Assembly (NCBI GenBank): GCA_030068145.1
Contig: JAPJBO010000148.1
Location: 272,409-326,474, forward strand
Source: Diplonema papillatum
Taxonomy: Eukaryota
Length of the DNA: 54,066 bases
Reading direction: 5' to 3'
Part shown: positions 1-54,066 of the stretch, piece by piece
How positions within the stretch are numbered: position 1 is the first letter of the stretch
Layout: the number at the start of each line of letters is the position of its first letter
The notes under the pieces: generated by a model
Databases searched by the model: none
The model's input: the letters and a program-made list of their open reading frames with translations, nothing else
What the model was told of the DNA's origin: nothing
Translations under genes and position numbers: made by a program

Positions 1-100
1 CTGACCCCGTACGGACCCCGTACGGACCCCGTACGGACCCCGTACGGACCCCGTACGGACCCCGTACGGACCCCGTACGGACCCCGTACAGACCCCAGAC
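1..100. repeat. 11-bp tandem repeat GACCCCGTACG (8 perfect units at 3-90 plus degenerate units 91-100); telomere-like, with the C-rich strand 5'->3' at the left window edge
   Basis: Direct reading: ct + (gaccccgtacg)x8 then gaccccgtaca/gaccccagac. The array is cut by the window start. The G-rich complement (CGTACGGGGTC) would run 5'->3' toward the edge, as expected for a left-end telomere. Confidence 0.6.
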
Positions 101-199
101 CTGTGTTTTGCCAACTAGTATACCTGTCATCACTAAAACCAACCACTATTCATCTTGAAACCACCAGGAATACACTTGAGAAAAAGCAACAAAACAAAC

Positions 200-2152
200 A
201 TGTTTGCCCTCTTTGGGTTGCTGATGTTCCTGGCCTGGCTGCCAGGTGGTGAAGCAGCTAATGGAAGGGGAATGAAAAGAAGGCATCCAGACCCAGCTGG
301 TCCACCTCCTTTGCAACTCCCCCTGGCTGAAGGTGTTGCACTGTCAAGGGTCAAAAAAGAAGAAGAAGAAGACGATGAAGAAGAAGAAGACGATGAGCCT
401 GTCCCTGTTGCAAAACACAGGCAGAGAGCAAAGCAACGCAAAGTAAGCTCTGTTGCCATGAAGAAGAAGGAGAAGACAGAAGCCTACAGCGGTGTGTTCC
501 GGAAACGGGTTGAAGCAAAGCCGAAATTTGGAGTTCTGCAGCTCATCCGGCAGGGAGATGCTGCAATGGCAGAAAAACTGCAGGAGTACGGAATCATACC
601 TGCTGTCACCTGCAAGTGTGGCAGGGAACTGACTAACATGGTTTGGAAAGGAGCAAACACCACCCGGCAGCTCAACTGGCCTGTCTTCTTTTGCAAGCAC
701 TGTCACCTATCGTTCTCAACAGCAGCTATTCTCAGCACAGCTCTTGGCATATCAGACAAAGGAGGCCCACTCAAGGTCACTCTTGGTGACTTTTTCTGCT
801 TGGTACTTGGGTTTGTTTTTGTTGCCAAAAAAGCATTGACACACGCACTTTGTTCGTTTACTCGCCAGACCGTCTGTAAATGGGAAGCAGGATTCAAGTG
901 CATTGTTGGTGGTGAGGTTGAGCAAATGGAAGCTGCAAACCTTCCTTTGGGAGGTCCTGGGGCAATAATTGAGATTGATGAGTTCTCAATTGGGGGTAGA
1001 GTGGTGAAGGACAAGACAGGAAAACCAGTTGGATATGAATACCTGCGTTTTGTGGGTATTGTTGTCAGGGGCACCCCCTACTTCTTAATTCGTGAGCTAC
1101 CCCGGAAGGTGCAAAAACTTGTCAACCCTGATGACACTGTAGCAAGTCCATCAGGACACAAGGACTTTACCAACAAAAAAGGACACCCTGTTGCGCCACC
1201 ACCACCCCCGATTTCAAAGGAGGAGTTCAAAGCCCTCCTTGATGAGGAGGTTTTGGAAATTGGAACCCCAGAAAACCCGTTGTGCATTGCTACAGACGGT
1301 GCTGCCACTTATCGTTCAATGCTTGATCCAGCATCGGCTTCGTTCTACTGGGGGGAACACAAGCACTGTGTGAACTATGCTTGGGTTAACCATGGGAAGG
1401 AAGAATGGTGCAAAGTTGTTGAAGATGATGACACCCCTCCTGTTGAAAACTGCCTTGCAGAGACATGTGTTGCAGAAATCCTTTCGAAGGTGTCTGAGCC
1501 TTCTGAACCTGGTTGCCCCACTGCTGCAGGGGGGAACTTCTCACCCATGTACCGGGACAAGAAGTGGATTACAGGTACCCAGAAGGCAGATGGTTTGTGG
1601 AAGCATCTTAAGACTACTCTTAAAACCAAAAACTGCAAGAACCGCAGCAAACCATCTGAGATTCTGATGAATCAGTGGAGGCTGATGAACACAGGTCTTG
1701 ACCTAGTGCACCTTTTTCTCTGTGCTTTGGGGAAAAAGATTTCACAGATGGAACTGGTGGTCCAGGCTGAAGCTACTGAGGTAGAACAACAAGCTGTTGA
1801 GTTGCCACCACAGCCTGACACCTTGCTGCAGCTGCTGGCACAGCCCGGCATGTGTGACCAGATGCTATCCCAGCCTGGGGTGCGTGACATGTTGATGCAA
1901 AGACTTGCCCAGGAAAAGCCTGAGTCTGATGATGAAGGCAGCCAAGAGAGCCCAATTGTTGACCCACAACAAAATGTGGACAGCAGCCAGTACAATCCTT
2001 TTGTATTGCCTGCAACCCAAAGGGAGGAAGACAATGATGACCAGCCTAGTGTCCCAATCTTTGTTCAGCCACAAGGACAGCCACAGAACCAAGGAGCTGT
2101 GTACAACCCATTTTCTGGTCGCAGGAGGCTGCAGTTGAGAAGACCACAGTGA
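200..2152 (+). CDS. Merlin / IS1595-superfamily DDE transposase with an N-terminal zinc-ribbon
   Basis: Uninterrupted ORF 155..2152; first ATG at 200. Protein has a CxCG...(22)...CKHC zinc-ribbon (CKCGRELTNMVWKGANTTRQLNWPVFFCKHCHLSFS). It also has the IS1595/Merlin catalytic signatures IEIDEFSIGGR...FVGIVVRG, LCIATDGAATY, YAWVNHGKEEW and ITGTQKADGLWKHLK. An acidic EEEEDDEEEEDDE stretch lies N-terminally and a Q/P-rich tail C-terminally. Confidence 0.7.
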   Translation: MFALFGLLMFLAWLPGGEAANGRGMKRRHPDPAGPPPLQLPLAEGVALSRVKKEEEEDDEEEEDDEPVPVAKHRQRAKQRKVSSVAMKKKEKTEAYSGVFRKRVEAKPKFGVLQLIRQGDAAMAEKLQEYGIIPAVTCKCGRELTNMVWKGANTTRQLNWPVFFCKHCHLSFSTAAILSTALGISDKGGPLKVTLGDFFCLVLGFVFVAKKALTHALCSFTRQTVCKWEAGFKCIVGGEVEQMEAANLPLGGPGAIIEIDEFSIGGRVVKDKTGKPVGYEYLRFVGIVVRGTPYFLIRELPRKVQKLVNPDDTVASPSGHKDFTNKKGHPVAPPPPPISKEEFKALLDEEVLEIGTPENPLCIATDGAATYRSMLDPASASFYWGEHKHCVNYAWVNHGKEEWCKVVEDDDTPPVENCLAETCVAEILSKVSEPSEPGCPTAAGGNFSPMYRDKKWITGTQKADGLWKHLKTTLKTKNCKNRSKPSEILMNQWRLMNTGLDLVHLFLCALGKKISQMELVVQAEATEVEQQAVELPPQPDTLLQLLAQPGMCDQMLSQPGVRDMLMQRLAQEKPESDDEGSQESPIVDPQQNVDSSQYNPFVLPATQREEDNDDQPSVPIFVQPQGQPQNQGAVYNPFSGRRRLQLRRPQ

Positions 2153-2159
2153 TTCTTTA

Positions 2160-2345
2160 TTTTTTTCCTTTTCTTCCTCCCCTGTTCATTCTGTTCAGAA
2201 TGGGTGTTTCTTAGCACCATCCCTGATCTGCAGTAAAAAATACCAAAAAAAAAAAAAAAACACATTGAGACAAAAAAAATACCAAAAAAAAAACAAAAAA
2301 AAACAGAAAAAGGGATCCTCTCCCCACCAAAAAAAACCAAAAAAA
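2160..2345. repeat. A-rich low-complexity region with multiple poly(A) tracts
   Basis: Runs of 8-16 A separated by short words (ataccaaaaaaaaaaaaaaaacacattgagacaaaaaaaatacc...). Confidence 0.6.
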
Positions 2346-2399
2346 AACCTTAAAAAGAGAGGGGTGGAGATTAGGGGGGCTGGCTATGCCGCAAGTCCT

Positions 2400-2801
2400 C
2401 GACACTCCACCTGAAAAAAAAAAACGCGCCACGTAGTCTACCACCCTCTTGAGGCTCTGGTGGTGAGGAAATGTCTACCATGCAGGGTCAAAACCTTGTG
2501 TCTTGTCATGCTACACAATCAATTACCTATACTTAACGCTGAACCATGGTTTTTGGTGGTTCAGTGTTAAGTATAGGTAATTACCTATACTTAACATTGA
2601 ACCACCCAAAATCGCGGTTCAATGTTAAGTATAGGTATGGGTTCAGCGTTAAGTATAGGTAATTACCTATACTTAACATTGAACCGCCCAAAATCACGGT
2701 TCAATGTTAAGTATAGGTAATTACCTATACTTAACATTGAACCACGATTTTGGGCGGTTCAATGTTAAGTATAGGTATGCTACGCATACTTTACACATGC
2801 C
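2400..2801 (-). repeat. 402-bp hairpin-rich terminal block of a DIRS-like element (copy 1)
   Basis: By eye, identical to 8160..8561. It contains a lone MITE-type TIR (2479-2505) and four consecutive ~57-bp hairpins with stem TTACCTATACTTAACATTGAACC (2523-2580, 2581-2637, 2663-2720, 2721-2777). Their loops are mutually complementary (cccaaaatcgc / gcgattttggg). Confidence 0.8.
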
Positions 2802-3550
2802 ATGGCGGTGTCTACATGTGTTAGTTGCCGAAACACGCCCATGCCCTGGAAAAGAGTCGCTATCTCCGAGGTCAGATCGCCCGTTATGACCGTCCAACGT
2901 GAGGGGGAAAAGGGATTTGCACGTTTGCCCTTTGGGGTCGTGTCCCAATCTATCACAACTTCCTCTTTCCGCACCAGTATGAATTGATGGTGCTTGAGAG
3001 CTGCGACCTCCCCCCACCTGCTTGCTGTCTTCCAAGCCACGAAAGCTGCTAGTCGTAGGGGTGGTTGCTGTTCTCGCGCCCACTCTAATAGAAGTGTTTT
3101 GCTTATCGGTAACGCTTGGTGGCTGGGAATATTTCCTCCAGTGGCTCGGAGAGCCCGAGCTAGATTCAAGATCGGGCGGTTGTCCAGCTCCAAGTACCCC
3201 AACATTGCTGAGATACCTTTGGCATACGACAACTGCGCTTGGGGACTGACACGGGTTGCCATGACGGACAATGCCGCTGTGTCCGCGTTGAGAGGCAGAC
3301 CCTGGGCCGATGTCCACCTCAGCAATCTGTTCCATAGACTCTGTCTTTGGGCCGTTGTGGAACGTGCCCACATTACTGATACAAGGTTTTGGAGCATATT
3401 CCCCGCTTCGTTTGCTGTCACCATTCCTTCTTTCGTACGTACTGTCTTCTTTCCAATTCCTTGAGCTAGATTTTGAAGTACTGCTTTGGCAAAAGTGTTT
3501 ATTGCACCTTTTTGAAGCCGTGTTTCTATTGGAAATGCGACGGAGCGCAT
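2780..3550 (-). pseudogene. DIRS-like tyrosine recombinase, N-terminal and core part, 3'-truncated where it runs into the hairpin block
   Basis: Protein contains ...LRLAAFVAWKTASRWGEVAALKHHQFILVRKEEVVIDWDTTPKGKRANPFSPSRW..., homologous to the YR ORFs at 7286..7819 and 11746..12180. It lacks the HxxR...Y catalytic end because the ORF terminates inside the repeat block at 2780-2801. Confidence 0.6.
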
Positions 3551-3670
3551 TTCTCGCGTTTGTTGACTTCGGAAGTCCAGCGACTTTTTGACAAAGCAGG
3601 TCTTCTGTAGGCCTAGCTGCGGGATGTAAATCGATGTGACTGGCTGAGGGGAAGGCAGAAAGACGGCCAG

Positions 3671-4681
3671 TCAATGCTGTCTCTCTGCCCTGACGTTTCC
3701 CTGCCCTTTAAATCCTTTGGCAGAAGCAGTGTACTGTCGCTTCCCTTTCCCCTTCTTGCCACCGAGTGCAATAGCAGCTTTTGCGACTTCGTCTGTGGAA
3801 GACTGCTCCAACTTCAACTTGTCCAACAGTGCACCTCGGGGCACTCGGTCTCGCACATGGTAGTGATGCACCCGCAAATTGCGGAGCAGCACATTGCCCA
3901 AGTCTAACAGGGGAGTCGACTCCCATCCCGCTGTCATGGCGCAACCAATCACCCACAGACGAAGCTGGTCAAAAGCTGCTTCCAAATCTTTCCCGCCTTG
4001 CAATCCAGTCAAGCCGCTCACATACTGTGCTTGCAATGCAAAAATCAACCCATCGGGGCTGCTCGATTCAAAAATTTCCTTCCACTCATGCACACTCTTC
4101 ACCGCCGCTGGGTGAGACCATTTCTGTTCAGTGGCTCTCATCTTCGTCTGGGACTCTTGGTCTACATCAAACTCTTTCACGTTTTCTGGTTTATGTTGGA
4201 ACTGCAATTGCTGTTCCAACCCCATCAGTCGTGCTTCCATCGTACTCCTCAAAAGATTCATCTCACGCTGAGCTGCCTCAGTTTGATGAACAGAAGCCTC
4301 AATTAACCGGTTGTAAACCCAATCTGGATCCGGGAGCAAGAATTCTCGCTCTGCACCATCGAATGGCGAAATGCCGTGCAGATAATTGAAGGCTTCGCTC
4401 AATCGCACACGAAAAGGTGTTTCTCCCTCCGCAACTTCACTGACTTTCCTCAACACTCCTGCATGCATGAGCCACCCGCTCGTGTCATTTTTACGTCTGC
4501 AGGAGTACACAACTAACTTTCCAAGAAGGGACTCTGCCTGATCCAGGAGCATACGCTCCGACATCTCGACTGGCGCTGGGAACCCCTGTCCTGCTGTTGC
4601 AGAGGGGGATGTCGCCCTTGCACGTGCAGTGCGCACTTCACTCAGTGTAAACGGGGCAAGGTTGGGTTCGGGGCTCGACAT
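3671..4681 (-). CDS. Gag-like coiled-coil ORF (336 aa) upstream of the YR gene in the same element
   Basis: Clean 336-aa ORF on the same strand immediately 5' of the YR ORF. It has a charged, helical, coiled-coil-like composition and a C-terminal basic GGKKGKGKRQ tail. No specific family recognised. Confidence 0.4.
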   Translation of the reverse strand: MSSPEPNLAPFTLSEVRTARARATSPSATAGQGFPAPVEMSERMLLDQAESLLGKLVVYSCRRKNDTSGWLMHAGVLRKVSEVAEGETPFRVRLSEAFNYLHGISPFDGAEREFLLPDPDWVYNRLIEASVHQTEAAQREMNLLRSTMEARLMGLEQQLQFQHKPENVKEFDVDQESQTKMRATEQKWSHPAAVKSVHEWKEIFESSSPDGLIFALQAQYVSGLTGLQGGKDLEAAFDQLRLWVIGCAMTAGWESTPLLDLGNVLLRNLRVHHYHVRDRVPRGALLDKLKLEQSSTDEVAKAAIALGGKKGKGKRQYTASAKGFKGQGNVRAERQH

Positions 4682-5651
4682 GATGCACTAAAAGAAGAGG
4701 AAAGGAAATAGAGGTTCAGAGTCAGCAAGGATCAAACAGTCTCTTCGCCTTCGGAAGCAGCAACGAACAGCTAGTTCGAGAGTGTCGCGGCAGACGTCTA
4801 GAAAACGAAGACGAGGCACGTTACCGTGAGGATCAACAAGTCGTCCTTTAAGCCGCCCCGACGTCCCGTTTCAAGAGCCTCGGCCAATATCTGCCTTCTC
4901 CTGCTTCGCTCTTCCGGCTGCAAGATGCAGGTTGCCTCTAACAACGATGGGGATCCCGTTACAAGAACTGCGCCCAGGTGCCGATTGCTCTTCGCGGTCA
5001 AAAGCGATACGGTGGCCACAATCTTTGGAGGGTGGGCGGAAAAGAACGGGGATCGAAGTGTACGGGAGGGGTAAGGTAACCTGTGGGAGAGTGCCTTGCG
5101 ATACAGAATTCCCTCAGTTAAACTACGATGGATCCCGCGTCGTGTGGACAGCGCCAGTGCATCCGCCACGTACGCGTTCGCAGTCCGGACAAGACGGTTC
5201 CGTTCGCCGGGTGAGAGAGGGGGCTCCGAGAGGAGGGGACGTCCGCATCGCCCCGAGACCGGAGGAGGGAAGCGGTCCACGGCGTCTACTGCTTGGTCTT
5301 GCTCCTGGTTGCGTTCGTCCGCTGAGGGGCCTGGGGAGCGTCGGGGGGAAGAGCTTCGCCCGAGTGTCGGGTGCGGGGCCTCGGGCTGCGCTTCCTGGGC
5401 GGCTTCGAGGCGGGCTGCTCCTCGGCTTTCTGTAGAGCCTGGAAGACGCTCCGTAGAAACGGAGGAAACCCGGCCTCGTGCTGATGCCGGTGCTGGAGGC
5501 TGCCTGCAAGAGACCACCCGGCTTTCAGATCCCGCAAACTCGACATAAGTTCCGGGGGCAAGGGTGGGTGGCAATTTGTTTTACGTTTTAACTAGCTAAG
5601 GTTGACCTCCTGTTGGAGTGGTTCACATTGGTTCCGAGCACTGACGGCAAT

Positions 5652-7151
5652 TCAATGCGCCAATTCCCTCAGTAAACTGCAGGAATGGTCGCGGTATCTT
5701 GGCACCCGCGATGGGAGATCTGCAGGGTTCCCTTCGCTCCGCACCCAGCGGACAGAGAGTGCGCAACCAAGGGTTCGCACCCTGGCAAGACCAGAAACCA
5801 CCGCGTTGTTCAGGTCTGCGTCTCGCATGCTGAACCCTTTCCGCGCTACTCCCTGCACGGTGGTATTGTCCACCACAACATCGATCCGTCCACCGGCAAA
5901 GGCGTCCGGGATCGACATTGCCGAACGTTCGAAGGCCATGGCCTCTAGAACATTAATGTGCAGCCTCGATTCCTCGGCTGACCAGGGAGCCCCCAAGATG
6001 GTTATTTCCGCCGTACAAGAGTCCACGAGAACACCACCCCATCCCTTCTTGCTCGCATCAACGAACACTGTCAACGACGGTACAGGGAGCTTCGTCGGTA
6101 TTGCCCGTGGCCTCATGACCGCGTCTATCCAACCTTGCAAAGATGAGCGTATGCATGGAGACAGGGAAACTTGTTCCGTCGGCATCCTCGTTCCTCGGTT
6201 CAACGAGTTCGTTACTCTGCGCATGAATTTCAGCGCAAACCAGAACGAGCCGGGGAAAATGCCCGCAATTGCAGATGCGTGGAGCAGCCTGCCCCCCAAG
6301 GCTTCGATATCACCGGCAGAAAGCGACGAAGCCTGGAGCTCGTACCGCGTCGTCATCAGCTTTCTGCAAAGCTTGCTGCTCAGCGAGACCTGCGAGACAC
6401 TGTGTCGCCAGTCGACCCCGATGAATTCATAACGGGGTGCAGCCGTCCGGGAATCAGCGTCTTTCCATGTCAGCGAGCAGTCCACCGCCGTCTGGTCCAA
6501 CCGCCGCGTCGCTGCAAGAACGCACTGCCTTGAGCCAGCGTAGCGAATGTTGTCGACCCAAACATGGACAACAACTTCACCCTCAACGAGCTCCGGCAAC
6601 ACAAAGTCGGGATGCCCGGCTGACACCGCTGCCAGCGTGTGCATGAGCTCGGGCGCACATGCATGGCCCATCGGGAGACGGTTCAACTCCCACCAGCTGC
6701 CGTCGTCCGTTGTGAAACGGAACAAGTGTCGAACGGCTTTCGGGATCTCTATTGCGTAGAATCCCGTGCGGAAGTCACGAGTAGTCCCGCACTCTTCATG
6801 TACTGCGCCCAAGTAGTGGGACACGTGAGCCAACGGAACGGACGCAACATAACCGGCGGCTTCAGCCGCACGGTTTCCGTCGAGGGTCCAAAGAATGAAC
6901 CGTTGCCGAAGAGAACCGTCTTTCTCCTCAAGAACCGTGAACGGCACCGAGGCCCAGGGGCCCGGGCCTGCTGCCCTCGCGGCTATCTCGTACTCCTCGA
7001 GCTGCTTCGCGTGACCCAAAACCAGCCTCGACGGGGATCCAAGCGACGGCAGAATGCTGCTCACGTCCGGGTAAAACGTCTTCCGCCACGTGTCGTCGAA
7101 GCGCGAGCGAACGCTTTCGGTCATGCGGGCACGCAGTTTGTTGACGTCCAT
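5652..7151 (-). CDS. Reverse transcriptase - RNase H polyprotein of DIRS-like element copy A
   Basis: ATG at 7151 (..VKPMDVNKL..). RT motifs include LNRLPMGHACAPELMHTL and HVWVDNIRYAGS. The RNase H part has ITILGAPWSAEESRLHINVLEAMAF ... VDNTTVQGVARKG ... WVRSEGNPADLPSR. The ORF-track extension 7152..7832 is a non-coding read-through overlapping the YR gene in another frame. Confidence 0.7.
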   Translation of the reverse strand: MDVNKLRARMTESVRSRFDDTWRKTFYPDVSSILPSLGSPSRLVLGHAKQLEEYEIAARAAGPGPWASVPFTVLEEKDGSLRQRFILWTLDGNRAAEAAGYVASVPLAHVSHYLGAVHEECGTTRDFRTGFYAIEIPKAVRHLFRFTTDDGSWWELNRLPMGHACAPELMHTLAAVSAGHPDFVLPELVEGEVVVHVWVDNIRYAGSRQCVLAATRRLDQTAVDCSLTWKDADSRTAAPRYEFIGVDWRHSVSQVSLSSKLCRKLMTTRYELQASSLSAGDIEALGGRLLHASAIAGIFPGSFWFALKFMRRVTNSLNRGTRMPTEQVSLSPCIRSSLQGWIDAVMRPRAIPTKLPVPSLTVFVDASKKGWGGVLVDSCTAEITILGAPWSAEESRLHINVLEAMAFERSAMSIPDAFAGGRIDVVVDNTTVQGVARKGFSMRDADLNNAVVSGLARVRTLGCALSVRWVRSEGNPADLPSRVPRYRDHSCSLLRELAH

Positions 7152-7285
7152 CGGCTTGACTGCGGCCACATGCAAAGGGGACTGGCGCTCTGCCGGCGTC
7201 CGAGGCAGCCGAGTCGACCCACCGCGACGCGTCACCGAGTGTGCCCGCAGCGTCCGAAACGCCTGATCCGACCGCAGATGGCGAC

Positions 7286-7819
7286 TCAGAGATGCTTCGT
7301 CGCCTTCGCGGTTCCGAGGACCCGGGCGAGGGCGAGCAGATTGCCGCCGTAACGAATCGTTGTTTCCGAGATCGCTCCTTCCGTCCCACCCGGTTCTTCG
7401 TGCTTGGCGAGCCGGTGTACGCTGCACAGCGGGATCGAAACGCCACTCGCAATCAGGTCGAACAGACGCGTCACTGCACCCCTTTTGATGGAGTGCGCCG
7501 AGTAGCGTCGCATCTCGGGGGATCGCGTCCACATCGAATCCAGGCCCGTTGTCGTCAGAGAACACAGTTCGTCGAAGGGGGCACTCGCCTGGAACATCTC
7601 GGCCAGTTCGGGCGTCAGAGGGCCCACTATCACGGCAAACCTCGACGGTTTGAACGGGTTCCGCCGTCGGCCTTTCGGGGTTTGCTCCCAGTCGATCACG
7701 ATCTCCTCCGGCGCGACACGCAGAAACTGCTTCGAGGACAGGGCGGCAGCCTCGGCCCACCTCGACGCCGATTTCCATGCCAGCAGAGTGCACATTTTCA
7801 CCGCCGGCGCCTGCGATAA
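7286..7819 (-). pseudogene. Tyrosine recombinase catalytic domain (copy A), N-terminal half separated by a MITE insertion
   Basis: LLAWKSASRWAEAAAL...YSAHSIKRGAVTRL...TIRYGG carries the HxxR and catalytic Tyr. Homologous N-terminal residues (DRATLVQWAL) continue on the far side of the MITE at 8032-8157. Confidence 0.65.
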
Positions 7820-8031
7820 CATGCAGGGTCAAAACCTTGTGTCTTTTTAAAACGCTCCCGCGGGGCCGATGGAGCCCAAAAAAAAATTTTGGAAAAAAAA
7901 AATTATGCTCAACTTCCTCAAAAATTACTGCAGAGTTTGTTCCAAACTTTTAAAATTCAAAAACCCCACTTTTTTTCCGGAAATTTTTTTTTTGCCATTT
8001 TCAAAAAGACACAAGGTTTTGACCCTGCATG
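7820..8031. mobile_element. MITE copy M1 (212 bp, 29-bp TIR CATGCAGGGTCAAAACCTTGTGTCTTTTT, TSD ATAA)
   Basis: Perfect TIRs at both ends. The 4-bp direct duplication ATAA sits at 7816-7819 and 8032-8035. M1 lies inside the YR gene of copy A. Confidence 0.85.
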
Positions 8032-8159
8032 ATAACGCCCACTGCACAAGTGTCGCTCTGTCCACAGGTACTGCCTGAGCCCGCGGCACCGCCGCCCCCG
8101 AGTTGCGCAGTGCCGAAGCCATCATCCGCAATGGCTGGTTCTCTAATCCCATCGCCGAT

Positions 8160-8561
8160 CGACACTCCACCTGAAAAAAAAAAACGCGCCACGTAGTCTA
8201 CCACCCTCTTGAGGCTCTGGTGGTGAGGAAATGTCTACCATGCAGGGTCAAAACCTTGTGTCTTGTCATGCTACACAATCAATTACCTATACTTAACGCT
8301 GAACCATGGTTTTTGGTGGTTCAGTGTTAAGTATAGGTAATTACCTATACTTAACATTGAACCACCCAAAATCGCGGTTCAATGTTAAGTATAGGTATGG
8401 GTTCAGCGTTAAGTATAGGTAATTACCTATACTTAACATTGAACCGCCCAAAATCACGGTTCAATGTTAAGTATAGGTAATTACCTATACTTAACATTGA
8501 ACCACGATTTTGGGCGGTTCAATGTTAAGTATAGGTATGCTACGCATACTTTACACATGCC
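8160..8561 (-). repeat. 402-bp hairpin-rich terminal block (copy 2), 3' end of DIRS-like copy C
   Basis: Same sequence as 2400..2801. Its lone left TIR at 8239-8265 is matched by a right TIR at 8712-8740, giving a 500-bp TIR-bounded composite. Confidence 0.8.
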
Positions 8562-8963
8562 TGTCTCGGCTCTTGTAGGTGACCCCCCTGACCCCCCACG
8601 CAAAAATCCCTTTGGCGAAAAAAAATATTTTCGCCAACCCCTTTTCAGATTTTTTTTTTTTTTTGGCGAAAAAATTTTTTTTCACCAAAGGGAAAAACCC
8701 CTGCCATTTTCAAAAAGACACAAGGTTTTGACCCTGCATGATAAACGTGCAGTTGTGCTGCAACTGGGATTTTTAGTAGGGAATTCCAAAAAGAAGAACG
8801 GGACGTGTTGTGTGTAAACGGGGAGGGGGAACCTGTGAAGGTATGCTTGCAATATCGGAATTCCCTCAGTTAAACTACGAGAATTCCATGCATGCATGTG
8901 AACGGAAAGGGGACGCGCAGTAAAGAAGCGAAGGGGAAATCGTCTCGGCCGGGCAGGATGAAC

Positions 8964-9176
8964 CTAACCTTCCGAACGAGAACGAACCCCATCGCGTGTA
9001 AAAAACTTCCGCAACGCTTGTTCAACTACCCTCTTTCCATTCCTGGAAGAAAGCAGCTGGGGCGACATGCGGGAAGGTAAATCCGCAATATTCGACACAG
9101 AGCGCACCCAAGCAATTGTGAAGGTGGCCCCCACTTCACGCAGTCTTGACAAAGCTGCTACAATAGCCTCATTTAA
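8964..9176 (-). pseudogene. RNase H C-terminal fragment (copy C)
   Basis: ...FTIAWVRSVSNIADLPSR... matches the RNase H ends of the other copies. The upstream part is separated by MITE M2. Confidence 0.55.
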
Positions 9177-9389
9177 CATGCAGGGTCAAAACCTTGTGTC
9201 TTTTTGAAAATGGCAAAAAAAAAAAATTCCAGAAAAAAAATGGGGTTTTTGAATTTTAAAAGTTTGGAACAAACTCTGCAGTAATTTTTGAGGAAGTTGA
9301 GCAAAATCTTTTTTTTCCAACATTTTTTTTTGGGGTCCATCGGCTCCGCGGGAGCGTTTTAAAAAGACACAAGGTTCTGACCCTGCATG
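9177..9389. mobile_element. MITE copy M2 (TSD TTAA), inserted in the RNase H of copy C
   Basis: TIRs at both ends. TTAA at 9173-9176 and 9390-9393. Internal region is in inverted orientation relative to M1. Confidence 0.85.
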
Positions 9390-9399
9390 TTAAGGGTTT

Positions 9400-9615
9400 T
9401 GAGGCCATGCACATACCCTTCCTTGCTGCGGATGCTACAGTCGTGTTATCGACTTTAAAATGAACGTTATTACTCAGAAAAGCGGGAGGCAGAGCAAATA
9501 TTGCGTTGCGGAACGCCAACGCTTCTAGAATGTTGATGTGCAACAAGGATTCAGCATCAGTCCATGAATTGCCTGCGACGATTACTTCCTTAGTAGTGTT
9601 GTCGATTGCAACCAT
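9400..9615 (-). pseudogene. RNase H N-terminal fragment (copy C)
   Basis: ...SWTDAESLLHINILEALAFRNA...FKVDNTTVASAARKG... parallels the RNase H of the 5652..7151 ORF. Confidence 0.55.
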
Positions 9616-9746
9616 GCCCCATCCTCGCAGTGAAGCATCAACAAAAACATCAAATGGGGTGCATGGAAGGATATTTTGTACTTTGAGCGGTTTTCCAACA
9701 GCAGCACGCCAAACTTTTAACTCCTTTTGAACGGAAGGAGGGATAC

Positions 9747-9958
9747 CATGCAGGGTCAGAACCTTGTGTCTTTTTAAAACGCTCCCGCGGAGCCGATGGA
9801 CCCCAAAAAAAAAAGTTGGAAAAAATTTTTTTTGCTCAACTTCCTCAAAAATTACTGCAGAGTTTGTTCCAAACTTCTAAAATTCAAAAAACCCATTTTT
9901 TTTCCAGAATTTTTTTTTTTGCCATTTTCAAAAAGACACAAGGTTTTGACCCTGCATG
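9747..9958. mobile_element. MITE copy M3 (TSD ATAC)
   Basis: TIRs plus ATAC at 9743-9746 and 9959-9962. Lies between the RT and RNase H fragments of copy C. Confidence 0.85.
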
Positions 9959-10647
9959 ATACTTACAAGAGAGGAAGCGCTTCTTTTCCCGGAGTTGAGG
10001 CTGTTAATGACTCGCCGCAAGAACTTAATCGCAAACCAAAACCGACCAAGTAGTACCCCTGATACGGCGCTTGCGTGCATGAGTCGGCCTCCAAAAGACT
10101 CCAACTCTCCGGCAGTTACTTTATCAAACTGCACGCTCTCTAACTTTGACAAGAGTCTTTTTGAAGGCGAAACTTCACCTGTTGTGTGGTCAAAACTTAC
10201 CCCGATAAAATCATACACGGAGGCTGCATCCTCGCTGTCCTCCGGTTTCCAAGTCACACCGGCTCCCTGCGCCGTCTTGTCCAGACGGGCTGTTTCTGCC
10301 TTTACCGACCTTTCGCTCCCCGTTAGACGAATATTGTCTATCCAGGTATGGACAGTCACGTCTTGGGCCCTGTATTCCTCCTTGACATAGTCCGGGTGCC
10401 CTCCAATGGTTGATGTCAGGGTGTGCATAAGTTCTGGAGCACAACTGTGTCCCATAGGCAACCGGGTTAGTTCGAACCATCTGCCTTTATCGTCGGTGTA
10501 TCGAAAATGCTTCCGCGAACCCTCAGGTATTTCTACCTGATAGAATCCACACCGTAAGTCCCTCAGGGATGCACACTCGTTCGATACTACATGTATGTAC
10601 TTAGAAACATGTTCTAACGGCACCTGAGCTTTGTATGAAGCCCTCAA
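9959..10647 (-). pseudogene. Reverse transcriptase fragment (copy C)
   Basis: ...FELTRLPMGHSCAPELMHTL...VTVHTWIDNIRLTGS... is homologous to the copy-A RT. Confidence 0.6.
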
Positions 10648-10686
10648 GTTTTCATTTGCTTCACGTGTCCATAATATAAACCTCTG

Positions 10687-10899
10687 TCATGCAGGGTCAG
10701 AACCTTGTGTCTTTTTAAAACGCTCCCGCGGGGCCGATGGACCCCAAAAAAAAAATTTGGCAAAAAAACTTTTTGCTCAACTTCCGCAACAATTACCGCA
10801 GAGTTTGTTCCAAATTTTTAAAATTCAAAAAACCCATTTTTTTTCTGGAAATGAAAATTTGGCCATTTCCAAAAAGACACAAGGTTCTGACCCTGCATG
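10687..10899. mobile_element. MITE copy M4 (TSD CTGT)
   Basis: TIRs plus CTGT at 10683-10686 and 10900-10903. It splits the RT of copy C. Confidence 0.85.
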
Positions 10900-11255
10900 C
10901 TGTCTCAAGCCCGAGGGCTTCTCTTCCAACACCGTGAAAGGTACAGACATCAAGGTTCCTGGTCCCGTTGCAGGAGCAGCAATATCACACTTCACCAATT
11001 GTTCTGCATGAGCAGCACTGAATGAAGAACGGATACCTCTCATTGGTAACGATTGAGAAGACGGGGGATTAAAAGTTGCATTCCAAACGAGATCAAAACG
11101 TTCCCGTACGCATTTCCTCATTCTTAGCTTCAGCTTCTCAACCTGTAAAGGTTGCACCTTTGTAGCGTGCAGTGGAGCGTTTCTTTCTTCATCTGTTGCC
11201 GGGATTCTGGAACAATGGGCACGCCGGGTCAGAGTATGCTTGTTGTGTGAACTCA
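10900..11255 (-). pseudogene. RT N-terminal fragment (copy C)
   Basis: ...KLKLRMRKCVRERFDLVWNATFNPP...TGPGTLMSVPFTVLEEKPSGLRQ is homologous to residues ~230-320 of the 5652..7832 ORF (NKLRARMTESVRSRFDDTWRKTFYPD...PGPWASVPFTVLEEKDGSLRQ). Confidence 0.55.
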
Positions 11256-11258
11256 TAA

Positions 11259-11470
11259 CATGCAGGGTCAAAACCTTGTGTCTTTTTGGAAATGGCCAAA
11301 ATTTTATTTCCAGAAAAAAAATGGGTTTTTTGAAATTTAAAAGTTTGGAACAAACTCTACAGTAATTTTTGAGGAAGTTGAGCAAATTTTTTTTTTTCCA
11401 AAAATTTTTTTAGGGCTCCATCGGCCCCGCGGGAGCGTTTTAAAAAGACACAAGGTTTTGACCCTGCATG
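11259..11470. mobile_element. MITE copy M5 (TSD ATAA)
   Basis: TIRs plus ATAA at 11255-11258 and 11471-11474. Confidence 0.85.
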
Positions 11471-11534
11471 ATAAATATCGCGTCACTTCCCCAGTCTTCA
11501 GGGCACGCGCTACGCAATTGGATCGCCTCCATAT

Positions 11535-11745
11535 CATGCAGGGTCAAAACCTTGTGTCTTTTTGGAAATGGCCAAAAAAAAAATTCTGGAAAAAAAATGG
11601 GTTTTTTGAATTTTAAAAGTTTGAAACAAACTCTGCAGCAATTTTTGAGGAAGTTGAGCAAATTTTTTTTTTCCAAAAATTTTTTTAGGGCTCCATCGGC
11701 CCCGCGGGAGCGTTTTAAAAAGACACAAGGTTTTGACCCTGCATG
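11535..11745. mobile_element. MITE copy M6 (TSD ATAT)
   Basis: TIRs plus ATAT at 11531-11534 and 11746-11749. Sits at the 3' end of the copy-C YR fragment, just after the catalytic Tyr. Confidence 0.85.
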
Positions 11746-12180
11746 ATATCTTATGGTCATTTCGGGAAGACCCGATGCCCCTTGATGTTTCGCTAAACGC
11801 GCTATAAGCCAATCTTGTAGAGGGACACCTTGAGACAACAGTTGGAAAAGATGTGAAAGAGCTCCTCGCTTGATACTGTGACCGGAGAACGGCCGCATTC
11901 GAGGATCCTTGTTCCAAAGCGCGTTTAGCTCGGCTGTGCTTACTTGGGTCAGACTTTGAAAACTGCCTAAGCTTCGGACAAGTGTCGCAATTACTCTGGT
12001 CAGGTCGCCTTTTATCACTGTCCAGCGTGACGGAGAAAAAGGGTTGGCCCATTTTCCTTTCGGGGTTGTGCCCCAGTCCACAATCACCTCCTCTTCCTGG
12101 ACCAGTAGAAACTGGGACGATCCCAGAGCTGCGACTTCTCCCCACCTGCTCGCCGACTTCCATGCTAATAGAGCCGCCAT
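11746..12180 (-). pseudogene. Tyrosine recombinase fragment (copy C): MAALLAWKSASRWGEVAAL...GHSIKRGALSHL...MTIRYH
   Basis: Has the HxxR and catalytic Tyr. Bounded by MITEs M7 (upstream) and M6 (downstream). Confidence 0.6.
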
Positions 12181-12184
12181 GGTA

Positions 12185-12397
12185 TCATGCAGGGTCAAAA
12201 CCTTGTGTCTTTTTGGAAATGGCCAAAATTTTATTTCCGGAAAAAAAATGGGTTTTTTGAATTTTAAAAGTTTGGAACAAACTCTGCGGTAATTTTTGAG
12301 GAAGTTGAGCAAAAAAAATTTTTTCCAAAAAAAATTTTTGGGCTCCATCGGCCCCGCAGGAGCGTTTTAAAAAGACACAAGGTTTTGACCCTGCATG
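12185..12397. mobile_element. MITE copy M7 (TSD GTAT)
   Basis: TIRs plus GTAT at 12181-12184 and 12398-12401. It is 5 bp upstream of the YR Met codon of copy C. Confidence 0.85.
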
Positions 12398-12446
12398 GTA
12401 TGCTATGCGCAACTATGCGCAACTATGCGGAACGACCCCAAAGTAT

Positions 12447-12598
12447 CATGCAGGGTCAGAACCTTGTGTCTTTTTGGTATGGCCAAAATTTTATTTCCAG
12501 AAAAAAAAGTTGGAAAAAAAAAAATTCGCTCAAGTTCAGCAAAAATTACTGCAGAGTTTGTTCCAAACTTTTAAAATTCAAAAAACCCAATTTTTTTC
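12447..12598. mobile_element. MITE copy M8, partial or chimeric (left TIR only, internal region switches orientation)
   Basis: Left TIR at 12447, flanking GTAT. There is no right TIR; the copy abuts the palindromic tandem repeat at 12598. Confidence 0.6.
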
Positions 12599-12800
12599 TA
12601 AAAATGTAAAATACAGAGAGCTCTCTGTATTTTACATTTTTAGCGAAAAATTCGCTAAAAATGTAAAATACAGAGAGATCTCTCTGTATTTTAGCGAATT
12701 TTTCGCTAAAAATGTAAAATACAGAGAGCTCTCTGTATTTTACATTTTTAGCGTTTTTTTTGCTAAAAATGTAAAATACAGAGAGCCTCTCTGTATGTTA
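12598..12800. repeat. Tandem array of ~50-bp perfect palindromes (AAAATGTAAAATACAGAGAGCTCTCTGTATTTTACATTTT + TAGCGAAAAATTCG spacer) x4
   Basis: Direct reading. Each unit is self-complementary around GAGCTC / GAGATCTC. Confidence 0.8.
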
Positions 12801-12873
12801 CACATGCCTCGTTCCGCATAGTTGCGCATAGTTGTTTGGGCTGTTCCGCATAGTTGTGCATAGTTGCGCATAG

Positions 12874-13085
12874 CATGCAGGGTCAAAACCTTGTGTCTTT
12901 TTAAAACGCTCCCGCGGGCCCGATGGAGCCCTAAAAAATTTTTTGGAAAAAAAAAAATTTGCTCAACTTCCTCAAAAATTACTGCAGAGTTTGTTCCAAA
13001 CTTTTAAAATTCAAAAAACCCAATTTTTTTCCGGATTTTTTTTTTTTGCCATTTTCAAAAAGACACAAGGTTTTGACCCTGCATG
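12874..13085. mobile_element. MITE copy M9 (TSD ATAG)
   Basis: TIRs plus ATAG at 12870-12873 and 13086-13089. Inserted in the CGCATAGTTG minisatellite. Confidence 0.85.
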
Positions 13086-13345
13086 ATAGTTGTTTGGGCT
13101 GTTCCGCATACTTTGGGGTCGTTCCGCATAGTTGCGCATAGTTGTTTGGGCTGTTCCGCATACTTTGGGGTCGTTCCGCATAGTTGCGCATAGTTGCGCA
13201 TAGTTGTTTGGGCTGTTCCGCATACTTGGGGTCGTTCCACATAGTTGTGCATAGTTGCGCATAGTTGTTTGGGCTTTTCCGCATAGTTGCGCATAGTTGC
13301 GCATAGTTCCGCATAGTTCCGCATACTTTGGGGTCGTTCCGCATA
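13086..13345. repeat. Minisatellite built from CGCATAGTTG / TTCCGCATA words (also 12800-12871, and in reverse orientation 12400-12440 and 13805-13985)
   Basis: Direct reading of repeated gttccgcatagttgcgcatagttgtttgggct units. Confidence 0.75.
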
Positions 13346-13584
13346 TCTGTTTCCAGAATGGCATGGAACTTGCCATCCAGGCGCAACGGGTGGTCGCTAG
13401 CCCGAGGTGGCAGGTCTCTACCCCGGCGAATCTTTACTCCGCCGGGGTAGAGATCGGTGAAGATCGGCGGAGTCAAGGTCGGCGGAGTCAAGGTCGACGG
13501 AGTAAAGGTCCGGTGGAGTAAAGGTCGACGGAGTAAAGATCCACCCAAGGCAAATTGATTTTTTTCTCTCTCCTCCTTCTGTAC

Positions 13585-13802
13585 CATGCAGGGTCAAAAC
13601 CTTGTGTCTTTTTAAAACGCTCCCGCGGGGCCGATGGACCCCAAAAAAAAAAATGGGTTTTTTGAATTTTAAAAGTTTGGAACAAACTCTGCGGTAATTT
13701 TTGAGGAAGTTGAGCAAATTTTTTTTTTGCCAAAATTTTTTTTTGGGGTCCATCGGCCCCGTGGGAGCGTTTTAAAAAGACACAAGGTTCTGACCCTGCA
13801 TG
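13585..13802. mobile_element. MITE copy M10 (variant with extended palindrome; flanks GTAC / CTAT do not match)
   Basis: TIRs are present. The subterminal aaaacgctcccgcggggccgatgg is found at both ends in inverted orientation. Confidence 0.75.
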
Positions 13803-14400
13803 CTATGCGGAACTATGCGCAAACTGTGCGGAAAAGCCCTAGTTGTTTGGGCTGTTCCGCATACTTTGGGGTCGTTCCGCATAGTTGTTTGGGCTTTTCC
13901 GCATAGTTGCGCATAGTTGCGCATAGTTGTTTGGGCTGTTCCGCATACTTTGGGGTCGTTCCGCATAGTTGCGCATAGTTGCGCATGTCCGGCCATAGAA
14001 TCCAGACCAGACACTACGTTCTGCCACGTCTTCTCCAGCGACCTCGGCATGCACCCAGGTCCTTCCCCATTCAGAGTTTGCAGCCCTCGGATATATACGC
14101 GTCGAGGCCGTTCATCGCCTTGACTCTGCTCGAGGCATATGTGTCTGCGCCCGTCCCGGTGTCCATCGCAGATGCAATTCGCACCCTTTTGGGCACCGTC
14201 GTCTCACCTCTTCCTCGATAGGCGGCAACGGGCCCGTCGAGCAGCCCCTGTTCCTCTGCCAGCTCGATCAGAAACTGCTCGCACGCCTTCGTCGCCGACA
14301 GCCAGAGTGCTTCCACTTTCCCTGGTGCCGCATCGCCGAAGCGATTCACCAACAACTCTTCCGCCCTTGCCGCTGTCCGCCCCTCGTCCACCTTGCTTAT

Positions 14401-14611
14401 CATGCAGGGTCAAAACCTTGTGTCTTTTTAAAACGCTCCCGCGGGGCCGATGGAGCCCTAAAATTTTTTTTGGAAAAAAAAAAATTTGCTCAACTTCCTC
14501 AAAAATTACTGCAGAGTTTGTTCCAAACTTTTAAAATTCAAAAAACCCAATTTTTTCTGGATTTTTTTTTTTTGCCATTTTCAAAAAGACACAAGGTTTT
14601 GACCCTGCATG
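14401..14611. mobile_element. MITE copy M11 (TSD TTAT)
   Basis: TIRs plus TTAT at 14397-14400 and 14612-14615. Confidence 0.85.
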
Positions 14612-14643
14612 TTATTTGCCGCAGTGACCTCGGCATTCGATAC

Positions 14644-14855
14644 CATGCAGGGTCAGAACCTTGTGTCTTTTTAAAACGCTCCCGCGGGGCCGATGGACTT
14701 AAAAAAAAATTTTTGGAAAAAAAAAAAATTGCTCAACTTCCTCAAAAATTACTGCAGAGTTTGTTCCAAACTTTTAAAGTTCAAAAACCCCAATTTTTTT
14801 CCGGAATTTTTTTTTTTGCCATTTTCAAAAAGACACAAGGTTTTGACCCTGCATG
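14644..14855. mobile_element. MITE copy M12 (TSD ATAC)
   Basis: TIRs plus ATAC at 14640-14643 and 14856-14859. Confidence 0.85.
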
Positions 14856-15746
14856 ATACCTCTCACACGTGTCTGCGAACGCGGCGATGTCCAACTCCAC
14901 CGTTACCATCTTGTGACTGGGCACCTGCTGCTCCTCCCCACAACAACGGTGGTCTCGCTCGCTACGAGTGCCTGCATCGCGACATCGTTCAACGTCGAGT
15001 GTAATCGACGCGTAATCGAGCTAAAGTCACTTTCAGGGGGGCTAGGTGAATTGGCTCAATATTTATAAATTAAGAACTACATAAATTAGGAGCCAGACAG
15101 TGATTCAGGAGTGCTAGATATTACTAGTCGTCGAAGCCAGCCCCACCCCGAATTCTTGTGTTGATTCGAGGTGGTCGTGCTCGTCTAGCCATGCGTCTTG
15201 CTCCTATTCCCTCAGTAAACTGCAATATTATTCAACGGAACAAGGAGAAAAAACTAGGGGGGGAAAAGAGTAGTTGTATTTAGCGGCGGTAGCTGTATTC
15301 CAAGAAAGTTGTATTCATTCGTACATCCCCCCCTGTACCCTGTGATGGAGCGCATGCAGGAGGAGCAGTTGTTGAAGGACTTCACCGACACCGTCCTCAA
15401 CGTTATGCAGGACAGGAAGAGTGGGCGCGGAAGGCTTCTTCGTGCCATCTGGAACTGTGTGCCTCCACAACGGCCACCAGTTGTGCTTGTGCAAAGCCAA
15501 AGCAAGAGAAACCTTACCAATCAGCGCAAAGCAGCACACCGTGCACACGGCAGCAAAGTCAGCGCAGAAGTGCCCGAGAACAACCGGGCTCCAAATATTA
15601 GGTTTTTAGGCTCCCGCAAAGAGCATCTGCGCTGACATTGGTTGACGAGCCAGACGCTGAACATTGACAAGGTTTCTCTTACAGGACATCCAGATTGGTT
15701 TCACGGCCCACCGGCTAGCATAGGCACCTCCAGCTTGGAATAAATT

Positions 15747-15830
15747 GGTAGTTTAATGCCAGCTAATTTCGTGTAAAGCCCCGGCAGGGAACGAAATTTA
15801 CCAAACGGGAACGCTGAATCTTTTCTTACC
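15747..15830 (+). repeat. 84-bp direct repeat, left copy (ggtagtttaatgccagctaatttcgtgtaaagccccggcagggaacgaaatttaccaaacgggaacgctgaatcttttcttacc)
   Basis: Near-identical copy at 19278..19360 (3 mismatches). Together they bracket the RT-RNase H pseudogene. Confidence 0.8.
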
Positions 15831-15899
15831 TAGTTTGGTTCATTGCGGGAACTGTCGCTTTCCGGAACTGACCTCCTTATTTCGAAACAGCGTCGAACA

Positions 15900-16310
15900 C
15901 GCGATTGGATGAGGGGATCCCACGGGATCTGGCTAATAGGATTGATTGTGGTCTCTTTTGGCCTGCTTCCATTAGTCGGGCCTCCAGGTGATTGTAGTCT
16001 CTTTTGGCCTGCTCCTGCGTCCAAGCCCGGCACACGTGGTCTCTTTTGGCCTGCTCCTGTGCCCAAGCCCGCACACGCCGGCTCCCAGGTTGATTGTGGT
16101 CTCTTTTGGCCTGCTCCTGACGAGATCCCACGGGATCTGGCTAATAGGATTGATTGTGGTCTCTTTTGGCCTGCTCCTGACGAGATCCCACGGGATCTGG
16201 CTATAGGATTGATTGTGGTCTTTTTTGGCCTGCTTCCTTTAGTCGGGCCTCCAGGTTGATAGTGGTCTCTTTTGGCCTGCTCCTGCGCCCGAGCCTAGGC
16301 GCGGTTCTGC
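15900..16310. repeat. Irregular tandem array of the 22-mer GGTCTCTTTTGGCCTGCTCCTG (~9 copies) with variable spacers, including repeated GACGAGATCCCACGGGATCTGGCTAATAGGATTGATTGT
   Basis: Direct reading. The ORFs 15843..16259 and 15988..16206 are translations of this array. Confidence 0.8.
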
Positions 16311-16955
16311 TTCCAGGTATTGTGCCCAGGTGTTGAGGTGTCTTTTTTATCTATCTGTATGAACCGGCCGAGTTTCTCCGGGGACTTCACACAAGGCGGC
16401 CGTTGCGAGGTATGGCTTCAGATTCCTACCAGGAAGGAGGGAATGTCAATGATGTCGCTCGGGCAGTTCTGGGAAGGCAGGGTTTCGGCGCTGCAAGGCG
16501 GGTCGGATGGCAGCGGACTCCGGAGCGCCCGGGCCTTCCCCAAGCACAGCAAGAACGCAAGTCCCTTCTTACTGCTCGACTCGGACCGTCCCGATCACGA
16601 CCGGCAGCTCAGCCGAGGGACCAAGCCCGCGGGCATGATCGTAAGCGGAACGGCTTAAGGCCCGAAGAAGATGCTTTACTGAAGAGGTCTAAGACGGGCA
16701 ATTGACTCCCAAGTGACATGACATCTTCGCCTTCCCCTGCCCCACGCCTATCAACCGACCCCGGCCATTCTTATCAAGGAATCAAGTCACCACCATCAAC
16801 CGAGTCATCGGCACCATACCCGACTCGGCTCTGCCGTTTCTGTTAATCAGCAAGAGGGCGTCTTCGGAATCCCACCATCACGCAGCCGTCTGTCGCCCGG
16901 CGAGATTCAGGATGTTCTGAAGAGGCACTCCTTCACCGAGAAAGCTCTCGACGCC

Positions 16956-18875
16956 ATGCCAGCGGTGAAGGAGATGCCCCAGCTCGATGGCGAAGTGGAG
17001 GCCGCAATCAGTTGTTCCTCGGCAACACCGGTTCATGAGGCGCAGCGTATGCGCTCACAGTTCTTGGCTCGCTGGAGGAAGAGGTCTGACGAGCTGTCGC
17101 CCCACGAAGGAGATCCTTGTCACGTCGAACTACTCGGCGAGATGCTTCGCGACCTGCGCATCTCAGGCGCTGACGATCTCCTGTTCCACCTGAAGACGGG
17201 TTGCCCCATGTCAGGCGTGGTCGGGTACGGAGGGCTCTACACTCCGGGACCCCCCGGGGCACCTGAGATGACAGAGGAGGAGTTGGTCCGGCGTCAGGGC
17301 GACGTTCTAGCGAGGTCGGTGCGGGCCATCCGTTCCGACTCCAAGGATAACAGGCTGGCGATATGGCGCTCCGTGCAGAAGGAGGTTGCTGCCGGTTATA
17401 TGGTAGCGGTTCGTCCCCCAGCTAACGCCGTCTATCTCAGGAGGTTCCTGATTCGCCAAGTGAAGTTTGACGACGAGGGCTCCCGCATCAAGGAGCGGGC
17501 CTGCGACGATGGTCGCATGGCACTGGTGAACAAGTCCGTCCACATGTCGACGCCGGTGAAGTTGGACACGACGGATGTGTACGTGGAGGTGGCCAGGCGG
17601 GTGGCTTTCGGACGACCCCGCCGCCACGTTCCGGTCTGTGGGTCTGGACCACAAGGACGCGTACCGCCAGTTGCGCGCCAGGAACGACAGGCTGTGCAGG
17701 TGCGTCGTCGTGGAGAACCCTGAGGATGGTGAGGTGGCGTACTTCCGGATGGAGCGGCTATCCTTCGGCGAGACAGCGGCTGTTGTGCACTACAACGCTT
17801 TCGCAAGGATCCTGGCGAGGTTGGTCCGCCGCGGGCTCCGGCTTCCGTTGTGCCAGTATTACGACGACTTCGCCGCCCCGACCCTGGCCTCGGACGATCG
17901 GGCGCTGACTGACGTCCTGGAACTTCTCCAGGACATTCTTCGGACGTCATTCAACGAGGAGAAGACGTCGGCAAACAACTACTTTCGCCATCTCGGCTTG
18001 ATGTTTACCATCAAAACGGAAGCAGTGAGGTCGGAATCTCAGGGCCCAGGAGGCAGGGTCTCATTCACATGCTGGAGGGAATCCTGAGCCGCGATTCCTT
18101 GTCGCCGGGGGAGGCTGCGTCGTTGGCAGGTAAGCTCGCCTTCGCGACTTCGGCGCTCTTCGGCAGGATTGGCCGCGTGCCACTCCAGCCGATCTACAGG
18201 CGCTCCAATGCGTCATCGACTTTTGCAGGGTTCAAGTTAGGTGTCGATCTTCGAGCATCCGTGAGATGGTGGGCAAGCACGCTGGCCGCAGGAGAGTTGT
18301 GTTTCAGAAGATCTGTGCCCCTTCGTCTAGTGCAGCCCGGCGTAGGCACCAGATATGTCCTCTTCACCGATGTCTGCCTCTTCGGTCTTGGCGCGGTCTT
18401 AGCTACGGTCGTAGATGGCTTTCCTACCGCGGTCGAATACTTCGCGCATCCTGTCCCCCCGGCGGGCTCAGAGCTGCAGATCCACCACCTCGAGTTTGCT
18501 GCGGTCTCGGTTGCGTTCTCCCTGTGGTTCAATGACAGATTCGACTTCACCGTCTCAGTCTGGGTTGACAACAGCATCGTGCTGGGCAGCCTGATACAAG
18601 GGCGGACAAAGGCTAAAGAGCTTCTTCTTCCGGTTCATGCGTTCTGGGAGCGTCTAGCTAGGTCCAGAGGCGATGCGTGGTTCGAGAGGGTACCGGGGGA
18701 GGACAACCTCTCTGACCTTCCCAGCCGGCTCAACCATGCCTGGGCGGATATTCCATTTAAGGGTCTACGACCCAAGAGAAGGGACGTAGAACAACGGATC
18801 GTCGACGAAGCGATCGCGGATGTGCTCGGGGGCAGTCTGTCCGGCCTGGTATCTTCCGCGTCGCCTGAGCCGTGA
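16956..18875 (+). pseudogene. RT - RNase H (DIRS/LTR-like clade) split over three frames by two frameshifts
   Basis: RT domain 1 reads VYLRRFLIRQVKFDDEGSRIKERACDDGRMALVNKSV. Domain 2 reads FRSVGLDHKDAYRQL, followed by MERLSFGETAAVVHYNAFARIL and the YYDDF box. RNase H reads ELQIHHLEFAAVSVAFSLW...VWVDNSIVLGSLIQG...FERVPGEDNLSDLPSR. The frame changes near 17575-17720 and 18069-18087. Confidence 0.6.
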
Positions 18876-19277
18876 GAGGAGGAAAGAGAAGACGCAGGGC
18901 ATCTGCGGCGCTCCTTTCGTTCGTTCTCACGCCAAGGTCCATTGGGATACGTGCCATTGGGTGAATCCCACTAGACATGCGAGGTGAGCGGCCCCGACGG
19001 CCAGCATTCGCAAGCTGTTGCGCCCGCCAGTGCTTAGAGTGTCGGACAACTGTCGTGGTTGTTGCCGCCGCGCAAGCCGCCACCGTTTGGCCACGGCTCG
19101 CACGCGCAGCCTCGCAGGGAGACTTCGCCGGTCGGCTCTGTCCCATAGCTTGGTGGGCCAGTTAAGGGCCGTAACCGTTAGAGAACTGTTTGTCGGAAGA
19201 GCGCATTGAACATACGTTAACTTAGCGGAGAAGGGACCACGGCTCCGAGTGACCCATCTCGAGGGAGGTAATTTAGT

Positions 19278-19360
19278 GGTAGTTTAATGTCAGCTAATTT
19301 CGTGTAAAGCCCCGGCAGGGAACGAAATTTACCAAACAGGAACGCTGAATCTTTTCTTCC
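19278..19360 (+). repeat. 84-bp direct repeat, right copy
   Basis: Matches 15747..15830. Confidence 0.8.
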
Positions 19361-19595
19361 CGCCCACCCTGCCCCTGGAATAAATAAATAAGAAAAGACG
19401 GAAATTCGGGAAAACCGGATTCGCCAGAAATAAAAACGCCACCATTAAAGACGACGCAGTTAAAGCCGCCAGAATTACCGCCTATCCTGTAATTATGGGC
19501 ATATAAACGCAATAAATGAGAAGCCAGACGGTACGCAGCAATTCGACCACCTAGGATATTTTGGAAAGAGGACTACAAAAGAAAGACCAAGGCGA

Positions 19596-20091
19596 ATGGG
19601 TGCCATCTCGTCGATGCAGCGGGTTCTCCTGCTGCTGTTATGTTCAGTGCTTGGGGGAGCCACCTTGGAAGACGATCCGACGCCTGCTCTCTGGTTTCCG
19701 AAGGAATTCGTACAAATGGAAATGCTGATGGCTAACGACATTCAGATCCCGGAGGAGCTGCAGCGGGAAGCCAACCCGTTGGGTGCTGTTTCCTTCATGC
19801 ACAAGTCACGGTTGTGGGTGGATGGAAGGGTAAACTTCGTTATCGATACCCTGACAACCAACCCTGACAACGCGGCTCCTGATTTCTTGCCTGAAGATGA
19901 TCCGCGCATCCTAGGTGCCGTCGCACACTGGGAAGATGTCACATGCATTCGTTTCAACAGGTGCCTCACTGTTGCATCGTGTGCTTGGCCATTCATCCGT
20001 TTCCGGTCAGACCTCGACGCGTGTAACTCTCCCCTGGGCACCGGCGGATGGGGCATTAACAACATCAATCTCGCCAGCGCTTGCACCTTGG
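19596..20091 (+). CDS. Astacin-family zinc metalloprotease (M12A), exon 1: signal peptide plus N-terminal half of the catalytic domain
   Basis: ATG at 19596. The hydrophobic MQRVLLLLLCSVLGGATL signal is followed by LWVDGRVNFVID, AVAHWEDVTCIRF and FIRF...ACNSPLGTGGWGINNINLASACTLG. The exon ends in a GT donor at 20092 (acc ttg g|gtgtgtgc), phase 1. Confidence 0.75.
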
Positions 20092-20437
20092 GTGTGTGCT
20101 CCCCCCCTCTGGTAACACCACTACTCTTGCTTTTCCAACCACTCATCAACTTTACTTCTCAATTTTTCCGTGCTTGTGTAAGCCGCCCCATTTGCTGAAT
20201 TTGTTCTGGTTTCCTAGGAAACAGACAGATATCTGTTGCCCTCTTAGCTCGCCGCTCTGTTAAATCATGTTGAAGAATCGAGTAGCAAGCTTGTGGCGGA
20301 GTCGACCATCCATTCCACGGGCCACGACGCGCCACCAACACATACGTAGAATTTTACCCTTTGCACTTAAGTCGTGATGTATTGTTGCCATCATCCATTG
20401 CGTCGTATGTTCAAGAAAACGGCTTAATCAATCACAG
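20092..20437 (+). other. Phase-1 GT-AG intron (346 bp) of the astacin gene
   Basis: Donor GTGTGT at 20092 and acceptor ...AATCACAG at 20430-20437. Splicing restores the canonical astacin spacing GC..G(G)SVIHEIGH. Confidence 0.65.
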
Positions 20438-23064
20438 GATCCGTCATCCACGAAATCGGACACAGTTTGGGTCTTTCCCACGAGCAGTCGAGGAACGACC
20501 GCGACAATTACGTGTACGTGGACTACTCACAGATCAAGCCAGGCGCCGAGAGAAATTACGACAAGACAGGGCCGAACGGGCGAGATCTCGGGCCGTATGA
20601 TTATAGAAGCATCATGCACTACTCCTCAGTCGGGTTTGCTGTCGGGAGCTTGCCGGCCATCGTTTCTCCCGAACCTATCGGTCAACGTTCGCAACTCTCC
20701 AACGGGGATATCGCGGCAATCCATTTCCTATACAATTTCTGCCAAGCCTACGACACTCCGAAATGCGTGGCATCCAGAGATACCAGCCAGACCTTGCTGG
20801 TTCCTCACTCGACTGAATTCGTTGTTGAGGTTAACGCAGAGTGGGCAGCTTCCTCGCAGATGATCGTAACTTATCCCACTACGACGGCGCCGGGGTCTCA
20901 GTTTTCCATCACACCCGGTAGCACCGTGGCAGACAGTGTGAAAACCTTTCTGTCATTTACTCCGTCTTCTTCGGATGCAGGTCAGATATTCACACTGGGA
21001 GCCATGTTCACCGCTGCGGAAAACAGCGCGCTATCGGCGACGTGCATTACGACAGTGCAAGTAGCTGACTCGGACGCCGTTTGCTTCGGCAAGTCTAAAA
21101 CGGATCCAACGGTCTGTTCTGGGAGGGGTGAGTGCACCACGGATCCGCTTCAGCCGTGCGTTTGCGCCTCTGACTTCGGCGGCATCCAGTGCGCCGGATA
21201 TGCAAACTGCCCTGCGAACCATTTCTACGCCTTTGACGAAGTCGACACGTTGTGGTCCGGTAACCTAGCTTCACTCGACGGCAGTTTCAAGGTATCTGGC
21301 TCTTCCATGAAGCTTAACGGGTATACCTTCCTTAACGTGGATCCCAGTGGTGTGTTTTCATGGATGACCTTCCACTTCGCGGCGAACGCATCTGGTGAGC
21401 AACTCGGGTTCTACGACACGGCACAAGGCAGCTGCTTTCATCTGACTTTTGCTGATCTTATTCTTGTATCAGGGATTTCGACTGGGGTGCCGTTCGAAGT
21501 GAACCGTTTCTTCTTCATCGAAGTCCTTCTGCTACCGTCTGCGAATCAGCTTTCGCTTAGAATCGATGGAAATGAGGTGGCCACTGGCATTTCCATGGCC
21601 AATCAGTGCCACACAAGCGGTGTGGCTTGGGTGGCCGCGTTCGTTCCGGAAAGCCACGTGGCGTGGCTTGACGAGTTCAATTTCTACTGCCACTCGCATG
21701 TGTCCCTGACGGGTACCTTGTTGGATGCGGATCAAAGCGAGCTTGTTGCTGGCGGATTGTCTCTTACCCTCACAATCGATGGAGACACATGGGTCGACTC
21801 GGAACAGACCAAAATCGACCTCATCGAAGGCATGGCGTCCGACTACCCCGCTCCAGGTGGCTGGGACGACTGGAAATTGATCATGTTAGACCCGTCTCTT
21901 GTGACCATTGCCGGAAACGAGATGGTAATTGGTCCATTGAAGCCCTTCCCGGGGTACACGGAGAGTTTGTCGGTGAATGTTAACATCAAGATCAAAGAAA
22001 CAATGATTACCACTGGTGATCTGCCGCTGGGTCACCAGGACTTGACATTTATGATCGAAGGACTATGCTATCGGTCATGGTTCTACGGGTTCGACGACAC
22101 AGCCGCTACCATCAAAGACGGCTTCACTTTTTCTACGACCATTGTCGCTGAAGGCGCGGCTTCGGTACAACTTTCATCCGCTGACCCTGACAGGAGTCTT
22201 CCGTTGTATGTAGGTGGGATACGCCCGGCATCAGTCAGCTATTGGGCTCGGTACGCTGCGGACAATCCTGGGGGGGCTTCAACGTACCATACGGTCGTGG
22301 CCAGAAGTCGCGAAGGGGGGAGTTTTCAGTTTCTGACAGGATTCTCCTCAAAGTTCGCTGCTTATGTGACCAGTCCCGTGCAGGGCGGAACCGCCATTCC
22401 AAACCAGTGGTACTTCATCGAGTGGACCATCGACTGGAGCGCGAGGACAGTGTCGTTCTCGGTCGACGGGGCGCAAATTATTGCCAATGTGGCGCTGCCC
22501 CCTGCTGCTCAGTTCAGCTCCGTCGACTCCTTCCTGACGTACGCGTGGAGTTCTCCCAGCTATTTTGACTCTCTTCGGGCGGACTGCCCGATGCGGCCTC
22601 CAGCGTTCACCGTGTCGCCAGCCTCCTTCGCCCCTTCTTTCGTTCCTAACTTCGAGTTCTTCAGAGGGTCCGACCCCCTTTCCCTCAATGATGCCATTGC
22701 TGTTGTGCCGGGGGCATCGACAGACTGCAGCGCCGTGAACACGGCGTGCGCTTCCTTGGGCGCTTGTTCTTCTCTTGCGGGCTTTTTGGCTGAGGCGGAG
22801 TTCGGCATAGCTTGGCACGAAGGTGACTTCACCGGTCTTGCTCCGGAAACTACATACCGGGTTTGCTATCGTATCTCGGCCTCGGGCAGTTTCGAGCTCC
22901 TCGAGTCAAGTTTCACGACAAGCGCAGGTATGTTACTCACACACCCAAATAGCCGGACCCTAATCGCGTATACAAAGGTGCTGTACCCAACGACAAACAG
23001 GAGCGGTTGTAGCATTACTTTGCTTTCAAGCATACAAGCGCAACTTGCTACAGAAGTTCAGTAG
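20438..23064 (+). CDS. Astacin metalloprotease, exon 2: zinc site HEIGHSLGLSHEQSRNDRD, Met-turn SIMHY, then an EGF-like module and a large LamG/ConA-like region
   Basis: The continuous ORF runs to TAG at 23062-23064. It contains HExxHxxGxxHEQxRxDRD and YDYRSIMHY. The EGF-like stretch reads CSGRGECTTDPLQPCVCASDFGGIQC. About 600 aa of beta-rich sequence follow (KLNGYTFLNV...GFYD...) with no recognisable repeat contamination. Confidence 0.8.
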
Positions 23065-23682
23065 CCGAGTTTTCAAAACATCCGTCTGCCATGGATTTCA
23101 TTGTTCTTTCCACCGAGCTGCGCGTTTTGGTTTATTGATGCCACGTTCGACTCAACGAAAAATCACACCTGTGATATTCACCTCAGCGGTATTTCTTTCG
23201 GAGAACCAACAAACATGCGACACCCCTCCTCCGGAACTTCTCGAATGCTCGGTGTCGGTCACAAGTTGTTTCGAACCTGACTTGCCAAAGCAAGTAAAGT
23301 GTACACGAATGAAGCCATGCATGCCCCCCCAAACCCACCCAGTATGTATTAGCTTCAACCGAACCCATTCGATGAAGGTCACCCGGAGACTCTAAAATCC
23401 CGGATTCTCAAGCGAACTATAACTCTGAAAACGTTTTTTTTTTTTGTAAACCGACCGTGTTACCGACACAACGCAAAGAAGAGGGGCAGCAGTCAGTTGT
23501 GAGACTGGCAGGTGAGCAGGGTCACCTCCCCTAGCGAGCTCTCGGATCAAGCTGCGTCTGATGCAGCTGTTGTATGGATCGCCTACATAGACTCAGCCGC
23601 GCGTGCCTTCATTGCGAAGGTTACTGCTGCGGCCTTCTGGGTGGCAGCCGTGTCAGGTCAAGTAGCGAGATCTGAGGCCCTG

Positions 23683-23915
23683 TGATGGCTGAGTGCACAC
23701 CTAAGCAGGGCAGCATCCTCGTGTTGTAGCCGTGTTGTGTATAAGGCTTCGTGGGGGCCTGGTCAACCACCTCATCACTATAGGGCACAAACCTTTCTCG
23801 ACAGTGATTGGACAGTCGGGATTGCCGGGGGCGGGTCTCCATGAAGAAGAGAATTGCAAAGCAAGACCCGCCCCCTGCGCCTGCTGTCTCCAGCTGCTTC
23901 GGCAGACGACACATA
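23683..23915 (+). repeat. Dispersed ~230-bp repeat (second copy at 37252..37480, ~90% identical)
   Basis: ctgtgatggctgagtgcacacctaagcagggc(a/t)gcatcctcgtgttgtagccgtgttgt...cttcggcagacgacacatac is shared by the two loci. Confidence 0.75.
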
Positions 23916-24020
23916 CTACTACTACTACTTTCGCCTGATGCCGCAACCCCTTAACCCGGGCGGCGGCGCTTTGGCATGAGCCAGGAACCTCAAGGGAGAG
24001 GCATCATCCACGCTTCAAAG
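23916..24020 (+). repeat. Local ~105-bp direct repeat (second copy 24618..24740) bracketing a GC-rich 600-bp segment
   Basis: cgcctgatgccgcaaccccttaacccgggcggcggcgctttggcatgagccaggaacctcaagg...catcatccacgcttcaaaggcccacacacatact occurs at both sites. Confidence 0.75.
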
Positions 24021-25006
24021 GCCCACACACATACTACTACTACTACTTTAAACGGCCGCAGATCAACAACCGGGAGGCCTTCGAGCGGTGATGCGGGCGT
24101 TCGAAGTCGCCGCTGTACGGCACGTGCCCAAAAAGATGGCGAACAAAGGAAGGGGCGACCAGAGCGGCCACTGGGAGAAGGCGGGTGTCCTGACCGGCAG
24201 CTTCCGACCCCAGGCCCACTACCCACGGGGGTGGCAACACAGCGGGGAGAAGTGGAAGGCACGGGCAAGACACGACCGGGCGACGCACCGCCGCGCACGC
24301 GGCGGCGGCAGCCGCCACCTTTGGGACGTCCTAGCGAACGCCGAGAAGAAGAAAGCCGACGCGCAACGGGCGGGGTGCAGACCGGGATCGTCAACCAACC
24401 GCCCGACAGCGGCTGCAGCAACAGCGGCAGCGACATCGACAGCGGCGACGTCGCGAGAGCGCACGGAAGGACCCGCGGCACAGCACCAGTCCATTCCCCA
24501 AGCGGGGGGGGGCGTGGAACCCTCCCCCGGGATGACGAAGGCCGGGGAGAGCCGGGGGCAGTGAAGTAACGAAGCCCGCGAACGGTGGGTGACCCCTCCG
24601 AACAGCCTCCCTGGCCCTGGCCCACGCCTGATGCCGCAACCCCTTAACCCGGGCGGCGGCGCTTTGGCATGAGCCAGGAACCTCAAGGGGAGCAGCGCGA
24701 GAGGCATCATCCACGCTTCAAAGGCCCACACACATACTTTGTAAACCGACGCAACGCAAAGAAACGAGCAAGGAGTCATCCGACGATGGCTCCGGCCTGG
24801 AAGCCACAACGACACCCACTCTTAGGCCGCCCCCGCGGCACCAATCGGTGAAACATGACAAAATAACTTCCAACAGTGCGATACAGAAATCTCCTGATGG
24901 GGGATCCTCTCGGCTTTTCCCAGAAATGCGGGAGCTCGCTAGGGAGCTAAAGTTGAGAACTTCATATTACCTTCACCTCTAGACTCGAAAAATATCCCTA
25001 CGCTTA

Positions 25007-28000
25007 TTGCCATCTATTGCACCACAAACAGAACCAGTACCGACGATCGCGCCAGCAACTGACGCACCGCCGACATTTGCACCGCAGACTGCTTCACCGC
25101 AAACAAATGCACCACCAACGAATGCGCCGCCAACTAATGCACCGTCAACAGCTGCACCTCCAACGAGTTCACCACCAACAGGCGCACCGGCAACGACTGC
25201 ACCACCAACAAATGCACCACCGACCACTGCACCACCAACGAATGCGCCACCGACTAATGCACCGCCAACTGATTCGCCACCAACAACTGCACCACCAACG
25301 AATGCACCACCAACAAATGCGCCACCAACAACGGCACCGCCAACGAATGCGCCACCAACGAATGCGCCACCAACAAATGCGCCACCAACGAATGCGCCAT
25401 CAACAGCTGCACCACCGACCACTGCACCACCAACGAATGCGCCACCGACTAATGCGCCACCAACAACTGCACCGCCAACGAATGCGCCACCAACGAATGC
25501 GCCACCAACGAATGCACCACCAACGAATGCGCCACCAACGAATGCACCACCAACAAATGCACCACCAACTAATGCACCACCAACAAATGCGCCACCAACA
25601 ACGGCACCGCCAACGAATGCGCCACCAACGAATGCGCCACCAACAAATGCGCCACCAACGAATGCGCCATCAACAGCTGCACCACCGACCACTGCACCAC
25701 CAACGAATGCGCCACCGACTAATGCGCCACCAACAACTGCACCGCCAACGAATGCACCACCAACGAATGCGCCACCAACGAATGCACCACCAACAAATGC
25801 GCCACCGACTAATGCGCCACCAACAACTGCACCACCAACGAATGCACCACCAACGAATGCGCCACCAACGAATGCACCACCAACAAATGCGCCACCGACT
25901 AATGCACCACCAACAACTGCACCACCAACGAATGCACCACCAACAAATGTGCCACCAACAACGGCACCGCCAACGAATGCGCCACCAACGAATGCACCAC
26001 CAACAAATGCGCCACCAACAACTGCACCACCAACGAATGCGCCACCAACGAATGCACCACCAACAAATGCACCACCAACAAATGCGCCACCAACAACTGC
26101 ACCACCAACGAATGCGCCACCAACGAATGCACCACCAACGAATGCGCCACCAACAATGCACCACTGCACCACCAACAACTGCACCACCAACGAATGCGCC
26201 ACCAACGAATGCACCACCAACGAATGCACCACCAACAACTGCACCACCAACGAATGCGCCACCAACGAATGCACCACCAACAAATGCGCCACCAACTAAT
26301 GCACCACCAACAACTGCACCACCAACGAATGCACCACCAACGAATGCGCCACCAACAATGCACCACCAACGAATGCACCACCAACGAATGCACCACCAAC
26401 GAATGCACCACCAACGAATGCGCCACCAACGAATGCACCACCAACAAATGCGCCACCAACGAATGCACCACCACAACTGCAACCAACAATGCACCAACGA
26501 ATGCACCACCAACAAATGCGCCACCAACGAATGCACCACCAACAACTGCACCACCAACGAATGCACCACCAACGAACGCGCCACCAACGAATGCACCACC
26601 AACAAATGCGCCACCAACAACTGCACCGCCAACGAATGCGCCACCAACGAATGCACCACCAACAAATGCGCCACCAACAAATGCGTCACCAACAATTGCA
26701 CCACCAACGAATGCACCGCCAACGAATGCGCCACCAACGAATGCGCCATCAACAACTGCACCACTGACCGGTGCACCGCCAACGAATGCACCACCAACGA
26801 ATGCGCCACCAACAACTGCACCACCAACGAATGCGCCACCAACAACTGCACCACTGACCGGTGCACCGCCAACGAATGCACCACCAACGAATGCAGCACC
26901 AACAAATGCGCCACCAACAACTGCACCACTGACCGGTGCACCGCCAACGAATGCACCACCAACGAATGCGCCACCAACATCTGCACCGCCAACGACCGCA
27001 CCGCCAACGAATGCGCCATCAACAACTGCACCACCGACCGGTGCACCGCCAACGAATGCGCCACCAACAACTGCACCACTAACGGATGCGCCACCAACAT
27101 CTGTACCGCCAACGAATGCGCCATCAACAATTGCACCACTGACCGGTGCACCGCTAACGAATGCACCACCAACATCTGCACCGCCAACAAATGCGCCACT
27201 AACAACTGCACCACCAACGACTGCGCCACCGACCAATGCTCCGACAACAACTGCACCGTCAACGAATGCGCCCCGAACAATCGTACCGCCAACAACTGCA
27301 CCACCAACAAATGCGCCCCGAACAAACGCACCGACAACGACTGCACCACCAACATCTGCACCGCCAACGAATGCGCCCCGAACAAACGTACCGACAACAA
27401 CAGCACCAACGAATGCGCCTTTCACGAACGCACCACCAACGAATTCACCACGAACGAATGCACCAGCTACAGTCGCACCACAAACAGGTGCCCCATTGAC
27501 CAGTGCGCCGCTAACTGATGTCCCGGGAACAAGTGCACCATCAACTGCTGCACCGGCTACAATTGCACCGCCAACTGATGCACCCGCAACAGTCGCTCCA
27601 CGAACAGATGTACTGCTGACCAGTGTACCGACGAATGCGCCACCAACTTATGCGCCCAGGACAGTCGCTTCACCATCTGATGTTCCGCAAACAAGTACTC
27701 TTGCACCGGCTACAAATGCACCGCCAACTGATGCACCCGCAACAGTCGCTCCACGAACAGACGCACCGCTGGCCAGTGTACCGACGAATGCGCCACCAAC
27801 TGATGCGCCCAGGACAGTCGCTTCACCATCTGATGTTCCGCAAACAAGTACTGGTGCACCGGCTACAAATGCACCTGCTACCACATCGCCTCGAGCACCA
27901 CTACCGTGTCCGCTGACGGCTCGGCCTACCAAGTCAAAGTCTTCCTGGGGGGGATGGAAGGCACCACGGCCTGCTCCTCGCAGACGATCCGGCGACACGG

Positions 28001-28053
28001 GCCACGACGGCGACGACGATGACCAAAAGCGCTCGAAGCCCGGCCGACACTGA
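25007..28053 (+). CDS. Putative Pro/Thr/Asn/Ala-rich (PPTNA)n mucin-like repeat protein; the reading frame hops three times inside the array (near 26160, 26340, 26480). Either a pseudogene or an assembly error
   Basis: In the + strand PPTNA frame the unit variation falls on third codon positions (synonymous). The degenerate flanks stay P/T/A/S/V-rich. The frame ends at a stop at 28051-28053 after an acidic DGDDDD tail. No ATG or signal peptide lies upstream (the ORF-track start at 25007 is TTG). The minus-strand frame (GGAFV)n fits the same third-position pattern, so the coding strand is not settled. Confidence 0.35.
25075..27900. repeat. ~2.8 kb tandem array of a 15-bp unit CCACCAACGAATGCG (~185 units, more degenerate toward 27450-27900); no stop codons in any of the six frames
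   Basis: Direct reading. Unit variants differ mainly at unit positions 9 and 15 (acg/aca, gcg/gca) and at 10-12 (aat/act). Confidence 0.9.
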
Positions 28054-29295
28054 GAAGCGACCCACGTACCAACTCTCCCGGGCACGCAACGAAATTGCCA
28101 ACGAAACCGAACCGCGTGCGCAAAGGGGATCCACACAGGCAGAGCAACGCGTGCGCGCAGACGCCATACTTGCTCTGACAAGTACAATGATAAGGCCAAC
28201 TTAAACAACTGAAGGGGGGGTAGACCTATTATCCACCCGTTTTTTTTCCGGAATTTCCGCGAACATTAAAACTAACGGCGTTAAATTGCTATTATCCAGG
28301 CTTTATCCAATGGTTATCCAAGGGCTATCCAGGGTTTTGTTGCTGGTGTCATTTTTCCTTCGCGCCTTCGGCGCGATATTGATTGTTGTTTTCGTAAAAC
28401 CAACCTGTCCGGTCGAAACCCAGCTCACGTTCCCTGTTAGTGGGTGAACAAGCCAACCCTCAGACAATTCTGCTTGTCTAAGAAGTCAACATCGAAGGAT
28501 CGAAAAGCAACATTGCTATGAACGCTTGGCTGTCACAAGCCCTTCCCTGCGGCAATTTTTCTGTCACCTCCGGCTTCATCCCTTGAACATAACTGAGGGA
28601 TTCTGATACACAAGGCACTCCCGCGATTCCCGTTCTTTTTTCCTGCCTGGCCGACGTTCATCAGCCGTATCTGCAGCCGCGCCAGTAGCACCTGCACCGG
28701 GTCCGACCAATTCTGAGTGCACTGAGACGACAGAAAGGAAAATAGTCCACAAGCAGCGCTCTCCTCTTCACAGCGCCAGCAAAGCAAAGCGCACCCACAG
28801 GGTGGCAGAGTGTGCTGGTTCACAAAACACTACACCAAACCGCGGCCTTTGTTGGCAACATTTACATTCTATGCTGTTTCCACACTTCTTCTCACTTGGT
28901 GTGCTGTTGTTACACTCACAGCGGGTGGACAGGTCCACTTCCGTAAAAAATTAACTCGCCACTGAAAAACTAAAAAGTTAAATTCATAGATGGCCGTTAT
29001 ATACCGTTATATAACATTATATAACGGTATTCCCGGAGTTATTTGTTACCCCCCCCCCAGCCTAGAACATTGCTTGGCCCTTGACCCGCGCCCACGGCAA
29101 GGTCTTTGTGGTTTTTTTTTGGTGGCCTCATCACCCGGGAGAGGGGGGGTCCGGGGGGCTTCGCTCCCCGGCGAACGGTATGGTACATCAAATTGGGCCA
29201 AATTGGGGGTCACCCCCCGGCGCACGGTACACTACACCAGGTACAGGTACAGTCCCGGGTGTGTGACGATAGACGTCGGCTTGGCGCTTTACAGC

Positions 29296-29745
29296 CAAAT
29301 CGGGTATGTTACGCTCGTGTTACGCTGTTTTTTAGCGAAACTCGTCATGTTACGCTCGTGTTACGCTGTTCTTTAGCGAAAATTATCATGTTACGCTCGT
29401 GTTACGCTGGTTTTTAGCGAAAATTGTCATGTCACGCTCGTGTTACGCTGTTTTACAGTCAAATTGGGCATGTTACGCTCGTGTTACGCTGCTTTACAGC
29501 CAAAATTATCATGTTACGCTCGTGTTACGCTGTTCTTTAGGGAAACTTGTCACGTTACGCTCGTGTTACGCTGTTTTTTAGCAATAATTTTCATGTTACG
29601 CTCGTGTTACGCTCTTTTTTAGGGAAAATTATCATGTTACGCTCGTGTTACGCTGTTTTACAGTCAAATTGGGCATGTTACGCTGCTTTACAGCCAGAAT
29701 TATGATGTTACGCTCGTGTTACGCTGTTCTTTAGCGAAAATTGTT
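29296..29745. repeat. ~41-bp satellite (CATGTTACGCTCGTGTTACGCTGTTTTTTAGCGAAAATTAT) x ~11
   Basis: Direct reading. Bracketed by inverted copies of a 45-bp GC-palindrome motif at 29130-29180 and 29935-29985. Confidence 0.8.
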
Positions 29746-30329
29746 GCCAAGCCAGCATTCCTTCTACCGTGCGCCGGATGGAGCCCTCCCGACTTCCCCT
29801 GTCACACAGCATCACGCGGCGTAAAAAGACCAATATCGACCGTCACACAGCATCGCACGACGTAAACAGGCCAAATTCGACCATCACGAACCGCCAAATT
29901 CGACCGTCACACAGTGTAAGGCCACCTGTTTGTTGTGTACCGTACCGTGCCCCGGGGGGGCTGCCCCCCGGACCCCCCATGCAAACAGTTTGATTTACCG
30001 TACCGTTCGGCGGGGGGTGAAGCTCGGGCCCGGAGTCGTGCGGGTAGGGCCATGTACTTGCATTTTTACTGAAACCTACCTACCGGTAGAACCTAACGGC
30101 CAGGGTGGTGTAGGGAAAAAGTCAGCGATTTTTTTTTTTTTTTTGAGTGCCGGAATGACCTAAAAAACGCGCTTCGTAAAAATTTTTTCGCCCCAATTTC
30201 CCAGGGGGTTTTGACCATTTCACCTTAGAGAATCTGGTGACCACTCAAAAAAAACCTAAAACCCCTGCTTGCCCTTGGCCCAGGCCCAGATCTTATGTTC
30301 CACCCTGCCCCCCCCCCCCCCCCTAAATC

Positions 30330-30490
30330 AACCAGACTCACACCGCAGTCCTGTCTGCAGACACTCAGGTTCCACGCTGATGATGGTCCGCCTTATGTGT
30401 CCGTGGCTTAAAGGACCGAAACACGGCGCAGACGGGACCAGTGCGGTGTTGAGCACATATCCATTCCGAGCACGTTCTTGCAATCCCCCC
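30330..30490 (+). repeat. ~160-bp direct repeat (second copy 30831..30990, 2 mismatches), part of a ~500-bp tandem duplication that carries C13-16 TAAATC tracts
   Basis: aaccagactcacaccgcagtcctgtctgcagacactcaggttccacgctgatgatggtccgcc...cacgttcttgcaa occurs at both sites. The ORFs 30269..30514 and 30790..30999 are translations of it. Confidence 0.75.
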
Positions 30491-32283
30491 ATTCCAGTAG
30501 GGTACTTCGCGTAACGCGACTTGCTGCCCTCAGCACGCAGGATAACTTCCTCGCACTCTTTTCCTTTTGGTACTTCAACCATTGGTGCTGCACACGGCAA
30601 CCCCATGTCCACTGTGCTCTGCGGAGTTTACTTCGCAGATTGCCACCGTAAAAAGAAGACAAGTCAGTGCTGCCTAGCGAGTCGCAGTCACCATCAGGGC
30701 GAGTGCCCTGAGTTTTTTAACTGATTGCTCAGACACGGTTGTAGGGGCCTTCTCCCCGTGACGGATTAGCCTGTGCTCTAGTAGCACGGGTGGTCCTGGC
30801 TGTGACGAGCTACGAACAGCCGCCTGACAAACCAGACTCACACCGCAGTCCTGTCTGCAGACACTCAGGTTCCACGCTGATGATGGTCCGCCTTATGTGT
30901 CTGTGGCTTAAAGGACCGAAACACGGCGCAGACGGGACCAGTGCGGTGTTGAGCACATATCCATTCCAAGCACGTTCTTGCAACCCCCCCCCCCCCTAAA
31001 TCCAGAAAAACCGTTTTTTACCGGCTGGCTTTTTTTTTCCCTCCGGCCTTCAGAGTTTCCGAGGGGTGCCGGAACAATAAGGAGGCTTTTTGTCCCGCCG
31101 GGACAATAACCGGGAAAAAAAGTCCTATTTTATCCCGGTTATTGTCCCGGTTATTGCATGCAGCACACACAAGGAAGATGGCAGGAAACTGGCCCAAAAC
31201 CAAGACCAACCCGATCGGAAAGTGCTTCCTAGACTGTTGTTTGGGCGCAGAGAGCTCTCAGGAGACCACAAGACACCCACAAAATCTACAAAACCCAGGA
31301 ATCCAGGAGGTTGGTTGGAAGTAAAAAAAGAATGCCTGGGAAGAGGAAACGCGATCCGTCTCCAAGCGCATCTGAAGAGTCCGCTTCAGAAGACTCGTCA
31401 GGAGATTCGGTTCTTCCTGAGAAGTCCAGAGCCCGTTACACGGCTGTGTGGAAAGAGTTAGTCGAGCACATCTGCACAAACGCTGGGAAGTTTCCTCGCG
31501 GTTTCTTCGAAACCAAACAGCAGCACCTTGCGCCTTTCACACAGCACATCCCTTTTTTCTCTTCGTAACCGATCAGCAGTGCCTGCGCCTTGTCTCACCC
31601 CTACACCGCCACCAGCGTGCAAAGACCCACTTCGATACACCGCCACTAACGTGCAAAGACCCACTTCGCCGTCGAGAAAAAAAAAGCCAGCCGGTAAAAA
31701 ACTGACGTTTCACCGGTCAAGGGGCCTTTTTGTCCCTCGGACAACTTTTTTCACTCGACTCGCCCTCGGGCTGACGCCGTCGGGCTCGTCTCGTGAAAAA
31801 GGTTGTCCTCGGGACAAAAAGGCCCCTTATCTACCGGTAAAAAATAGCTATATTGACCGTTATAAAACCGTTATTTGCCATTTTTTGGTCGAAAAATAAC
31901 GTTATTTGACCGTCATAACGTTGGTTCCGTCTGACGTCAAAGTATGATGTAATATTATGCCGCGTATTTCTGAAATGCTGTTTCTGAAGAGCCGCCCCTT
32001 ATCCCGGTCAAATCGTACCCTCCCAGCGCTGTCTGTCGGGCCAAAGGGTCGCCGCCCTTGCTGTGTGACCCCCCTCATTCTTTGGAAGAATGGTGAGGGG
32101 GTGCCTGCAGGGGGTGCCGGCGCCATCCCCCCCTTGCGAGGCCCACGGCGGTGCCGTTCGTGTTTCCCCCAAAGGACAGAAGAGAAAGAAGAAAAGAAAA
32201 AGGCCGCTCCTGGTCCAGGAACGTGACGGTCAACCACAGCTTGCAAAGCTTGAGTCGGAGGCAGCACAGTGCTACAACTCCGT

Positions 32284-32470
32284 CCACTCTGCCCTGCGGC
32301 TGACCGTCTCGACGAGCTTGTGGTCAGCGAGCGCCAAGGTGCGCCACGCCTTGATGCTTTAGTTTGGGAAATCGGTAGCCACTTGACCCGTAGGCCCGTG
32401 GCTCTGCAGTACCGCCGAACACGTGAAGCTTGGCTCCCGTGTAGCAGGCTTTCCCTGGTACCCCCAAAGG
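32284..32470 (+). repeat. ~185-bp direct repeat (second copy 35500..35680, ~88% identical), 3.2 kb apart
   Basis: ...ccgtctcgacgagcttgtg(g/t)tcagcg...ccttgatgctttag...ccacttgacccgtaggcccgtggctctgcagtaccgccgaacacgtgaagcttggctcccgtgt...ggctttccctggtacc is shared by the two loci. Confidence 0.7.
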
Positions 32471-35400
32471 TCTCCCCAAAGGACAGAAAATACTTTAGCG
32501 ACGTTTCACATGCTGGCCACAGTTGGGGGCTCTTCATAGATTGAACTTGGCACTTTCAGAATCTCCACATTCAAGGAAAAACTAAGTTTAGGGGGCTTTA
32601 ATAAAACAGGGGAGTAGCTTCCAATAAACTTCGAACATGGGATACCCGCAGTCGACCGCGATATTCTCTAGTGTGTTCAAAGAGGCTAATCCTAGTCGCT
32701 GCATCCCAAGTTCAAAAACGACTACGACGAGACGGATCCCGGGTCCTCGAGCTCGTCGGACCAGCAGCGGGCGTGAAGCGCACCGCGTGGTGAGCACTGG
32801 AGTGGCGAAGTGGCGGATCTTCACCTCGGCAAATCTTTAGTCCGGCGAAGCGAAGATCACCGAACTGAAAGTCGTCGCACTGAAGATCGCTGAACTGAAG
32901 ATCAATCGTCGAACTGCTGAACAGAAGATTTCCAAATTGAATATTGCCGAACTGAAGAGCCTCATTGAAAATTCAAATGCGCCTTGCAGGATCTTCTTTT
33001 CCGCAAAGTGAAAAATCCTGCAAGGCAATTTCGAACGAACATATCAGAGTCATTACCGACATAATTTGATGCAGTCGACTTGGCTGGTACAGAACGGAAG
33101 AGGGCATTCATTAGATTCAGGTTCTTCGAGTGGGATGCGGAGAAACGACATTTCTTTTTTGACCTTACTCCATTTCATACTCGCAACCAGAGTTATCGGG
33201 AAGTAAAAACTTCAAGAAATTATTCCCACTGTACGCTTCACAATCAAACAAACGGAAACCTCAAAACCACAATAAACGCTGAAAACTTCAAAACACCGAC
33301 CGCTTATCACACTGGAACAGTCCAGTCAAAAGGTCGATCTGTACGGGATCGTAGCCTATCCGGGATCGTCAGAAACACGAAAAAGAACTGTCCGAGCCAG
33401 GGGATTAGCTACTGTTACCAGATTCGGACCGCGGTCGATCTATCTAGATCGAATCTGGCAATCGGCCGTGGTCAAAAAGTAATAAAACATGGTCCTACGA
33501 AGGTCTGTTCTGGAGGAATTCTTCCGGCCTGAGGGTGCCTGGGTGTGGAAGGAACCCGTGTAGTAGAACCTATATACTTCGATTTTGGCACCTGTCACTG
33601 GACTGGGACTAGCCCAGTAGCTATAAAAACTAAATTTTCCGCGCCTGCAGGTATTAACACCCACCCGAGAGCAAAAAACTGAGATGGTCCGAATCTGGCA
33701 GCGCCGACAAATCTGTAGCTAATACCCTGGTCGAAGCGAATACCGCAAAAAACTTTCACCAGGGGGTTATGCACTGCAGCGGTTGGGTGAGGTAACTCAC
33801 CCAAAAAAAAAAAAAATCGAAAATCAGGTGGGGGGTTGGGTTGATTTACACTACCTCGGATTGGGTTGGGCAGGAGTTTGGTGTCTGTAATCTTGGGTTG
33901 GGCAGAGGTTTTGGGTGTCTGTAGTGGGAATTATTTCTCCTATTCTGGCTGTGCTACTGAAGAGGGGCGAGACCTTTCATCTGAACAATCATCAGTAGGC
34001 TAGGTGTCTTCTGGAGGACACGCTGCAGAAGGTCCTGCCTTAGTCAGGACATCAGATTCTGAGGCACCATGTACCATACCGTCTCCCAGGGGGCGGTGCC
34101 CCCTGGACCCCCCATAAACTATCTACAAGATTTCGAATTTTCGCCTGTTACCAGGCATCAGTTTCTGTTACAGGTTCCGAACAAGACAGAATCTGAAGTG
34201 CCATGTACCGTACCGTCTCCCGGGGGGCGGTGCCCCCCGGACCCCCCCTGCATTAAGACTCACCAGAAAAAATGGGCTTGGTGTCTAGTCTGAAGGAGAA
34301 AATGGGCTGCATAAGGTCCTGACTTTCACTCTAAAAAAAAAAAAAAATCGGACCCGAGTCTGATACTCAAAAAGTCTTCACGGAACAACAGAAATGCCGC
34401 CGCTAAGCCGCGCGGCCTTTTGTCAACGTAAGCAACAGGGTTAGTGAATCCTACGCGGTTCCCAGTACCGGACCTCAGAACGTGCCGGAACCGGCAACAA
34501 GTGGGTCCTCAGTCAGGCGCAGACTGCGGCGAAGGATCACTTCAAGGGGAACTCTCAAACAAACAATCTAGGGACATTAGCTTGTATCCCCCCTACCCCA
34601 GAACCCCCCGCACACCGCTTAGTCTACACGGCGTGCTTATAAATGAGCAGCGTTTGTATGCAGTAACTGGCAGATTGAGAGCGATGAATTGTGTGGTGGT
34701 GCATGGCCGCTCGGAGTGATTTGTCAGGTTGATTCCGTTAACGAACGAGATCTCGACCCTTAAATAGGTGGGTGTGTCGTTGTAGGGGGTGCCTTTTGGC
34801 ATCGGCGGCTTGCTGCTTACCCGAGACGCGCACTACTTCTTAAGGGGACTGCGCGCGACTTATAGCGCGCGGAAGAGCGAGCCAATAGCAGGTCTGTGAT
34901 GCTCCTCAATGTCCTAGGAATTAGAGCTTCCTGGTGTGCTGGTTTACAGGGGGGTTTTCCGGCTTTTCCCCCCCTGGCGGAATAGACTGCAAGAAGATTT
35001 ACCGGTAAACAAGGGACCATTTTTCCCGAGGACCCCCGTTTTTTTTATGGTAACAACCGCGGTTGTCATTATCAAAAAGTGACGGTTTGGCAGCGTATAC
35101 TGTGAAAATTACCAAACAGGTGATAGCACATACGCACAAACAATCCCGGCTGTGCGTTAATTCTTTGCCAAAAGATATCCAGAAACGGGGCTGCCGTATG
35201 TTCTTTCCCGTGTTTGTATAAGAAACGGACCCAGCGCTTCCTTTGTTGGCGCGCACTTACGCACCTGCTTTCAGGGGACTTTAACACTTTGTCTGACCGA
35301 GCAAAATCGGTTTGAGCCCAACCCCCCGGGTTGGGGCCTTGCCGTCGGCTTTAGCGTCGCCCTGCACACCTGTGAACAATGAAACGGAAGGGGTGGTGAT

Positions 35401-37251
35401 CAATAGGCTTGTTCGTTTCGGTGGCGGTGTGCATGACACGAGACTGCTGGCGCGCGAAAAGTTTGGATCGGGGAATATTCTGTGCAGCTCAGTGCCACAA
35501 TTCCGTCCGCTCTGCTCTGTGGCCAACCGTCTCGACGAGCTTGTGTTCAGCGCGAAGGTGCGCCAAGCCTTGATGCTTTAGCCACTTGACCCGTAGGCCC
35601 GTGGCTCTGCAGTACCGCCGAACACGTGAAGCTTGGCTCCCGTGTCACAGGCTTTCCCTGGTACCTATGCCGGGCATACAGGAAGATTATGGAAGGGTGG
35701 ACAACGAAGCAGTGAACGGAACTGCAAGGGATATTGCTCAGCTGCACGAGGCCTGCAAACCACACACTTTCTTCCTTGAAGACACCAAACCAGCCAATGC
35801 AGTCTCACCGATACATCAAAAAATAGCAGTAACGACGGGCAGCCTCAGTAACCCAGTTAGAATCTGCAAGAGGTGGCATGCAGACCCCGGTGCGCTTTGT
35901 GTGCCGTTCTTAGCACAGGTTCTAGTCGCCAACATAAGGTGCAGACTTGTGTCACGGTGACCACAGCCCACCAGTGTAAAAATAGTTGGAAACATTCCCG
36001 TCCAAAAACAATTCTTTTTTGGAAACTGACTCGACCGGTCGAGCGGTCGAGCCTGACTGCACTACTCAGGAATAGGGGAGAAAAAGCGAAAAGAAAAGCG
36101 ACAAAGCGGAACACTGCACGGTCGAGAACCCCGACCTCCAGTCCACCCCTCCCCGCTCTTGTAGTAGACATTTGTTCACACACACATGCACTCTCTCTCT
36201 CTCTCTCACTCACATCCATCGCTTTGAGTTCGCGCCCCTTATCATCAAAGTGAACCAATGACACCAATCCGCACCCCCATACGGGATCGTCGGAAACACA
36301 AAGGAAAAATCGAACATGCGAACAACATATCGGAAGCATCCGATACTTCACTCCAGCGCTCGCGCTAAGAAAACTACTGGACAAATTAGCTCTGCGTGCA
36401 CGTATGATCTAGACGTTGTCTTCTCGAAGTTGCCGATAAAGCCGGCCGTCGTTGGGGGCTCTGTCCTCGACAACACAGCCGGAACAGCAGATCCAACGAG
36501 CTAGGCACGAGTGTCGTGTTGCGACGAGTGGCAGCCCAATTTCCAGGAGACCCGTGCAAGGAAAAACCAGGTTTCTCAGGAAGCTGTTCCAAAAGTATGG
36601 CCGGCCTATCGGCCTTAGCGCGAGCATGGGTCCTTCCATTTTATAATATTCATCACAGTGTTTTTCCTGTGTGGTGAACAATATTTTCCGCCAAAACCCC
36701 CCCTCCTTTCGCAAAAATGGGGCTGGCTAAAAAACTTCTTTTTTCCACAGGGGTTTCATTGACAAAACTTTAGAAGTTACAATGTAACAATACTTACGGG
36801 TAGCACAGGTCTGCCAGGCAGTGACAACCTTGCACACGTCTTGCCGGGTCAACCTTGCAGATGGGATAGGAGTCATGGTCAGGCTGTACCCAAGACGCTG
36901 TTCGTGTTAAGGCGCAGTCTGAGGGGTGTTTCGGGGATGTTCAGAGCAGCAAAAGGTGTCGCGTTGACTTCTAAGCTTCGCGCCACCATGCATCCATGCT
37001 TTCTTGCAAAGAGAACTCTTCCGCCCTGGACTCGGCACAAAAACCGTTTTCTGCATGAAAGAGATTGGGCGAGAGTTCTTTTGGCCTCTTATTGTGAACC
37101 GTGGAGTTTTTTTAGCCAGCCAATTCCATTTTCACTTCACGAGGCGACACTGTTGACCGCGCCTGAATTAGCTGCGGTCGCCGATCCCCCAACCGCCAGC
37201 ATCATGTACTTGACGCGACGCGGAACGAAGCGCTGCTTAGCAGCCAATGGC

Positions 37252-37480
37252 CTGTGATGGCTGAGTGCACACCTAAGCAGGGCTGCATCCTCGTGTTGTA
37301 GCCGTGTTGTATACAAGGCTTCGTGGGGGCCTGGTCAGCCACCTCATCACAATAGGCACAAACCTTTCGCGACCGTGATTGGACAGACGGGATGCCGGGG
37401 AATGGTCTCCATGAAGAAGATAAAAGTAAAGCAAGACCTGCCCCCTGCGTCGGCTGCTTCGGCAGACGACACATACCATT
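37252..37480 (+). repeat. Second copy of the dispersed ~230-bp repeat (see 23683..23915)
   Basis: Sequence match read by eye. Confidence 0.75.
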
Positions 37481-37888
37481 ACTATTGTGCAGTCTATCGT
37501 CACAGATTCGTCATCTGGTGATTCCTCGAGCTCGTCGTCAAACTGCACATCGGATGTTAAGCGCGCACCGGAGACAAACAGTACGCGGGCAAGAAGCGAC
37601 CGAAGCATGACACGACGCGTGCAAAGAGATAGTCTGTAGCGTCTATCTTCACAGATTGTTGCTGCATAACAAGTTCAAACTACTACCACTACTGGCTAAA
37701 AGCACTTGGAACGTTGCGCTTCCCTGCTTTCTGAGATAACGGGAGTTCGGTTTGTTGAAGGCATTATGGTCTTTCAGTCGCGATCCGCGCTGTATCAACA
37801 AAGACCTCTTTGCGGATCAGTTCCCGAGGATCGAAGTAGAGTTGCAGAGAAAGCGTTTCCACTCAGTAGCTACTGCGGTAGGTGGGTT

Positions 37889-38373
37889 CCAATCAGTATG
37901 GCATCAGGGAAGCTCCATATTCAGTAGTAGGTAGTCGGGTACTTGTTAGCAGGGGTCCAATCAGTATGGCATCAGGGAAGCTCCATATTCAGTAGTAGGT
38001 AGTCGGGTACTTGTTAGCAGGGGTCCAATCAGTATGGCATCAGGGAAGCTCCATATTCAGTAGTAGGTAGTCGGGTACTTGTTAGCAGGGGTCCAATCAG
38101 TATGGCATCAGGGAAGCTCCATATTCAGTAGTAGGTAGTCGGGTACTTGTTAGCAGGGGTCCAATCAGTATGGCATCAGGGAAGCTCCATATTCAGTAGT
38201 AGGTAGTCGGGTACTTGTTAGCAGGGGTCCAATCAGTATGGCATCAGGGAAGCTCCATATTCAGTAGTAGGTAGTCGGGTACTTGTTAGCAGGGGTCCAA
38301 TCAGTATGGCATCAGGGAAGCTCCATATTCAGTAGTAGGTAGTCGGGTACTTGTTAGCAGGGGTCCAATCAGA
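37889..38373. repeat. 68-bp tandem repeat x ~7 (CCAATCAGTATGGCATCAGGGAAGCTCCATATTCAGTAGTAGGTAGTCGGGTACTTGTTAGCAGGGGT)
   Basis: Direct reading; the copies appear identical. Confidence 0.9.
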
Positions 38374-41300
38374 CGTTTTCGCAATTGTCAGTCGCTCTCC
38401 TTGATCGACCACCATCCAATTTCATCAAACCTTGCGATTCAAATCCAGAAGATGAAGTGATGCTCCTTGGACCCAATATTTCAAACAGAGCACCAGTCGG
38501 GTGTACATGATCTTTGCACCACCACTTTCCCAAACCGGATCAACTCGAACGATAATGGTCAGCAAGTCAACCAATCATCGTCGAATCGAGAGAGAGATTA
38601 GATTTTCAAGCGACACTCAGCTGCTGAGGCATGGGCGAACGAATTTCCATGTTCACTGCAACCTGAAAGCTCCAGGTAGTCGGGAGAAGGGGGTAGTTCC
38701 ACGTTAACACTCCACTCCGTTTGTGCCCTTCTCCTATTCCAGCAGGGCTAGGCTTACTTTCCCATTCGTTCGTGAAAGCTGTTTACAACACCGGAATTAC
38801 CCATTAGTTTCGTACACTGCAGATACGGCTTACGTGACAGTTCGCGATGAACGCAATCCGTTTCGCAACCGTCTTTGGTCTGACAACGAGTTTGGACTGG
38901 AAACTTGTCGCATCACTAATGTGAGCCGGTCCGTCCCTATCTCTTGAAACTGCATCGAAGTGCCTGCCGCTGTTTTTAATCACAGTGAATCACGGTCCAC
39001 CACGGTCTATCAGGTCATCTCTAGTCCCTAGAGCTGCATCGAATTGCCCGGTGCTGTATTCTTCGGTCCATCGAGAGGGGATGGACCGGCTCGTAATGGG
39101 TAGCGCCGAAGAGTTCACAGCTTCACTTTCCTTCGCCTGAACGATTCAAACGGCAGCGGGCATTTCCGACGGAGAATGAACGGTGGCAACTTGAAGAGTC
39201 ACCAATGCTGGCCTTGTCTCTCTCGTTCATTATTACTCCTCTTTCTCGCTTTGACCTTGCTTCCTCTCTTCCTGGACTTGCGCCTGTGTTCTTTCTATCG
39301 ACAACCAACGCGATCACTTCGTTTCATTCCTTCCACCGATGGGAAGAAATAGGCTCGCTACCGCCAATCAGCACAAAAAAATGATGAGAACTAGGGCTTA
39401 CCACCGCGGGGGTTTTGCACCACGTTTGCGGGTCTCGTTGCATTCAAACCGACTTTCCATACTCCTAGAGCTGGTATCAACCGTGGTTCGGCGCCACAGA
39501 TTGGCAGCCGGAGATCAGGCTCAAGTCAAGGCGCAAGTAAATAGATGGGTCCGCATCCTTCATGGTATCAGACAGCGTTTAGTTGGCGAATAGCGAGCAA
39601 GTATTTCTCCCGTCATTTTTCAAGAGCGAACGATTCCTGTAAAGCTCCCGAGGCAGCCCGTTGTTGACGGAGCACAGCGATTCGGACAAGAAGTCCCACG
39701 GACATTCAAAACAGCAGATCTTCAACAAAGCGGGTCCTCGCACCTTTCGCAAGGCTCTGGGAACCTTTGCACACCATTCTACCCCGCCCTCCGCCGCCTC
39801 TCTTATTTCTTTTGCAATGGCGTCAGAAATTGCAAGCCAAGGAAGTCTCAATCGCTCAAGGAATACAGGTCCCCGAAGCAGGGAGTACCAACCTGTTTAG
39901 CAGGGCTTGGAAAACCTTCCTATGCACCCTCCTCTTGCAGACTTGATGCTAGCATCAACCATGCATGATGAGGCAAATTCTGAACACTAAACTAAGATTC
40001 CCCCCTCTCTCTCGTACTGGCGACATGAAACGATGGGGGCTAAAAATCGTGCGAGAGAAGTCTTCCTTCGTTTGTACACTGACCCACCCGTTGAAGTCTG
40101 CCTTTCCTCCTCCACACACACACACACACACACATCAATCAACCGTACCAATATTTCACGATCTAGCTCATTTCCTCGTTCGAGACCATTAACGCGCGCG
40201 AAACGTGAGCAAACTAGTTCCGTGGGCAGGCAAACAGAGAGGCCACCCAAGGTGGGCTGAGCTCCGAAGAGTACGGTGCGAGGTTCGAGGAAGCAGAGAG
40301 GGAGACGGGCGGCAGGTGGGGCCCCGCGAGGGGGGGGAGTTTCTGCTCTTCGTATTGTTTGACGAGAACTCTTGAAGAAAAGGGAGAAGTAAGAACACGT
40401 CTTTGCAACTGCTAGCGCAAGGGAATGTTGAGTGACTGCCTTAACTCGGGCAGCTTGGGCGAGGTCTCGAAACCCTGACTGGTTCTTTGAACCAACCACA
40501 CCTGGATACTGTGTGAAGTTCTCTGATCGACTTATCGACTTTCGTGGCGCGCATCAGCTCCCTCAGTGAAACTGTGAGAGCAGCAGGCCGAGGTCACCAG
40601 GGCGAGGAAAGGGACTCGCTGAGCTCGGAGTCAGACGAGCCTAGCTCCCTGTCACGAGCTGGGTGTGAAAACATAGGAAAGACTCAGATGGGCGGGTCGT
40701 TCAAGTGTCCCCCGCCCAGTCCCTGCCTGAACACGAAAACTAATATTTACTCCCCGGGTTACCACTCGAAGAATAGTACTTCCATTCGCATTTTTTTGCA
40801 AACATTGGTCGGCGATTGTAGCCTGCTGACAAAGAAGGGATCCCAAGTGCTGTAACTACCGAACCACGTGTTGAATGTGGGCGTGAGGTCATGCGCCTAC
40901 CCCTACACAACAAACACAACAGGTCAAAAGTCCTGAGTGAGAACAACGGTGGTGTAAGCGAAGAACAATTCAGATTGCGTTTGTAATTGTATTTGCCCCC
41001 TCTACCTCTATATTTCCGCTTGATGATCCGGGGGTTTAGAGTCACCGCTGGTATCGTCGAGGCGCACGTGCACTCGCGAAAGTGTGACAGTAGCCGGCAG
41101 CATAGGAACACCAGGCAGGGTCTCCGCCGAAACCCAGCACTTCAAATTGTTCCACCTTGTGTTGTGTGCGCCTGAAGTACTGCGAGAGGGGCATGAGAAG
41201 ACCGAAAAAGGAAAACGTTACCTAGTTCGCCCGGGCGAACCTTCATGTCAGGCATCTCGTGCACGTGTCCCGAGTCGCATTCTGCACAAAGTGCTATTCG

Positions 41301-42845
41301 CAGCCCCAGATCAGACTGCTGCCAAGCCCCTTGGAATCTACCAACGTGTCCCGCCTCGCCACCGATAACGAACAGGACAACGGTCCCTTTCCTCTGTCGT
41401 TTCTGCTACACACCTCCACACACTTTTACACGACAAGATGGTGTTCAAATGCTTGTTGGGTCTCGCGTGCGGTCTGGTCTTGGCCCCGGAGGTTGTTTTC
41501 AGCACTCGCACGGTGTGTATCCAGTTTTTCTAACAAAACAAACGCGTTTCTTTCAGCCGCGTGCCGATCCGATCCGAACTCTTTTTTGGGGGGTTGCGAC
41601 CCTCATCTCTGCCCCTTTTTGACACCGTTTCATGAGATCGAAAATCTTCCGGAAAAACCGCCCGAAAAAACTGAGAGAGTCGGAAAGAGTTGGCAGGAAC
41701 TCCGGAAAATATGACATTCGAGAGCTCCAACGCAGACGACTGCTTACCCGCTAGCACGCTGAAATTGATACGCAGCATTTATTTCAGCGGCGTTGACTGT
41801 GGCTGGTCGTTGATGGGCTTCGAGAACTCGATGTGCTGTCTTAATGTTTCCTCTGGGTTCCAACAACCGACGGAGCTGACGCGAAAACCGCTTTAACCAT
41901 ACAGGCGTGCATCAAGACGGCGCTGTTTCGCGATTCACGGGAGATAACAGACGCTCCAGCCTTCCTTCATCATCAGGTGTGCGTCATCCACTGGGTCTTC
42001 AACCAGACCGCACCCGTTCTTCGTTCGGCGCAACGTCGCTTTGAACTTTGTCTTGGGCTTTTTAGGCGCCAGGAGTACCCCAGAACCGCCCCGTTTTGAG
42101 TGCAATCGCGAGGATGCCCCTGTCGCCCTTGTTGTGTTCAGTTTTTGAGCTTTTCTAGAGTCAGGGGAGCCGCACCAGCTCCGCAAGTCGGTCGGTACGA
42201 GAAGCGGCAATCGCGGATAAGGCAACGAGTACAGAGCAGCCGCCGCGCAGAAAAGCAGTAAAGCGACCCGCGTCGCAGGTGGCGCAAAACGTAGGAGCCC
42301 GTGCGGCAGGGAGTGAAGACGAGGTGATGCAAGACGAAGGGGAAGCGCGAAGCCCCCAGCCCGGACGGATCAGCAAGACGCAAGACCAGGCGACCAAAAG
42401 AAGGAGGGGGACGCGACCCAGAGACCCGGGCTAAGTAGCTTGGAACTAGTGTGATGGACCTTTCTTCGGAGGGGCTCACGCACTGAAAGAGTCACAGCAG
42501 CAGGCAGTTCGATGCAATTCCCGGAAACAGGGGTGGCCTGGCTCACCGACTAGTTTGTAATGTGAAAAGGAATCGGAATCGCTTCGCTCTCGAGACCACT
42601 GTGCAAACCGCAGGCTTTGCCGCAGGCTTTGCCTGGTGGTCTTCCTCGCCGGCTCCTCGTCCGGTCCGGCTTGGGTACAGACTAGTTCGTAATGTGAAAA
42701 GGAATTGAAATCGCTTGCTCTCGAGACCACTGTGCAAGGTAGACAGCAGCAGGCACTTCCCGGAAACAGGGGTGGCCCGGCTCACCGACTAGTTCGTAAT
42801 GTGAAAAGGAATCGGAACCGCTTCGCTCTCGAGGCCACTGTGCAA

Positions 42846-43313
42846 GCCGCAGGCTTTGCCGCAGGCTTTGCCGCAGGCTTTGCCGCAGGCTTTGCCGCAG
42901 GCTTTGCCGCAGGCTTTGCCGCAGGCTTTGCCGCAGGCTTTGCCGCAGGCTTTGCCGCAGGCTTTGCCGCAGGCTTTGCCGCAGGCTTTGCCGCAGGCTT
43001 TGCCGCAGGCTTTGCCGCAGGCTTTGCCGCAGGCTTTGCCGCAGGCTTTGCCGCAGGCTTTGCCGCAGGCTTTGCCGCAGGCTTTGCCGCAGGCTTTGCC
43101 GCAGGCTTTGCCGCAGGCTTTGCCGCAGGCTTTGCCGCAGGCTTTGCCGCAGGCTTTGCCGCAGGCTTTGCCGCAGGCTTTGCCGCAGGCTTTGCCGCAG
43201 GCTTTGCCGCAGGCTTTGCCGCAGGCTTTGCCGCAGGCTTTGCCGCAGGCTTTGCCGCAGGCTTTGCCGCAGGCTTTGCCGCAGGCTTTGCCGCAGGCTT
43301 TGCCGCAGGCTTT
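42846..43313. repeat. Perfect 12-bp microsatellite-like array (GCCGCAGGCTTT) x 39
   Basis: Direct reading; 468 bp with no variant units. Flanked by ~90-bp repeats (ggaaacaggggtggcc(t/c)ggctcaccgactagtt(t/c)gtaatgtgaaaaggaatcggaa(t/c)cgcttcgctctcgag(a/g)ccactgtgcaa) at 42518-42605, 42760-42845 and 43540-43620. Confidence 0.9.
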
Positions 43314-43647
43314 GTCGCAAGGTCTGCCACTTCTTCGGTGTCGAGCTTCGGATAAAACAGCCGTCTGTGTTTCATCAGCGCAGAGGGCTGCAGGCGTGGA
43401 AACGCGGTTGCACACGAGGCAAATGAGGTGGTCCTTTTGCCGTGGGCGGAAACGAACTGGAGCAAAGTGCAAGTGCACTCGCTTTGTTGATTCCAGCAGG
43501 GTGTCGTAGTGCTGGTGGTCAACGTCTTCCTCGCCGGCTTCCTCGTTCGGTCTGGCTTGGGTACAAACGAGTTCGTATTGTGAAAAGGAATCGGAATTGC
43601 TTCGCTCTCGAGACCACTGTGCAAGGTAGCAGCAGCAGGCAGTTCGA

Positions 43648-43806
43648 TGCACTTCCCGGAAACAGGGTGGCCTGACTCACCGACTAGTTTGTAATATGAA
43701 AAGGAATCGGAAGCATCGCGTTCCCGTTTGCGCCGGTCTCGAGAGCGAAGCGATTCCGATTCCTTTTCACATTACGACTAGTCGGTGAGCCAGGCCACCC
43801 TGTTTC
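43648..43806. repeat. ~160-bp near-perfect palindrome formed by two inverted copies of the 90-bp flanking repeat
   Basis: cccggaaacagggtggcctgactcaccgactagtttgtaatatgaaaaggaatcggaagc ... gcgattccgattccttttcacattacgactagtcggtgagccaggccaccctgtttccggg. Confidence 0.8.
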
Positions 43807-45455
43807 CGGGAAGTGCATCGAACTGCCTGCTGCTGTCTAAACCTTGCAAAGCCTGCGGCAGAGAAACGAGCGCGCGTCGATGCTCCGTTCTTCGGTCGCA
43901 ACTGTTACAAACTTGGCTAGCCGTGGTTAAAGTGTGAAATTCCGCCCCCCAGCCTCAACGGACAACCGGAGACCCCAAAACACCGAACCTCTAAACCACA
44001 CTAAAAGCTAAAAACCGCCCATCGAAGACAACTAAATACCGGCTTCTTACACCCACAGGCTTGGGCGTAGTCCGCGAGGAGGCTTCCGTGTATCCCGACA
44101 TTCATCTAGTTGGAGAACTGAGAACTATATTTTTTGAAGTGGAAACATAATCCCTCGAGGGGTAGACGACACGACACTGCGATTCGGTCTGCATATTTCC
44201 TCGGACGAGGCCCTTCGTCCGCACGTCAGTGCACGGTGTTTCTGTCGCTGGGATGGCGGCGCCAACACTATCTTTCCCCTAAACGCAAGCAATCCTCCGA
44301 AATGAGCCATTTCACCTACCCCACTGAGAACGACCTGAGCTCGAGTACGCGGGCATCTTGTCCAGGCGGGTAGCGTCACCTCCCCGATGCGAGCTGATTG
44401 CCGGCTGGATGCGGGCAACTGCCCCTTCGTACCACCGACACCCTCTGGGCGCTTCCAGGTAACGTCAATCGGGGGCTTTGAACCATGAACGCGACGAAAG
44501 AGAGCAGATGCAGATTATCGCTACAGATTCTTTGCATTCTAACCTAAAAGACCGACCTTCTAATCCACAAATAACGCTAAAAGAGTACGCTGTGATTCCA
44601 CTCGATACGATCAAGACGAGAGAGCTGAAGAAGCGAAAGCGCGAGGCCGGCGATGCGATTATCGCCACAAGTTCTTTGCATTCCAACCCAAACTACAAGG
44701 CTCGACCACGTTCGATCAGGCAGGGGGTGAATTGGCTCACGAAACCAAGACTTCAACGAACGAACGGCTCAACCAACACCGCCGAGCTACCGAAAACGGT
44801 TCCGACCGTCCAAAAGGACGGCCATACACGACGTGCCTTGATTGCTGCTTACGGAGTGGATAGATAGAACACGTTTCAGCACCCTGCCAAATCGCACCGC
44901 AAGCGTTCCCCTCGTTTTCATCGTCGAGTGTCCACTTGTTGCCCGCCACCGCTCCTTGTAGGTTTTGAAGACTTGGCCAGCCTCCTCCACTGCAGAGCTG
45001 ACCGAGGATGGACAAATGTGCCATCTCGGAACGCCCGTTGCTTTCCCCCGAAGTGTTGCGACGGTGCTGGATGAGGCGGTTCCCTCTAGAGGGACTTGCA
45101 AGCAACACAAAAAATCTTTCAGGGGATTAGCTTCTATATCCACATTTGGACTGTCAGTCCAAATTTGGAAAGGCTGCCGAGAAAAAAAGAAATAAAAAAT
45201 GGGACTCCACCACCACCAAGCTCCGGCAGAGTGGCCAAAGTGCATTCTGAGGGCCTCTCAGGGCCCAGCCTTGTCGTGAAGGTACGTCGCGTCGCGCTGT
45301 ATTGATGCCAGAGAGGAGGACACATGCAACACTGGCAGGCGAGCCCCCTAAGTGCAGAAACCGCTGAAAAACAGTGGAAACACAAAAAGCCGTTAGCGGT
45401 CCAAATTTGGAAAATGGACCGGAGACCAAGCTAATGCCCTGAAAAAGATCCAGAT

Positions 45456-46200
45456 TTAACATAGATGGCCGTTATATAACGTTATATAACGTTATTCCCG
45501 GAGTTATTTGTTACCCCCCCCCTAAATCCAGAAAAACCGTTATTGACCGTTATAAAACCGTTATTTGCCATTTTTGGTCGAAAAATAACGTTATTTGACC
45601 GTTATATCGTTATAATAACAATATATAACGTTATATAACGTTATATACCGTTATATAACGTTATTTTCGTCGCATGATACCGTTGTAGGGAGAAATCTGT
45701 AGGGGACACCCCTCGCAAAGTTTTTTTTTCTCCCTGTGACGAGTGAAATCGCGCGTTTTCAGCTCGTTTTGAGCCAAATCCGGTAGTGTTTGACCCTCAG
45801 TGCTCAAAGATCTGTGAAGAAAACCCCTCCTGTGAACGCTCCAGTCAAGCACCGTCTGCTAAAAAACGGAAGTCGAAGGTACTACCAAAATAGGCCAAAA
45901 TCTGAGAAAATCGGCAAAAATGGCCAAAAACCACCAAATATGGCCAGAAATCTGGAATAAGGGTAAAAATGGCCGAAATCTGGAAAAATCGGCAAAAAAT
46001 GGCCAAAATCTGAAAATTCCCAAAAACCGTTATTTGCGTTATTTTTTCCGTTATTTTGCGTTTTCGACCGTTATATAACGTTATATAACGTTATATAACG
46101 TTATGACCGTTATAACGTTATATAACGTTATATAACGTTATATAACGTTATCAACCGGCCATCTATTATTTAAAAGATGACCGGCCATCTATTATTTAAA
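45456..46200. mobile_element. ~720-bp TIR-bounded non-autonomous element made largely of (CGTTATATAA)n and AAAATGGCCAAAATCTG tandem words
   Basis: The left end is tttaacATAGATGGCCGttatataacg (45456-45485). The right end, reverse-complemented, is tttaaataATAGATGGCCGGttgataacg (46155-46174, duplicated at 46181-46200). A matching left end occurs alone at 28985-29010. Internal segments are shared with 29040-29075, 30997-31020 and 31840-31925. Confidence 0.55.
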
Positions 46201-47189
46201 AGATGAGAAAAATAAAAAGGGGTACGGTAGAGAAATCTTGCCTAAAGGAATCAACTGCCTTCGGGTAGGCTAGTCTGACACTAGTTGTTGTCGCCGGCAG
46301 TGCTCCCACTAAGGAAAAAACCGGAGGAATTCCTCAAAAAAAAAAAAAGGTGCTGAAAAATGCCCCGGAGGAATTCCTCCGGAGGAATTCCTCCGGGGGG
46401 ACCTGAGGAATTCCTCCGGCCTGGTACCTGGCGTAGGAGTGAACCCGTGTGGGTGTAGCTCGCGACTAGTACTGGTCATGAAGTCTTTGCCGAATCTTTC
46501 TGTGTGACTTTGGCACCTGCGGCATGGACTGCTTCAAAAAACCGCGCCTGGGGCACAAGATGTGGCTGATGGTGCGAGCATGTTGTCACATTTGGCGTCA
46601 AAACTGACTGAGTCCACCACAAAACTGTGAAGAGGGAAGGACAGTGTCTATCCTCATGCTTATCAGGAGTCTTTGTGCTCTCAAATACTCTTTGGGCAGA
46701 CCGCTGTGTGTGACACCATGCCAGTTTTCGGGATCTTCGTACTGCCCCTGACAAGGCCTCCATTTTTTTTCCGCGCCTGCGGCGCAAGTATTCTTGACTA
46801 TGTAGGACTATCTCATCTCGTTTTGTCCAAGTGTCCACTGGCAAAGGATTCATATCAAGTTTATAAGGAGTGCAGTGATATCCCGGCATGAGATCTCGCT
46901 TGTGGGGATTTCCAATGCTCAGCACCTTCGGCTGACACTGCCTACCAGCCTACCATGCAGGGTCACTACCCAGCTTGTGCACTGCACGAACAGCATGAAA
47001 TTGCTGGTGTTTGCTTCCTCTGGCATGGGGGGTTGGCGGTGGGATCCAATCTCAGAAGCTGGAGTCAAAGCTACAGTGAAAAAAGCGGGTGTGGTGCGGA
47101 TTCACGCGCATTTTGGTTGTGGTGGAGCAACCCATCTCTCGCCTGGGAGCACTGACAGACACTGCTAAAAAAGCGCGACACTGCGACAG

Positions 47190-47315
47190 CCAGGGGATTA
47201 GTTTCCGTTGCAGATTTAGACCGACGGTCTAAATCTGCAAACCGGACTTGGCCAGGGGATGAGTTTCTGTTGCAGATTTAGACCGACGGTCTAAATCTGC
47301 AAACCGGACTTGGCC
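47190..47315. repeat. Two tandem ~62-bp units, each with a 29-bp hairpin GCAGATTTAGACCGACGGTCTAAATCTGC
   Basis: Direct reading. A third partial copy (acggtctaaatctgcaaatcccgg) lies at 47998-48022. Confidence 0.75.
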
Positions 47316-48587
47316 GGGAAAAAAAAAAAAAAAGTTCAAAAAACGGTGTTCAAAGTAAATATAGGTGGGGGGTGTGGTGTTTAGCAGTGTGCTGAAGGTG
47401 CTGGAAGGCTGCTGAGCCTCTGCTGCTGAGACCCAGCCGCTGCCGTTCAATTGCGTTCAGCTGCGGGTCGGCGGCCACTGTGCTTACCGGGCCAAGGTCC
47501 TGTTTGACAGTTGAGTATCCCACACGAGCTTGAGTTGCCCACACACTTTTTGCCCAAATTTTCCGTCGCGCCTTCGGCGCGATGTTGCTAAAAATAACGC
47601 TAAAAATGTTGTTGTAAGCACGGCGGTGCACACCAAAACCGTGGACCTATTATCATAGGAATCATAGGAAAATAGGTCCCCAGGTCACCTTCAGCTGCCG
47701 AGACTGTCTGTTTCCGATTTTGACTGTTTTTGGAGCGCGTCCCCATATGGCACCCCCCCACAGGGAACCCAGAAGCATTCGGAAAACCCCGAAAAGCTTG
47801 ATCCAGGCTGGTGTACGTTGAAAAAACGCCCGCAAAATGTGTCGCCAAACTGACGGGGTGACCATAATTGACCCATAAAGGACCCATGAAGACCCCTCTT
47901 TTGCCGAACGAAGTTGTGGAGATGTGTCGGCTCTGCCCCAAGACGCCGTACATCGGCGAAAACGGCACCGAAACACCGCCCAAAACCACCCCATAGTAAC
48001 GGTCTAAATCTGCAAATCCCGGAAGCCTTCAAACTAATACCCTGGCGACAGCGCCAAAAAAAAAAACTTTTCCTGATTTAGGCTTCCTCCGGCATTTCGG
48101 AGGTAAGCGGGAGCACTGGTCGCCGGGGGAAAAAAAATGCAGAAAGTTCAAACACTCTTTTTTTGATTATCGACCGTGGTCACAAAACGTTAAACGCGGG
48201 TCCCTAAAAAACTCGAAACCGTCTAAAAAAGAAAAAGAAGAAGTAAATACGAAATGATAACACCCGACAAGAAATAACACGCCTGCACAACACCATTCCA
48301 TTCACCGGCGCGCCCGCCGCGTGTCAACCAGCTCAAAAGGACTCGCGCCACTTCCCCATCATTTTCACAAAATACTCTTTCATTTCTTTTTCCTCTTCGT
48401 CGCTCCCACCCACTCTCGAGCTGTTGTACCACCAAGTCTTCCGTTCTCTTTCTCGTAGGTTCGTTTCGTATGGCTTCGCACACACGCAGTCGGTTCCCGA
48501 CGACCTTCGGATCCCCACAGCGGGGGAAGAACCAAGGGATGCAGCGAGCCAGCGGTACCATCCTCCCGGATACAACGGACGCATCTG

Positions 48588-48700
48588 TTGCCAAAAGGAG
48601 GAGAGCCCGCGAAACAACGTGTCAACACACGCCTGCCAGGCGGTCTCGGCCGTCAGTCAGAACGCCCCCGGCTGCGCCACCATCGGTGCAACAATCATCT
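48588..48700 (+). repeat. ~112-bp direct repeat (second copy 53956..54066 at the window edge), 5.4 kb apart
   Basis: ttgccaaaaggaggagagcccgcg(aa/gc)acaacgtgtcaacacacgcctgccaggcggt(c/a)tcg(gcc/ctc)gtcagtcagaacgcccccggctgcgccacca(t/a)cggtgcaa. Confidence 0.7.
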
Positions 48701-51700
48701 TTGACTGGGCCGCGGCTCGCTCCGCGCCCACGACGTAACGACTTACGCTAGTACGGGACGGTAGTGGTCAGCGACAACACTGGCGCACACCTCATTCAGG
48801 CTTTCCTCCTTCTACTTCCAGCATCTGCTTCCCGTTCCTTCTCGCATCCACTACCACACCCTATCCTTCGCTCTTTGTCTTTCCCCCCGTACACGTTTAA
48901 CCGTCGCACTTTTCCCCCCGTTTTCACGTTCCTTTCCTCGGCCTCAACCAACGCCAACATCGTCCTCGATGGAGGGCTTCCGCCATTTTGTGCGAAAGGG
49001 AGTGTGGACGACACAACCTAGTCTGTCTCCTGCTCTGGGAAACCGGCGTCTTTTCAAGCCTGTCCTTGTGCAGCCGGGGCAATGGTGTCTGGCGACACCG
49101 ACAATGGCTGCTCTTCCGCCTGATCCGCAAGATTGACGGTCGAAGTCAGCAGGAACAACAGTTTTGCCTCCAAGACAATTATCTGCGGACAACTCCTTGC
49201 CGTTGGCAATCCCACCGTCCCCCCGCTCCTCAGGCTGGCCCTTTTTCTCTTGAAAGTATGCCAATACTGCAGGGAATAGTTGACTAGACCTCTTGAGTTT
49301 GTGCTAACCACGAATTGGGGAGTCGGGAGAACCTACAAAGCCAAAAGCAGGACCGACCCCCCCCCCCGTTCGTGAGAAAAAGCGAAGAATAGCACCTTTT
49401 TTTTTTCCATCTATCTTTGTCAAGAGCTGCAACTCAACTATTCCCTCTTCTCGGCACAGGAAGACAAACTCCCCACGTATCCTTTGTTTTTCTTTCGTCC
49501 TTTCTCACTTGCTCTCTCGCTCCCGACGGGGTCGGATCCCAGGACTTCAGGAGGGTTCAGGACCATCCATCCACGTAGGCCCTAGATTCCACCATACAAC
49601 CTGCATACCGTAATGGGGGAAATCCTGACCCTCGGAATAAACCGGAACAGGAAAACCCCTGAGTAAGAATTATTCTGAACATTTTTGGCTGGTGCTCAGG
49701 GGGGTTCCGGTTCTTGAATCCTGTTGGTGATGAGTCCTCGTGAGAGAATGTTCCCTTCGTGGCGCTCAGTACCCGGGACACTGGACACCGAAGGGCCTCA
49801 GTTCGAGTACGGGTTAGCTACACTGTGGGGCGTTCCGATGACGAAGTCCGTGGGGACACGCCAAAAAACCCGGAACAGGAAAGGAAAAGAAACCTGCACA
49901 TTTCGACCTGATTTTGAACTTGTTCAGGGATGTCCGGTTCAGAATTATTCCAAATGCGGTAGTACTATACACCTACACACGTACATGGCTAGCCATAACC
50001 CATAACGAAAGCGTGCACCAATTATACAACCCGTAACCACATAGCCCTTTCTTGCTCTTAGAGAACCCATGAACGGTCGCACGGAGACCCTAAAACCCCG
50101 GAATTTCAAGCGAACTGTAACTCTAAAAAATGTAGGATCGCACCAGGGCACGCAGAACACATGAGACGTGTAGCGGTGCTGGTTACGTGCAATCCCTGGT
50201 GGTTGATGTCACGTGATTCGTTAGAAAAGCATCAGCGACTTGGAAACAGACGACGCTAAACCTGTCGCATGCTTGATGTCTGGTAGCGGCTTGGGTGTCA
50301 TCAACCATAGGCTTCGCACCAAGGCACGCAGAACACATCTGAAACGTGTTGCGGGTGCTGGTAAGCAATCCCTGGAAGTTGATGTTGCGCATCGTCGACT
50401 TACCACACGCAGCACGACCATGCCCCCATGCTGCTGATGGATGACCCACCCCTGAACCACCCGACGGAATCCACGAAACGACGTCCCGAGCGAGCCGAGG
50501 GAGTCCGAAAATCTGTTTTACCATCCGACAATATGCATTTCCCGCGCTTCAAAAAATAAAGATAAGGAACAGGAACACGAAGGGGAAAAATAAAGAAGAA
50601 CGCCACAGCATCCAGTCTCGTGTTTTTTTTTTTTTTTTTGTTTTGTTTGTTAAGCTCCTTGGCCTTTGTCTTCCTCTCGGCGGTGCGTCTGCAAGGGGCA
50701 GGATGCTGACTCGAGGAGCTCGCCGACGTCGGAAGAAGCAGGCACCAACCCGCTTCCTCGCCTCTCCTTTTTTTTGTACAAGCACCAGCTTTGTAGGGAA
50801 ATTCTCGAGGAGGCCGCCAGATGCAAAAAATCTCGAAAGGGTGGAATGTGCTGTAGCCACGCGAAACACAGATGAATCTGGGTATATGGGCGAGGGGTAA
50901 ACGCACAACAAAACCGAACCGCTTTGTAGTTGTATATTTTCGCACTTAAAACCTTAGTTAGTACGTACGACACTTTAGACACCAATATAGCTCGAAGCAT
51001 CGCGCAGAATAGCACGAAAATTCTCCAGACAAAATCCCGTTTTCACTTTTCTTCCCCGTCGAAACAAACTGGACGGCCCCTCCGAGTACTTTTCCTCCCT
51101 TCTAGAGAACCAAATGAGTTCTTTTTCTTTGGTCGACATTCTGAACAGCGGGCACTCCCCCGTGTGCCGCGTGTGTTGCGCGACCCTTTCCTTGAGCTGA
51201 CCTTGGTAACAAGACCCAGGAAGTATACGCGGACTAGCATTTCATCTGCAGTGCGCTCGACTTCTCTTGGTTCTTGCGCCTGAGGCCTACCCGAGGCAGA
51301 GGGTAGCTTCTAGAGATTCGGGGGGGCAATGAGCTCCCCGAAACGTAGAGACAAGCGAAAGCGCGCTCTTTCCCGAGTTCGTAGCACGTGGCGAGAAGGC
51401 TGCATGTGCGTTCAACCATCATCCGGCTCTTCTGGTTTGTGGTTGCAACCTTCGGTACCACGAGTTTGCCATTCTTATGTCAAACTCTACAATTCCCTCT
51501 TGGGTCTTGGTTCAGGCAAGAAGATGTCCCACGATCACCTTCAGAGGCCCAGCCGTGTGCCGGCCCATTTCTTTTTGGGTAAAAGCTTGCCATCTCAACC
51601 AGTACCGATCCTCGGTGTGAAAGCATGGCCTAGTGATCCTTTGGTCTCGCTTCATCTCGCAGAGATAGAAAAGTTTCCTCAGGGATCATGGGTGTGTGGC

Positions 51701-52126
51701 AGCCAAGCGTTCCCGGCGACGTTGCTTTTGATAACCTAGACAAGCAGAATTGTCTGAGGGCTGGATTCACCATTAACAGGGAATCGTCTCCCGGATGAGG
51801 CAGCCGAACAAGGCTAGGTGTCTGTTCAGACACTTCGAGCTACGCCCCTACCTTTCAGGTTTTGAGCTTTCTCCTGATCTTTGTTTTTTTTCATAACAAA
51901 CATGAAATGTTGGAGGAAATGAGAAGCTCGTCACTGCGACCCGTGGCGTTTGCACTTGCGTCCTGAATTCAGCTTCGCGTCATCACGATCAGGCACGTGT
52001 TCAACGAAAACTCTGTTTCAGTCATCGTCATCATCGACTCTAAAAAGGACCCTAGTGTTGTATCAGCCCGGAGTGCGAGTGACGAGCTCTCAGTCCTCGG
52101 CCTTCCCCTGCGTAGGGCCGTATGAC

Positions 52127-52127
52127 C

Positions 52128-52210
<83 letters not shown>
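52127..52210. repeat. (AC)n dinucleotide microsatellite, ~42 units, followed by (CT)5
   Basis: Direct reading. Confidence 0.95.
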
Positions 52211-52213
<3 letters not shown>

Positions 52214-52644
52214 CTCTCTTCCCACCACAAAGCTATATGCTAGCTATCGAACTTTAGTTTGACTGCAGGTACTTCCTCTACCTGGGGCAGATTCTCGAAC
52301 TCTAGTTTGACCAACGGATGCTTTCTTTTACATGGAAACGCGCGAAGCTAAGTTCTCCCCCCCTCCCTCATCGATCCTCTGCGCGGGCACACGTCTCTCA
52401 AAATTGCGCTTTCTGAGCACAAACCGCATACAGAGACACGACTGCGCGACTTCCTGTCGCGCCTCGGAAGGACCCATCTTCTTGTCGCACTAATGTGTCA
52501 TTGACGACTTTTGCACCACTAGCTTCCCAGCATTTCGCTTCCTTTTCTCTCATTGGCGCAGGTGTCCGTCCATGAGCAAGCCCAGGCGGGAACGGAAATC
52601 TCGCGAGAGCACGATGGAGAATCACGGCTGCTGTTGGGGGTGGG

Positions 52645-53412
52645 ACAGATGAGACGGGGCGAAACGAAATCCATGCTTGGAGCCCTGGACCCGTGGGCAA
52701 GCAAGAGACGGGGTAAAACGAAAATCCATGCCCAGAGCCCTGGACCTGTGGGCAAGCTTGCCTAACAAGAGACGGGGTGAAACGAAATCCATGCTCAGAG
52801 CCGGGCAAGCTTGCCTAACAAGAGACGGGGTGGAACGAAATCCATGCTCATAGCCCTGGACCTGTGGGCAAGCCTGCCTAACAAGAGACGGGGTAAAACG
52901 AAATCCATGCTCAGAGCCCTGGACCTGTGGGCAAGCTTGCCTAATAAGAGACGGGGTGAAACGAAATCCATGCTCAGAGCCCTGGACCCGTGGGCAAGCA
53001 AGAGACGGGGCGAAACGAAATCCATGCTCAGAGCCCTGGACCTGCCTACCAAGAGACGGGGTGAAACGAAATCCATGCTCAGAGCCCTGGACCTGTGGGC
53101 AAGCTTGCCGAATAAGAGACGGGGTGAAACGAAATCCATGCTCAGAGCCCTGGACCTGCCTAACAAGAGACGGGGTGAAACGAAATCCATGCTCAGAGCC
53201 CTGGACCCGTGGGCAAGCTTGCCGAATAAGAGACGGGGTGAAACGAAATCCATGCTCAGAGCCCTGGACCTGTGGGCAAGCTTGCCTAACAAGAGACGGG
53301 GTGAAACGAAATCCATGCTCAGAGCCTTGGACCCGTGGGCAAGCTTGCCGAATAAGAGACGGGGTGAAACGAAATCCATGCTCAGAGCCCTGGACCTGTG
53401 GGCAAGCCTGCC
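52645..53412. repeat. Tandem array (~15 units) of AAGAGACGGGGTGAAACGAAATCCATGCTCAGAGCCCTGGACC with variable 8-20 bp spacers (TGTGGGCAAGCTTGCCTAAC / CGTGGGCAAGC / TGCCTAAC)
   Basis: Direct reading. The ORFs 52795..53478(-), 52811..53662(+) and 52956..53420(+) are translations of this array. Confidence 0.85.
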
Positions 53413-54066
53413 TTTGTTGAGCTCGTCGGCTGCTTCGAGCTCACCTCCGACTTTCTCGTTGAAGGCGTTGCGATCCACCCGTCGTAGACAAGAATTCCTC
53501 CGAAGACTGCGCGAGAACCACAGCTGGGGGCGACTCCCTGTCTCTCGTAGCTTTCACGCAACTCAAGAAGGTGCGAATGCGCCTTTTTTACAATCGATGA
53601 GAGCAAGAAGCTCTGCACACAAACGGGAGGGGCATTCATCCACACACCGCTGCTATTGCTAGCGTTGGTTCTTATCTCGGTCAATTGTATCCACCTCGAC
53701 CCCGCGGTTTTAGGCCACGGAGTTGAATCGAGTTGGATTCTTCGGACATGTATTAGCAATGGAGTTACCATTGTTATCCAACTGGGCCCAAAAGGCACCT
53801 TCCCCGCGTAGATTGGGGCAAGCAGACCCTCTCGTATTGCTCGCCGCTCTGGAAATGGAAACCGGCTGGTTGGGAGTTGTGGTTGAAGACTCGGAAGAAG
53901 AGAGTGGTTGGCTTGCCAAAATTAGACCCCCCGGGAAGTTGATTATCATGGGCTATTGCCAAAAGGAGGAGAGCCCGCGGCACAACGTGTCAACACACGC
54001 CTGCCAGGCGGTATCGCTCGTCAGTCAGAACGCCCCCGGCTGCGCCACCAACGGTGCAATCGTCAT

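Follow-up and report, generated by a model that had tools for sequence, protein, structure and literature searches.

A divergent relative of Merlin/IS1595 transposases encoded beside a telomere-like array in the diplonemid Diplonema papillatum

The 54,066-nucleotide stretch of Diplonema papillatum DNA analyzed here (the window) carries, close to its left edge, one intact gene (200..2152, + strand, stop codon included) for a homologue of Merlin/IS1595-superfamily transposases. Judged from profile comparisons and a structure model, the 650-amino-acid product is a very divergent Merlin/IS1595 member with a predicted DDD triad, two insertions, and about twice the usual length. It belongs to a lineage so far found almost only in diplonemid protists, an unusual Merlin/IS1595 relative rather than a separate class, and it is probably a full-length, catalytically competent DDD transposase. 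We lean toward the view that the protein is the transposase of a selfish Merlin-like element that is specific to diplonemids and sits in a chromosome-end region rich in repeats. The find extends Merlin-like sequences to diplonemids and describes a small lineage missed by standard domain models, with double-sized proteins, a DDD triad, a conserved proline-rich core insertion, and no terminal inverted repeats (TIRs) in any copy examined; its present worth lies in annotation and classification rather than in surprise.

The gene and its family assignment

The frame from 155 to 2152 (+) is open throughout, with 665 codons counted from a TTG and 650 counted from the first ATG (position 200), a stop codon at 2150-2152, and no internal stop or frameshift, so that the intact reading frame proposed in an earlier, sequence-only reading of this DNA is confirmed. 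At a stop frequency of ~3/64 per codon, 650 stop-free codons would arise by chance with a probability of ~1e-14. The unusual length remarked on in the same reading also holds up, since family members span 520 to 770 aa, compared with ~250 to 430 aa in eukaryotic Merlin. The window holds this one copy of the gene and no second.

Merlin is among the less-studied superfamilies of eukaryotic DNA transposons, and Merlin/IS1595 elements have TIRs of 24 to 462 bp with a terminal 5'-GG and target site duplications (TSDs) of 8 to 9 bp. The eukaryotic Merlin superfamily transposases were reportedly described by Feschotte in 2004, and we know of no solved structure or biochemistry for Merlin. A survey of the superfamily takes in Euglena gracilis, Bodo saltans, and Perkinsela (PMC8101967), and Merlin is not mentioned in the first diplonemid genome paper (PMC10161547).

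Direct searches placed the protein nowhere. The sequence-only reading had assigned it to Merlin/IS1595 and had named a Pfam scan as the check; hmmscan with PF12762 (DDE_Tnp_IS1595; CDD cl01481) and PF12760 gave no match to the open reading frame (ORF), to sub-segments, or to a construct with the insertions deleted, which is formally that reading's own refutation. NCBIfam and PHROGs profile scans and a word-indexed homologue search with the single window sequence gave no match either, searches of PDB sequences with either this sequence or the family profile returned only noise, and a scan of JGI metagenomes with the family profile recovered no relatives. An exact-sequence look-up of the ORF product and of five other ORF translations from the window found no identical entry in the collection queried. 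Among a set of 26 sequences, PF12762 matched only two bacterial controls, and PF12760 (Zn_ribbon_IS1595) gave sub-threshold matches in two relatives (e.g., P0006, E = 0.014).

An exhaustive phmmer search recovered only 16 relatives among 1.84 billion (1.84e9) cluster representatives. Those with names are D. papillatum hypothetical proteins, comprising seven locus tags in five clusters of at least 90% identity on different contigs; they are annotated as ordinary genes, one of them with two isoforms. No relative more than 50% identical to the window protein was found in any collection searched. In a profile search of 5.8 billion proteins, only two proteins outside the family were recovered, both carrying PF12760 and PF12762, and hhalign matched the family profile to each of them at 97%. 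The family profile matched a bacterial IS1595 profile (17 sequences) at 98.5% (E = 2.2e-15, 234 columns) and a eukaryotic Merlin profile, built from 11 sequences of the S3 Appendix of PMC8101967, at 99.6% (E = 9.7e-25, 275 columns); the control comparison of IS1595 with Merlin gave 99.9% (E = 1.8e-34). The matches span the zinc ribbon, the helix-turn-helix (HTH) region, and the RNase H-like catalytic core, in the order found in both IS1595 and Merlin. Because of these profile matches and the DDE fold of the model described below, the Merlin/IS1595 assignment is upheld in substance, despite the failed direct scans.

Catalytic core and lineage-specific additions

The RNase H-like core (aa 251 to 514; 950..1741, +) was delimited from invariant columns, hhalign matches to IS1595/Merlin, and the structure model. 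Its acidic triad consists of D260 (nucleotides 977-979), D366 (1295-1297), and D464 (1589-1591) and is thus DDD rather than DDE. All the IS1595/Merlin catalytic blocks listed in the sequence-only reading are present in the ORF, as EIDEF..GG (with D260), ATDGAATY (D366), VNHGKEE (N397 and H398), and GTQKADGLW (D464). The corresponding family-wide motifs are GGPG..E.DEFS.G, TDGA..YRS, VNHGKEE, and GTQ..DG.W..LK, and the seven closest family members show no variation in the catalytic and flanking motifs. In hhalign, D260 is paired with D1 and D366 with D2 of IS1595/Merlin; D464 (GTQKADG) stands where those families have E (HTN.iE), and this D is likewise invariant in the seven closest members. 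The eukaryotic Merlin blocks IGG...vEiDE, tD.w..Y, vNH, and hT(N/Q)..E..W..K align with those of the diplonemid family, and the TQ form of the last block is common to that family and Euglena Merlins. Bacterial IS1595 transposases with PF12760 and PF12762 (P0020, P0021, and P0099) share the domain order and have a CxxC...CxxC ribbon, and their blocks vEvDEt, mTDe..Y, VNH, and HTNsIE align as well, but identity is only ~18%, and the diplonemid protein differs in being eukaryotic, about twice as long, DDD, and without IS-like ends.

An AF2 model from the family alignment (pLDDT 76, pTM 0.74) has the DDE transposase/integrase fold, which is RNase H-like, with the canonical beta1-3/alpha1/beta4/beta5/alpha4 order; it places D260 on beta1, D366 just past beta4, and D464 where the next helix starts. 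A single-sequence AlphaFold model was unusable (pLDDT 36). The BFVD viral fold library gave one unnamed significant match and weak integrase matches. Solved DDE/DDD enzymes (PFV and HIV integrases, Hermes, Mos1, Sleeping Beauty, and ISCth4) have no detectable sequence similarity to the window protein and differ from it in DNA-binding modules and insertions.

Two insertions set the core apart from that of eukaryotic Merlin. The first, of ~35 aa between D1 and D2 (beta3 to alpha1, aa ~306 to 340; 1115..1219, +; ...PSG..F.N....PPPPPIS...), falls opposite a gap when hhalign aligns the family to IS1595 and Merlin templates, is conserved across the family, and is predicted to be ordered (pLDDT 81 to 96). 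The second, of ~50 aa between beta5 (VNH) and the D464 helix (aa ~408 to 454; 1421..1561, +), is variable, unaligned in hhalign to IS1595/Merlin, and predicted to be disordered (pLDDT <50 at core-model residues 309 to 355).

Upstream of the core, the protein begins with a hydrophobic, signal-peptide-like segment, MFALFGLLMFLAWLPGGEAANG (aa 1 to 22; 200..265, +). The D. papillatum protein DIPPA_20292 (P0001), with 32 to 40% overall identity to the window protein, starts with a similar segment as judged by eye only, and the BLASTP alignment of the two begins only at aa 70. The acidic patch noted earlier is EEEEDDEEEEDDE (aa 54 to 66; 359..397, +); it is followed by a basic, NLS-like stretch and has comparable counterparts in three relatives (P0001, P0003, and P0018). 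The putative zinc ribbon (611..703, +), described in the sequence-only reading as CxxC...CxxC, is retained with an amendment: the second pair has that spacing (C165-x-x-C168), but the first is CxC (C138-x-C140). These cysteines align in hhalign with the CPxCG...CxxC ribbon cysteines of IS1595 and Merlin transposases, and the model has ribbon-like beta-strands at core-model residues 48 to 74. Between ribbon and core lies a predicted helical, HTH-like DNA-binding region (aa ~195 to 247; 782..940, +). The C-terminal tail (aa 521 to 650; 1760..2149, +) is indeed Q/P rich, as had been stated (23 Q and 16 P among 130 residues), and not conserved, as relatives do not align past aa ~530. Together, the two lineage-specific insertions, an N-terminal extension with the hydrophobic segment and acidic patch, and the tail double the usual length. 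In such a protein, the zinc ribbon and HTH region would bind element-end DNA, and the DDD site would carry out the Mg2+-dependent cleavage and strand transfer of cut-and-paste transposition.

Surroundings of the gene and related copies

The window opens with a telomere-like tandem array with an 11-bp unit, (GACCCCGTACG) x 8.5 (3..96; TRF and sequence), whose C-rich strand reads 5' to 3' inward, whose inner-end units are degenerate, and which is found nowhere else in the window. It ends 104 bp upstream of the ATG, in agreement with the ~100 bp between ORF and telomere-like repeat given earlier. A literature search for the unit as a telomere returned only unrelated primer matches, and the portions of text accessible from diplonemid genome papers (including PMC10161547) give no telomere sequence. 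The 104 bp between array and ATG (97..199, +) are unique spacer or putative 5' untranslated region. The 3' flank (2153..2398, +) is A rich and gives way at position 2399, 246 bp past the transposase stop, to a retroelement-like unit whose direct terminal repeats measure 379 bp. Retroelement-like sequence, reverse transcriptase fragments, and miniature inverted-repeat elements (MITEs) fill the window from 2.4 to 19 kb, and the gene is located in a transposon-rich, gene-poor end region.

The earlier failure to detect TIRs is borne out: neither between 97-199 and 2153-2520 nor between 97-199 and 8538-9300, beyond the retroelement, did inverted repeats exceed shuffled controls (best scores of the 5' spacer against the downstream flanks, 19 and 16; shuffle maxima, 22, 23, and 31). 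No TSD was found in the window. The ~215-bp MITEs of the window were rejected as non-autonomous partners of the transposase, because they produce 4-bp rather than 8- to 9-bp TSDs and the flanks of the ORF lack their TIR.

Related copies were examined at seven loci (L001 to L007) on seven contigs of ENA assembly ERZ25333236, the only source besides diplonemids from which the family is known so far. Two loci are intact (L001 and L003), and the other five are degraded by frameshift, poly(A) retroposon insertion, fragmentation, or 5' truncation. Five (L003 to L007) share a ~4.35-kb unit that holds the gene, is 96 to 99% identical among copies, and has a precise common right edge; four of these five copies are broken. 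The left edge of the unit, (TATACACAG)n, lies in a microsatellite, with no visible duplication; the right edge is formed by 16-nt motifs in a palindromic cluster and abuts different satellites, and the surroundings are satellite rich. Three copies are on megabase contigs, 16 to 120 kb from an end. Neither TIRs nor TSDs were found at the unit edges or around the seven loci; dN/dS between the two intact paralogues is 0.34.

Selfish element, host gene, or stranded remnant

Since the relatives in ERZ25333236 are multicopy, mostly degraded, and TIR-less, a selfish element with unconventional or unrecognized ends is favored over a single-copy domesticated gene. On this reading, the DNA element to which the gene belongs would be housed in a chromosome-end compartment rich in repeats; its ends may be unconventional or not recognizable from a single copy, and its 5' side may have been lost beside the terminal 11-bp array. 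Several observations count against this reading, namely, the lack of a direct Pfam, NCBIfam, or PHROGs match, the D rather than E as third catalytic residue, the hydrophobic N-terminal segment, which is odd for a nuclear enzyme, the single copy in the window with no relative >50% identical, and the annotation of the D. papillatum homologues as genes with isoforms, which domestication would fit too. It also counts against this reading that neither TIRs nor TSDs were found in the window or in the ERZ25333236 copies, which leaves mobility putative throughout.

Less probable is that the gene is a Merlin-derived host gene that has lost its TIRs and is kept for a cellular role, such as binding or cutting DNA at repeats or at the ends of chromosomes, with the N- and C-terminal extras as host-acquired modules. 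The missing TIRs and TSDs in window and relatives, the intact ORF with all catalytic residues, the N-terminal resemblance to DIPPA_20292 (by eye, at 32 to 40% overall identity), the annotated D. papillatum genes, and the dN/dS of 0.34 would all suit such a role, and there is a precedent in the conserved TIR-less Merlin ORFs of Perkinsela, Stentor, and Symbiodinium, which have been read as possible domestication (PMC8101967). A domesticated gene would, however, be expected as a single copy with syntenic orthologues, under purifying selection and without decayed copies, whereas ERZ25333236 has several, five of seven degraded, including near-identical ones on different contigs, and the locus tags of D. 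papillatum number seven and fall into five clusters. The transposon-rich, gene-poor location and a GC3 of the ORF (0.48) below that of a neighboring host gene (0.62) also argue against it. If domesticated, the gene would add to the cases in which Euglenozoa have recruited a transposase.

It is unlikely that the ORF is what remains, immobile but not yet decayed, of an autonomous Merlin-like transposon that lost its left end when the chromosome broke and the 11-bp terminal repeat was added de novo, and that had its right end displaced by the retroelement at 2399. The position of the array at the window edge and close to the ATG, its degenerate inner units, and its inward-reading C-rich strand, as at a left telomere, would be consistent with breakage, and the retroelement beginning soon after the stop with displacement. 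But the array is only telomere-like, with a unit unmatched in the literature searched, no TIR-like sequence lies past the retroelement, and full-length ERZ25333236 copies are also TIR-less, so that truncation is not needed to explain the absence of TIRs.

We speculate, with little confidence, that a Merlin-derived lineage in diplonemids abandoned TIRs and either moves noncanonically via short tandem arrays and chromosome ends, which would be mechanistically interesting, or serves as a host nuclease at such repeats. This is hinted at by the proximity of the window copy to the terminal 11-bp array, by the microsatellite left edge, palindromic right edge, and varied satellites of the ~4.35-kb unit, and by the three copies near megabase contig ends. 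Finally, that the motifs are a chance resemblance in an unrelated protein, as the empty Pfam, NCBIfam, PHROGs, and PDB sequence scans might suggest, is hardly credible given profile-profile matches over 234 to 275 columns in the same domain order, a predicted fold in agreement with DDE integrases and transposases, and motifs invariant across the family.

Two further observations concern the ERZ25333236 loci. Adjacency to an array is unsupported as a family-specific trait, as that assembly is full of satellites of many different units; L004 adjoins a (GGGTTTRC)n array whose polarity is wrong for a terminal telomere. A 1.66-kb insertion in L005, considered as a Merlin MITE, has a poly(A) tail and a TSD of ~11 bp and is a retroposon.

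ORF structure and immediate flanks

The ORF runs uninterrupted for 650 amino acids, from an ATG at position 200 (TTG at 155) to a stop codon at 2150 to 2152 on the forward strand; a run of 650 stop-free codons has a chance probability of ~1e-14 (at ~3/64 stops per codon). The intact gene described by the sequence-only reading is therefore present, with all of the motifs that it named, an acidic patch (aa 54 to 66) and a Q/P-rich tail (aa 521 to 650), but the first zinc ribbon pair is CxC instead of CxxC (C138-x-C140 ... C165-x-x-C168). No second gene copy was found elsewhere within the window.

The window starts with an 11-bp tandem array (GACCCCGTACG x 8.5; positions 3 to 96) whose innermost units are degenerate, and a unique spacer of 104 bp separates this array from the ATG. 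The 3′ flank is 246 bp long and is bounded by a retroelement-like unit. Inverted repeats between the 5′ spacer and either the 3′ flank or the sequence past the neighboring retroelement did not rise above shuffled controls, in agreement with the earlier claim that terminal inverted repeats (TIRs) are not detectable. No counterpart of the 11-bp unit was found in the literature searched, and its identity as a telomere is putative. In the ENA assembly ERZ25333236, (GGGTTTAC/GGGTTTGC)n arrays have the core TACGGG(G) in common with it, and either repeat may be a lineage-specific telomere repeat. The GC3 of the ORF (0.48 versus 0.62 for the protease gene in the window) lends weak support to a non-host origin. 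A signal peptide-like hydrophobic N terminus (positions 200 to 265) also occurs in residues 1 to 24 of DIPPA_20292, the closest D. papillatum relative, and a Monocercomonoides Merlin transposase (M.sp_LSRY01001039.1; PMC8101967 supplement) likewise starts MKCLFFTCLWVLILVVMQF, which is odd for nuclear enzymes.

Assignment to the Merlin/IS1595 superfamily

The profile match to IS1595/Merlin expected by the sequence-only reading did not materialize in Pfam, NCBIfam, or PHROGs, whether the whole protein, its sub-segments, or a construct minus the two long insertions was used; the family call stands by remote homology and fold evidence only. Word-indexed searching gave no match to the ORF among 5.8 billion proteins, and PDB sequence searches with the single sequence and with the profile returned only noise. 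Exhaustive phmmer against 1.84 billion cluster representatives recovered just 16 relatives, namely, D. papillatum hypothetical proteins (DIPPA_20292, 63742, 56611/56700, 65223, and 53908/55806) and unnamed proteins from ENA assemblies. Their alignment shares the blocks GGPG..E.DEFS.G, Y.R.IG...RG, LP, TDGA..YRS, VNHGKEE, and GTQ..DG.W..LK, as well as a conserved insertion, PSG..F.N....PPPPPIS.

When the family profile was searched against the 5.8 billion proteins, the only two non-family matches both carried PF12760 and PF12762, the IS1595 zinc ribbon and transposase domains. In hhalign comparisons, the family scored 97% against each of these two proteins (E values of ~1e-11 and ~4e-11 over 220 and 233 columns), 98.5% against 17 bacterial IS1595 transposases (2.2e-15; 234 columns), and 99.6% against 11 eukaryotic Merlin transposases (9.7e-25; 275 columns) from the PMC8101967 supplement, including those of Euglena, Bodo, and Perkinsela; the control comparison of IS1595 with Merlin scored 99.9% (1.8e-34; 257 columns). 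The alignments span the helix preceding the zinc ribbon, the HTH, and the entire catalytic core, and they pair D260, D366, and D464 with the catalytic D, D, and E. This family thus has Asp at the third triad position, without exception among the seven closest members. Euglena Merlins have TQ (HTQ.VE), as in the family's GTQ..D.

The single-sequence AlphaFold model was unusable, whereas the model built with the family alignment reached a pLDDT of 76 and a pTM of 0.74. Its N-terminal part has ribbon-like strands followed by a three-helix region, and its core is canonically RNase H-like, with D260 on beta1, D366 just past beta4, and D464 opening the next helix. The proline-rich insertion is predicted to be ordered (pLDDT of 81 to 96), and the second insertion (aa ~408 to 454) is predicted to be disordered.

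Remote homology and predicted fold indicate that the family is homologous to Merlin/IS1595 transposases and would act in the same manner. Unlike Merlin/IS1595 members, it is not recognized by PF12762, showed no TIRs in the copies examined, and has Asp in place of the triad Glu, and we file it as a divergent variant inside the superfamily. In Discoba, Merlin has been reported from Euglena, Bodo, and Perkinsela (PMC8101967); for D. papillatum, the genome paper records TATE, MULE, and Helitron-like ORFs, with Merlin absent from the list (PMC10161547).

Related loci and the question of mobility

Since the window holds one copy with short, bounded flanks and is uninformative about a mobile element versus a host gene, relatives were examined in ERZ25333236, which has megabase contigs. 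Family members occur there at seven loci on seven contigs. Two are intact (L003, 762 aa; L001, 696 aa) and share 71% amino acid identity, with a dN/dS of 0.34 at a dS of 0.43. L004 has a frameshift, L005 is interrupted by a poly(A) retroposon flanked by an ~11-bp target site duplication (TSD) and has a frameshift as well, L006 is 5′ truncated, L007 is fragmented by several insertions, and L008 is a third, 35%-identical paralogue. The L005 retroposon (8558 to 10219; 1.66 kb, A23 tail, TSD ATGCTCAAAAG) recurs at L003 3994 to 5346 and L004 13632 to 14500.

Near-identical copies (96 to 99%) delimit a unit of ~4.35 kb. Its left edge lies inside a (TATACACAG)n microsatellite, and the right edge (...CACCGGAGTGGCC), which four copies share exactly, is precise, with different sequence beyond each. 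The right end is a palindromic module in which CGGTGCACAGGGGGCG is repeated about 7 times forward and 5 times in reverse (L003 13856 to 14122; the module is also at L003 8274 to 8540, L005 13839 to 14105, L006 12741 to 13007, and L007 12834 to 13100 and 20222 to 20414); such an end may bind protein or form a hairpin. This module is also free-standing elsewhere, partly in 357-bp tandem repeats. In this assembly, the comparison of paralogues and flanks proposed from the sequence alone yielded further copies but neither TIRs linking the two ends nor a visible TSD, and transposition of the units is accordingly putative.

The ORF may be a truncated transposon, a TIR-less element, or a domesticated gene, and on balance we favor a selfish element. 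Conserved Merlin copies without TIRs have been described before and tentatively termed domesticated (PMC8101967), but domestication is less likely here, as multicopy, near-identical, mostly decayed units on different contigs are a selfish-repeat pattern, unlike a single domesticated gene.

On contigs of 1.1 to 1.7 Mb, three of the copies are located within 16, 42, and 120 kb, respectively, of a contig end, which suggests a subtelomeric bias. The L004 copy directly follows a (GGGTTTRC)n array of >9 kb (1 to 9127). Adjacency to arrays was not counted as a significant family trait, because ERZ25333236 is full of satellites with many different units and the polarity of the L004 array is wrong for a terminal telomere. 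Other long satellites are (TCCTTGCACAGCA) x 545 at L005 14106 to 21176 and a 20-bp unit repeated 217 times at L003 17534 to 21951; satellites of this assembly were rendered by gene callers as "proteins" of 3,500 to 4,400 aa.

Repeats and genes around the ORF

The 17 kb downstream of the ORF contains the retroelement-like unit, fragments of ORFs that resemble reverse transcriptase (RT) and recombinase, and no fewer than 11 MITE copies. The unit (2399 to 8537) has identical 379-bp direct terminal repeats (2399 to 2777 and 8159 to 8537), which contain 58/82-bp palindromic sub-repeats, and minus-strand ORFs at 2780 to 3550, 3671 to 4681, and 5652 to 7832. By eye, they resemble RT-RNase H and tyrosine recombinase of the DIRS/VIPER/TATE type; Pfam gave no match to these ORFs. 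Related fragments lie at 9928 to 10647, 11440 to 12348, and 16956 to 18875, the last with a weak RT_RNaseH_2 match.

The MITEs (~215 bp, two internal variants; 7817 to 14858) were rejected as Merlin-type partners of the ORF because of their 29-bp TIR, CATGCAGGGTCAAAACCTTGTGTCTTTTT (CATGCAGGGTC...), and 4-bp TSDs (ATAA, TTAA, ATAC, CTGT, ATAT, GTAT, ATAG, and TTAT). A lone half-TIR lies within each retroelement terminal repeat (2476 to 2504 and 8236 to 8264).

The first clear host gene is an astacin-like metalloprotease in two ORFs (19596 to 23064; Pfam Astacin, E value of 1e-18 for 20467 to 23064), which suggests an intron or frameshift between 20198 and 20467. A 15-bp coding repeat, arrayed over ~2.4 kb (25102 to 27875) and encoding (APPTN/APPTT)n, lies within a mucin-like Pro/Thr-rich ORF (25007 to 28053, forward strand); the AT and GC skew is strong here. 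Satellites follow at 37884 to 38372 (68 bp x 7.2, 99% matches), 42846 to 43319 (12 bp, GCCGCAGGCTTT x 39.5, 99% matches), and 52651 to 53413 (63 bp x ~10).

Follow-up and report, generated by a model that had tools for sequence, protein, structure and literature searches.

A cluster of truncated, very probably VIPER-like tyrosine-recombinase retrotransposons in repeat DNA of the Diplonema papillatum genome

A cluster of minus-strand retroelement genes in the marine protist Diplonema papillatum raises two questions: to which group of tyrosine-recombinase (YR) retroelements do these genes belong, and is the hairpin-rich block found twice among them a part of the elements? The window that we analysed is a stretch of 54,066 nucleotides (contig JAPJBO010000148.1 of assembly GCA_030068145.1), in which the gag-like, YR and reverse transcriptase (RT)/RNase H ORFs of the cluster lie on the minus strand. 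The original prediction saw three copies (A, B and C) of one DIRS-like family with an unusual gene order and with a terminal hairpin block that might correspond to the internal complementary region (ICR) of DIRS elements or act as a recombination substrate. We find instead that the region from 2.4 to 12.4 kb very probably holds three truncated VIPER-like YR retrotransposons, arranged head-to-tail and later invaded by MITEs, and that the hairpin block lies outside their machinery. The setting of the cluster is repeat DNA of the D. papillatum nuclear genome and the lineage of the elements is VIPER, in the DIRS order.

As predicted, coding pieces of a gag-like ORF, a YR and an RT/RNase H could be recovered for the three copies, and neither the ORFs nor the tblastn matches revealed a protease, a DDE integrase or a methyltransferase alongside them. 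The absence of a methyltransferase domain had also been predicted; indeed, no match was found downstream of RNase H, where the pol ORF stops no more than ~65 residues after a weak RNase H match (residues 587–663 of 726). Pfam searches gave only sub-threshold matches to RT and RNase H and none to YR, and a YR profile had no match by sequence in the PDB. A homologue 57% identical to the copy A YR has a Cre recombinase-like fold (Foldseek top match, E 2e-7, TM 0.54–0.60).

Each copy has lost a different part. Copy B, which is missing the YR C-terminus and pol, retains ORF1, a gag-like frame of 336 aa (3674–4681, minus strand, from an ATG at 4681) that ends in a TGA stop at 3673–3671. This protein has no match in Pfam or NCBIfam; over its C-terminal part it shares 38% identity (E 5e-17) with the ORF upstream of YR/pol in the full-length L001 element, a relative described below. 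After the single TGA, the gag frame continues into the N-terminal domain and the start of the catalytic domain (AWKTASRW) of the YR (2802–3670, minus strand), which is broken off at about residue 249 by the hairpin block. Non-coding DNA (4682–5654, minus strand) lies between the copy B gag start and the copy A pol stop, and the junction of the two copies is probably near 5128. Copy A is missing gag and the YR N-terminus. Its pol frame (5655–8156, minus strand) is open for 762 codons after MITE removal and consists of a leader (8156–7242), which overlaps the YR in the −1 frame, and of RT/RNase H (7241–5655), with an RT that shares 35–38% identity with the RTs of VIPER (E 1e-32 to 1e-38). The copy A YR (7289–8158, minus strand) loses its 5' end at about residue 113, at the block, and is split by a MITE at 7820–8031 (TSD ATAA); it retains the catalytic residues R (ASRW), HSIKRG, LAKH and RY. 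Copy C is likewise missing gag and the YR N-terminus, and it carries six MITE insertions. Its pol (8967–11750, minus strand, with the RT/RNase H piece at 11238–9066) becomes an intact frame of 568 codons when the MITEs at 11535–11745, 11259–11470, 10688–10899, 9747–9958 and 9177–9389 are excised in silico with one 4-bp TSD each. The YR catalytic domain of copy C (11475–12185, minus strand) has lost its 5' end at about residue 165, at a cluster of MITE and satellite sequence, and its frame is shifted once, by 1 nt, close to the 11535–11745 MITE.

The three copies are too dissimilar to be members of one family, as had been supposed. The RTs of A and C share ~50% amino-acid identity, and the copy B YR is 69% identical to that of C and 51% identical to that of A. 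Judged from their sequences, A, B and C are different lineages (~50% amino-acid identity), each truncated. D. papillatum proteins with 100% identity to the copy A pol are recorded on 8 contigs, a pattern that recent amplification could have produced.

Phylogenies of the RT and YR domains (simple neighbour-joining trees, 145–178 columns, 200 bootstrap replicates) keep the elements among the YR retroelements and place them inside the VIPER-like group; these trees and the ORF content uphold the predicted assignment to the DIRS order. In the RT tree the elements grouped with all VIPER-like sequences in 196 of 200 replicates and with VIPER in 154, and in the YR tree they grouped with VIPER, rather than with TATE, in 195. 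By blastp, the RTs match VIPER with E values of 1e-31 to 1e-42, TATE with 1e-22 to 1e-29, and every other group with values of at least 3e-8. Similarly, the Diplonema YRs match only the VIPER YR clade (T. cruzi, T. theileri, C. fasciculata and L. pyrrhocoris; E 1e-12 to 1e-22), while for the remaining tyrosine recombinases, including the TATE YR, E is at least 7e-4. The RT has the motif WIDNIR instead of YxDD, in common with the VIPER-like reference RTs.

We compared the arrangement of the genes in the window with that in full-length relatives (L001 and others), which come from the ENA eukaryote assembly ERZ25333188 and not from D. papillatum. The YR and RT/RNase H had been described as ORFs split by a 134-bp gap, but the RT/RNase H frame runs without a stop through the YR, from 8156 to 5655, and the 134 bp separate only the YR stop codon from the next ATG. 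The YR lies inside the pol ORF but is read in a different frame, an arrangement shared by a C. fasciculata VIPER. The same layout, in which gag is followed by a single TGA and by YR in the gag frame, with pol in the −1 frame, is found in copy B, in L001+, L001−, L003 and L004, and in the C. fasciculata VIPER. Pol opens 34–184 nt before the gag stop and is ~900–1000 codons long; its first ~350–400 codons overlap the entire YR gene and its last ~520 code for RT and RNase H. Four of four elements have no stop in the pol frame where it crosses the YR, a result matched in 39, 0, 1 and 0 of 5000 codon shuffles. In copy B this −1 frame stays open from 3707 to 2724, and none of the 5000 shuffles keeps it open. 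A slippery heptamer (G GGA AAC, A AAA AAC or A AAA AAA, in frame) lies 25–37 nt before the gag stop in all six elements, that is, copy B and five others including the C. fasciculata VIPER. The candidate −1 frameshift heptamer of copy B, G GGA AAC (3695–3701, minus strand), is in the gag zero frame within the gag/pol overlap, 28 nt upstream of the gag stop; this gag has no other XXXYYYZ heptamer in frame. The 100-nt windows downstream of the heptamers fold no better than shuffled sequence (z −1.4 to +0.4).

The predicted position of the YR upstream of RT/RNase H in copies A and C is confirmed, and it is seen in every element examined, including five intact ones. The order is not, as had been thought, a departure from the norm: gag, YR, RT/RNase H defines the VIPER-like subgroup, VIPER and TATE (PMC6681497, PMC12278014), and is therefore not new. 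Since five independent intact elements have the order gag-YR-pol, nesting did not create it. The upstream YR also excludes a Ngaro-like or PAT-like identity, in which the YR would follow RT/RNase H and any methyltransferase, and a DIRS1-like identity in the strict sense is excluded by the lack of inverted terminal repeats (ITRs) flanking any copy, the lack of a methyltransferase and the position in the trees. The only long inverted repeats in the window are MITE copies and a palindromic array. If the elements were a separate new group of YR retroelements, or DIRS1-like or Ngaro-like elements with ORFs rearranged by nesting, and not VIPER-like, their identity to trypanosomatid VIPER proteins of only 31–41% would be understandable, as would the finding that the four diplonemid-type sequences form a clade of their own (177 of 200 replicates for YR and 189 for RT). 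However, this clade lies inside the VIPER-like group with the RT support given above, and VIPER plus TATE without the diplonemid-type RTs was recovered in just 2 of 200 replicates. In their ORF layout, TGA, −1 frame and heptamer position the elements agree with the C. fasciculata VIPER, the WIDNIR motif also occurs in the VIPER-like reference RTs, and the intact elements speak against nesting. We consider a separate or rearranged group extremely improbable and retain the VIPER-like assignment.

How might such elements be expressed? We tentatively entertain the possibility that VIPER-type elements are ancestral to the clade of diplonemids and kinetoplastids and use an overprinted region that is recoded twice to make three proteins, with Gag-Pol made by −1 frameshifting and YR by TGA readthrough; the layout in which YR is overprinted on a pol leader of ~350–400 codons would then have been kept from Diplonema to Crithidia. 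A single genomic RNA would carry the gag-like ORF1. Ribosomes that slip into the −1 frame at the conserved in-frame heptamer would yield Gag-Pol. YR would come either from readthrough of the TGA, which would give a Gag-YR fusion, or from an mRNA of its own, produced for instance by trans-splicing. RT/RNase H would copy the RNA, according to the established model for the group, and by analogy split direct repeats (A1 ... B1-A2-B2) would let complete circular or junction-bearing DNA be rebuilt, which YR would integrate without a target-site duplication, often beside or within resident copies. The head-to-tail cluster would follow from this proposed preference of the YR for resident copies. In the accessible literature we found no description of the gag/TGA/YR/−1-pol layout as recoding.

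The termini of the relatives fit what has been described for VIPER and TATE, namely split direct repeats and not ITRs with an ICR (PMC6681497). In L001(−), the split direct repeats are 100% identical (A, 258 nt; B, 165 nt) and there are no inverted repeats; inverted repeats of at least 40 nt are absent from L001. For the three truncated copies in the window, a search for split direct repeats found none. A stretch of ~95 nt upstream of the copy B gag (5128–5035) is ~70% like one downstream of the copy C pol (8880–8785), within the 3' non-coding region of copy C (8744–8966, minus strand) that carries the shared TCGTAGTTTAACTGAGGGAATTC... stretch, and we infer that it is a candidate terminal A repeat.

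The hairpin block itself was correctly seen to occur twice: 403 bp at 2399–2801 and 8159–8561 are 100% identical, with unrelated flanks. Copy 1 consists of an 80-bp stretch (2399–2478), a MITE left TIR (2479–2504; 8239–8264 in copy 2), a palindromic array (2521–2777) and a tail ending in ...TTACACATGCC. The four hairpins and extra half-stem that had been described are present, in units of ~58 nt. Each block has 9 stem arms and the window has 18, where chance alone would give 0, and the predicted structure is far more stable than that of shuffled sequence (z = −19 for DNA of the plus strand and −18.5 for RNA of the minus strand). The TIR belongs to a MITE family of ~212 bp, with a TIR of 26–29 nt, CATGCAGGGTCAAAACCTTGTGTCTT, and at least 11 complete copies between 7.8 and 14.9 kb; the 4-bp TSDs, mostly NTAN, are perfect in 10 of 11, and the family would have invaded the retroelement cluster after its formation. 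Copy 2 of the block is followed by an A/T-rich, hairpin-prone stretch (8562–8743) with a MITE right TIR at its end (8715–8740), so that 8239–8740 resembles a 502-bp variant of the MITE, flanked by CTAC and ATAA without a target-site duplication. The 403-bp block is not itself a MITE, as it has one TIR and no TSD, and because it starts 80 bp outside the TIR, the MITE is not the unit that was duplicated. The block is a duplicated segment that combines the 80-bp stretch, a MITE left end and a palindromic tandem array. It has no demonstrated function.

The block had been taken for an element end and for a possible ICR-like structure, and neither reading is supported. It displaces the last ~90 residues of the copy B YR, including HxxR and the catalytic Y, and the first ~112 residues of the copy A YR, and thus sits at breakpoints inside a gene and not at element ends. 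A genuine terminal or recombination structure, which as a counterpart of the DIRS ICR would fold in cDNA or serve as a YR substrate, might be suspected from the two occurrences of the block, each directly abutting a YR-element fragment, from its extreme structure, and from the self-complementary ICR that DIRS-1 requires (PMC7192593). This is very improbable, given that the block breaks the YR genes of A and B internally, that 405 bp including a MITE right end separate it from the copy C pol stop, and that it bears the TIR of a MITE family with 4-bp TSDs. A third MITE-plus-palindrome array, with the same TTACACATGCC end, lies in satellite DNA (12447–12808), and the intact relatives, like VIPER and TATE, have split direct repeats and no such hairpins. 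The two copies of the block, 5760 bp apart, would stem from local rearrangement or from duplication in the assembly. In the latter case the assembly would run from 2399 to 8158 and then spuriously restart with the first 403 bp, and the truncations of A and B would be chimeric joins. The perfect identity of the blocks, their abrupt and unrelated flanks on both sides and a repeat period equal to block plus B plus A agree with such an artefact, but a local duplication, or homologous recombination with block-bearing circular DNA, would look alike, and we regard the artefact as unlikely, though by a good deal less so than an ICR. It addresses only how the duplication came about and does not conflict with the VIPER-like identity of the elements.

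Diplonema belongs to the Euglenozoa, as do the kinetoplastids. In the accessible literature, VIPER and TATE have been treated as kinetoplastid elements, with VIPER "known only from kinetoplastida" (PMC3783388) and the two found as far out as Bodo saltans (PMC6681497). Clear VIPER-lineage elements in Diplonema would date the origin of the group to the ancestor that diplonemids and kinetoplastids share, or to an earlier time. For the VIPER-like sequences that they found in marine "bacterial" metagenome bins, Ribeiro et al. suspected an unsequenced free-living kinetoplastid (PMC6681497); we suggest marine diplonemids as another candidate source. More than 60 ORFs in the Diplonema genome resemble TATE proteins, and the genome paper listed TATE among DNA transposons (PMC10161547); the elements described here are retroelements, which would correct that placing. 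The conserved gag/TGA/YR/−1-pol layout offers a testable expression model for little-studied elements; what is known of this kind of element is unchanged by the findings in the window.

Among known systems, foldback or palindromic-array MITEs resemble the block, which carries the TIR of the ~212-bp family, but it has a single TIR and no TSD. DIRS-1 of Dictyostelium is, like the elements described here, a YR retroelement with an overlap between the YR ORF and the 5' part of the RT/RNase H ORF, and it integrates preferentially into resident copies. DIRS1-like elements differ in having ITRs, an ICR and a methyltransferase, and their RT and YR fall in other clades. TATE (Leishmania braziliensis, other trypanosomatids and Bodo saltans) shares the ORF order, the overlapping YR and pol, and the split direct repeats, but its YR falls in another clade (E > 1e-3 against the Diplonema YRs) and its RT is more distant than that of VIPER. 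VIPER is known from Trypanosoma cruzi, T. theileri, T. grayi and Crithidia fasciculata (Lorenzi 2006; Ribeiro 2019, PMC6681497). The elements described here differ from it in their host, a diplonemid and not a kinetoplastid, in the 31–41% protein identity, and in a copy B gag without the CCHC box that the gags of T. cruzi and C. fasciculata have (PMC6681497). They resemble VIPER in gene order and in having no methyltransferase, in being its nearest neighbours in both the YR and the RT tree with the RT motif WIDNIR in both, and in the A1 ... B1-A2-B2 repeats of a related full element. With the C. fasciculata VIPER they further share a YR in the gag frame after one TGA, a −1 pol that starts within the end of gag and spans the whole YR, and a heptamer ~28 nt before the gag stop.

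Searching the window by tblastn with its own ORFs gave the minus-strand layout of the three truncated tyrosine-recombinase (YR) retroelements, copies A, B and C. Copy C comprises a YR (12180–11746), an RT (11238–10900 and 10686–9958) and an RNase H (9744–9370 and 9176–9066); copy A has a YR (8146–8036 and 7813–7289) with RT/RNase H (RT/RH) downstream of it, to 5655; and copy B has a gag (4681–3674) and a YR (3550–2783). All truncations fall within the YR, at the 5′ end in copies A and C and at the 3′ end in copy B. The interruptions in copies C and A are insertions, 211–213 bp long, of a family of miniature DNA transposons (MITEs). After in silico excision of these MITEs with one target-site duplication (TSD) each, copy C pol is an uninterrupted 568-codon frame, and the YR and pol frames of copy A likewise run across the insertion. 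We considered that the MITEs of copy C might be introns, but inspection of the sequence found no GT...AG boundaries able to excise a MITE plus one TSD. The three copies had been taken as a single family, a description that did not hold: the RTs of A and C share ~50% amino-acid identity, and the YR of B is 69% identical to that of C and 51% identical to that of A (tblastn).

The copies belong to the VIPER-like subgroup by what they encode, by the order and overlap of their ORFs, and by the phylogeny of their RT and YR. Pfam and NCBIfam searches with all ORFs yielded only sub-threshold matches for RT and RNase H and none for YR or gag, and a protein search with the YR recovered diplonemid-type proteins only, with no named TATE or VIPER match. 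Therefore, we compared YR and RT with the reference sequences that Ribeiro et al. aligned in 2019 (PMC6681497, supplements 16 and 18). The Diplonema YR catalytic domains match the VIPER YR clade alone (T. cruzi Dm28c, T. theileri, C. fasciculata and L. pyrrhocoris; E 1e-12 to 1e-22, 31–37% identity), while comparisons with TATE, DIRS, Ngaro, Crypton, Cre, Xer and lambda sequences all gave E ≥ 7e-4. The RT matches VIPER RTs at E 1e-31 to 1e-42 (35–41% identity) and TATE at E 1e-22 to 1e-29, with DIRS, PAT, Ngaro, Gypsy, retroviral, caulimovirus, hepadnavirus and BEL sequences all at E ≥ 3e-8. Bootstrapped neighbour-joining trees joined diplonemid-type and VIPER YRs in 195 of 200 replicates, diplonemid-type and all VIPER-like RTs in 196 of 200, and diplonemid-type and VIPER RTs in 154 of 200; VIPER and TATE grouped to the exclusion of the diplonemid-type sequences in just 2 of 200. 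A YR profile had no match among PDB sequences, so we compared folds: for a full-length YR homologue that shares 57% identity with copy A, the AlphaFold model (pLDDT >80 over most of the catalytic domain) has Cre recombinase as its best PDB match (E 2e-7, TM 0.54–0.60), followed by phage integrases. The catalytic R, HxxR, H and Y vary little or not at all across the aligned family. The original prediction of a YR retroelement is correct.

The order of ORFs, which had been put forward as a departure from known elements, is not novel: VIPER and TATE have already been published with gag -> YR -> RT/RH, in which the YR and RT/RH ORFs overlap, and with split direct repeats (PMC12278014; PMC6681497). 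Similarly, the 134-bp gap proposed between YR and RT/RH does no more than separate the YR stop from the ATG that follows; in copy A, the RT/RH frame is open from 8156 to 5655, across the entire YR segment. In copies A and B and two intact relatives, the +2 frame relative to YR is stop-free over 218–404 codons. Shuffling of codon order yielded an equally stop-free +2 frame in 39, 0, 1 and 0 of 5000 trials for the four elements; the YR/pol overlap is therefore maintained by selection.

The expression layout is shared with relatives, for which we took five intact or nearly intact elements from the ENA eukaryote assembly ERZ25333188 (loci L001–L004). In four of the five, and in copy B, the ORF1 stop is TGA, the YR is in the ORF1 frame and resumes directly past this single TGA, and pol lies in the −1 frame, opening 34–184 nt before the gag stop and running through YR into RT/RH. 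Exactly the same gag/TGA/YR/−1-pol layout is found in a C. fasciculata VIPER copy (supplement 10 of PMC6681497). A canonical X XXY YYZ heptamer (G GGA AAC, A AAA AAC or A AAA AAA) occurs in the gag zero frame 25–37 nt before the gag stop in all six elements (copy B, the four relatives and the C. fasciculata VIPER), and in-frame heptamers of this type number only 1–5 per whole gag. An 8–13 bp hairpin begins 3–8 nt past the heptamer in four of five elements, with 100-nt windows that fold no better than shuffles. Gag-Pol would be produced by −1 frameshifting, and YR by readthrough of the TGA or from a separate mRNA, possibly trans-spliced. Judging from sequence, we tentatively suggest, with somewhat less than even confidence, that this doubly recoded and overprinted layout, common to Diplonema through Crithidia, could be functional and yet undescribed as such.

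One of the two elements of locus L001, L001(−), carries split direct repeats that are arranged as in VIPER and are 100% identical: the 258-nt A repeat precedes gag and recurs at the 3′ end, where a copy of B (165 nt) lies on each side of it, with B1 beginning inside the end of pol. No inverted repeat of at least 40 nt is present in L001. We detected no split direct repeats in the window, as expected because its copies are truncated. A ~95-nt stretch beginning TCGTAGTTTAACTGAGGGAATTC is ~70% alike between 5128–5035, upstream of copy B gag, and 8880–8785, 87 nt downstream of copy C pol; this stretch is a candidate A repeat, which would put the A/B junction near 5128. There are three minus-strand occurrences of the motif AGTTTA(A)CTGAGGGAATT: one right where the pol ORF of copy A ends (5658–5678), one at the probable start of copy B (5106–5128) and one 87 nt past the stop of copy C pol (8858–8880). 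The motif may be a marker of the boundaries of repeats or of a site of recombination. L001 holds two VIPER-like elements arranged head-to-head (2543–11564). L001(+), the second of these (6549–11308), is flanked by 65-nt direct repeats, 95% identical in one gapped alignment, that include its gag start codon, and its placement exactly at the inner edge of the L001(−) A1 repeat suggests site-specific insertion into a resident copy.

The hairpin-rich block was described correctly as sequence, with two identical blocks that each hold four hairpins, a half-stem and a further hairpin. The segments at 2399–2801 and 8159–8561 match at 100% identity along their 403 bp, and their flanks are unrelated. 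In each, four palindromic units of ~58 nt are accompanied by an extra half-stem and, upstream, by a small hairpin. The window has 18 stem arms where chance predicts 0, and secondary-structure prediction gave z = −19 for the block as DNA and z = −18.5 as RNA; a scan for the hairpin stem in JGI metagenome contigs returned 0 matches.

The reading of the block as a retroelement terminus is incorrect. The left terminal inverted repeat (TIR) of the local MITE family lies inside it (2479–2504 and 8239–8264), the duplicated segment begins 80 bp outside this TIR, and a right TIR follows the second block at 8715–8740, so that 8239–8740 resembles a 502-bp MITE variant with a palindromic array inside; the sequences on either side of this unit, CTAC and ATAA, do not form a TSD. 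Copy B has the block in place of its YR from ~residue 249 onward, so that HxxR and the catalytic tyrosine are lost, and at the second locus the block abuts the copy A YR at ~residue 113; both junctions are breakpoints inside a gene. The two blocks are 5760 bp apart, and the region reads as a unit of block, B and A followed by a restart of the block. We rejected the reading of such a unit as one circularly permuted element with the 403-bp segments as LTR-like repeats, because the YR segments that would then be terminally redundant are only 40–51% identical. The duplication may have arisen by local partial tandem duplication, by homologous integration of circular DNA or as an assembly artefact, of which the D. 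papillatum genome paper warns (PMC10161547).

The MITEs are 211–218 bp long with ~29-bp TIRs (CATGCAGGGTCAAAACCTTGTGTCTTTTT). Eleven complete members lie within 7 kb (7.8–14.9 kb), at 7820–8031, 9177–9389, 9747–9958, 10688–10899, 11259–11470, 11535–11745, 12186–12397, 12874–13085, 13585–13802, 14401–14611 and 14644–14855; six are inside copy C, and 10 of the 11 have perfect 4-bp TSDs, mostly NTAN. We identified no autonomous partner of the family. A further MITE without a right TIR (12447–12808) carries its own palindromic tandem array (12589–12802), which differs from that of the block and has a unit of ~51–57 nt (AAAATGTAAAATACAGAGAG/CTCTCTGTATTTTACATTTT). The 11-mer TTACACATGCC closes this array and both block copies, and the 10-mer TACACATGCC, for which chance predicts 0.06 occurrences, is present 3 times in the window. 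Thus, it is in damaged or variant MITEs, and not in the retroelements, that palindromic arrays recur here, and the shared end TTACACATGCC suggests either that such arrays form in a common way at the ends of MITEs or that a variant element ends in this sequence. A satellite of ~10-nt CGCATAGTTG-like units with 42/62-nt higher-order units (12403–12446, 12810–12870, 13086–13345 and 13840–13996) runs between the MITEs and provides the breakpoint at the 5′ end of copy C. Adjoining the block is a 665-codon open frame (155–2152, plus strand) with no match in Pfam or NCBIfam searches; its motifs (IEIDEFSIGG ... ATDGAATY ... VNH ... ADGLWKHLK) may resemble those of an IS1595/Merlin-type DDE transposase.

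The RT/RH ORF of copy A is 100% identical to D. papillatum hypothetical proteins, recorded on eight contigs, and 45–86% identical to dozens more; thus, the window is nuclear DNA of this diplonemid (Euglenozoa). Repeats occur throughout, as many tandem arrays, rRNA gene fragments and the dense MITE nest, which fits a genome in which long repetitive regions separate gene clusters (PMC10161547). Isolated fragments of LSU rRNA (140 nt, 28402–28541, minus strand) and SSU rRNA (247 nt, 34664–34910, plus strand) fit the thousands of scattered rRNA gene pieces of the genome paper (PMC10161547), and an Rfam search gave no match within 2.4–12.2 kb. The tandem arrays include GACCCCGTACG x8.5 at the start of the window (3–96), a 68-nt unit x7 at 99% identity (37884–38372), GCCGCAGGCTTT x39 (42846–43319) and 63/126/345-nt repeats near the window end (52651–53413). 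Another, with ~159 copies of the 15-nt unit AACGAATGCACCACC (25102–27465) and then 153-nt repeats to 27875, has extreme strand composition over 25102–27465 (GC skew down to −0.39, AT skew +0.5).

Compared with known systems, the departures claimed for these copies (ORF order, gap and terminal hairpin block) are not supported. Membership among DIRS1-like elements fails, as the copies are without ITRs/ICR, without a methyltransferase and in another clade, and membership among Ngaro/PAT elements fails on ORF order. More than 60 ORFs resembling TATE proteins have been reported in Diplonema, with TATE listed there among DNA transposons (PMC10161547). VIPER has been called known only from kinetoplastids (PMC3783388), and we found no paper in the literature searched that links VIPER with diplonemids; therefore, what is new here is the presence of VIPER-lineage elements in a diplonemid, while the kind of element was already known.

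Follow-up and report, generated by a model that had tools for sequence, protein, structure and literature searches.

Clustered recent insertions of a 212-bp MITE with 4-bp target duplications in Diplonema papillatum

In a 54,066-nt stretch of the Diplonema papillatum genome (the window), we identified a dense 7-kb cluster of a 212-bp MITE, an AT-rich element without coding capacity that is bounded by 29-bp near-perfect TIRs (5'-CATGCAGGGTCARAACCTTGTGTCTTTTT). The cluster probably arose from at least ten separate, recent insertions of a cut-and-paste element that is non-autonomous and mobilised in trans, with donors that had already diverged.

Anatomy of the MITE family

The 29-nt TIR gave 26 matches in the window (<=3 mismatches) compared with 0 in 100 shuffles, and pairing of these matches delimits 12 units between 7820 and 14855. 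This agrees with an earlier reading of the sequence alone, which had described a ~212-bp family packed 12-fold into 7 kb; that count did not include a 502-bp hybrid. The cluster holds ten intact copies of 211-213 bp, two rearranged units without TSDs, and the hybrid:

7820-8031, + strand: M1, 212 bp, alpha subtype, TSD ATAA, within the YR ORF of retroelement copy A
8239-8740, + strand: hybrid unit, 502 bp, flanks CTAC/ATAA, no TSD
9177-9389, - strand: MITE, 213 bp, alpha, TSD TTAA, within the region of copy C that codes for the C-terminal part of RT/RNase H
9747-9958, + strand: MITE, 212 bp, alpha, TSD ATAC, in the copy C RNase H region
10688-10899, + strand: MITE, 212 bp, beta, TSD CTGT (the sole non-NTAN TSD), in copy C RT
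11259-11470, - strand: MITE, 212 bp, beta, TSD ATAA, in copy C, within the RT ORF's N-terminal part
11535-11745, - strand: MITE, 211 bp, beta, TSD ATAT, in the copy C YR/RT overlap
12186-12397, - strand: MITE, 212 bp, beta, TSD GTAT, where the 5'-truncated YR of copy C meets the satellite
12447-12805, unstranded: M8, chimeric element, no right TIR, no TSD
12874-13085, + strand: MITE, 212 bp, alpha, TSD ATAG, within the 10-bp-period satellite
13585-13802, unstranded: M10, palindromic variant, 218 bp, flanks GTAC/CTAT, no TSD
14401-14611, + strand: MITE, 211 bp, alpha, TSD TTAT, in unannotated DNA
14644-14855, + strand: MITE, 212 bp, alpha, TSD ATAC, 32 bp from the copy at 14401-14611

The TSDs of all ten intact copies are perfect (ATAA, TTAA, ATAC, CTGT, ATAA, ATAT, GTAT, ATAG, TTAT and ATAC), nine of them follow an NTAN pattern, and the list is identical to the one read earlier. 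Copies also occur in both internal orientations, as had been observed (six '+' and four '-' among the intact copies). Pairwise identity among copies is 84-98% and no two copies are the same; they are therefore not segmental duplicates. Variation in the TIRs is confined to a single shared A/G polymorphism (5/580 bases) compared with 3.4% in non-homopolymer interior columns, which fits selection for transposase binding. The element has strong foldback potential (-55.4 kcal/mol, z = -8.8). Rfam and tRNA searches of the cluster returned no match, the translation of the MITE was absent among 5.8 billion proteins, and beyond the units listed here the 54-kb window contains no further copy or fragment.

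The rearranged units were also recognised correctly from the sequence alone. M8 starts at 12447 and is missing its right end; it consists of a beta-type right-end segment, an A-run joint, a '+'-oriented interior and then a hairpin-repeat array. M10 has the left subterminal sequence at either end and looks like a recombinant of two copies joined at homopolymer runs. Recombination between neighbouring MITE copies after insertion would account for such TSD-less chimeric and palindromic variants. On its left, the 502-bp hybrid has a variant TIR (26/29) and then a hairpin-repeat array, which together belong to the R403 repeat described below; its right 179 bp are a diverged MITE relative with a canonical TIR.

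MITEs in general are short, with an AT-rich non-coding interior, near-perfect TIRs and a fixed-length TSD, and commonly have many diverged copies in both orientations with strong foldback potential; the Diplonema family shows no essential difference from them. The literature searched holds no description of this family or of its occurrence in diplonemids. It is a genuine MITE family of ordinary type and apparently undescribed.

Host elements and the 4-bp target duplication

The MITEs lie among retroelement copies, a satellite and a repeat present in two copies (R403):

2399-2801, + strand: R403 copy 1, 403 bp, 100% identical to 8159-8561
2802-4681, - strand: retroelement copy B, gag-like ORF and 3'-truncated YR, no MITE
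5652-8158, - strand: retroelement copy A, 5'-truncated YR overlapping RT/RNase H
8159-8561, + strand: R403 copy 2, adjoining the truncated YR of copy A
8741-12185, - strand: retroelement copy C, VIPER/TATE-like, 5'-truncated YR and RT/RNase H
12398-13986, unstranded: satellite with a 10-bp period (CGCATAGTTG; longer 42/62-bp units), MITE-interrupted

The host elements, previously termed "DIRS-like", have the layout gag, YR, RT/RNase H, which is that of VIPER/TATE. In kinetoplastids, VIPER/TATE elements (DIRS order) likewise have a gag-like ORF and, after it, YR and RT/RNase H ORFs that overlap (PMC12278014). The host elements are nevertheless very divergent from these, their sole Pfam match being a weak RT_RNaseH, and split direct repeats were not identified in the host copies, all three of which are truncated. 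TATE-like 'phage integrase family' proteins have been listed for D. papillatum (PMC10161547 supplement). The best match of copy A is P0001, a D. papillatum gene model whose sequence is on record for 8 contigs; identity is 100% in the BLASTP local alignment, and one residue and the C-terminal tail differ in P0001 as displayed. The YRs of copies B and C are 69% identical. Copies A and C, given earlier as ~60% identical in protein, measured 48-49%. In the satellite, ATAG/ATAC/GTAT tetramers are abundant and some segments are inverted. At 2479 (flank CTAC), R403 copy 1 has a variant MITE left end, behind which a 22-nt motif, TACCTATACTTAACATTGAACC, forms nested hairpins.

Six MITEs lie inside copy C and cut the retroelement into five pieces, confirming the earlier description. 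When they are removed in silico, copy C yields one 557-aa ORF and one 153-aa YR ORF and has otherwise no disabling mutation. Similarly, excision of M1 gives a continuous 231-aa YR ORF in copy A, and a single tblastn HSP spans the site of the copy at 9747-9958 once it is excised. Since excision of a copy plus one TSD exactly restores the host reading frames, which are continuous across M1, M4 and M5, the 4-bp duplication is real. Among the target sites, T occupies TSD position 2 in 10/10 and A position 3 in 9/10, and the base just upstream of the TSD is C or G in 8/10 (ten sites, one window).

Perfect TSDs of variable sequence are a signature of staggered DDE-type cleavage. We infer that a DDE transposase mobilises the MITE in trans: an enzyme encoded elsewhere would bind the TIRs and excise the element, which would integrate at a 4-bp staggered cut whose repair would leave the 4-bp duplication. 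The preferred target, judged on ten sites in one window, would be S|WTAN with TA at its centre.

Recency and regional clustering of the insertions

The MITE insertions are recent, because TSDs and TIRs are perfect and the ORF of copy C is otherwise intact. By a rough estimate, neutral divergence since insertion is <~1%, which would indicate a recent burst. In a Mantel test, sequence distance did not grow with physical distance (r = -0.26, p = 0.92), which fits donors that had already diverged. The five copies of the beta subtype lie side by side (p about 0.015), which hints at some local relatedness that the Mantel test did not confirm. This contiguity, together with the extreme density of the cluster (MITEs make up 40% of the sequence at 9177-14855), would suit repeated nearby transposition of one or a few founder copies. 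We regard such local hopping as unlikely, given the Mantel result and because neighbours show 1-7 differences over 98 non-homopolymer columns, exceeding the divergence after insertion that intact TSDs, TIRs and host ORFs allow.

The region is repeat-rich, with truncated retroelements, satellite and rearranged MITE copies, and long repetitive regions separate gene clusters in this genome (PMC10161547), as would be expected if an old neutral repeat island had slowly and passively gathered MITEs. We consider such a transposon graveyard improbable: besides its six MITEs, copy C is free of stop codons and frameshifts over ~2.1 kb, 10/10 TSDs are perfect, the TIRs carry no private mutations, and other repeat-rich stretches (25-27.6, 42.8-43.3 and 52.6-53.4 kb) are MITE-free. 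Rather, the 7-kb cluster probably reflects recent and separate insertions, ten or more in number, from donors already diverged, into one short chromosomal stretch that held a young VIPER/TATE-like tyrosine-recombinase retroelement and satellite.

Nine of the ten insertions fall in DNA that accounts for 9.2% of all TA sites in the window (P = 4e-9), and MITE density tracks position, not element identity. The sequence-only reading had instead proposed a preference for DIRS-like elements. Over the whole window, 7/10 TSD-bearing insertions do lie in retroelement DNA with 12% of the TA sites (P = 4e-5), and one insertion each in copies A and C sits just upstream of a common YR motif, the distance to the LLAWKSASRW codons being 33 nt for M1 and 14 nt for the copy at 12186-12397. 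These two are independent and not inherited, as had been argued, since TSD, orientation and position differ and the hosts are 48% identical; as a sign of target-site or structure preference the coincidence is weak evidence, being expected ~10% of the time by chance. Within the block 2802-14900, retroelement DNA is not enriched over non-retroelement DNA (P(>=7) = 0.86), and copy C (6/99) has the same rate per TA as the satellite and other DNA next to it (3/54). In copy B, the nearest relative of C, the rate is 0/74 (P = 0.011 given that of copy C), and there are no insertions in a fourth RT/RNase H fragment (17997-18875) either. The window therefore gives no support to this preference, and specific targeting of YR retroelements through sequence or structure has little probability. 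A regional preference or tolerance, and not retroelement identity, would be the cause of the clustering.

Two further readings bear on the nature of the element. In one, the MITE plus one TSD is a nonconventional intron, its ends joined by the 29-bp pairing and removed from transcripts, so that copy C would be functional. Euglenozoan nonconventional introns have short flanking direct repeats and end-joining secondary structure, and have been proposed to derive from MITEs (PMC12621601); the exact restoration of ORFs on excision would also fit. However, >97% of introns in D. papillatum and other Diplonemidae are canonical GT-AG, hemistasiids have short noncanonical introns, of 37-91 nt, whose ends are GC-rich, and a reporter with a noncanonical intron remained unspliced in P. 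papillatum (PMC12621601). The MITE lacks GT...AG boundaries, half of its copies lie in non-coding satellite or other DNA, and recency alone explains the intact ORFs, all of which makes an intron highly improbable. Mobilisation by a retroelement tyrosine recombinase, suggested by the 26-nt TIR-like sequence (26/29 TIR bases) in R403, which twice directly adjoins truncated YR genes, is scarcely credible given the DDE-type signature of ten perfect, variable TSDs and R403 boundaries that do not match the TIR, upstream of which the shared flank extends for 80 bp, even though T. cruzi SIRE has ends in common with the YR retroelement VIPER (PMC12278014).

Candidate transposases and known superfamilies

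One ORF in the window is a candidate transposase, without a link to the MITE:

155-2152, + strand: 665-aa ORF, DDE/RNase H-fold transposase core, motifs resembling IS1595/Merlin blocks

No MITE TIR flanks this ORF, whose left end may fall beyond the window. It had been called Merlin; the DDE/RNase H-fold core stands, but the Pfam and NCBIfam IS1595/Merlin models did not detect it. Among Euglenozoa, Merlin has been recorded in Euglena, Bodo and Perkinsela; its TSDs are 8-9 bp and its TIRs start 5'-GG (PMC8101967), in contrast to the 4-bp TSDs and 5'-CA start of the MITE. The MITE cluster lies 5.7 kb from this Merlin-like-looking ORF. The DNA-transposon-like ORFs reported for the D. papillatum genome are only MULE, Tc5 and an uncertain Helitron (PMC10161547 supplement). 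In agreement with the earlier reading, which saw no autonomous partner in the window, no element there joins the MITE TIRs with a transposase. MULE, Tc5 and Helitron elements are not known to give 4-bp TSDs.

The 4-bp TSD had been considered unusual. It is indeed unlike Tc1/mariner, PIF and hAT, but precedents exist in Sola2 (PMC3627910) and Ginger2 (PMC2836005). Kolobok and piggyBac also produce 4-bp TSDs, but these are TTAA-specific, whereas TTAA is found in 1/10 MITE TSDs, and Kolobok termini are 5'-RR compared with 5'-CA in the MITE (PMC9587614). Ginger2/TDD elements share a 4-bp TSD and AT-rich, TA-containing targets (RTATAY); their termini are TGTNR and their TIRs 50-180 bp, as opposed to CATGC and 29 bp (PMC2836005). 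No Sola-type transposase is known from the D. papillatum genome or linked to the MITE TIR. Reported Sola2 TIRs are 12-21 bp compared with 29 bp in the MITE, which also differs in its nearly invariant central TA and free last TSD base. Like the MITE, Sola2 has variable, AT-rich 4-bp TSDs (AWWT, ATAT, AAAT, ATTT; PMC3627910), the best TSD match in the literature searched; a Sola-like superfamily is one candidate for the MITE.

Anatomy of the MITE family and its host retroelements

Searching the window with the 29-nt TIR (CATGCAGGGTCAAAACCTTGTGTCTTTTT) gave 26 matches at three or fewer mismatches, compared with none in shuffled sequence. These matches resolve into 12 units with inverted ends between 7820 and 14855, with orphan left ends at 2479 and 12447; the remaining 47 kb of the window holds no MITE copy or fragment. 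Ten of the 12 units are 211–213 bp long and have perfect 4-bp direct repeats (ATAA, TTAA, ATAC, CTGT, ATAA, ATAT, GTAT, ATAG, TTAT and ATAC), in which the outer bases vary and all four bases are duplicated. The sequence-only reading had listed exactly the same ten TSDs, as well as a chimeric (M8) and a palindromic (M10) copy, both of which we recovered, neither with a TSD. It did not count a hybrid unit; the window total is 12–13 copies. The atypical units are:

13585–13802, palindromic MITE variant with left subterminal sequence at both ends, without a TSD
from 12447, chimeric MITE element without a right end
8239–8740, hybrid unit of 502 bp with a variant left TIR and a different interior, without a TSD

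We considered whether the two TSD-less variants (palindromic and chimeric) are reciprocal products of one inversion and rejected this, since neither their orientations nor the tetramers at their flanks agree with a single, simple inversion. The junctions of both fall in the same A/T runs, and we have left them as recombinants between neighbouring copies.

The interior is AT-rich and non-coding, and the element folds back strongly (−55.4 kcal/mol, z = −8.8). Neither an RNA-family nor a tRNA match was found in the cluster, and a read-through translation had no match among 5.8 billion proteins. Pairwise identity among copies is 84–98%, both orientations are present and the differences are mostly in homopolymer length; given this diversity, segmental duplication did not produce the cluster. 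The 29-bp TIR has 0–1 mismatch across 24 termini, its variation being a single A/G polymorphism (position 13; 5/580 bases) that is shared between copies, with no private mutations, whereas non-homopolymer columns of the interior depart from the consensus at 3.4%. Conserved TIRs around a variable interior would follow if propagation is confined to copies whose transposase-binding ends are intact. By all generic criteria the element is a MITE: it has TIRs and a TSD of fixed length, and is short (<800 bp), non-coding and multicopy.

Three truncated retroelements, the 'DIRS-like' elements of the sequence-only reading, lie on the minus strand:

2802–4681, minus strand, truncated retroelement (copy B)
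5652–8158, minus strand, truncated retroelement (copy A)
8741–12185, minus strand, truncated retroelement (copy C)

As all are truncated, their termini are undefined. Among proteins they match D. papillatum gene models best, at 100% identity for the leading match. The order in a fused model (P0013) is gag-like, tyrosine recombinase (YR), RT and RNase H, and copies A–C have the same order. This is the arrangement of VIPER and TATE, kinetoplastid members of the DIRS order that make no TSDs and in which overlapping YR and RT/RNase H ORFs come after a gag-like ORF (PMC12278014). The host elements are very divergent: Pfam gives a weak RT_RNaseH signal alone, RT homology was recognised through a distant match (P0058) carrying RVT_1, and the YR was recognised by motifs (HSIKRG, LAKH and IRY) and not by profile, with no meaningful match in a sequence search against PDB chains. 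Copies A and C had been put at ~60% protein identity, and we measured 48–49%; between copies B and C, the YR identity is 69%. The window has a fourth RT/RNase H-like fragment (17997–18875, plus strand), with a weak RT_RNaseH_2 match and 24% identity to P0026, which carries no MITE; Astacin-domain ORFs (19596–23064, plus strand) lie just downstream of it.

Each MITE copy was deleted in silico together with one copy of its TSD. After excision, tblastn alignments to a full-length paralogue were single-frame and continuous across three individual copies (M1, at 7820–8031, M4 and M5). The five fragments of copy C became one unbroken RT/RNase H ORF of 557 aa and an intact YR ORF of 153 aa, and the YR of copy A became a continuous ORF of 231 aa. 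This restoration of the host ORFs fixes both the element boundaries and the length of the TSD, and it makes the six MITEs the sole disabling lesions of copy C. In the unexcised sequence, the terminal palindrome CATG of the MITE (7820–7822) supplies an in-frame ATG to the downstream YR fragment of copy A (ORF 7822–7286), and at the 12186 region of copy C the MITE reading frame continues directly into the YR (ORF 12348–11440). In this way MITE insertions could give rise to gene models that are spurious or chimeric.

Distribution of the insertions and origin of the cluster

The ten insertions define an empty-site target of S|WTAN. Position 2 of the TSD is T in all ten and position 3 is A in nine, and the base directly upstream is C or G in eight. 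The hit rate is given as insertions per TA dinucleotide.

Insertions per TA site across the window
copy C: 6/99
satellite and other DNA: 3/54
copy A: 1/31
copy B plus spacer: 0/74
remaining 39 kb of the window: 0/1293

Against the whole window, insertions appear enriched in retroelement sequence, which has 7 of the 10 and 12% of TA sites (P = 4e-5). Copy C and the adjoining satellite together hold 9 of the 10 in 9.2% of TA sites (P = 4e-9); this satellite, to the right of copy C, has a 10-bp period (CGCATAGTTG...) and is rich in ATAG, ATAC and GTAT. Within the block 2802–14900, retroelement sequence is not enriched (P(≥7 of 10) = 0.86). Copy B is the closest relative of copy C, and its lack of insertions is significant at the rate of copy C (P = 0.011). 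The preference for DIRS-like elements proposed in the sequence-only reading is thus unsupported, given equal per-TA rates, an empty copy B and no block-level enrichment. That reading also took insertions in copies A and C just upstream of the same YR codon as a sign of target-site or structure preference; in homologous coordinates 19 nt separate the two, and chance alone gives such closeness ~10% of the time. MITE density follows position: a short stretch has been hit very often, whatever its content. The apparent association with one element type vanishes once the availability of the target motif and position are accounted for, a local result that advises caution over striking associations of this kind.

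The coding sequence of copy C has ~2.1 kb free of stops and frameshifts, MITEs aside. From this, the perfect TSDs and the absence of private TIR mutations, we roughly estimate neutral divergence since insertion at under about 1%. The copies differ mutually at 1–7 of 98 non-homopolymer columns, which is more than the post-insertion divergence, and they therefore descend from donors that had already diverged. Of the explanations considered, a favoured or tolerant domain that took in copies repeatedly, from several donors, fits the cluster best. The copies give no support to local hopping from a single founder, since their divergence does not increase with their spacing (Mantel r = −0.26, p = 0.92), although the five copies with the beta subterminal marker, which defines one MITE subtype, are contiguous (p about 0.015).

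We also considered that the MITE and one TSD might be removed from transcripts as a euglenozoan nonconventional intron, with the ends joined by the 29-bp pairing and a short direct repeat on either side. Descriptions of such introns are compatible with this (PMC12621601), as is the exact restoration of ORFs by excision, and splicing would explain how copy C carries six insertions without any other lesion. However, >97% of Diplonemidae introns are GT-AG and a noncanonical reporter intron was unspliced in the same species (PMC12621601), and half of the MITE copies lie in non-coding DNA. We consider this very improbable; if true, an active MITE family of a diplonemid would have been caught while turning into something like an intron. 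The ORFs, TSDs and TIRs are all intact, which contradicts a passive graveyard where MITEs built up slowly in an old repeat island, and mobilisation by the retroelement tyrosine recombinase is contradicted by TSDs that are perfect and variable in sequence. Overall, we conclude that the MITE family is real, recently active and apparently undescribed.

Candidate transposase superfamilies

The MITE would be mobilised in trans by a DDE transposase making 4-bp staggered cuts. As the sequence-only reading had noted, the window has no element that combines these TIRs with a transposase. Exact TIR patterns had no match in viral, metagenome and prokaryotic genome collections, nor did both 12-nt termini at MITE spacing, and the termini were absent from ~131 kb of other diplonemid loci from Logan and ENA (L001–L007).

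The earlier view that the signature differs from those of Tc1/mariner, PIF/Harbinger and hAT is correct; in contrast to the TA duplication of Tc1/mariner, four bases are duplicated in the MITE, including variable outer ones. A 4-bp TSD is less unusual than was implied, with precedents in Sola2 (PMC3627910) and Ginger2 (PMC2836005). Ginger2 has a 4-bp TSD at RTATAY, termini TGTNR and TIRs of 50–180 bp (PMC2836005), whereas the MITE terminus is CATGC and its TIR 29 bp. The Ginger1 TSD is CCGG or CCGT (PMC2836005), neither of which occurs among the ten MITE TSDs. Kolobok and piggyBac are specific for TTAA, with 5′-RR termini in Kolobok (PMC9587614), but TTAA is 1 of the 10 MITE TSDs and the terminus is 5′-CA. 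This terminus and the 4-bp TSD also differ from Merlin, with its TSD of 8–9 bp and TIRs beginning 5′-GG (PMC8101967). Sola2 TSDs are 4 bp, variable and AT-rich (AWWT, ATAT, AAAT and ATTT; PMC3627910), and those of the MITE are likewise 4 bp and AT-rich, with 9/10 TA-centred. On these criteria only Sola stays compatible with the MITE, by its TSD, and we assign the family to no superfamily. Sola is without a Pfam model (PMC5751038).

A candidate transposase ORF in the window (155–2152, plus strand; 665 aa) has a predicted DDE/RNase H-fold core. It had been labelled Merlin, a label that we could not uphold: no Pfam or NCBIfam match was found even at E ≤ 10, including DDE_Tnp_IS1595, a word-indexed protein search was also empty, and its motif blocks resemble IS1595 by eye alone. 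Structure prediction from the single sequence was unusable (pLDDT 36), whereas an alignment of 15 sequences made the core usable and showed a DDE fold, which does not identify the superfamily. An exhaustive HMMER search of 1.84 billion representatives returned 18 relatives, the best being two D. papillatum proteins (38–43% identity) and proteins from another diplonemid assembly; paralogues include DIPPA_20292 and DIPPA_63742. The family is apparently very sparse and restricted to diplonemids. In four near-identical copies from another diplonemid assembly no TIR or TSD was readable, since a microsatellite forms the left edge and what looks like the right terminus belongs to a separate small repeat. 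The earlier statement that no MITE TIR lies near this ORF holds for the right flank, which is clear; the left flank meets the window edge. Nothing except proximity ties the ORF to the MITE. A degenerate A-rich tract (2230–2350) follows it. In another diplonemid (ENA ERZ25333236), a ~270-bp unit with inverted GGAAAATCCGGTGCACAGGGGG ... CCCCCTGTGCACCGGAGTGGCC ends occurs beside related transposase genes and elsewhere (locus L004 at 8274–8540 and 13856–14122, with equivalents in L005–L007), and may represent a MITE-like family, unrelated to this one, in that species.

Genome context and neighbouring repeats

Repeats form 46–52% of the D. papillatum assembly and are largely unclassified (PMC10161547), and the genome paper does not mention MITEs. 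A full-text literature search for MITEs and diplonemids returned euglenid nonconventional introns as its sole topic. In that genome, R=0 (a motif of 226 bp in 6,030 copies) ranks first in abundance among dispersed repeats and is listed without its sequence (PMC10161547 supplement); by size the MITE is a candidate for it. If the two are the same, 1.2 copies are expected per 54 kb compared with at least 12 observed (P = 4e-9). On a milder reading than the intron-like one, the family, possibly R=0, would mark an undescribed transposase lineage with 4-bp TSDs and regional targeting in Euglenozoa. Class II elements are almost unstudied in this group: trypanosomatids are without them (PMC12278014), and no euglenozoan TE compilation exists (PMC10161547 supplement). 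A MITE with a defined TIR and TSD provides a handle for annotating part of the unclassified repeat fraction, and its termini a means of searching for the autonomous element that is missing here and for its transposase superfamily. As D. papillatum is a genetically tractable marine protist, the MITE is also a potential insertional marker.

A 403-bp direct repeat (R403; 2399–2801 and 8159–8561) is 100% identical between copies 5.76 kb apart. Within it, a CTAC-flanked variant of the MITE left end, matching 26/29 of the TIR, precedes ~300 bp of nested hairpins of a 22-nt motif (TACCTATACTTAACATTGAACC), and the repeat terminates ...TTTACACATGCC. One copy adjoins the 3′-truncated YR of copy B and the other the 5′-truncated YR of copy A. 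R403 could represent the end of a longer MITE relative, result from a recent duplication or conversion event, or be an artefact of assembly. The chimeric MITE (12447–12805) is laid out similarly, with a MITE left end and then a hairpin-repeat array, of a different motif (GCTAAAAATGTAAAATACAGAGAG and its complement) and terminating ...TGTTACACATGCC. That both end in TTACACATGCC points to an unrecognised second type of element, or to a junction. A 16-mer at 46950–46965 (CTACCATGCAGGGTCA) joins the first 12 nt of the TIR to the CTAC flank of R403, with no inverted partner or further similarity (chance expectation ~2.5e-5).

Three large tandem arrays contain no MITE: 25018–27656 (~2.6 kb, with strong purine/pyrimidine strand asymmetry and an AT skew of about 0.5), 42846–43319 (12-bp register, >99% identity) and 52651–53413 (roughly 60-bp period). 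Isolated rRNA fragments were found for the LSU (28402–28541, minus strand; model positions 2832–2984) and the SSU (34664–34910, plus strand; model positions 1229–1478), matching the thousands of scattered rRNA gene pieces in the D. papillatum genome (PMC10161547).

Follow-up and report, generated by a model that had tools for sequence, protein, structure and literature searches.

Positions 25007–28053 of the window, i.e., of the whole 54,066-nucleotide stretch of Diplonema papillatum contig JAPJBO010000148.1 that was analysed, carry a long tandem array of a 15-bp unit. The question raised by this locus is whether the array is coding sequence and, if so, on which strand and in which gene. A sequence-only reading had proposed a mucin-like gene. 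Its + strand coding repeat, PT-rich and mucin-like, and the upstream signal-peptide exon that it considered are both borne out by our analysis; the array appears, however, to be the C-terminal exon of an astacin gene and not a mucin gene standing alone. Judged by homology and sequence motifs, the array is very probably + strand coding sequence that belongs to a three-exon gene of this diplonemid flagellate and specifies the C-terminal domain of its product, a secreted zinc endopeptidase of the astacin family (M12A).

We located the gene by tblastn with P0001, a D. papillatum astacin of 1312 aa. Residues 1–167, 166–996, and 997–1312 of P0001 aligned to positions 19596–20096, to positions 20437–22920, and to the array, respectively, all on the + strand. 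The order of these segments along the window indicates that the array is exon 3 of an upstream gene, the first exon of which begins 5.4 kb upstream of the array. Exon 1 (19596–20091, +) encodes a hydrophobic signal-peptide-like segment (MGAISSMQRVLLLLLCSVLGG), a propeptide, and the start of the astacin domain. It showed 66% identity to residues 1–167 of P0001 and a weak Pfam match to Astacin; the ORF (19596–20198) opens with ATG, and the donor of exon 1 is TTGG/GTGTGT. The earlier observation that neither an ATG nor a signal peptide precedes the array is correct locally and incorrect for the gene, which has both at 19596, two introns upstream. Intron 1 (20092–20437, +; 346 nt; GTGTGT...CACAG; phase 1) coincides with the gap between the tblastn HSPs, and its removal restores CTLG/SVIHEIGH, the P0001 counterpart of which is CTLGVVIHEIGH.

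Exon 2 (20438–22927, +) encodes the zinc motif, the Met-turn, and a family-specific middle domain of approximately 730 aa, for which no Pfam family was found, and ends in ...ELLESSFTTSA. The exon matched PF01400 (Astacin) with 87.4 bits (cut-off, 22.5). In its translation the zinc-binding motif HExxHxxGxxHExxRxDRD is intact as HEIGHSLGLSHEQSRNDRD, and the Met-turn RSIMHY (SIMHY, pattern SxMHY) is present. A single HSP with 63% identity and zero frameshifts or stops covered residues 166–996 of P0001, and the exon 2 ORF was matched best by astacins of D. papillatum and by other diplonemid sequences (63% identity, E = 0). Exons 1 and 2 thus supply 995 aa free of frameshifts with intact catalytic motifs. 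The profile match, the zinc motif, and the Met-turn place the predicted protease in the astacin family (MEROPS M12A).

We infer a second intron (22928–25031, +; 2104 nt; phase 1) with the donor CAG/GTATGT and the acceptor caccacaaaCAG/AA. Past the stop codon at 24980, just two AG acceptors are in phase with this donor, at 25030–31 and 25036–37; the candidates at 24924 and 24983 were discarded for the in-frame stop at 24980 or for a wrong phase. The splice sites of the gene fit the diplonemid intron consensus (PMC12621601), in which a 5′ (G)/GTATG and a 3′ CAG are accompanied by a C/A-rich tract. Intron 2 contains dispersed repeats, in which 23679–23924 resembles 37251–37484 (88%) and 23372–23431 resembles 50069–50129, and an internal duplication of approximately 105 nt, in which 23932–24035 resembles 24625–24738. 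Transposons within introns have been reported for D. papillatum (PMC10161547). A 2.1-kb GT-AG intron with transposon debris would join exon 2 to the array. The spliced junction would be that of the family, FTT[SGC]x(2–4) followed by PT repeats, and the alignment across it holds in four homologues.

Exon 3 (25032–28053, +), which residues 997–1312 of P0001 matched in + frames only, encodes the PT-rich repeat domain, a basic tail of 58 aa, and the stop codon. The PT domain after frame correction comprises about 936–940 aa (P 34%, T 23.5%, A 20%, N 11%, and S 3%) with 165 AP.T motifs. The non-repetitive tail (27877–28053, +) ends in …SPRAPLPCPLTARPTKSKSSWGGWKAPRPAPRRRSGDTGHDGDDDDQKRSKPGRH and a TGA stop at 28051–28053; in BLASTP it showed 41% identity to the P0001 tail over 69 columns (E = 2e-6), with PCP, KAPR, and AP[KR]RRS in common. 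The full frame-corrected product would be approximately 1990 aa. No protein of near-100% identity to this gene was found in a collection of 5.8 billion proteins, and either the gene is unannotated or its genome lies outside the searched collection.

An AP.T.-type PT-rich region follows the middle domain in at least six diplonemid astacins (P0001, P0003, P0004, P0005, P0006, and P0007). Four of these homologues are Trinity or EukProt transcript ORFs, which indicates that the PT region is translated in one mRNA with the protease. The window gene, when read through the inferred intron 2, has the same architecture of signal peptide, astacin domain, middle domain to FTT, and PT repeats.

The tandem array noticed in the sequence-only reading was recovered by TRF as a homogeneous core at 25102–27465 (+; 158.9 copies of the 15-bp unit, 78% matches, score 2549). 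Degenerate PT-type units flank the core and reach approximately 25032 and 27880, giving approximately 190 units in total. The core unit, GCN CCN CCN ACN AAT, encodes APPTN. The 155 in-register units fall into 52 different DNA sequences and encode 31 different peptides; APPTN is encoded by 91 of the units and APPTT by 22. The core contains a higher-order duplication at 25301–25755 (+), detected by an exact-run scan and a lag-identity profile, in which the 185 bp of 25301–25485 recur without change 270 bp (18 units) downstream, as 25571–25755. The degenerate 3′ part of the PT domain (27549–27875, +) is a 153-bp higher-order repeat of 2.1 copies with 95% identity (TRF). The array had been said to lack stop codons in every frame. 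This property belongs to the consensus unit only; each of the six fixed frames contains 7–16 stops over 25007–28053, and the sole route without internal stops is a path on the + strand that follows the PPTNA frame and hops between frames.

This path runs through frames 2, 0, 2, and 1, and the three irregular units previously seen to shift it were found again. They are larger than the 1-bp scale assigned to them, consisting of seven deletions (16 nt in total) inside 340 bp of the most uniform part of the core. Measured against the 15-bp register, break 1 (26147–26170, +; frame 2 to 0) comprises −1 nt in an A-run and −7 nt, break 2 (26349–26359, +; frame 0 to 2) is −1 nt in an A-run (ACAAATGC to ACAATGC), and break 3 (26466–26492, +; frame 2 to 1) comprises −1, −2, −1, and −3 nt. 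Three of the seven deletions are the identical change of AAA to AA. Because the array starts in frame 2 and the tail lies in frame 1, the assembled sequence cannot encode the full protein; no uninterrupted frame leads through the PT region into the tail, and the spliced CDS as assembled ends at residue 1417. Since the downstream sequence is fully open and homologous, the breaks are either assembly errors or very recent.

We slightly favour deletions in the consensus or assembly over biology as the source of the three breaks. The reading in which the same gene carries real breaks stands somewhat below an even chance. Recent deletions in the array would then truncate the protein, leaving a shorter stalk without the basic tail or an early pseudogene. 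Read as given, the sequence encodes 375 aa of PT repeats and 48 aa in the TNECT frame before a stop at 26297–26299, and the product, if the breaks are real, would be cut at residue 1417 rather than at approximately 1990 by very recent events. The breaks are present in the sequence, the 7-nt deletion and the cluster of four deletions are unlike classic single-base homopolymer errors, and the gene is missing from annotated protein sets. However, the PPTNA frame stays free of stops for 1.56 kb past the last break, through degenerate units (over 27200–28050 it has zero internal stops, and four other frames have 5–8 each), and the tail homologous to that of P0001 is retained; any inactivation must therefore be very recent. 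Exons 1 and 2 are wholly intact. Moreover, all seven indels are deletions, they lie in the homogeneous core, the part in which reads are placed and polished least reliably, and three of them are one repeated change. Similar difficulties occur elsewhere: P0021, a D. papillatum model on a 2.9-kb contig, shows a comparable hop from an RTANQCSADE frame to an APPTN frame, and many D. papillatum models with such tails, including all the APPTN/APPTD-tailed ones described below, are annotated as partial. Such arrays therefore appear to be trouble spots of assembly and annotation.

A second alternative, which we consider unlikely, is that an insertion of repeats at 22928–25031 split a single exon, so that translation of the protease stops at 23064, by read-through, and the array is left as an orphaned exon remnant that is untranscribed, 3′ UTR, or intergenic. 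The P0004 homologue has the protease and the PT repeat in one unbroken exon, the intervening 2.1 kb is composed of dispersed repeats, and PT-like codons (LPSIAPQT) extend approximately 24 nt upstream of the proposed acceptor. Against this, the homology to P0001 ends exactly at a perfect diplonemid donor (G/GTATGT), the sole two in-phase CAG acceptors coincide with the onset of the PT sequence, and both the frame and the tail of the array are conserved. Transposons are also common in the introns of D. papillatum (PMC10161547).

We calculated the entropy of each codon position over the 155 in-register units. Third positions of the PPTNA frame showed 0.52–1.57 bits and most first and second positions 0–0.5 bits, with the exception of the N codon, which switches between AAT and ACT. 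This result upholds the earlier statement that variation is mostly synonymous in this frame. The companion statement that it is equally synonymous in the minus GGAFV frame is also right, since the wobble positions of that frame are identical to those of PPTNA, and wobble-biased variation therefore cannot tell the + strand from the − strand. The unit variants are not independent events because blocks are copied. In the T codon, ACG and ACA occurred in 73 and 61 units, respectively, and ATG in 0; in the A codon, GCG and GCA occurred in 145 units and GTG and GTA in 4. These counts indicate that CpG decay is confined to the synonymous direction.

A neutral, non-coding minisatellite that is open in several frames by chance, the plain alternative raised in the sequence-only reading, is highly improbable and was rejected. 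Its consensus unit is free of stops in six frames, its block duplications are typical of minisatellites, and CpG-type G/A changes are its commonest variants. Nevertheless, those changes are synonymous only, the degenerate flanks are open solely on the PPTNA path, the flanking tail and the junction show protein homology, and six homologues have PT-rich regions at the matching place.

The coding strand is assigned to +, and the ambiguity noted earlier is thereby settled, on the basis of homology and because the minus-strand reading is interrupted: its GGAFV frame runs into a TAA at 27648–27650 (−), where the minus ORF 27648–28208 of the ORF list ends; the + strand encodes Tyr at this position, and the sister 153-bp copy has Asp. 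A minus-strand gene for a glycine-rich protein of GGAFV repeats is the least probable reading of all: it shares the wobble positions of PPTNA and so looks equally synonymous, has a slightly better synonymous-codon score against the astacin exon (−0.087 vs −0.149 per codon for +, values that do not tell the strands apart), and has an analogue in an ORF with five GGAFV units on an unrelated bacterial metagenome contig, but its frame contains the TAA and is hit by the same three breaks, its translations have no ATG, signal peptide, or Pfam family match, and all homologues found align to the + translation, within an astacin ORF.

In regards to function, we return to the + strand astacin gene. The approximately 190 pentapeptides (APPTN with variants such as APPTT and APLTG) would form an extended, disordered stalk that is probably O-glycosylated. 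The stalk would space the protease from the target of the short, basic, Trp-containing tail; alternatively, it may merely render the secreted enzyme extended and protease-resistant. Spacing, extension, and protease resistance are roles of PT linkers and mucin domains elsewhere. The array probably grew and was homogenised by unequal exchange of multi-unit blocks, of which the 270-bp and 153-bp higher-order repeats would be the trace, and the first and second codon positions would be held fixed by selection on the peptide.

Many unrelated D. papillatum secreted proteins terminate in APPTN/APPTD repeats. DIPPA_50586, DIPPA_50587, DIPPA_52271 (CUB domains), DIPPA_52596, and ‘Early nodulin-12B, partial’ resemble the window gene in having C-terminal APPTN/APPTD/APLTT repeats and N-terminal signal peptides. 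They differ in their unrelated N-terminal domains (Cys-rich or CUB) and shorter visible repeats, and none is an astacin. As a speculation to which we give little weight, the APPTN-type array may be a cassette, shared and specific to the lineage, that Diplonema adds to many unrelated secreted proteins (astacins, CUB, and Cys-rich proteins) to build a mucin-like coat of the surface or feeding apparatus. Selection would then have favoured a unit without stops in any frame for its tolerance of frameshifts, and the frame hops here and in P0021 would be real products of slippage that give viable variants of length and sequence rather than dead genes. In a metagenome scan with a degenerate three-unit APPTN pattern, only two contigs were found, both unrelated. 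One is eukaryotic and has a short APPTN run beside an ORF that resembles carbonic anhydrase (by eye only); the other is the bacterial contig mentioned above (L003), in which the five GGAFV units lie on the opposite strand.

For annotation, these results let a repeat that was ambiguous across six frames be defined as a last exon and recover a predicted protease gene of approximately 1990 aa that was found in no searched protein set. They also flag PT arrays as break points of diplonemid assemblies and gene models, and add to the view of diplonemids as predators with a large arsenal of secreted enzymes. The main text of the D. papillatum genome paper (PMC10161547) discusses neither a family of astacins on long PT stalks nor the recurrent APPTN tail on unrelated secreted proteins, and the words astacin, proline, threonine, linker, and mucin are absent from it; in the supplement, astacin appears only inside a transposon table. 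A literature search on diplonemid astacins returned nothing relevant. Elsewhere in the window, tRNA and Rfam scans gave only rRNA fragments and sub-threshold plant-miRNA matches on palindromic repeats, which are irrelevant to the array, and a 650-aa ORF at 200–2149 had no homologue in the protein search.

The closest known counterpart of the window gene is P0001, which is named ‘Nematocyst expressed protein 6’ and carries Pfam Astacin and Extensin_1. Both have a signal peptide, an astacin domain, a middle domain of approximately 730 aa to FTT, a PT region of AP.T. pentapeptide periodicity, and a basic Trp-containing tail, with 63–66% identity across the non-repetitive 995 aa. The PT region of P0001 is heterogeneous and approximately 290 aa long, whereas that of the window gene is about 936–940 aa, consists mostly of one 15-bp unit, and has the 270-bp and 153-bp higher-order copies and the three frame breaks. 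P0004 (ENA), P0006, and P0007 (transcriptomes) likewise have PT-rich repeats after the matching middle domain, and the PT region of P0004 is also a tandem array at the DNA level (24 bp × 17, 93% identity). Their repeat units (PTMTPAIV; APATxAP) differ from APPTN, the C-termini of P0004 and P0006 have a transmembrane helix and a cytoplasmic tail, unlike the tail of the window gene, which lacks a hydrophobic segment, and the P0004 gene has no intron at the position of intron 2.

The array also matched PF02095 (Extensin_1) with 148.6 bits (Pfam cut-off, 105). Identity with plant extensins was rejected, as the Ser-Pro(3–4) motif is absent (SPPP occurs 0 times in the 994-aa frame-corrected product of exon 3), and the match reflects proline-rich repeat composition and not common descent. 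Mucin-type PTS domains and PT linkers, as in animal and trypanosomatid mucins and the PT box of bacterial and fungal cellulases, are tandem, low-complexity repeats rich in Pro and Thr in secreted proteins, with fast evolution of copy number and an expected extended, O-glycosylated conformation. To our knowledge, the glycosylation of diplonemids is uncharacterised. The window's array agrees with the mucin-like (PTS) class in having tandem repeats of Pro with Thr/Ser in a predicted secreted protein, the leader in exon 1 being hydrophobic. It differs from these domains in having no sequence homology to them, in being rich in Asn and Ala, and in a Ser content of just 3%. As a kind of domain, the predicted PT-rich stalk is ordinary and well known; its length here is unusual, and it is interrupted by three small deletions, possibly errors of the assembly.

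An 865-codon ORF upstream of the array (20467–23064, +) encoded the C-terminal half of an astacin domain. Its best relatives were proteins from Diplonema papillatum together with further diplonemid sequences, and the top match (63% identity; Pfam Astacin and Extensin_1) was P0001, a D. papillatum astacin annotated as "Nematocyst expressed protein 6" (1312 aa). The non-repetitive part of P0001 closes with ...ELLESNFTT and is followed by approximately 290 aa of PT-rich sequence with an AP.T. periodicity and then by a basic tail. In a tblastn search of P0001 against the window, aa 1–167, 166–996, and 997–1312 matched 19596–20096, 20437–22920, and the array (many times over), respectively, all on the + strand and in the same order as in the protein.

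In the proposed model, the gene comprises three exons on the + strand. Exon 1 (19596–20091) begins with ATG and encodes the leader MGAISSMQRVLLLLLCSVLGG; exon 2 (20438–22927; 87.4 bits against Pfam Astacin) carries HEIGHSLGLSHEQSRNDRD as its zinc motif and SIMHY as its Met-turn; and exon 3 (25032–28053) contains the PT array, the basic tail, and a TGA stop. Removal of intron 1 (20092–20437, GTGTGT...CACAG) restored CTLG/SVIHEIGH, which matches CTLGVVIHEIGH of P0001. The homology at the end of exon 2 stops at ...FTTSA, exactly where the perfect donor CAG/GTATGT of intron 2 (22928–25031, ending CAG/AA) starts. Because this donor is in phase 1 and the PPTNA frame, the + strand reading of the 15-bp array, meets a stop codon at 24980, compatible AG acceptors are limited to the CAGs at 25030–31 and 25036–37, right where the PT sequence begins. 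The diplonemid intron consensus is (G)/GTATG 5′ and CAG 3′, plus a tract rich in C and A (PMC12621601). Intron 2 contains an internal duplication and copies of dispersed repeats present elsewhere in the window; transposable elements are frequent inside the long introns of D. papillatum (PMC10161547). The spliced exon 2/3 junction, ...SSFTTSAEPVPTIAPATDAPPT, aligned with ...SNFTTGEDAEATAAPQTSAPPT of P0001 and with the junctions of two further diplonemid astacins, P0003 (...FTTCGSAEPTSAPDTDAP) and P0004, and the 58-aa tail 3′ of the array was 41% identical to the P0001 tail (E = 2e-6). The gene product is shown to be a zinc protease of the astacin type whose active site is intact and whose N-terminus carries a hydrophobic leader.

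As PT linkers and mucin domains suggest by analogy, the array would form a long extended stalk, probably O-glycosylated, running from the enzyme to the short basic Trp-containing tail. The paralogues P0004 and P0006 carry a transmembrane anchor in place of the basic tail, which suggests that the stalk serves to present the protease away from a surface. D. papillatum is regarded as a predator dependent on secreted hydrolases (PMC10161547), and this fits extracellular digestion as context rather than as evidence.

Tandem Repeats Finder reported a 15-bp array at 25102–27465 (158.9 copies, 78% matches, score 2549) and a 153-bp higher-order repeat at 27549–27875. Read directly, degenerate units of the 15-bp type extended from ~25032 to ~27880, for a total of roughly 190 unit lengths; the figure of about 185 copies in the sequence-only reading was thus fair when degenerate units are counted. 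The array variants are not independent events because units were copied in blocks, as in a 185-bp exact copy at a lag of 270 bp. Over 155 in-register units, the entropy was 0.52–1.57 bits at third codon positions and 0–0.5 bits at most first and second positions, the exception being the Asn codon, which alternates between AAT and ACT. The wobble positions are, as that reading had stated, common to the PPTNA frame and the minus GGAFV frame, and the entropy statistic therefore cannot pick the strand. Its statement that stops are absent from every frame does not hold as worded: over 25007–28053, every one of the six fixed frames had 7–16 stops, which arise in variant units such as ACTAATGC or CTGACC. 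The hopping PPTNA path alone was free of internal stops. Tracked through Ala-Pro junctions (GCN CCN), the path lay in frame 2 over 25019–26144, in frame 0 over 26166–26346, again in frame 2 over 26360–26465, and, from 26491 up to its stop at 28051, in frame 1.

Alignment with an ideal array resolved the three break zones into seven deletions (−1 and −7 nt; −1 nt; and −1, −2, −1, and −3 nt, respectively) and zero insertions, and the identical change AAA to AA accounted for three of the seven. The spliced CDS as assembled ends at residue 1417 in TNECT, another + frame. The frame-corrected product has ~1990 aa, of which ~936 form the PT domain (P 34%, T 23.5%, A 20%, N 11%). The reading frame remains open 3′ of the breaks and the sequence there is still homologous; exons 1–2 are free of defects over 995 aa. 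Therefore, the breaks are either artefactual or very recent. An artefact is favored by the deletion-only pattern, by its grouping in the most uniform 340 bp, by a like hop in the D. papillatum model P0021 ("Early nodulin-12B, partial"; 2.9-kb contig), and by the "partial" label on many D. papillatum models with APPTN-type repeats, whereas the 7-nt deletion and the four-deletion cluster are atypical of single-base errors and argue for real breaks. We lean slightly toward an artefact. In P0021, ...RTANQCSADE... is the PPTNA array one base off, followed by APPTN, and the shifted stretch ...RTANQCSADERTANQ... precedes the APPTN frame of the annotated protein; such a hop is therefore already present in a public gene model.

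All of the protein evidence is for the + strand. PT-rich regions occupy the array's position in six diplonemid astacins, four of which are ORFs from transcriptome assemblies, and therefore one mRNA is translated into protease and PT region. A query with the degenerate 3′ portion of the array retrieved secreted proteins of D. papillatum that have unrelated N-terminal domains and terminate in APPTN/APPTD/APLTT repeats. A TAA interrupts the minus GGAFV frame at 27648–27650; the + strand encodes Tyr there, and the sister 153-bp copy has Asp. Minus-strand translations of the array matched no Pfam family, and codon usage did not discriminate the strands. A metagenome scan yielded no useful information on the array. 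One bacterial-looking contig (Ga0070735_10029679) contains an ORF at 2987–3553 (−) with five GGAFV units opposite an APPTN-type pattern, so antisense reading is possible in predicted proteins elsewhere. That the array is a neutral minisatellite is argued against by its last 850 bp, where internal stops are absent from the PPTNA frame but number 5–8 in each of four other frames, and by CpG-type variation in the synonymous direction only (ACG 73 and ACA 61 with ATG 0; GCG + GCA 145 with GTG + GTA 4).

The window is eukaryotic, as judged from the lack of tRNAs, the abundance of repeats, and short pieces of eukaryotic LSU and SSU rRNA. An isolated eukaryotic LSU rRNA fragment (28402–28541, −; model positions 2832–2984, 121.7 bits) lies only 350 bp downstream of the protease-gene stop, and an SSU fragment lies at 34664–34910 (+; model positions 1229–1478, 106.3 bits); both resemble dispersed pieces derived from rDNA more than genes for rRNA. 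An ORF at 18069–18875 (+), just 5′ of the protease gene, gave a sub-threshold match to an RNase H-like domain of retrotransposon reverse transcriptases. Identical, internally palindromic complex repeats of ~220 bp (2558–2777 and 8318–8537; 5.76 kb apart) enclose minus-strand ORFs of 258–726 aa without a Pfam match, possibly a bounded transposable element. On both strands, palindromic hairpin-forming repeats (12589–12802, 13584–13804, 46048–46156, and others) gave matches to several families of plant miRNA precursors, each under the gathering score; these most likely represent inverted repeats of a MITE-like kind and not miRNA genes. A 665-codon ORF (155–2152, +), hydrophobic at its N-terminus and containing an acidic stretch and Cys-rich segments, matched no Pfam family and lacked homologues at E ≤ 1e-5 among 5.8 billion proteins. 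The near-perfect 12-bp array at 42846–43319 (GCCGCAGGCTTT, 39.5 copies, 99%), with ORFs >200 aa on both strands, is another multi-frame-open repeat. A 68-bp array (37884–38372; 7.2 copies, 99% identity) has the same period as the 68-bp motif, derived from the constant region of mitochondrial chromosomes, that is found in D. papillatum nuclear arrays (NUMTs; PMC10161547), an agreement in length that may be coincidence. Arrays at 29306–29744 (41 bp × 11), 52651–53413 (63 bp × about 10, higher orders 126 and 345 bp), 52129–52210 ((AC)41), and the window edge (3–96; 11 bp × 8.5) jointly show that the region is repeat-dense.

The Pfam Extensin_1 match of the array (148.6 bits) is compositional because no SPPP motif is present. 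The one less ordinary reading, in which the APPTN array serves as a cassette that is shared and tolerant of frameshifts, is improbable. The searched literature contained no discussion of these proteins. P0001 is the closest known protein, with an architecture identical to that of the window gene, whereas the window gene has an array that is threefold longer and far more homogeneous, together with a predicted intron and the frame breaks.
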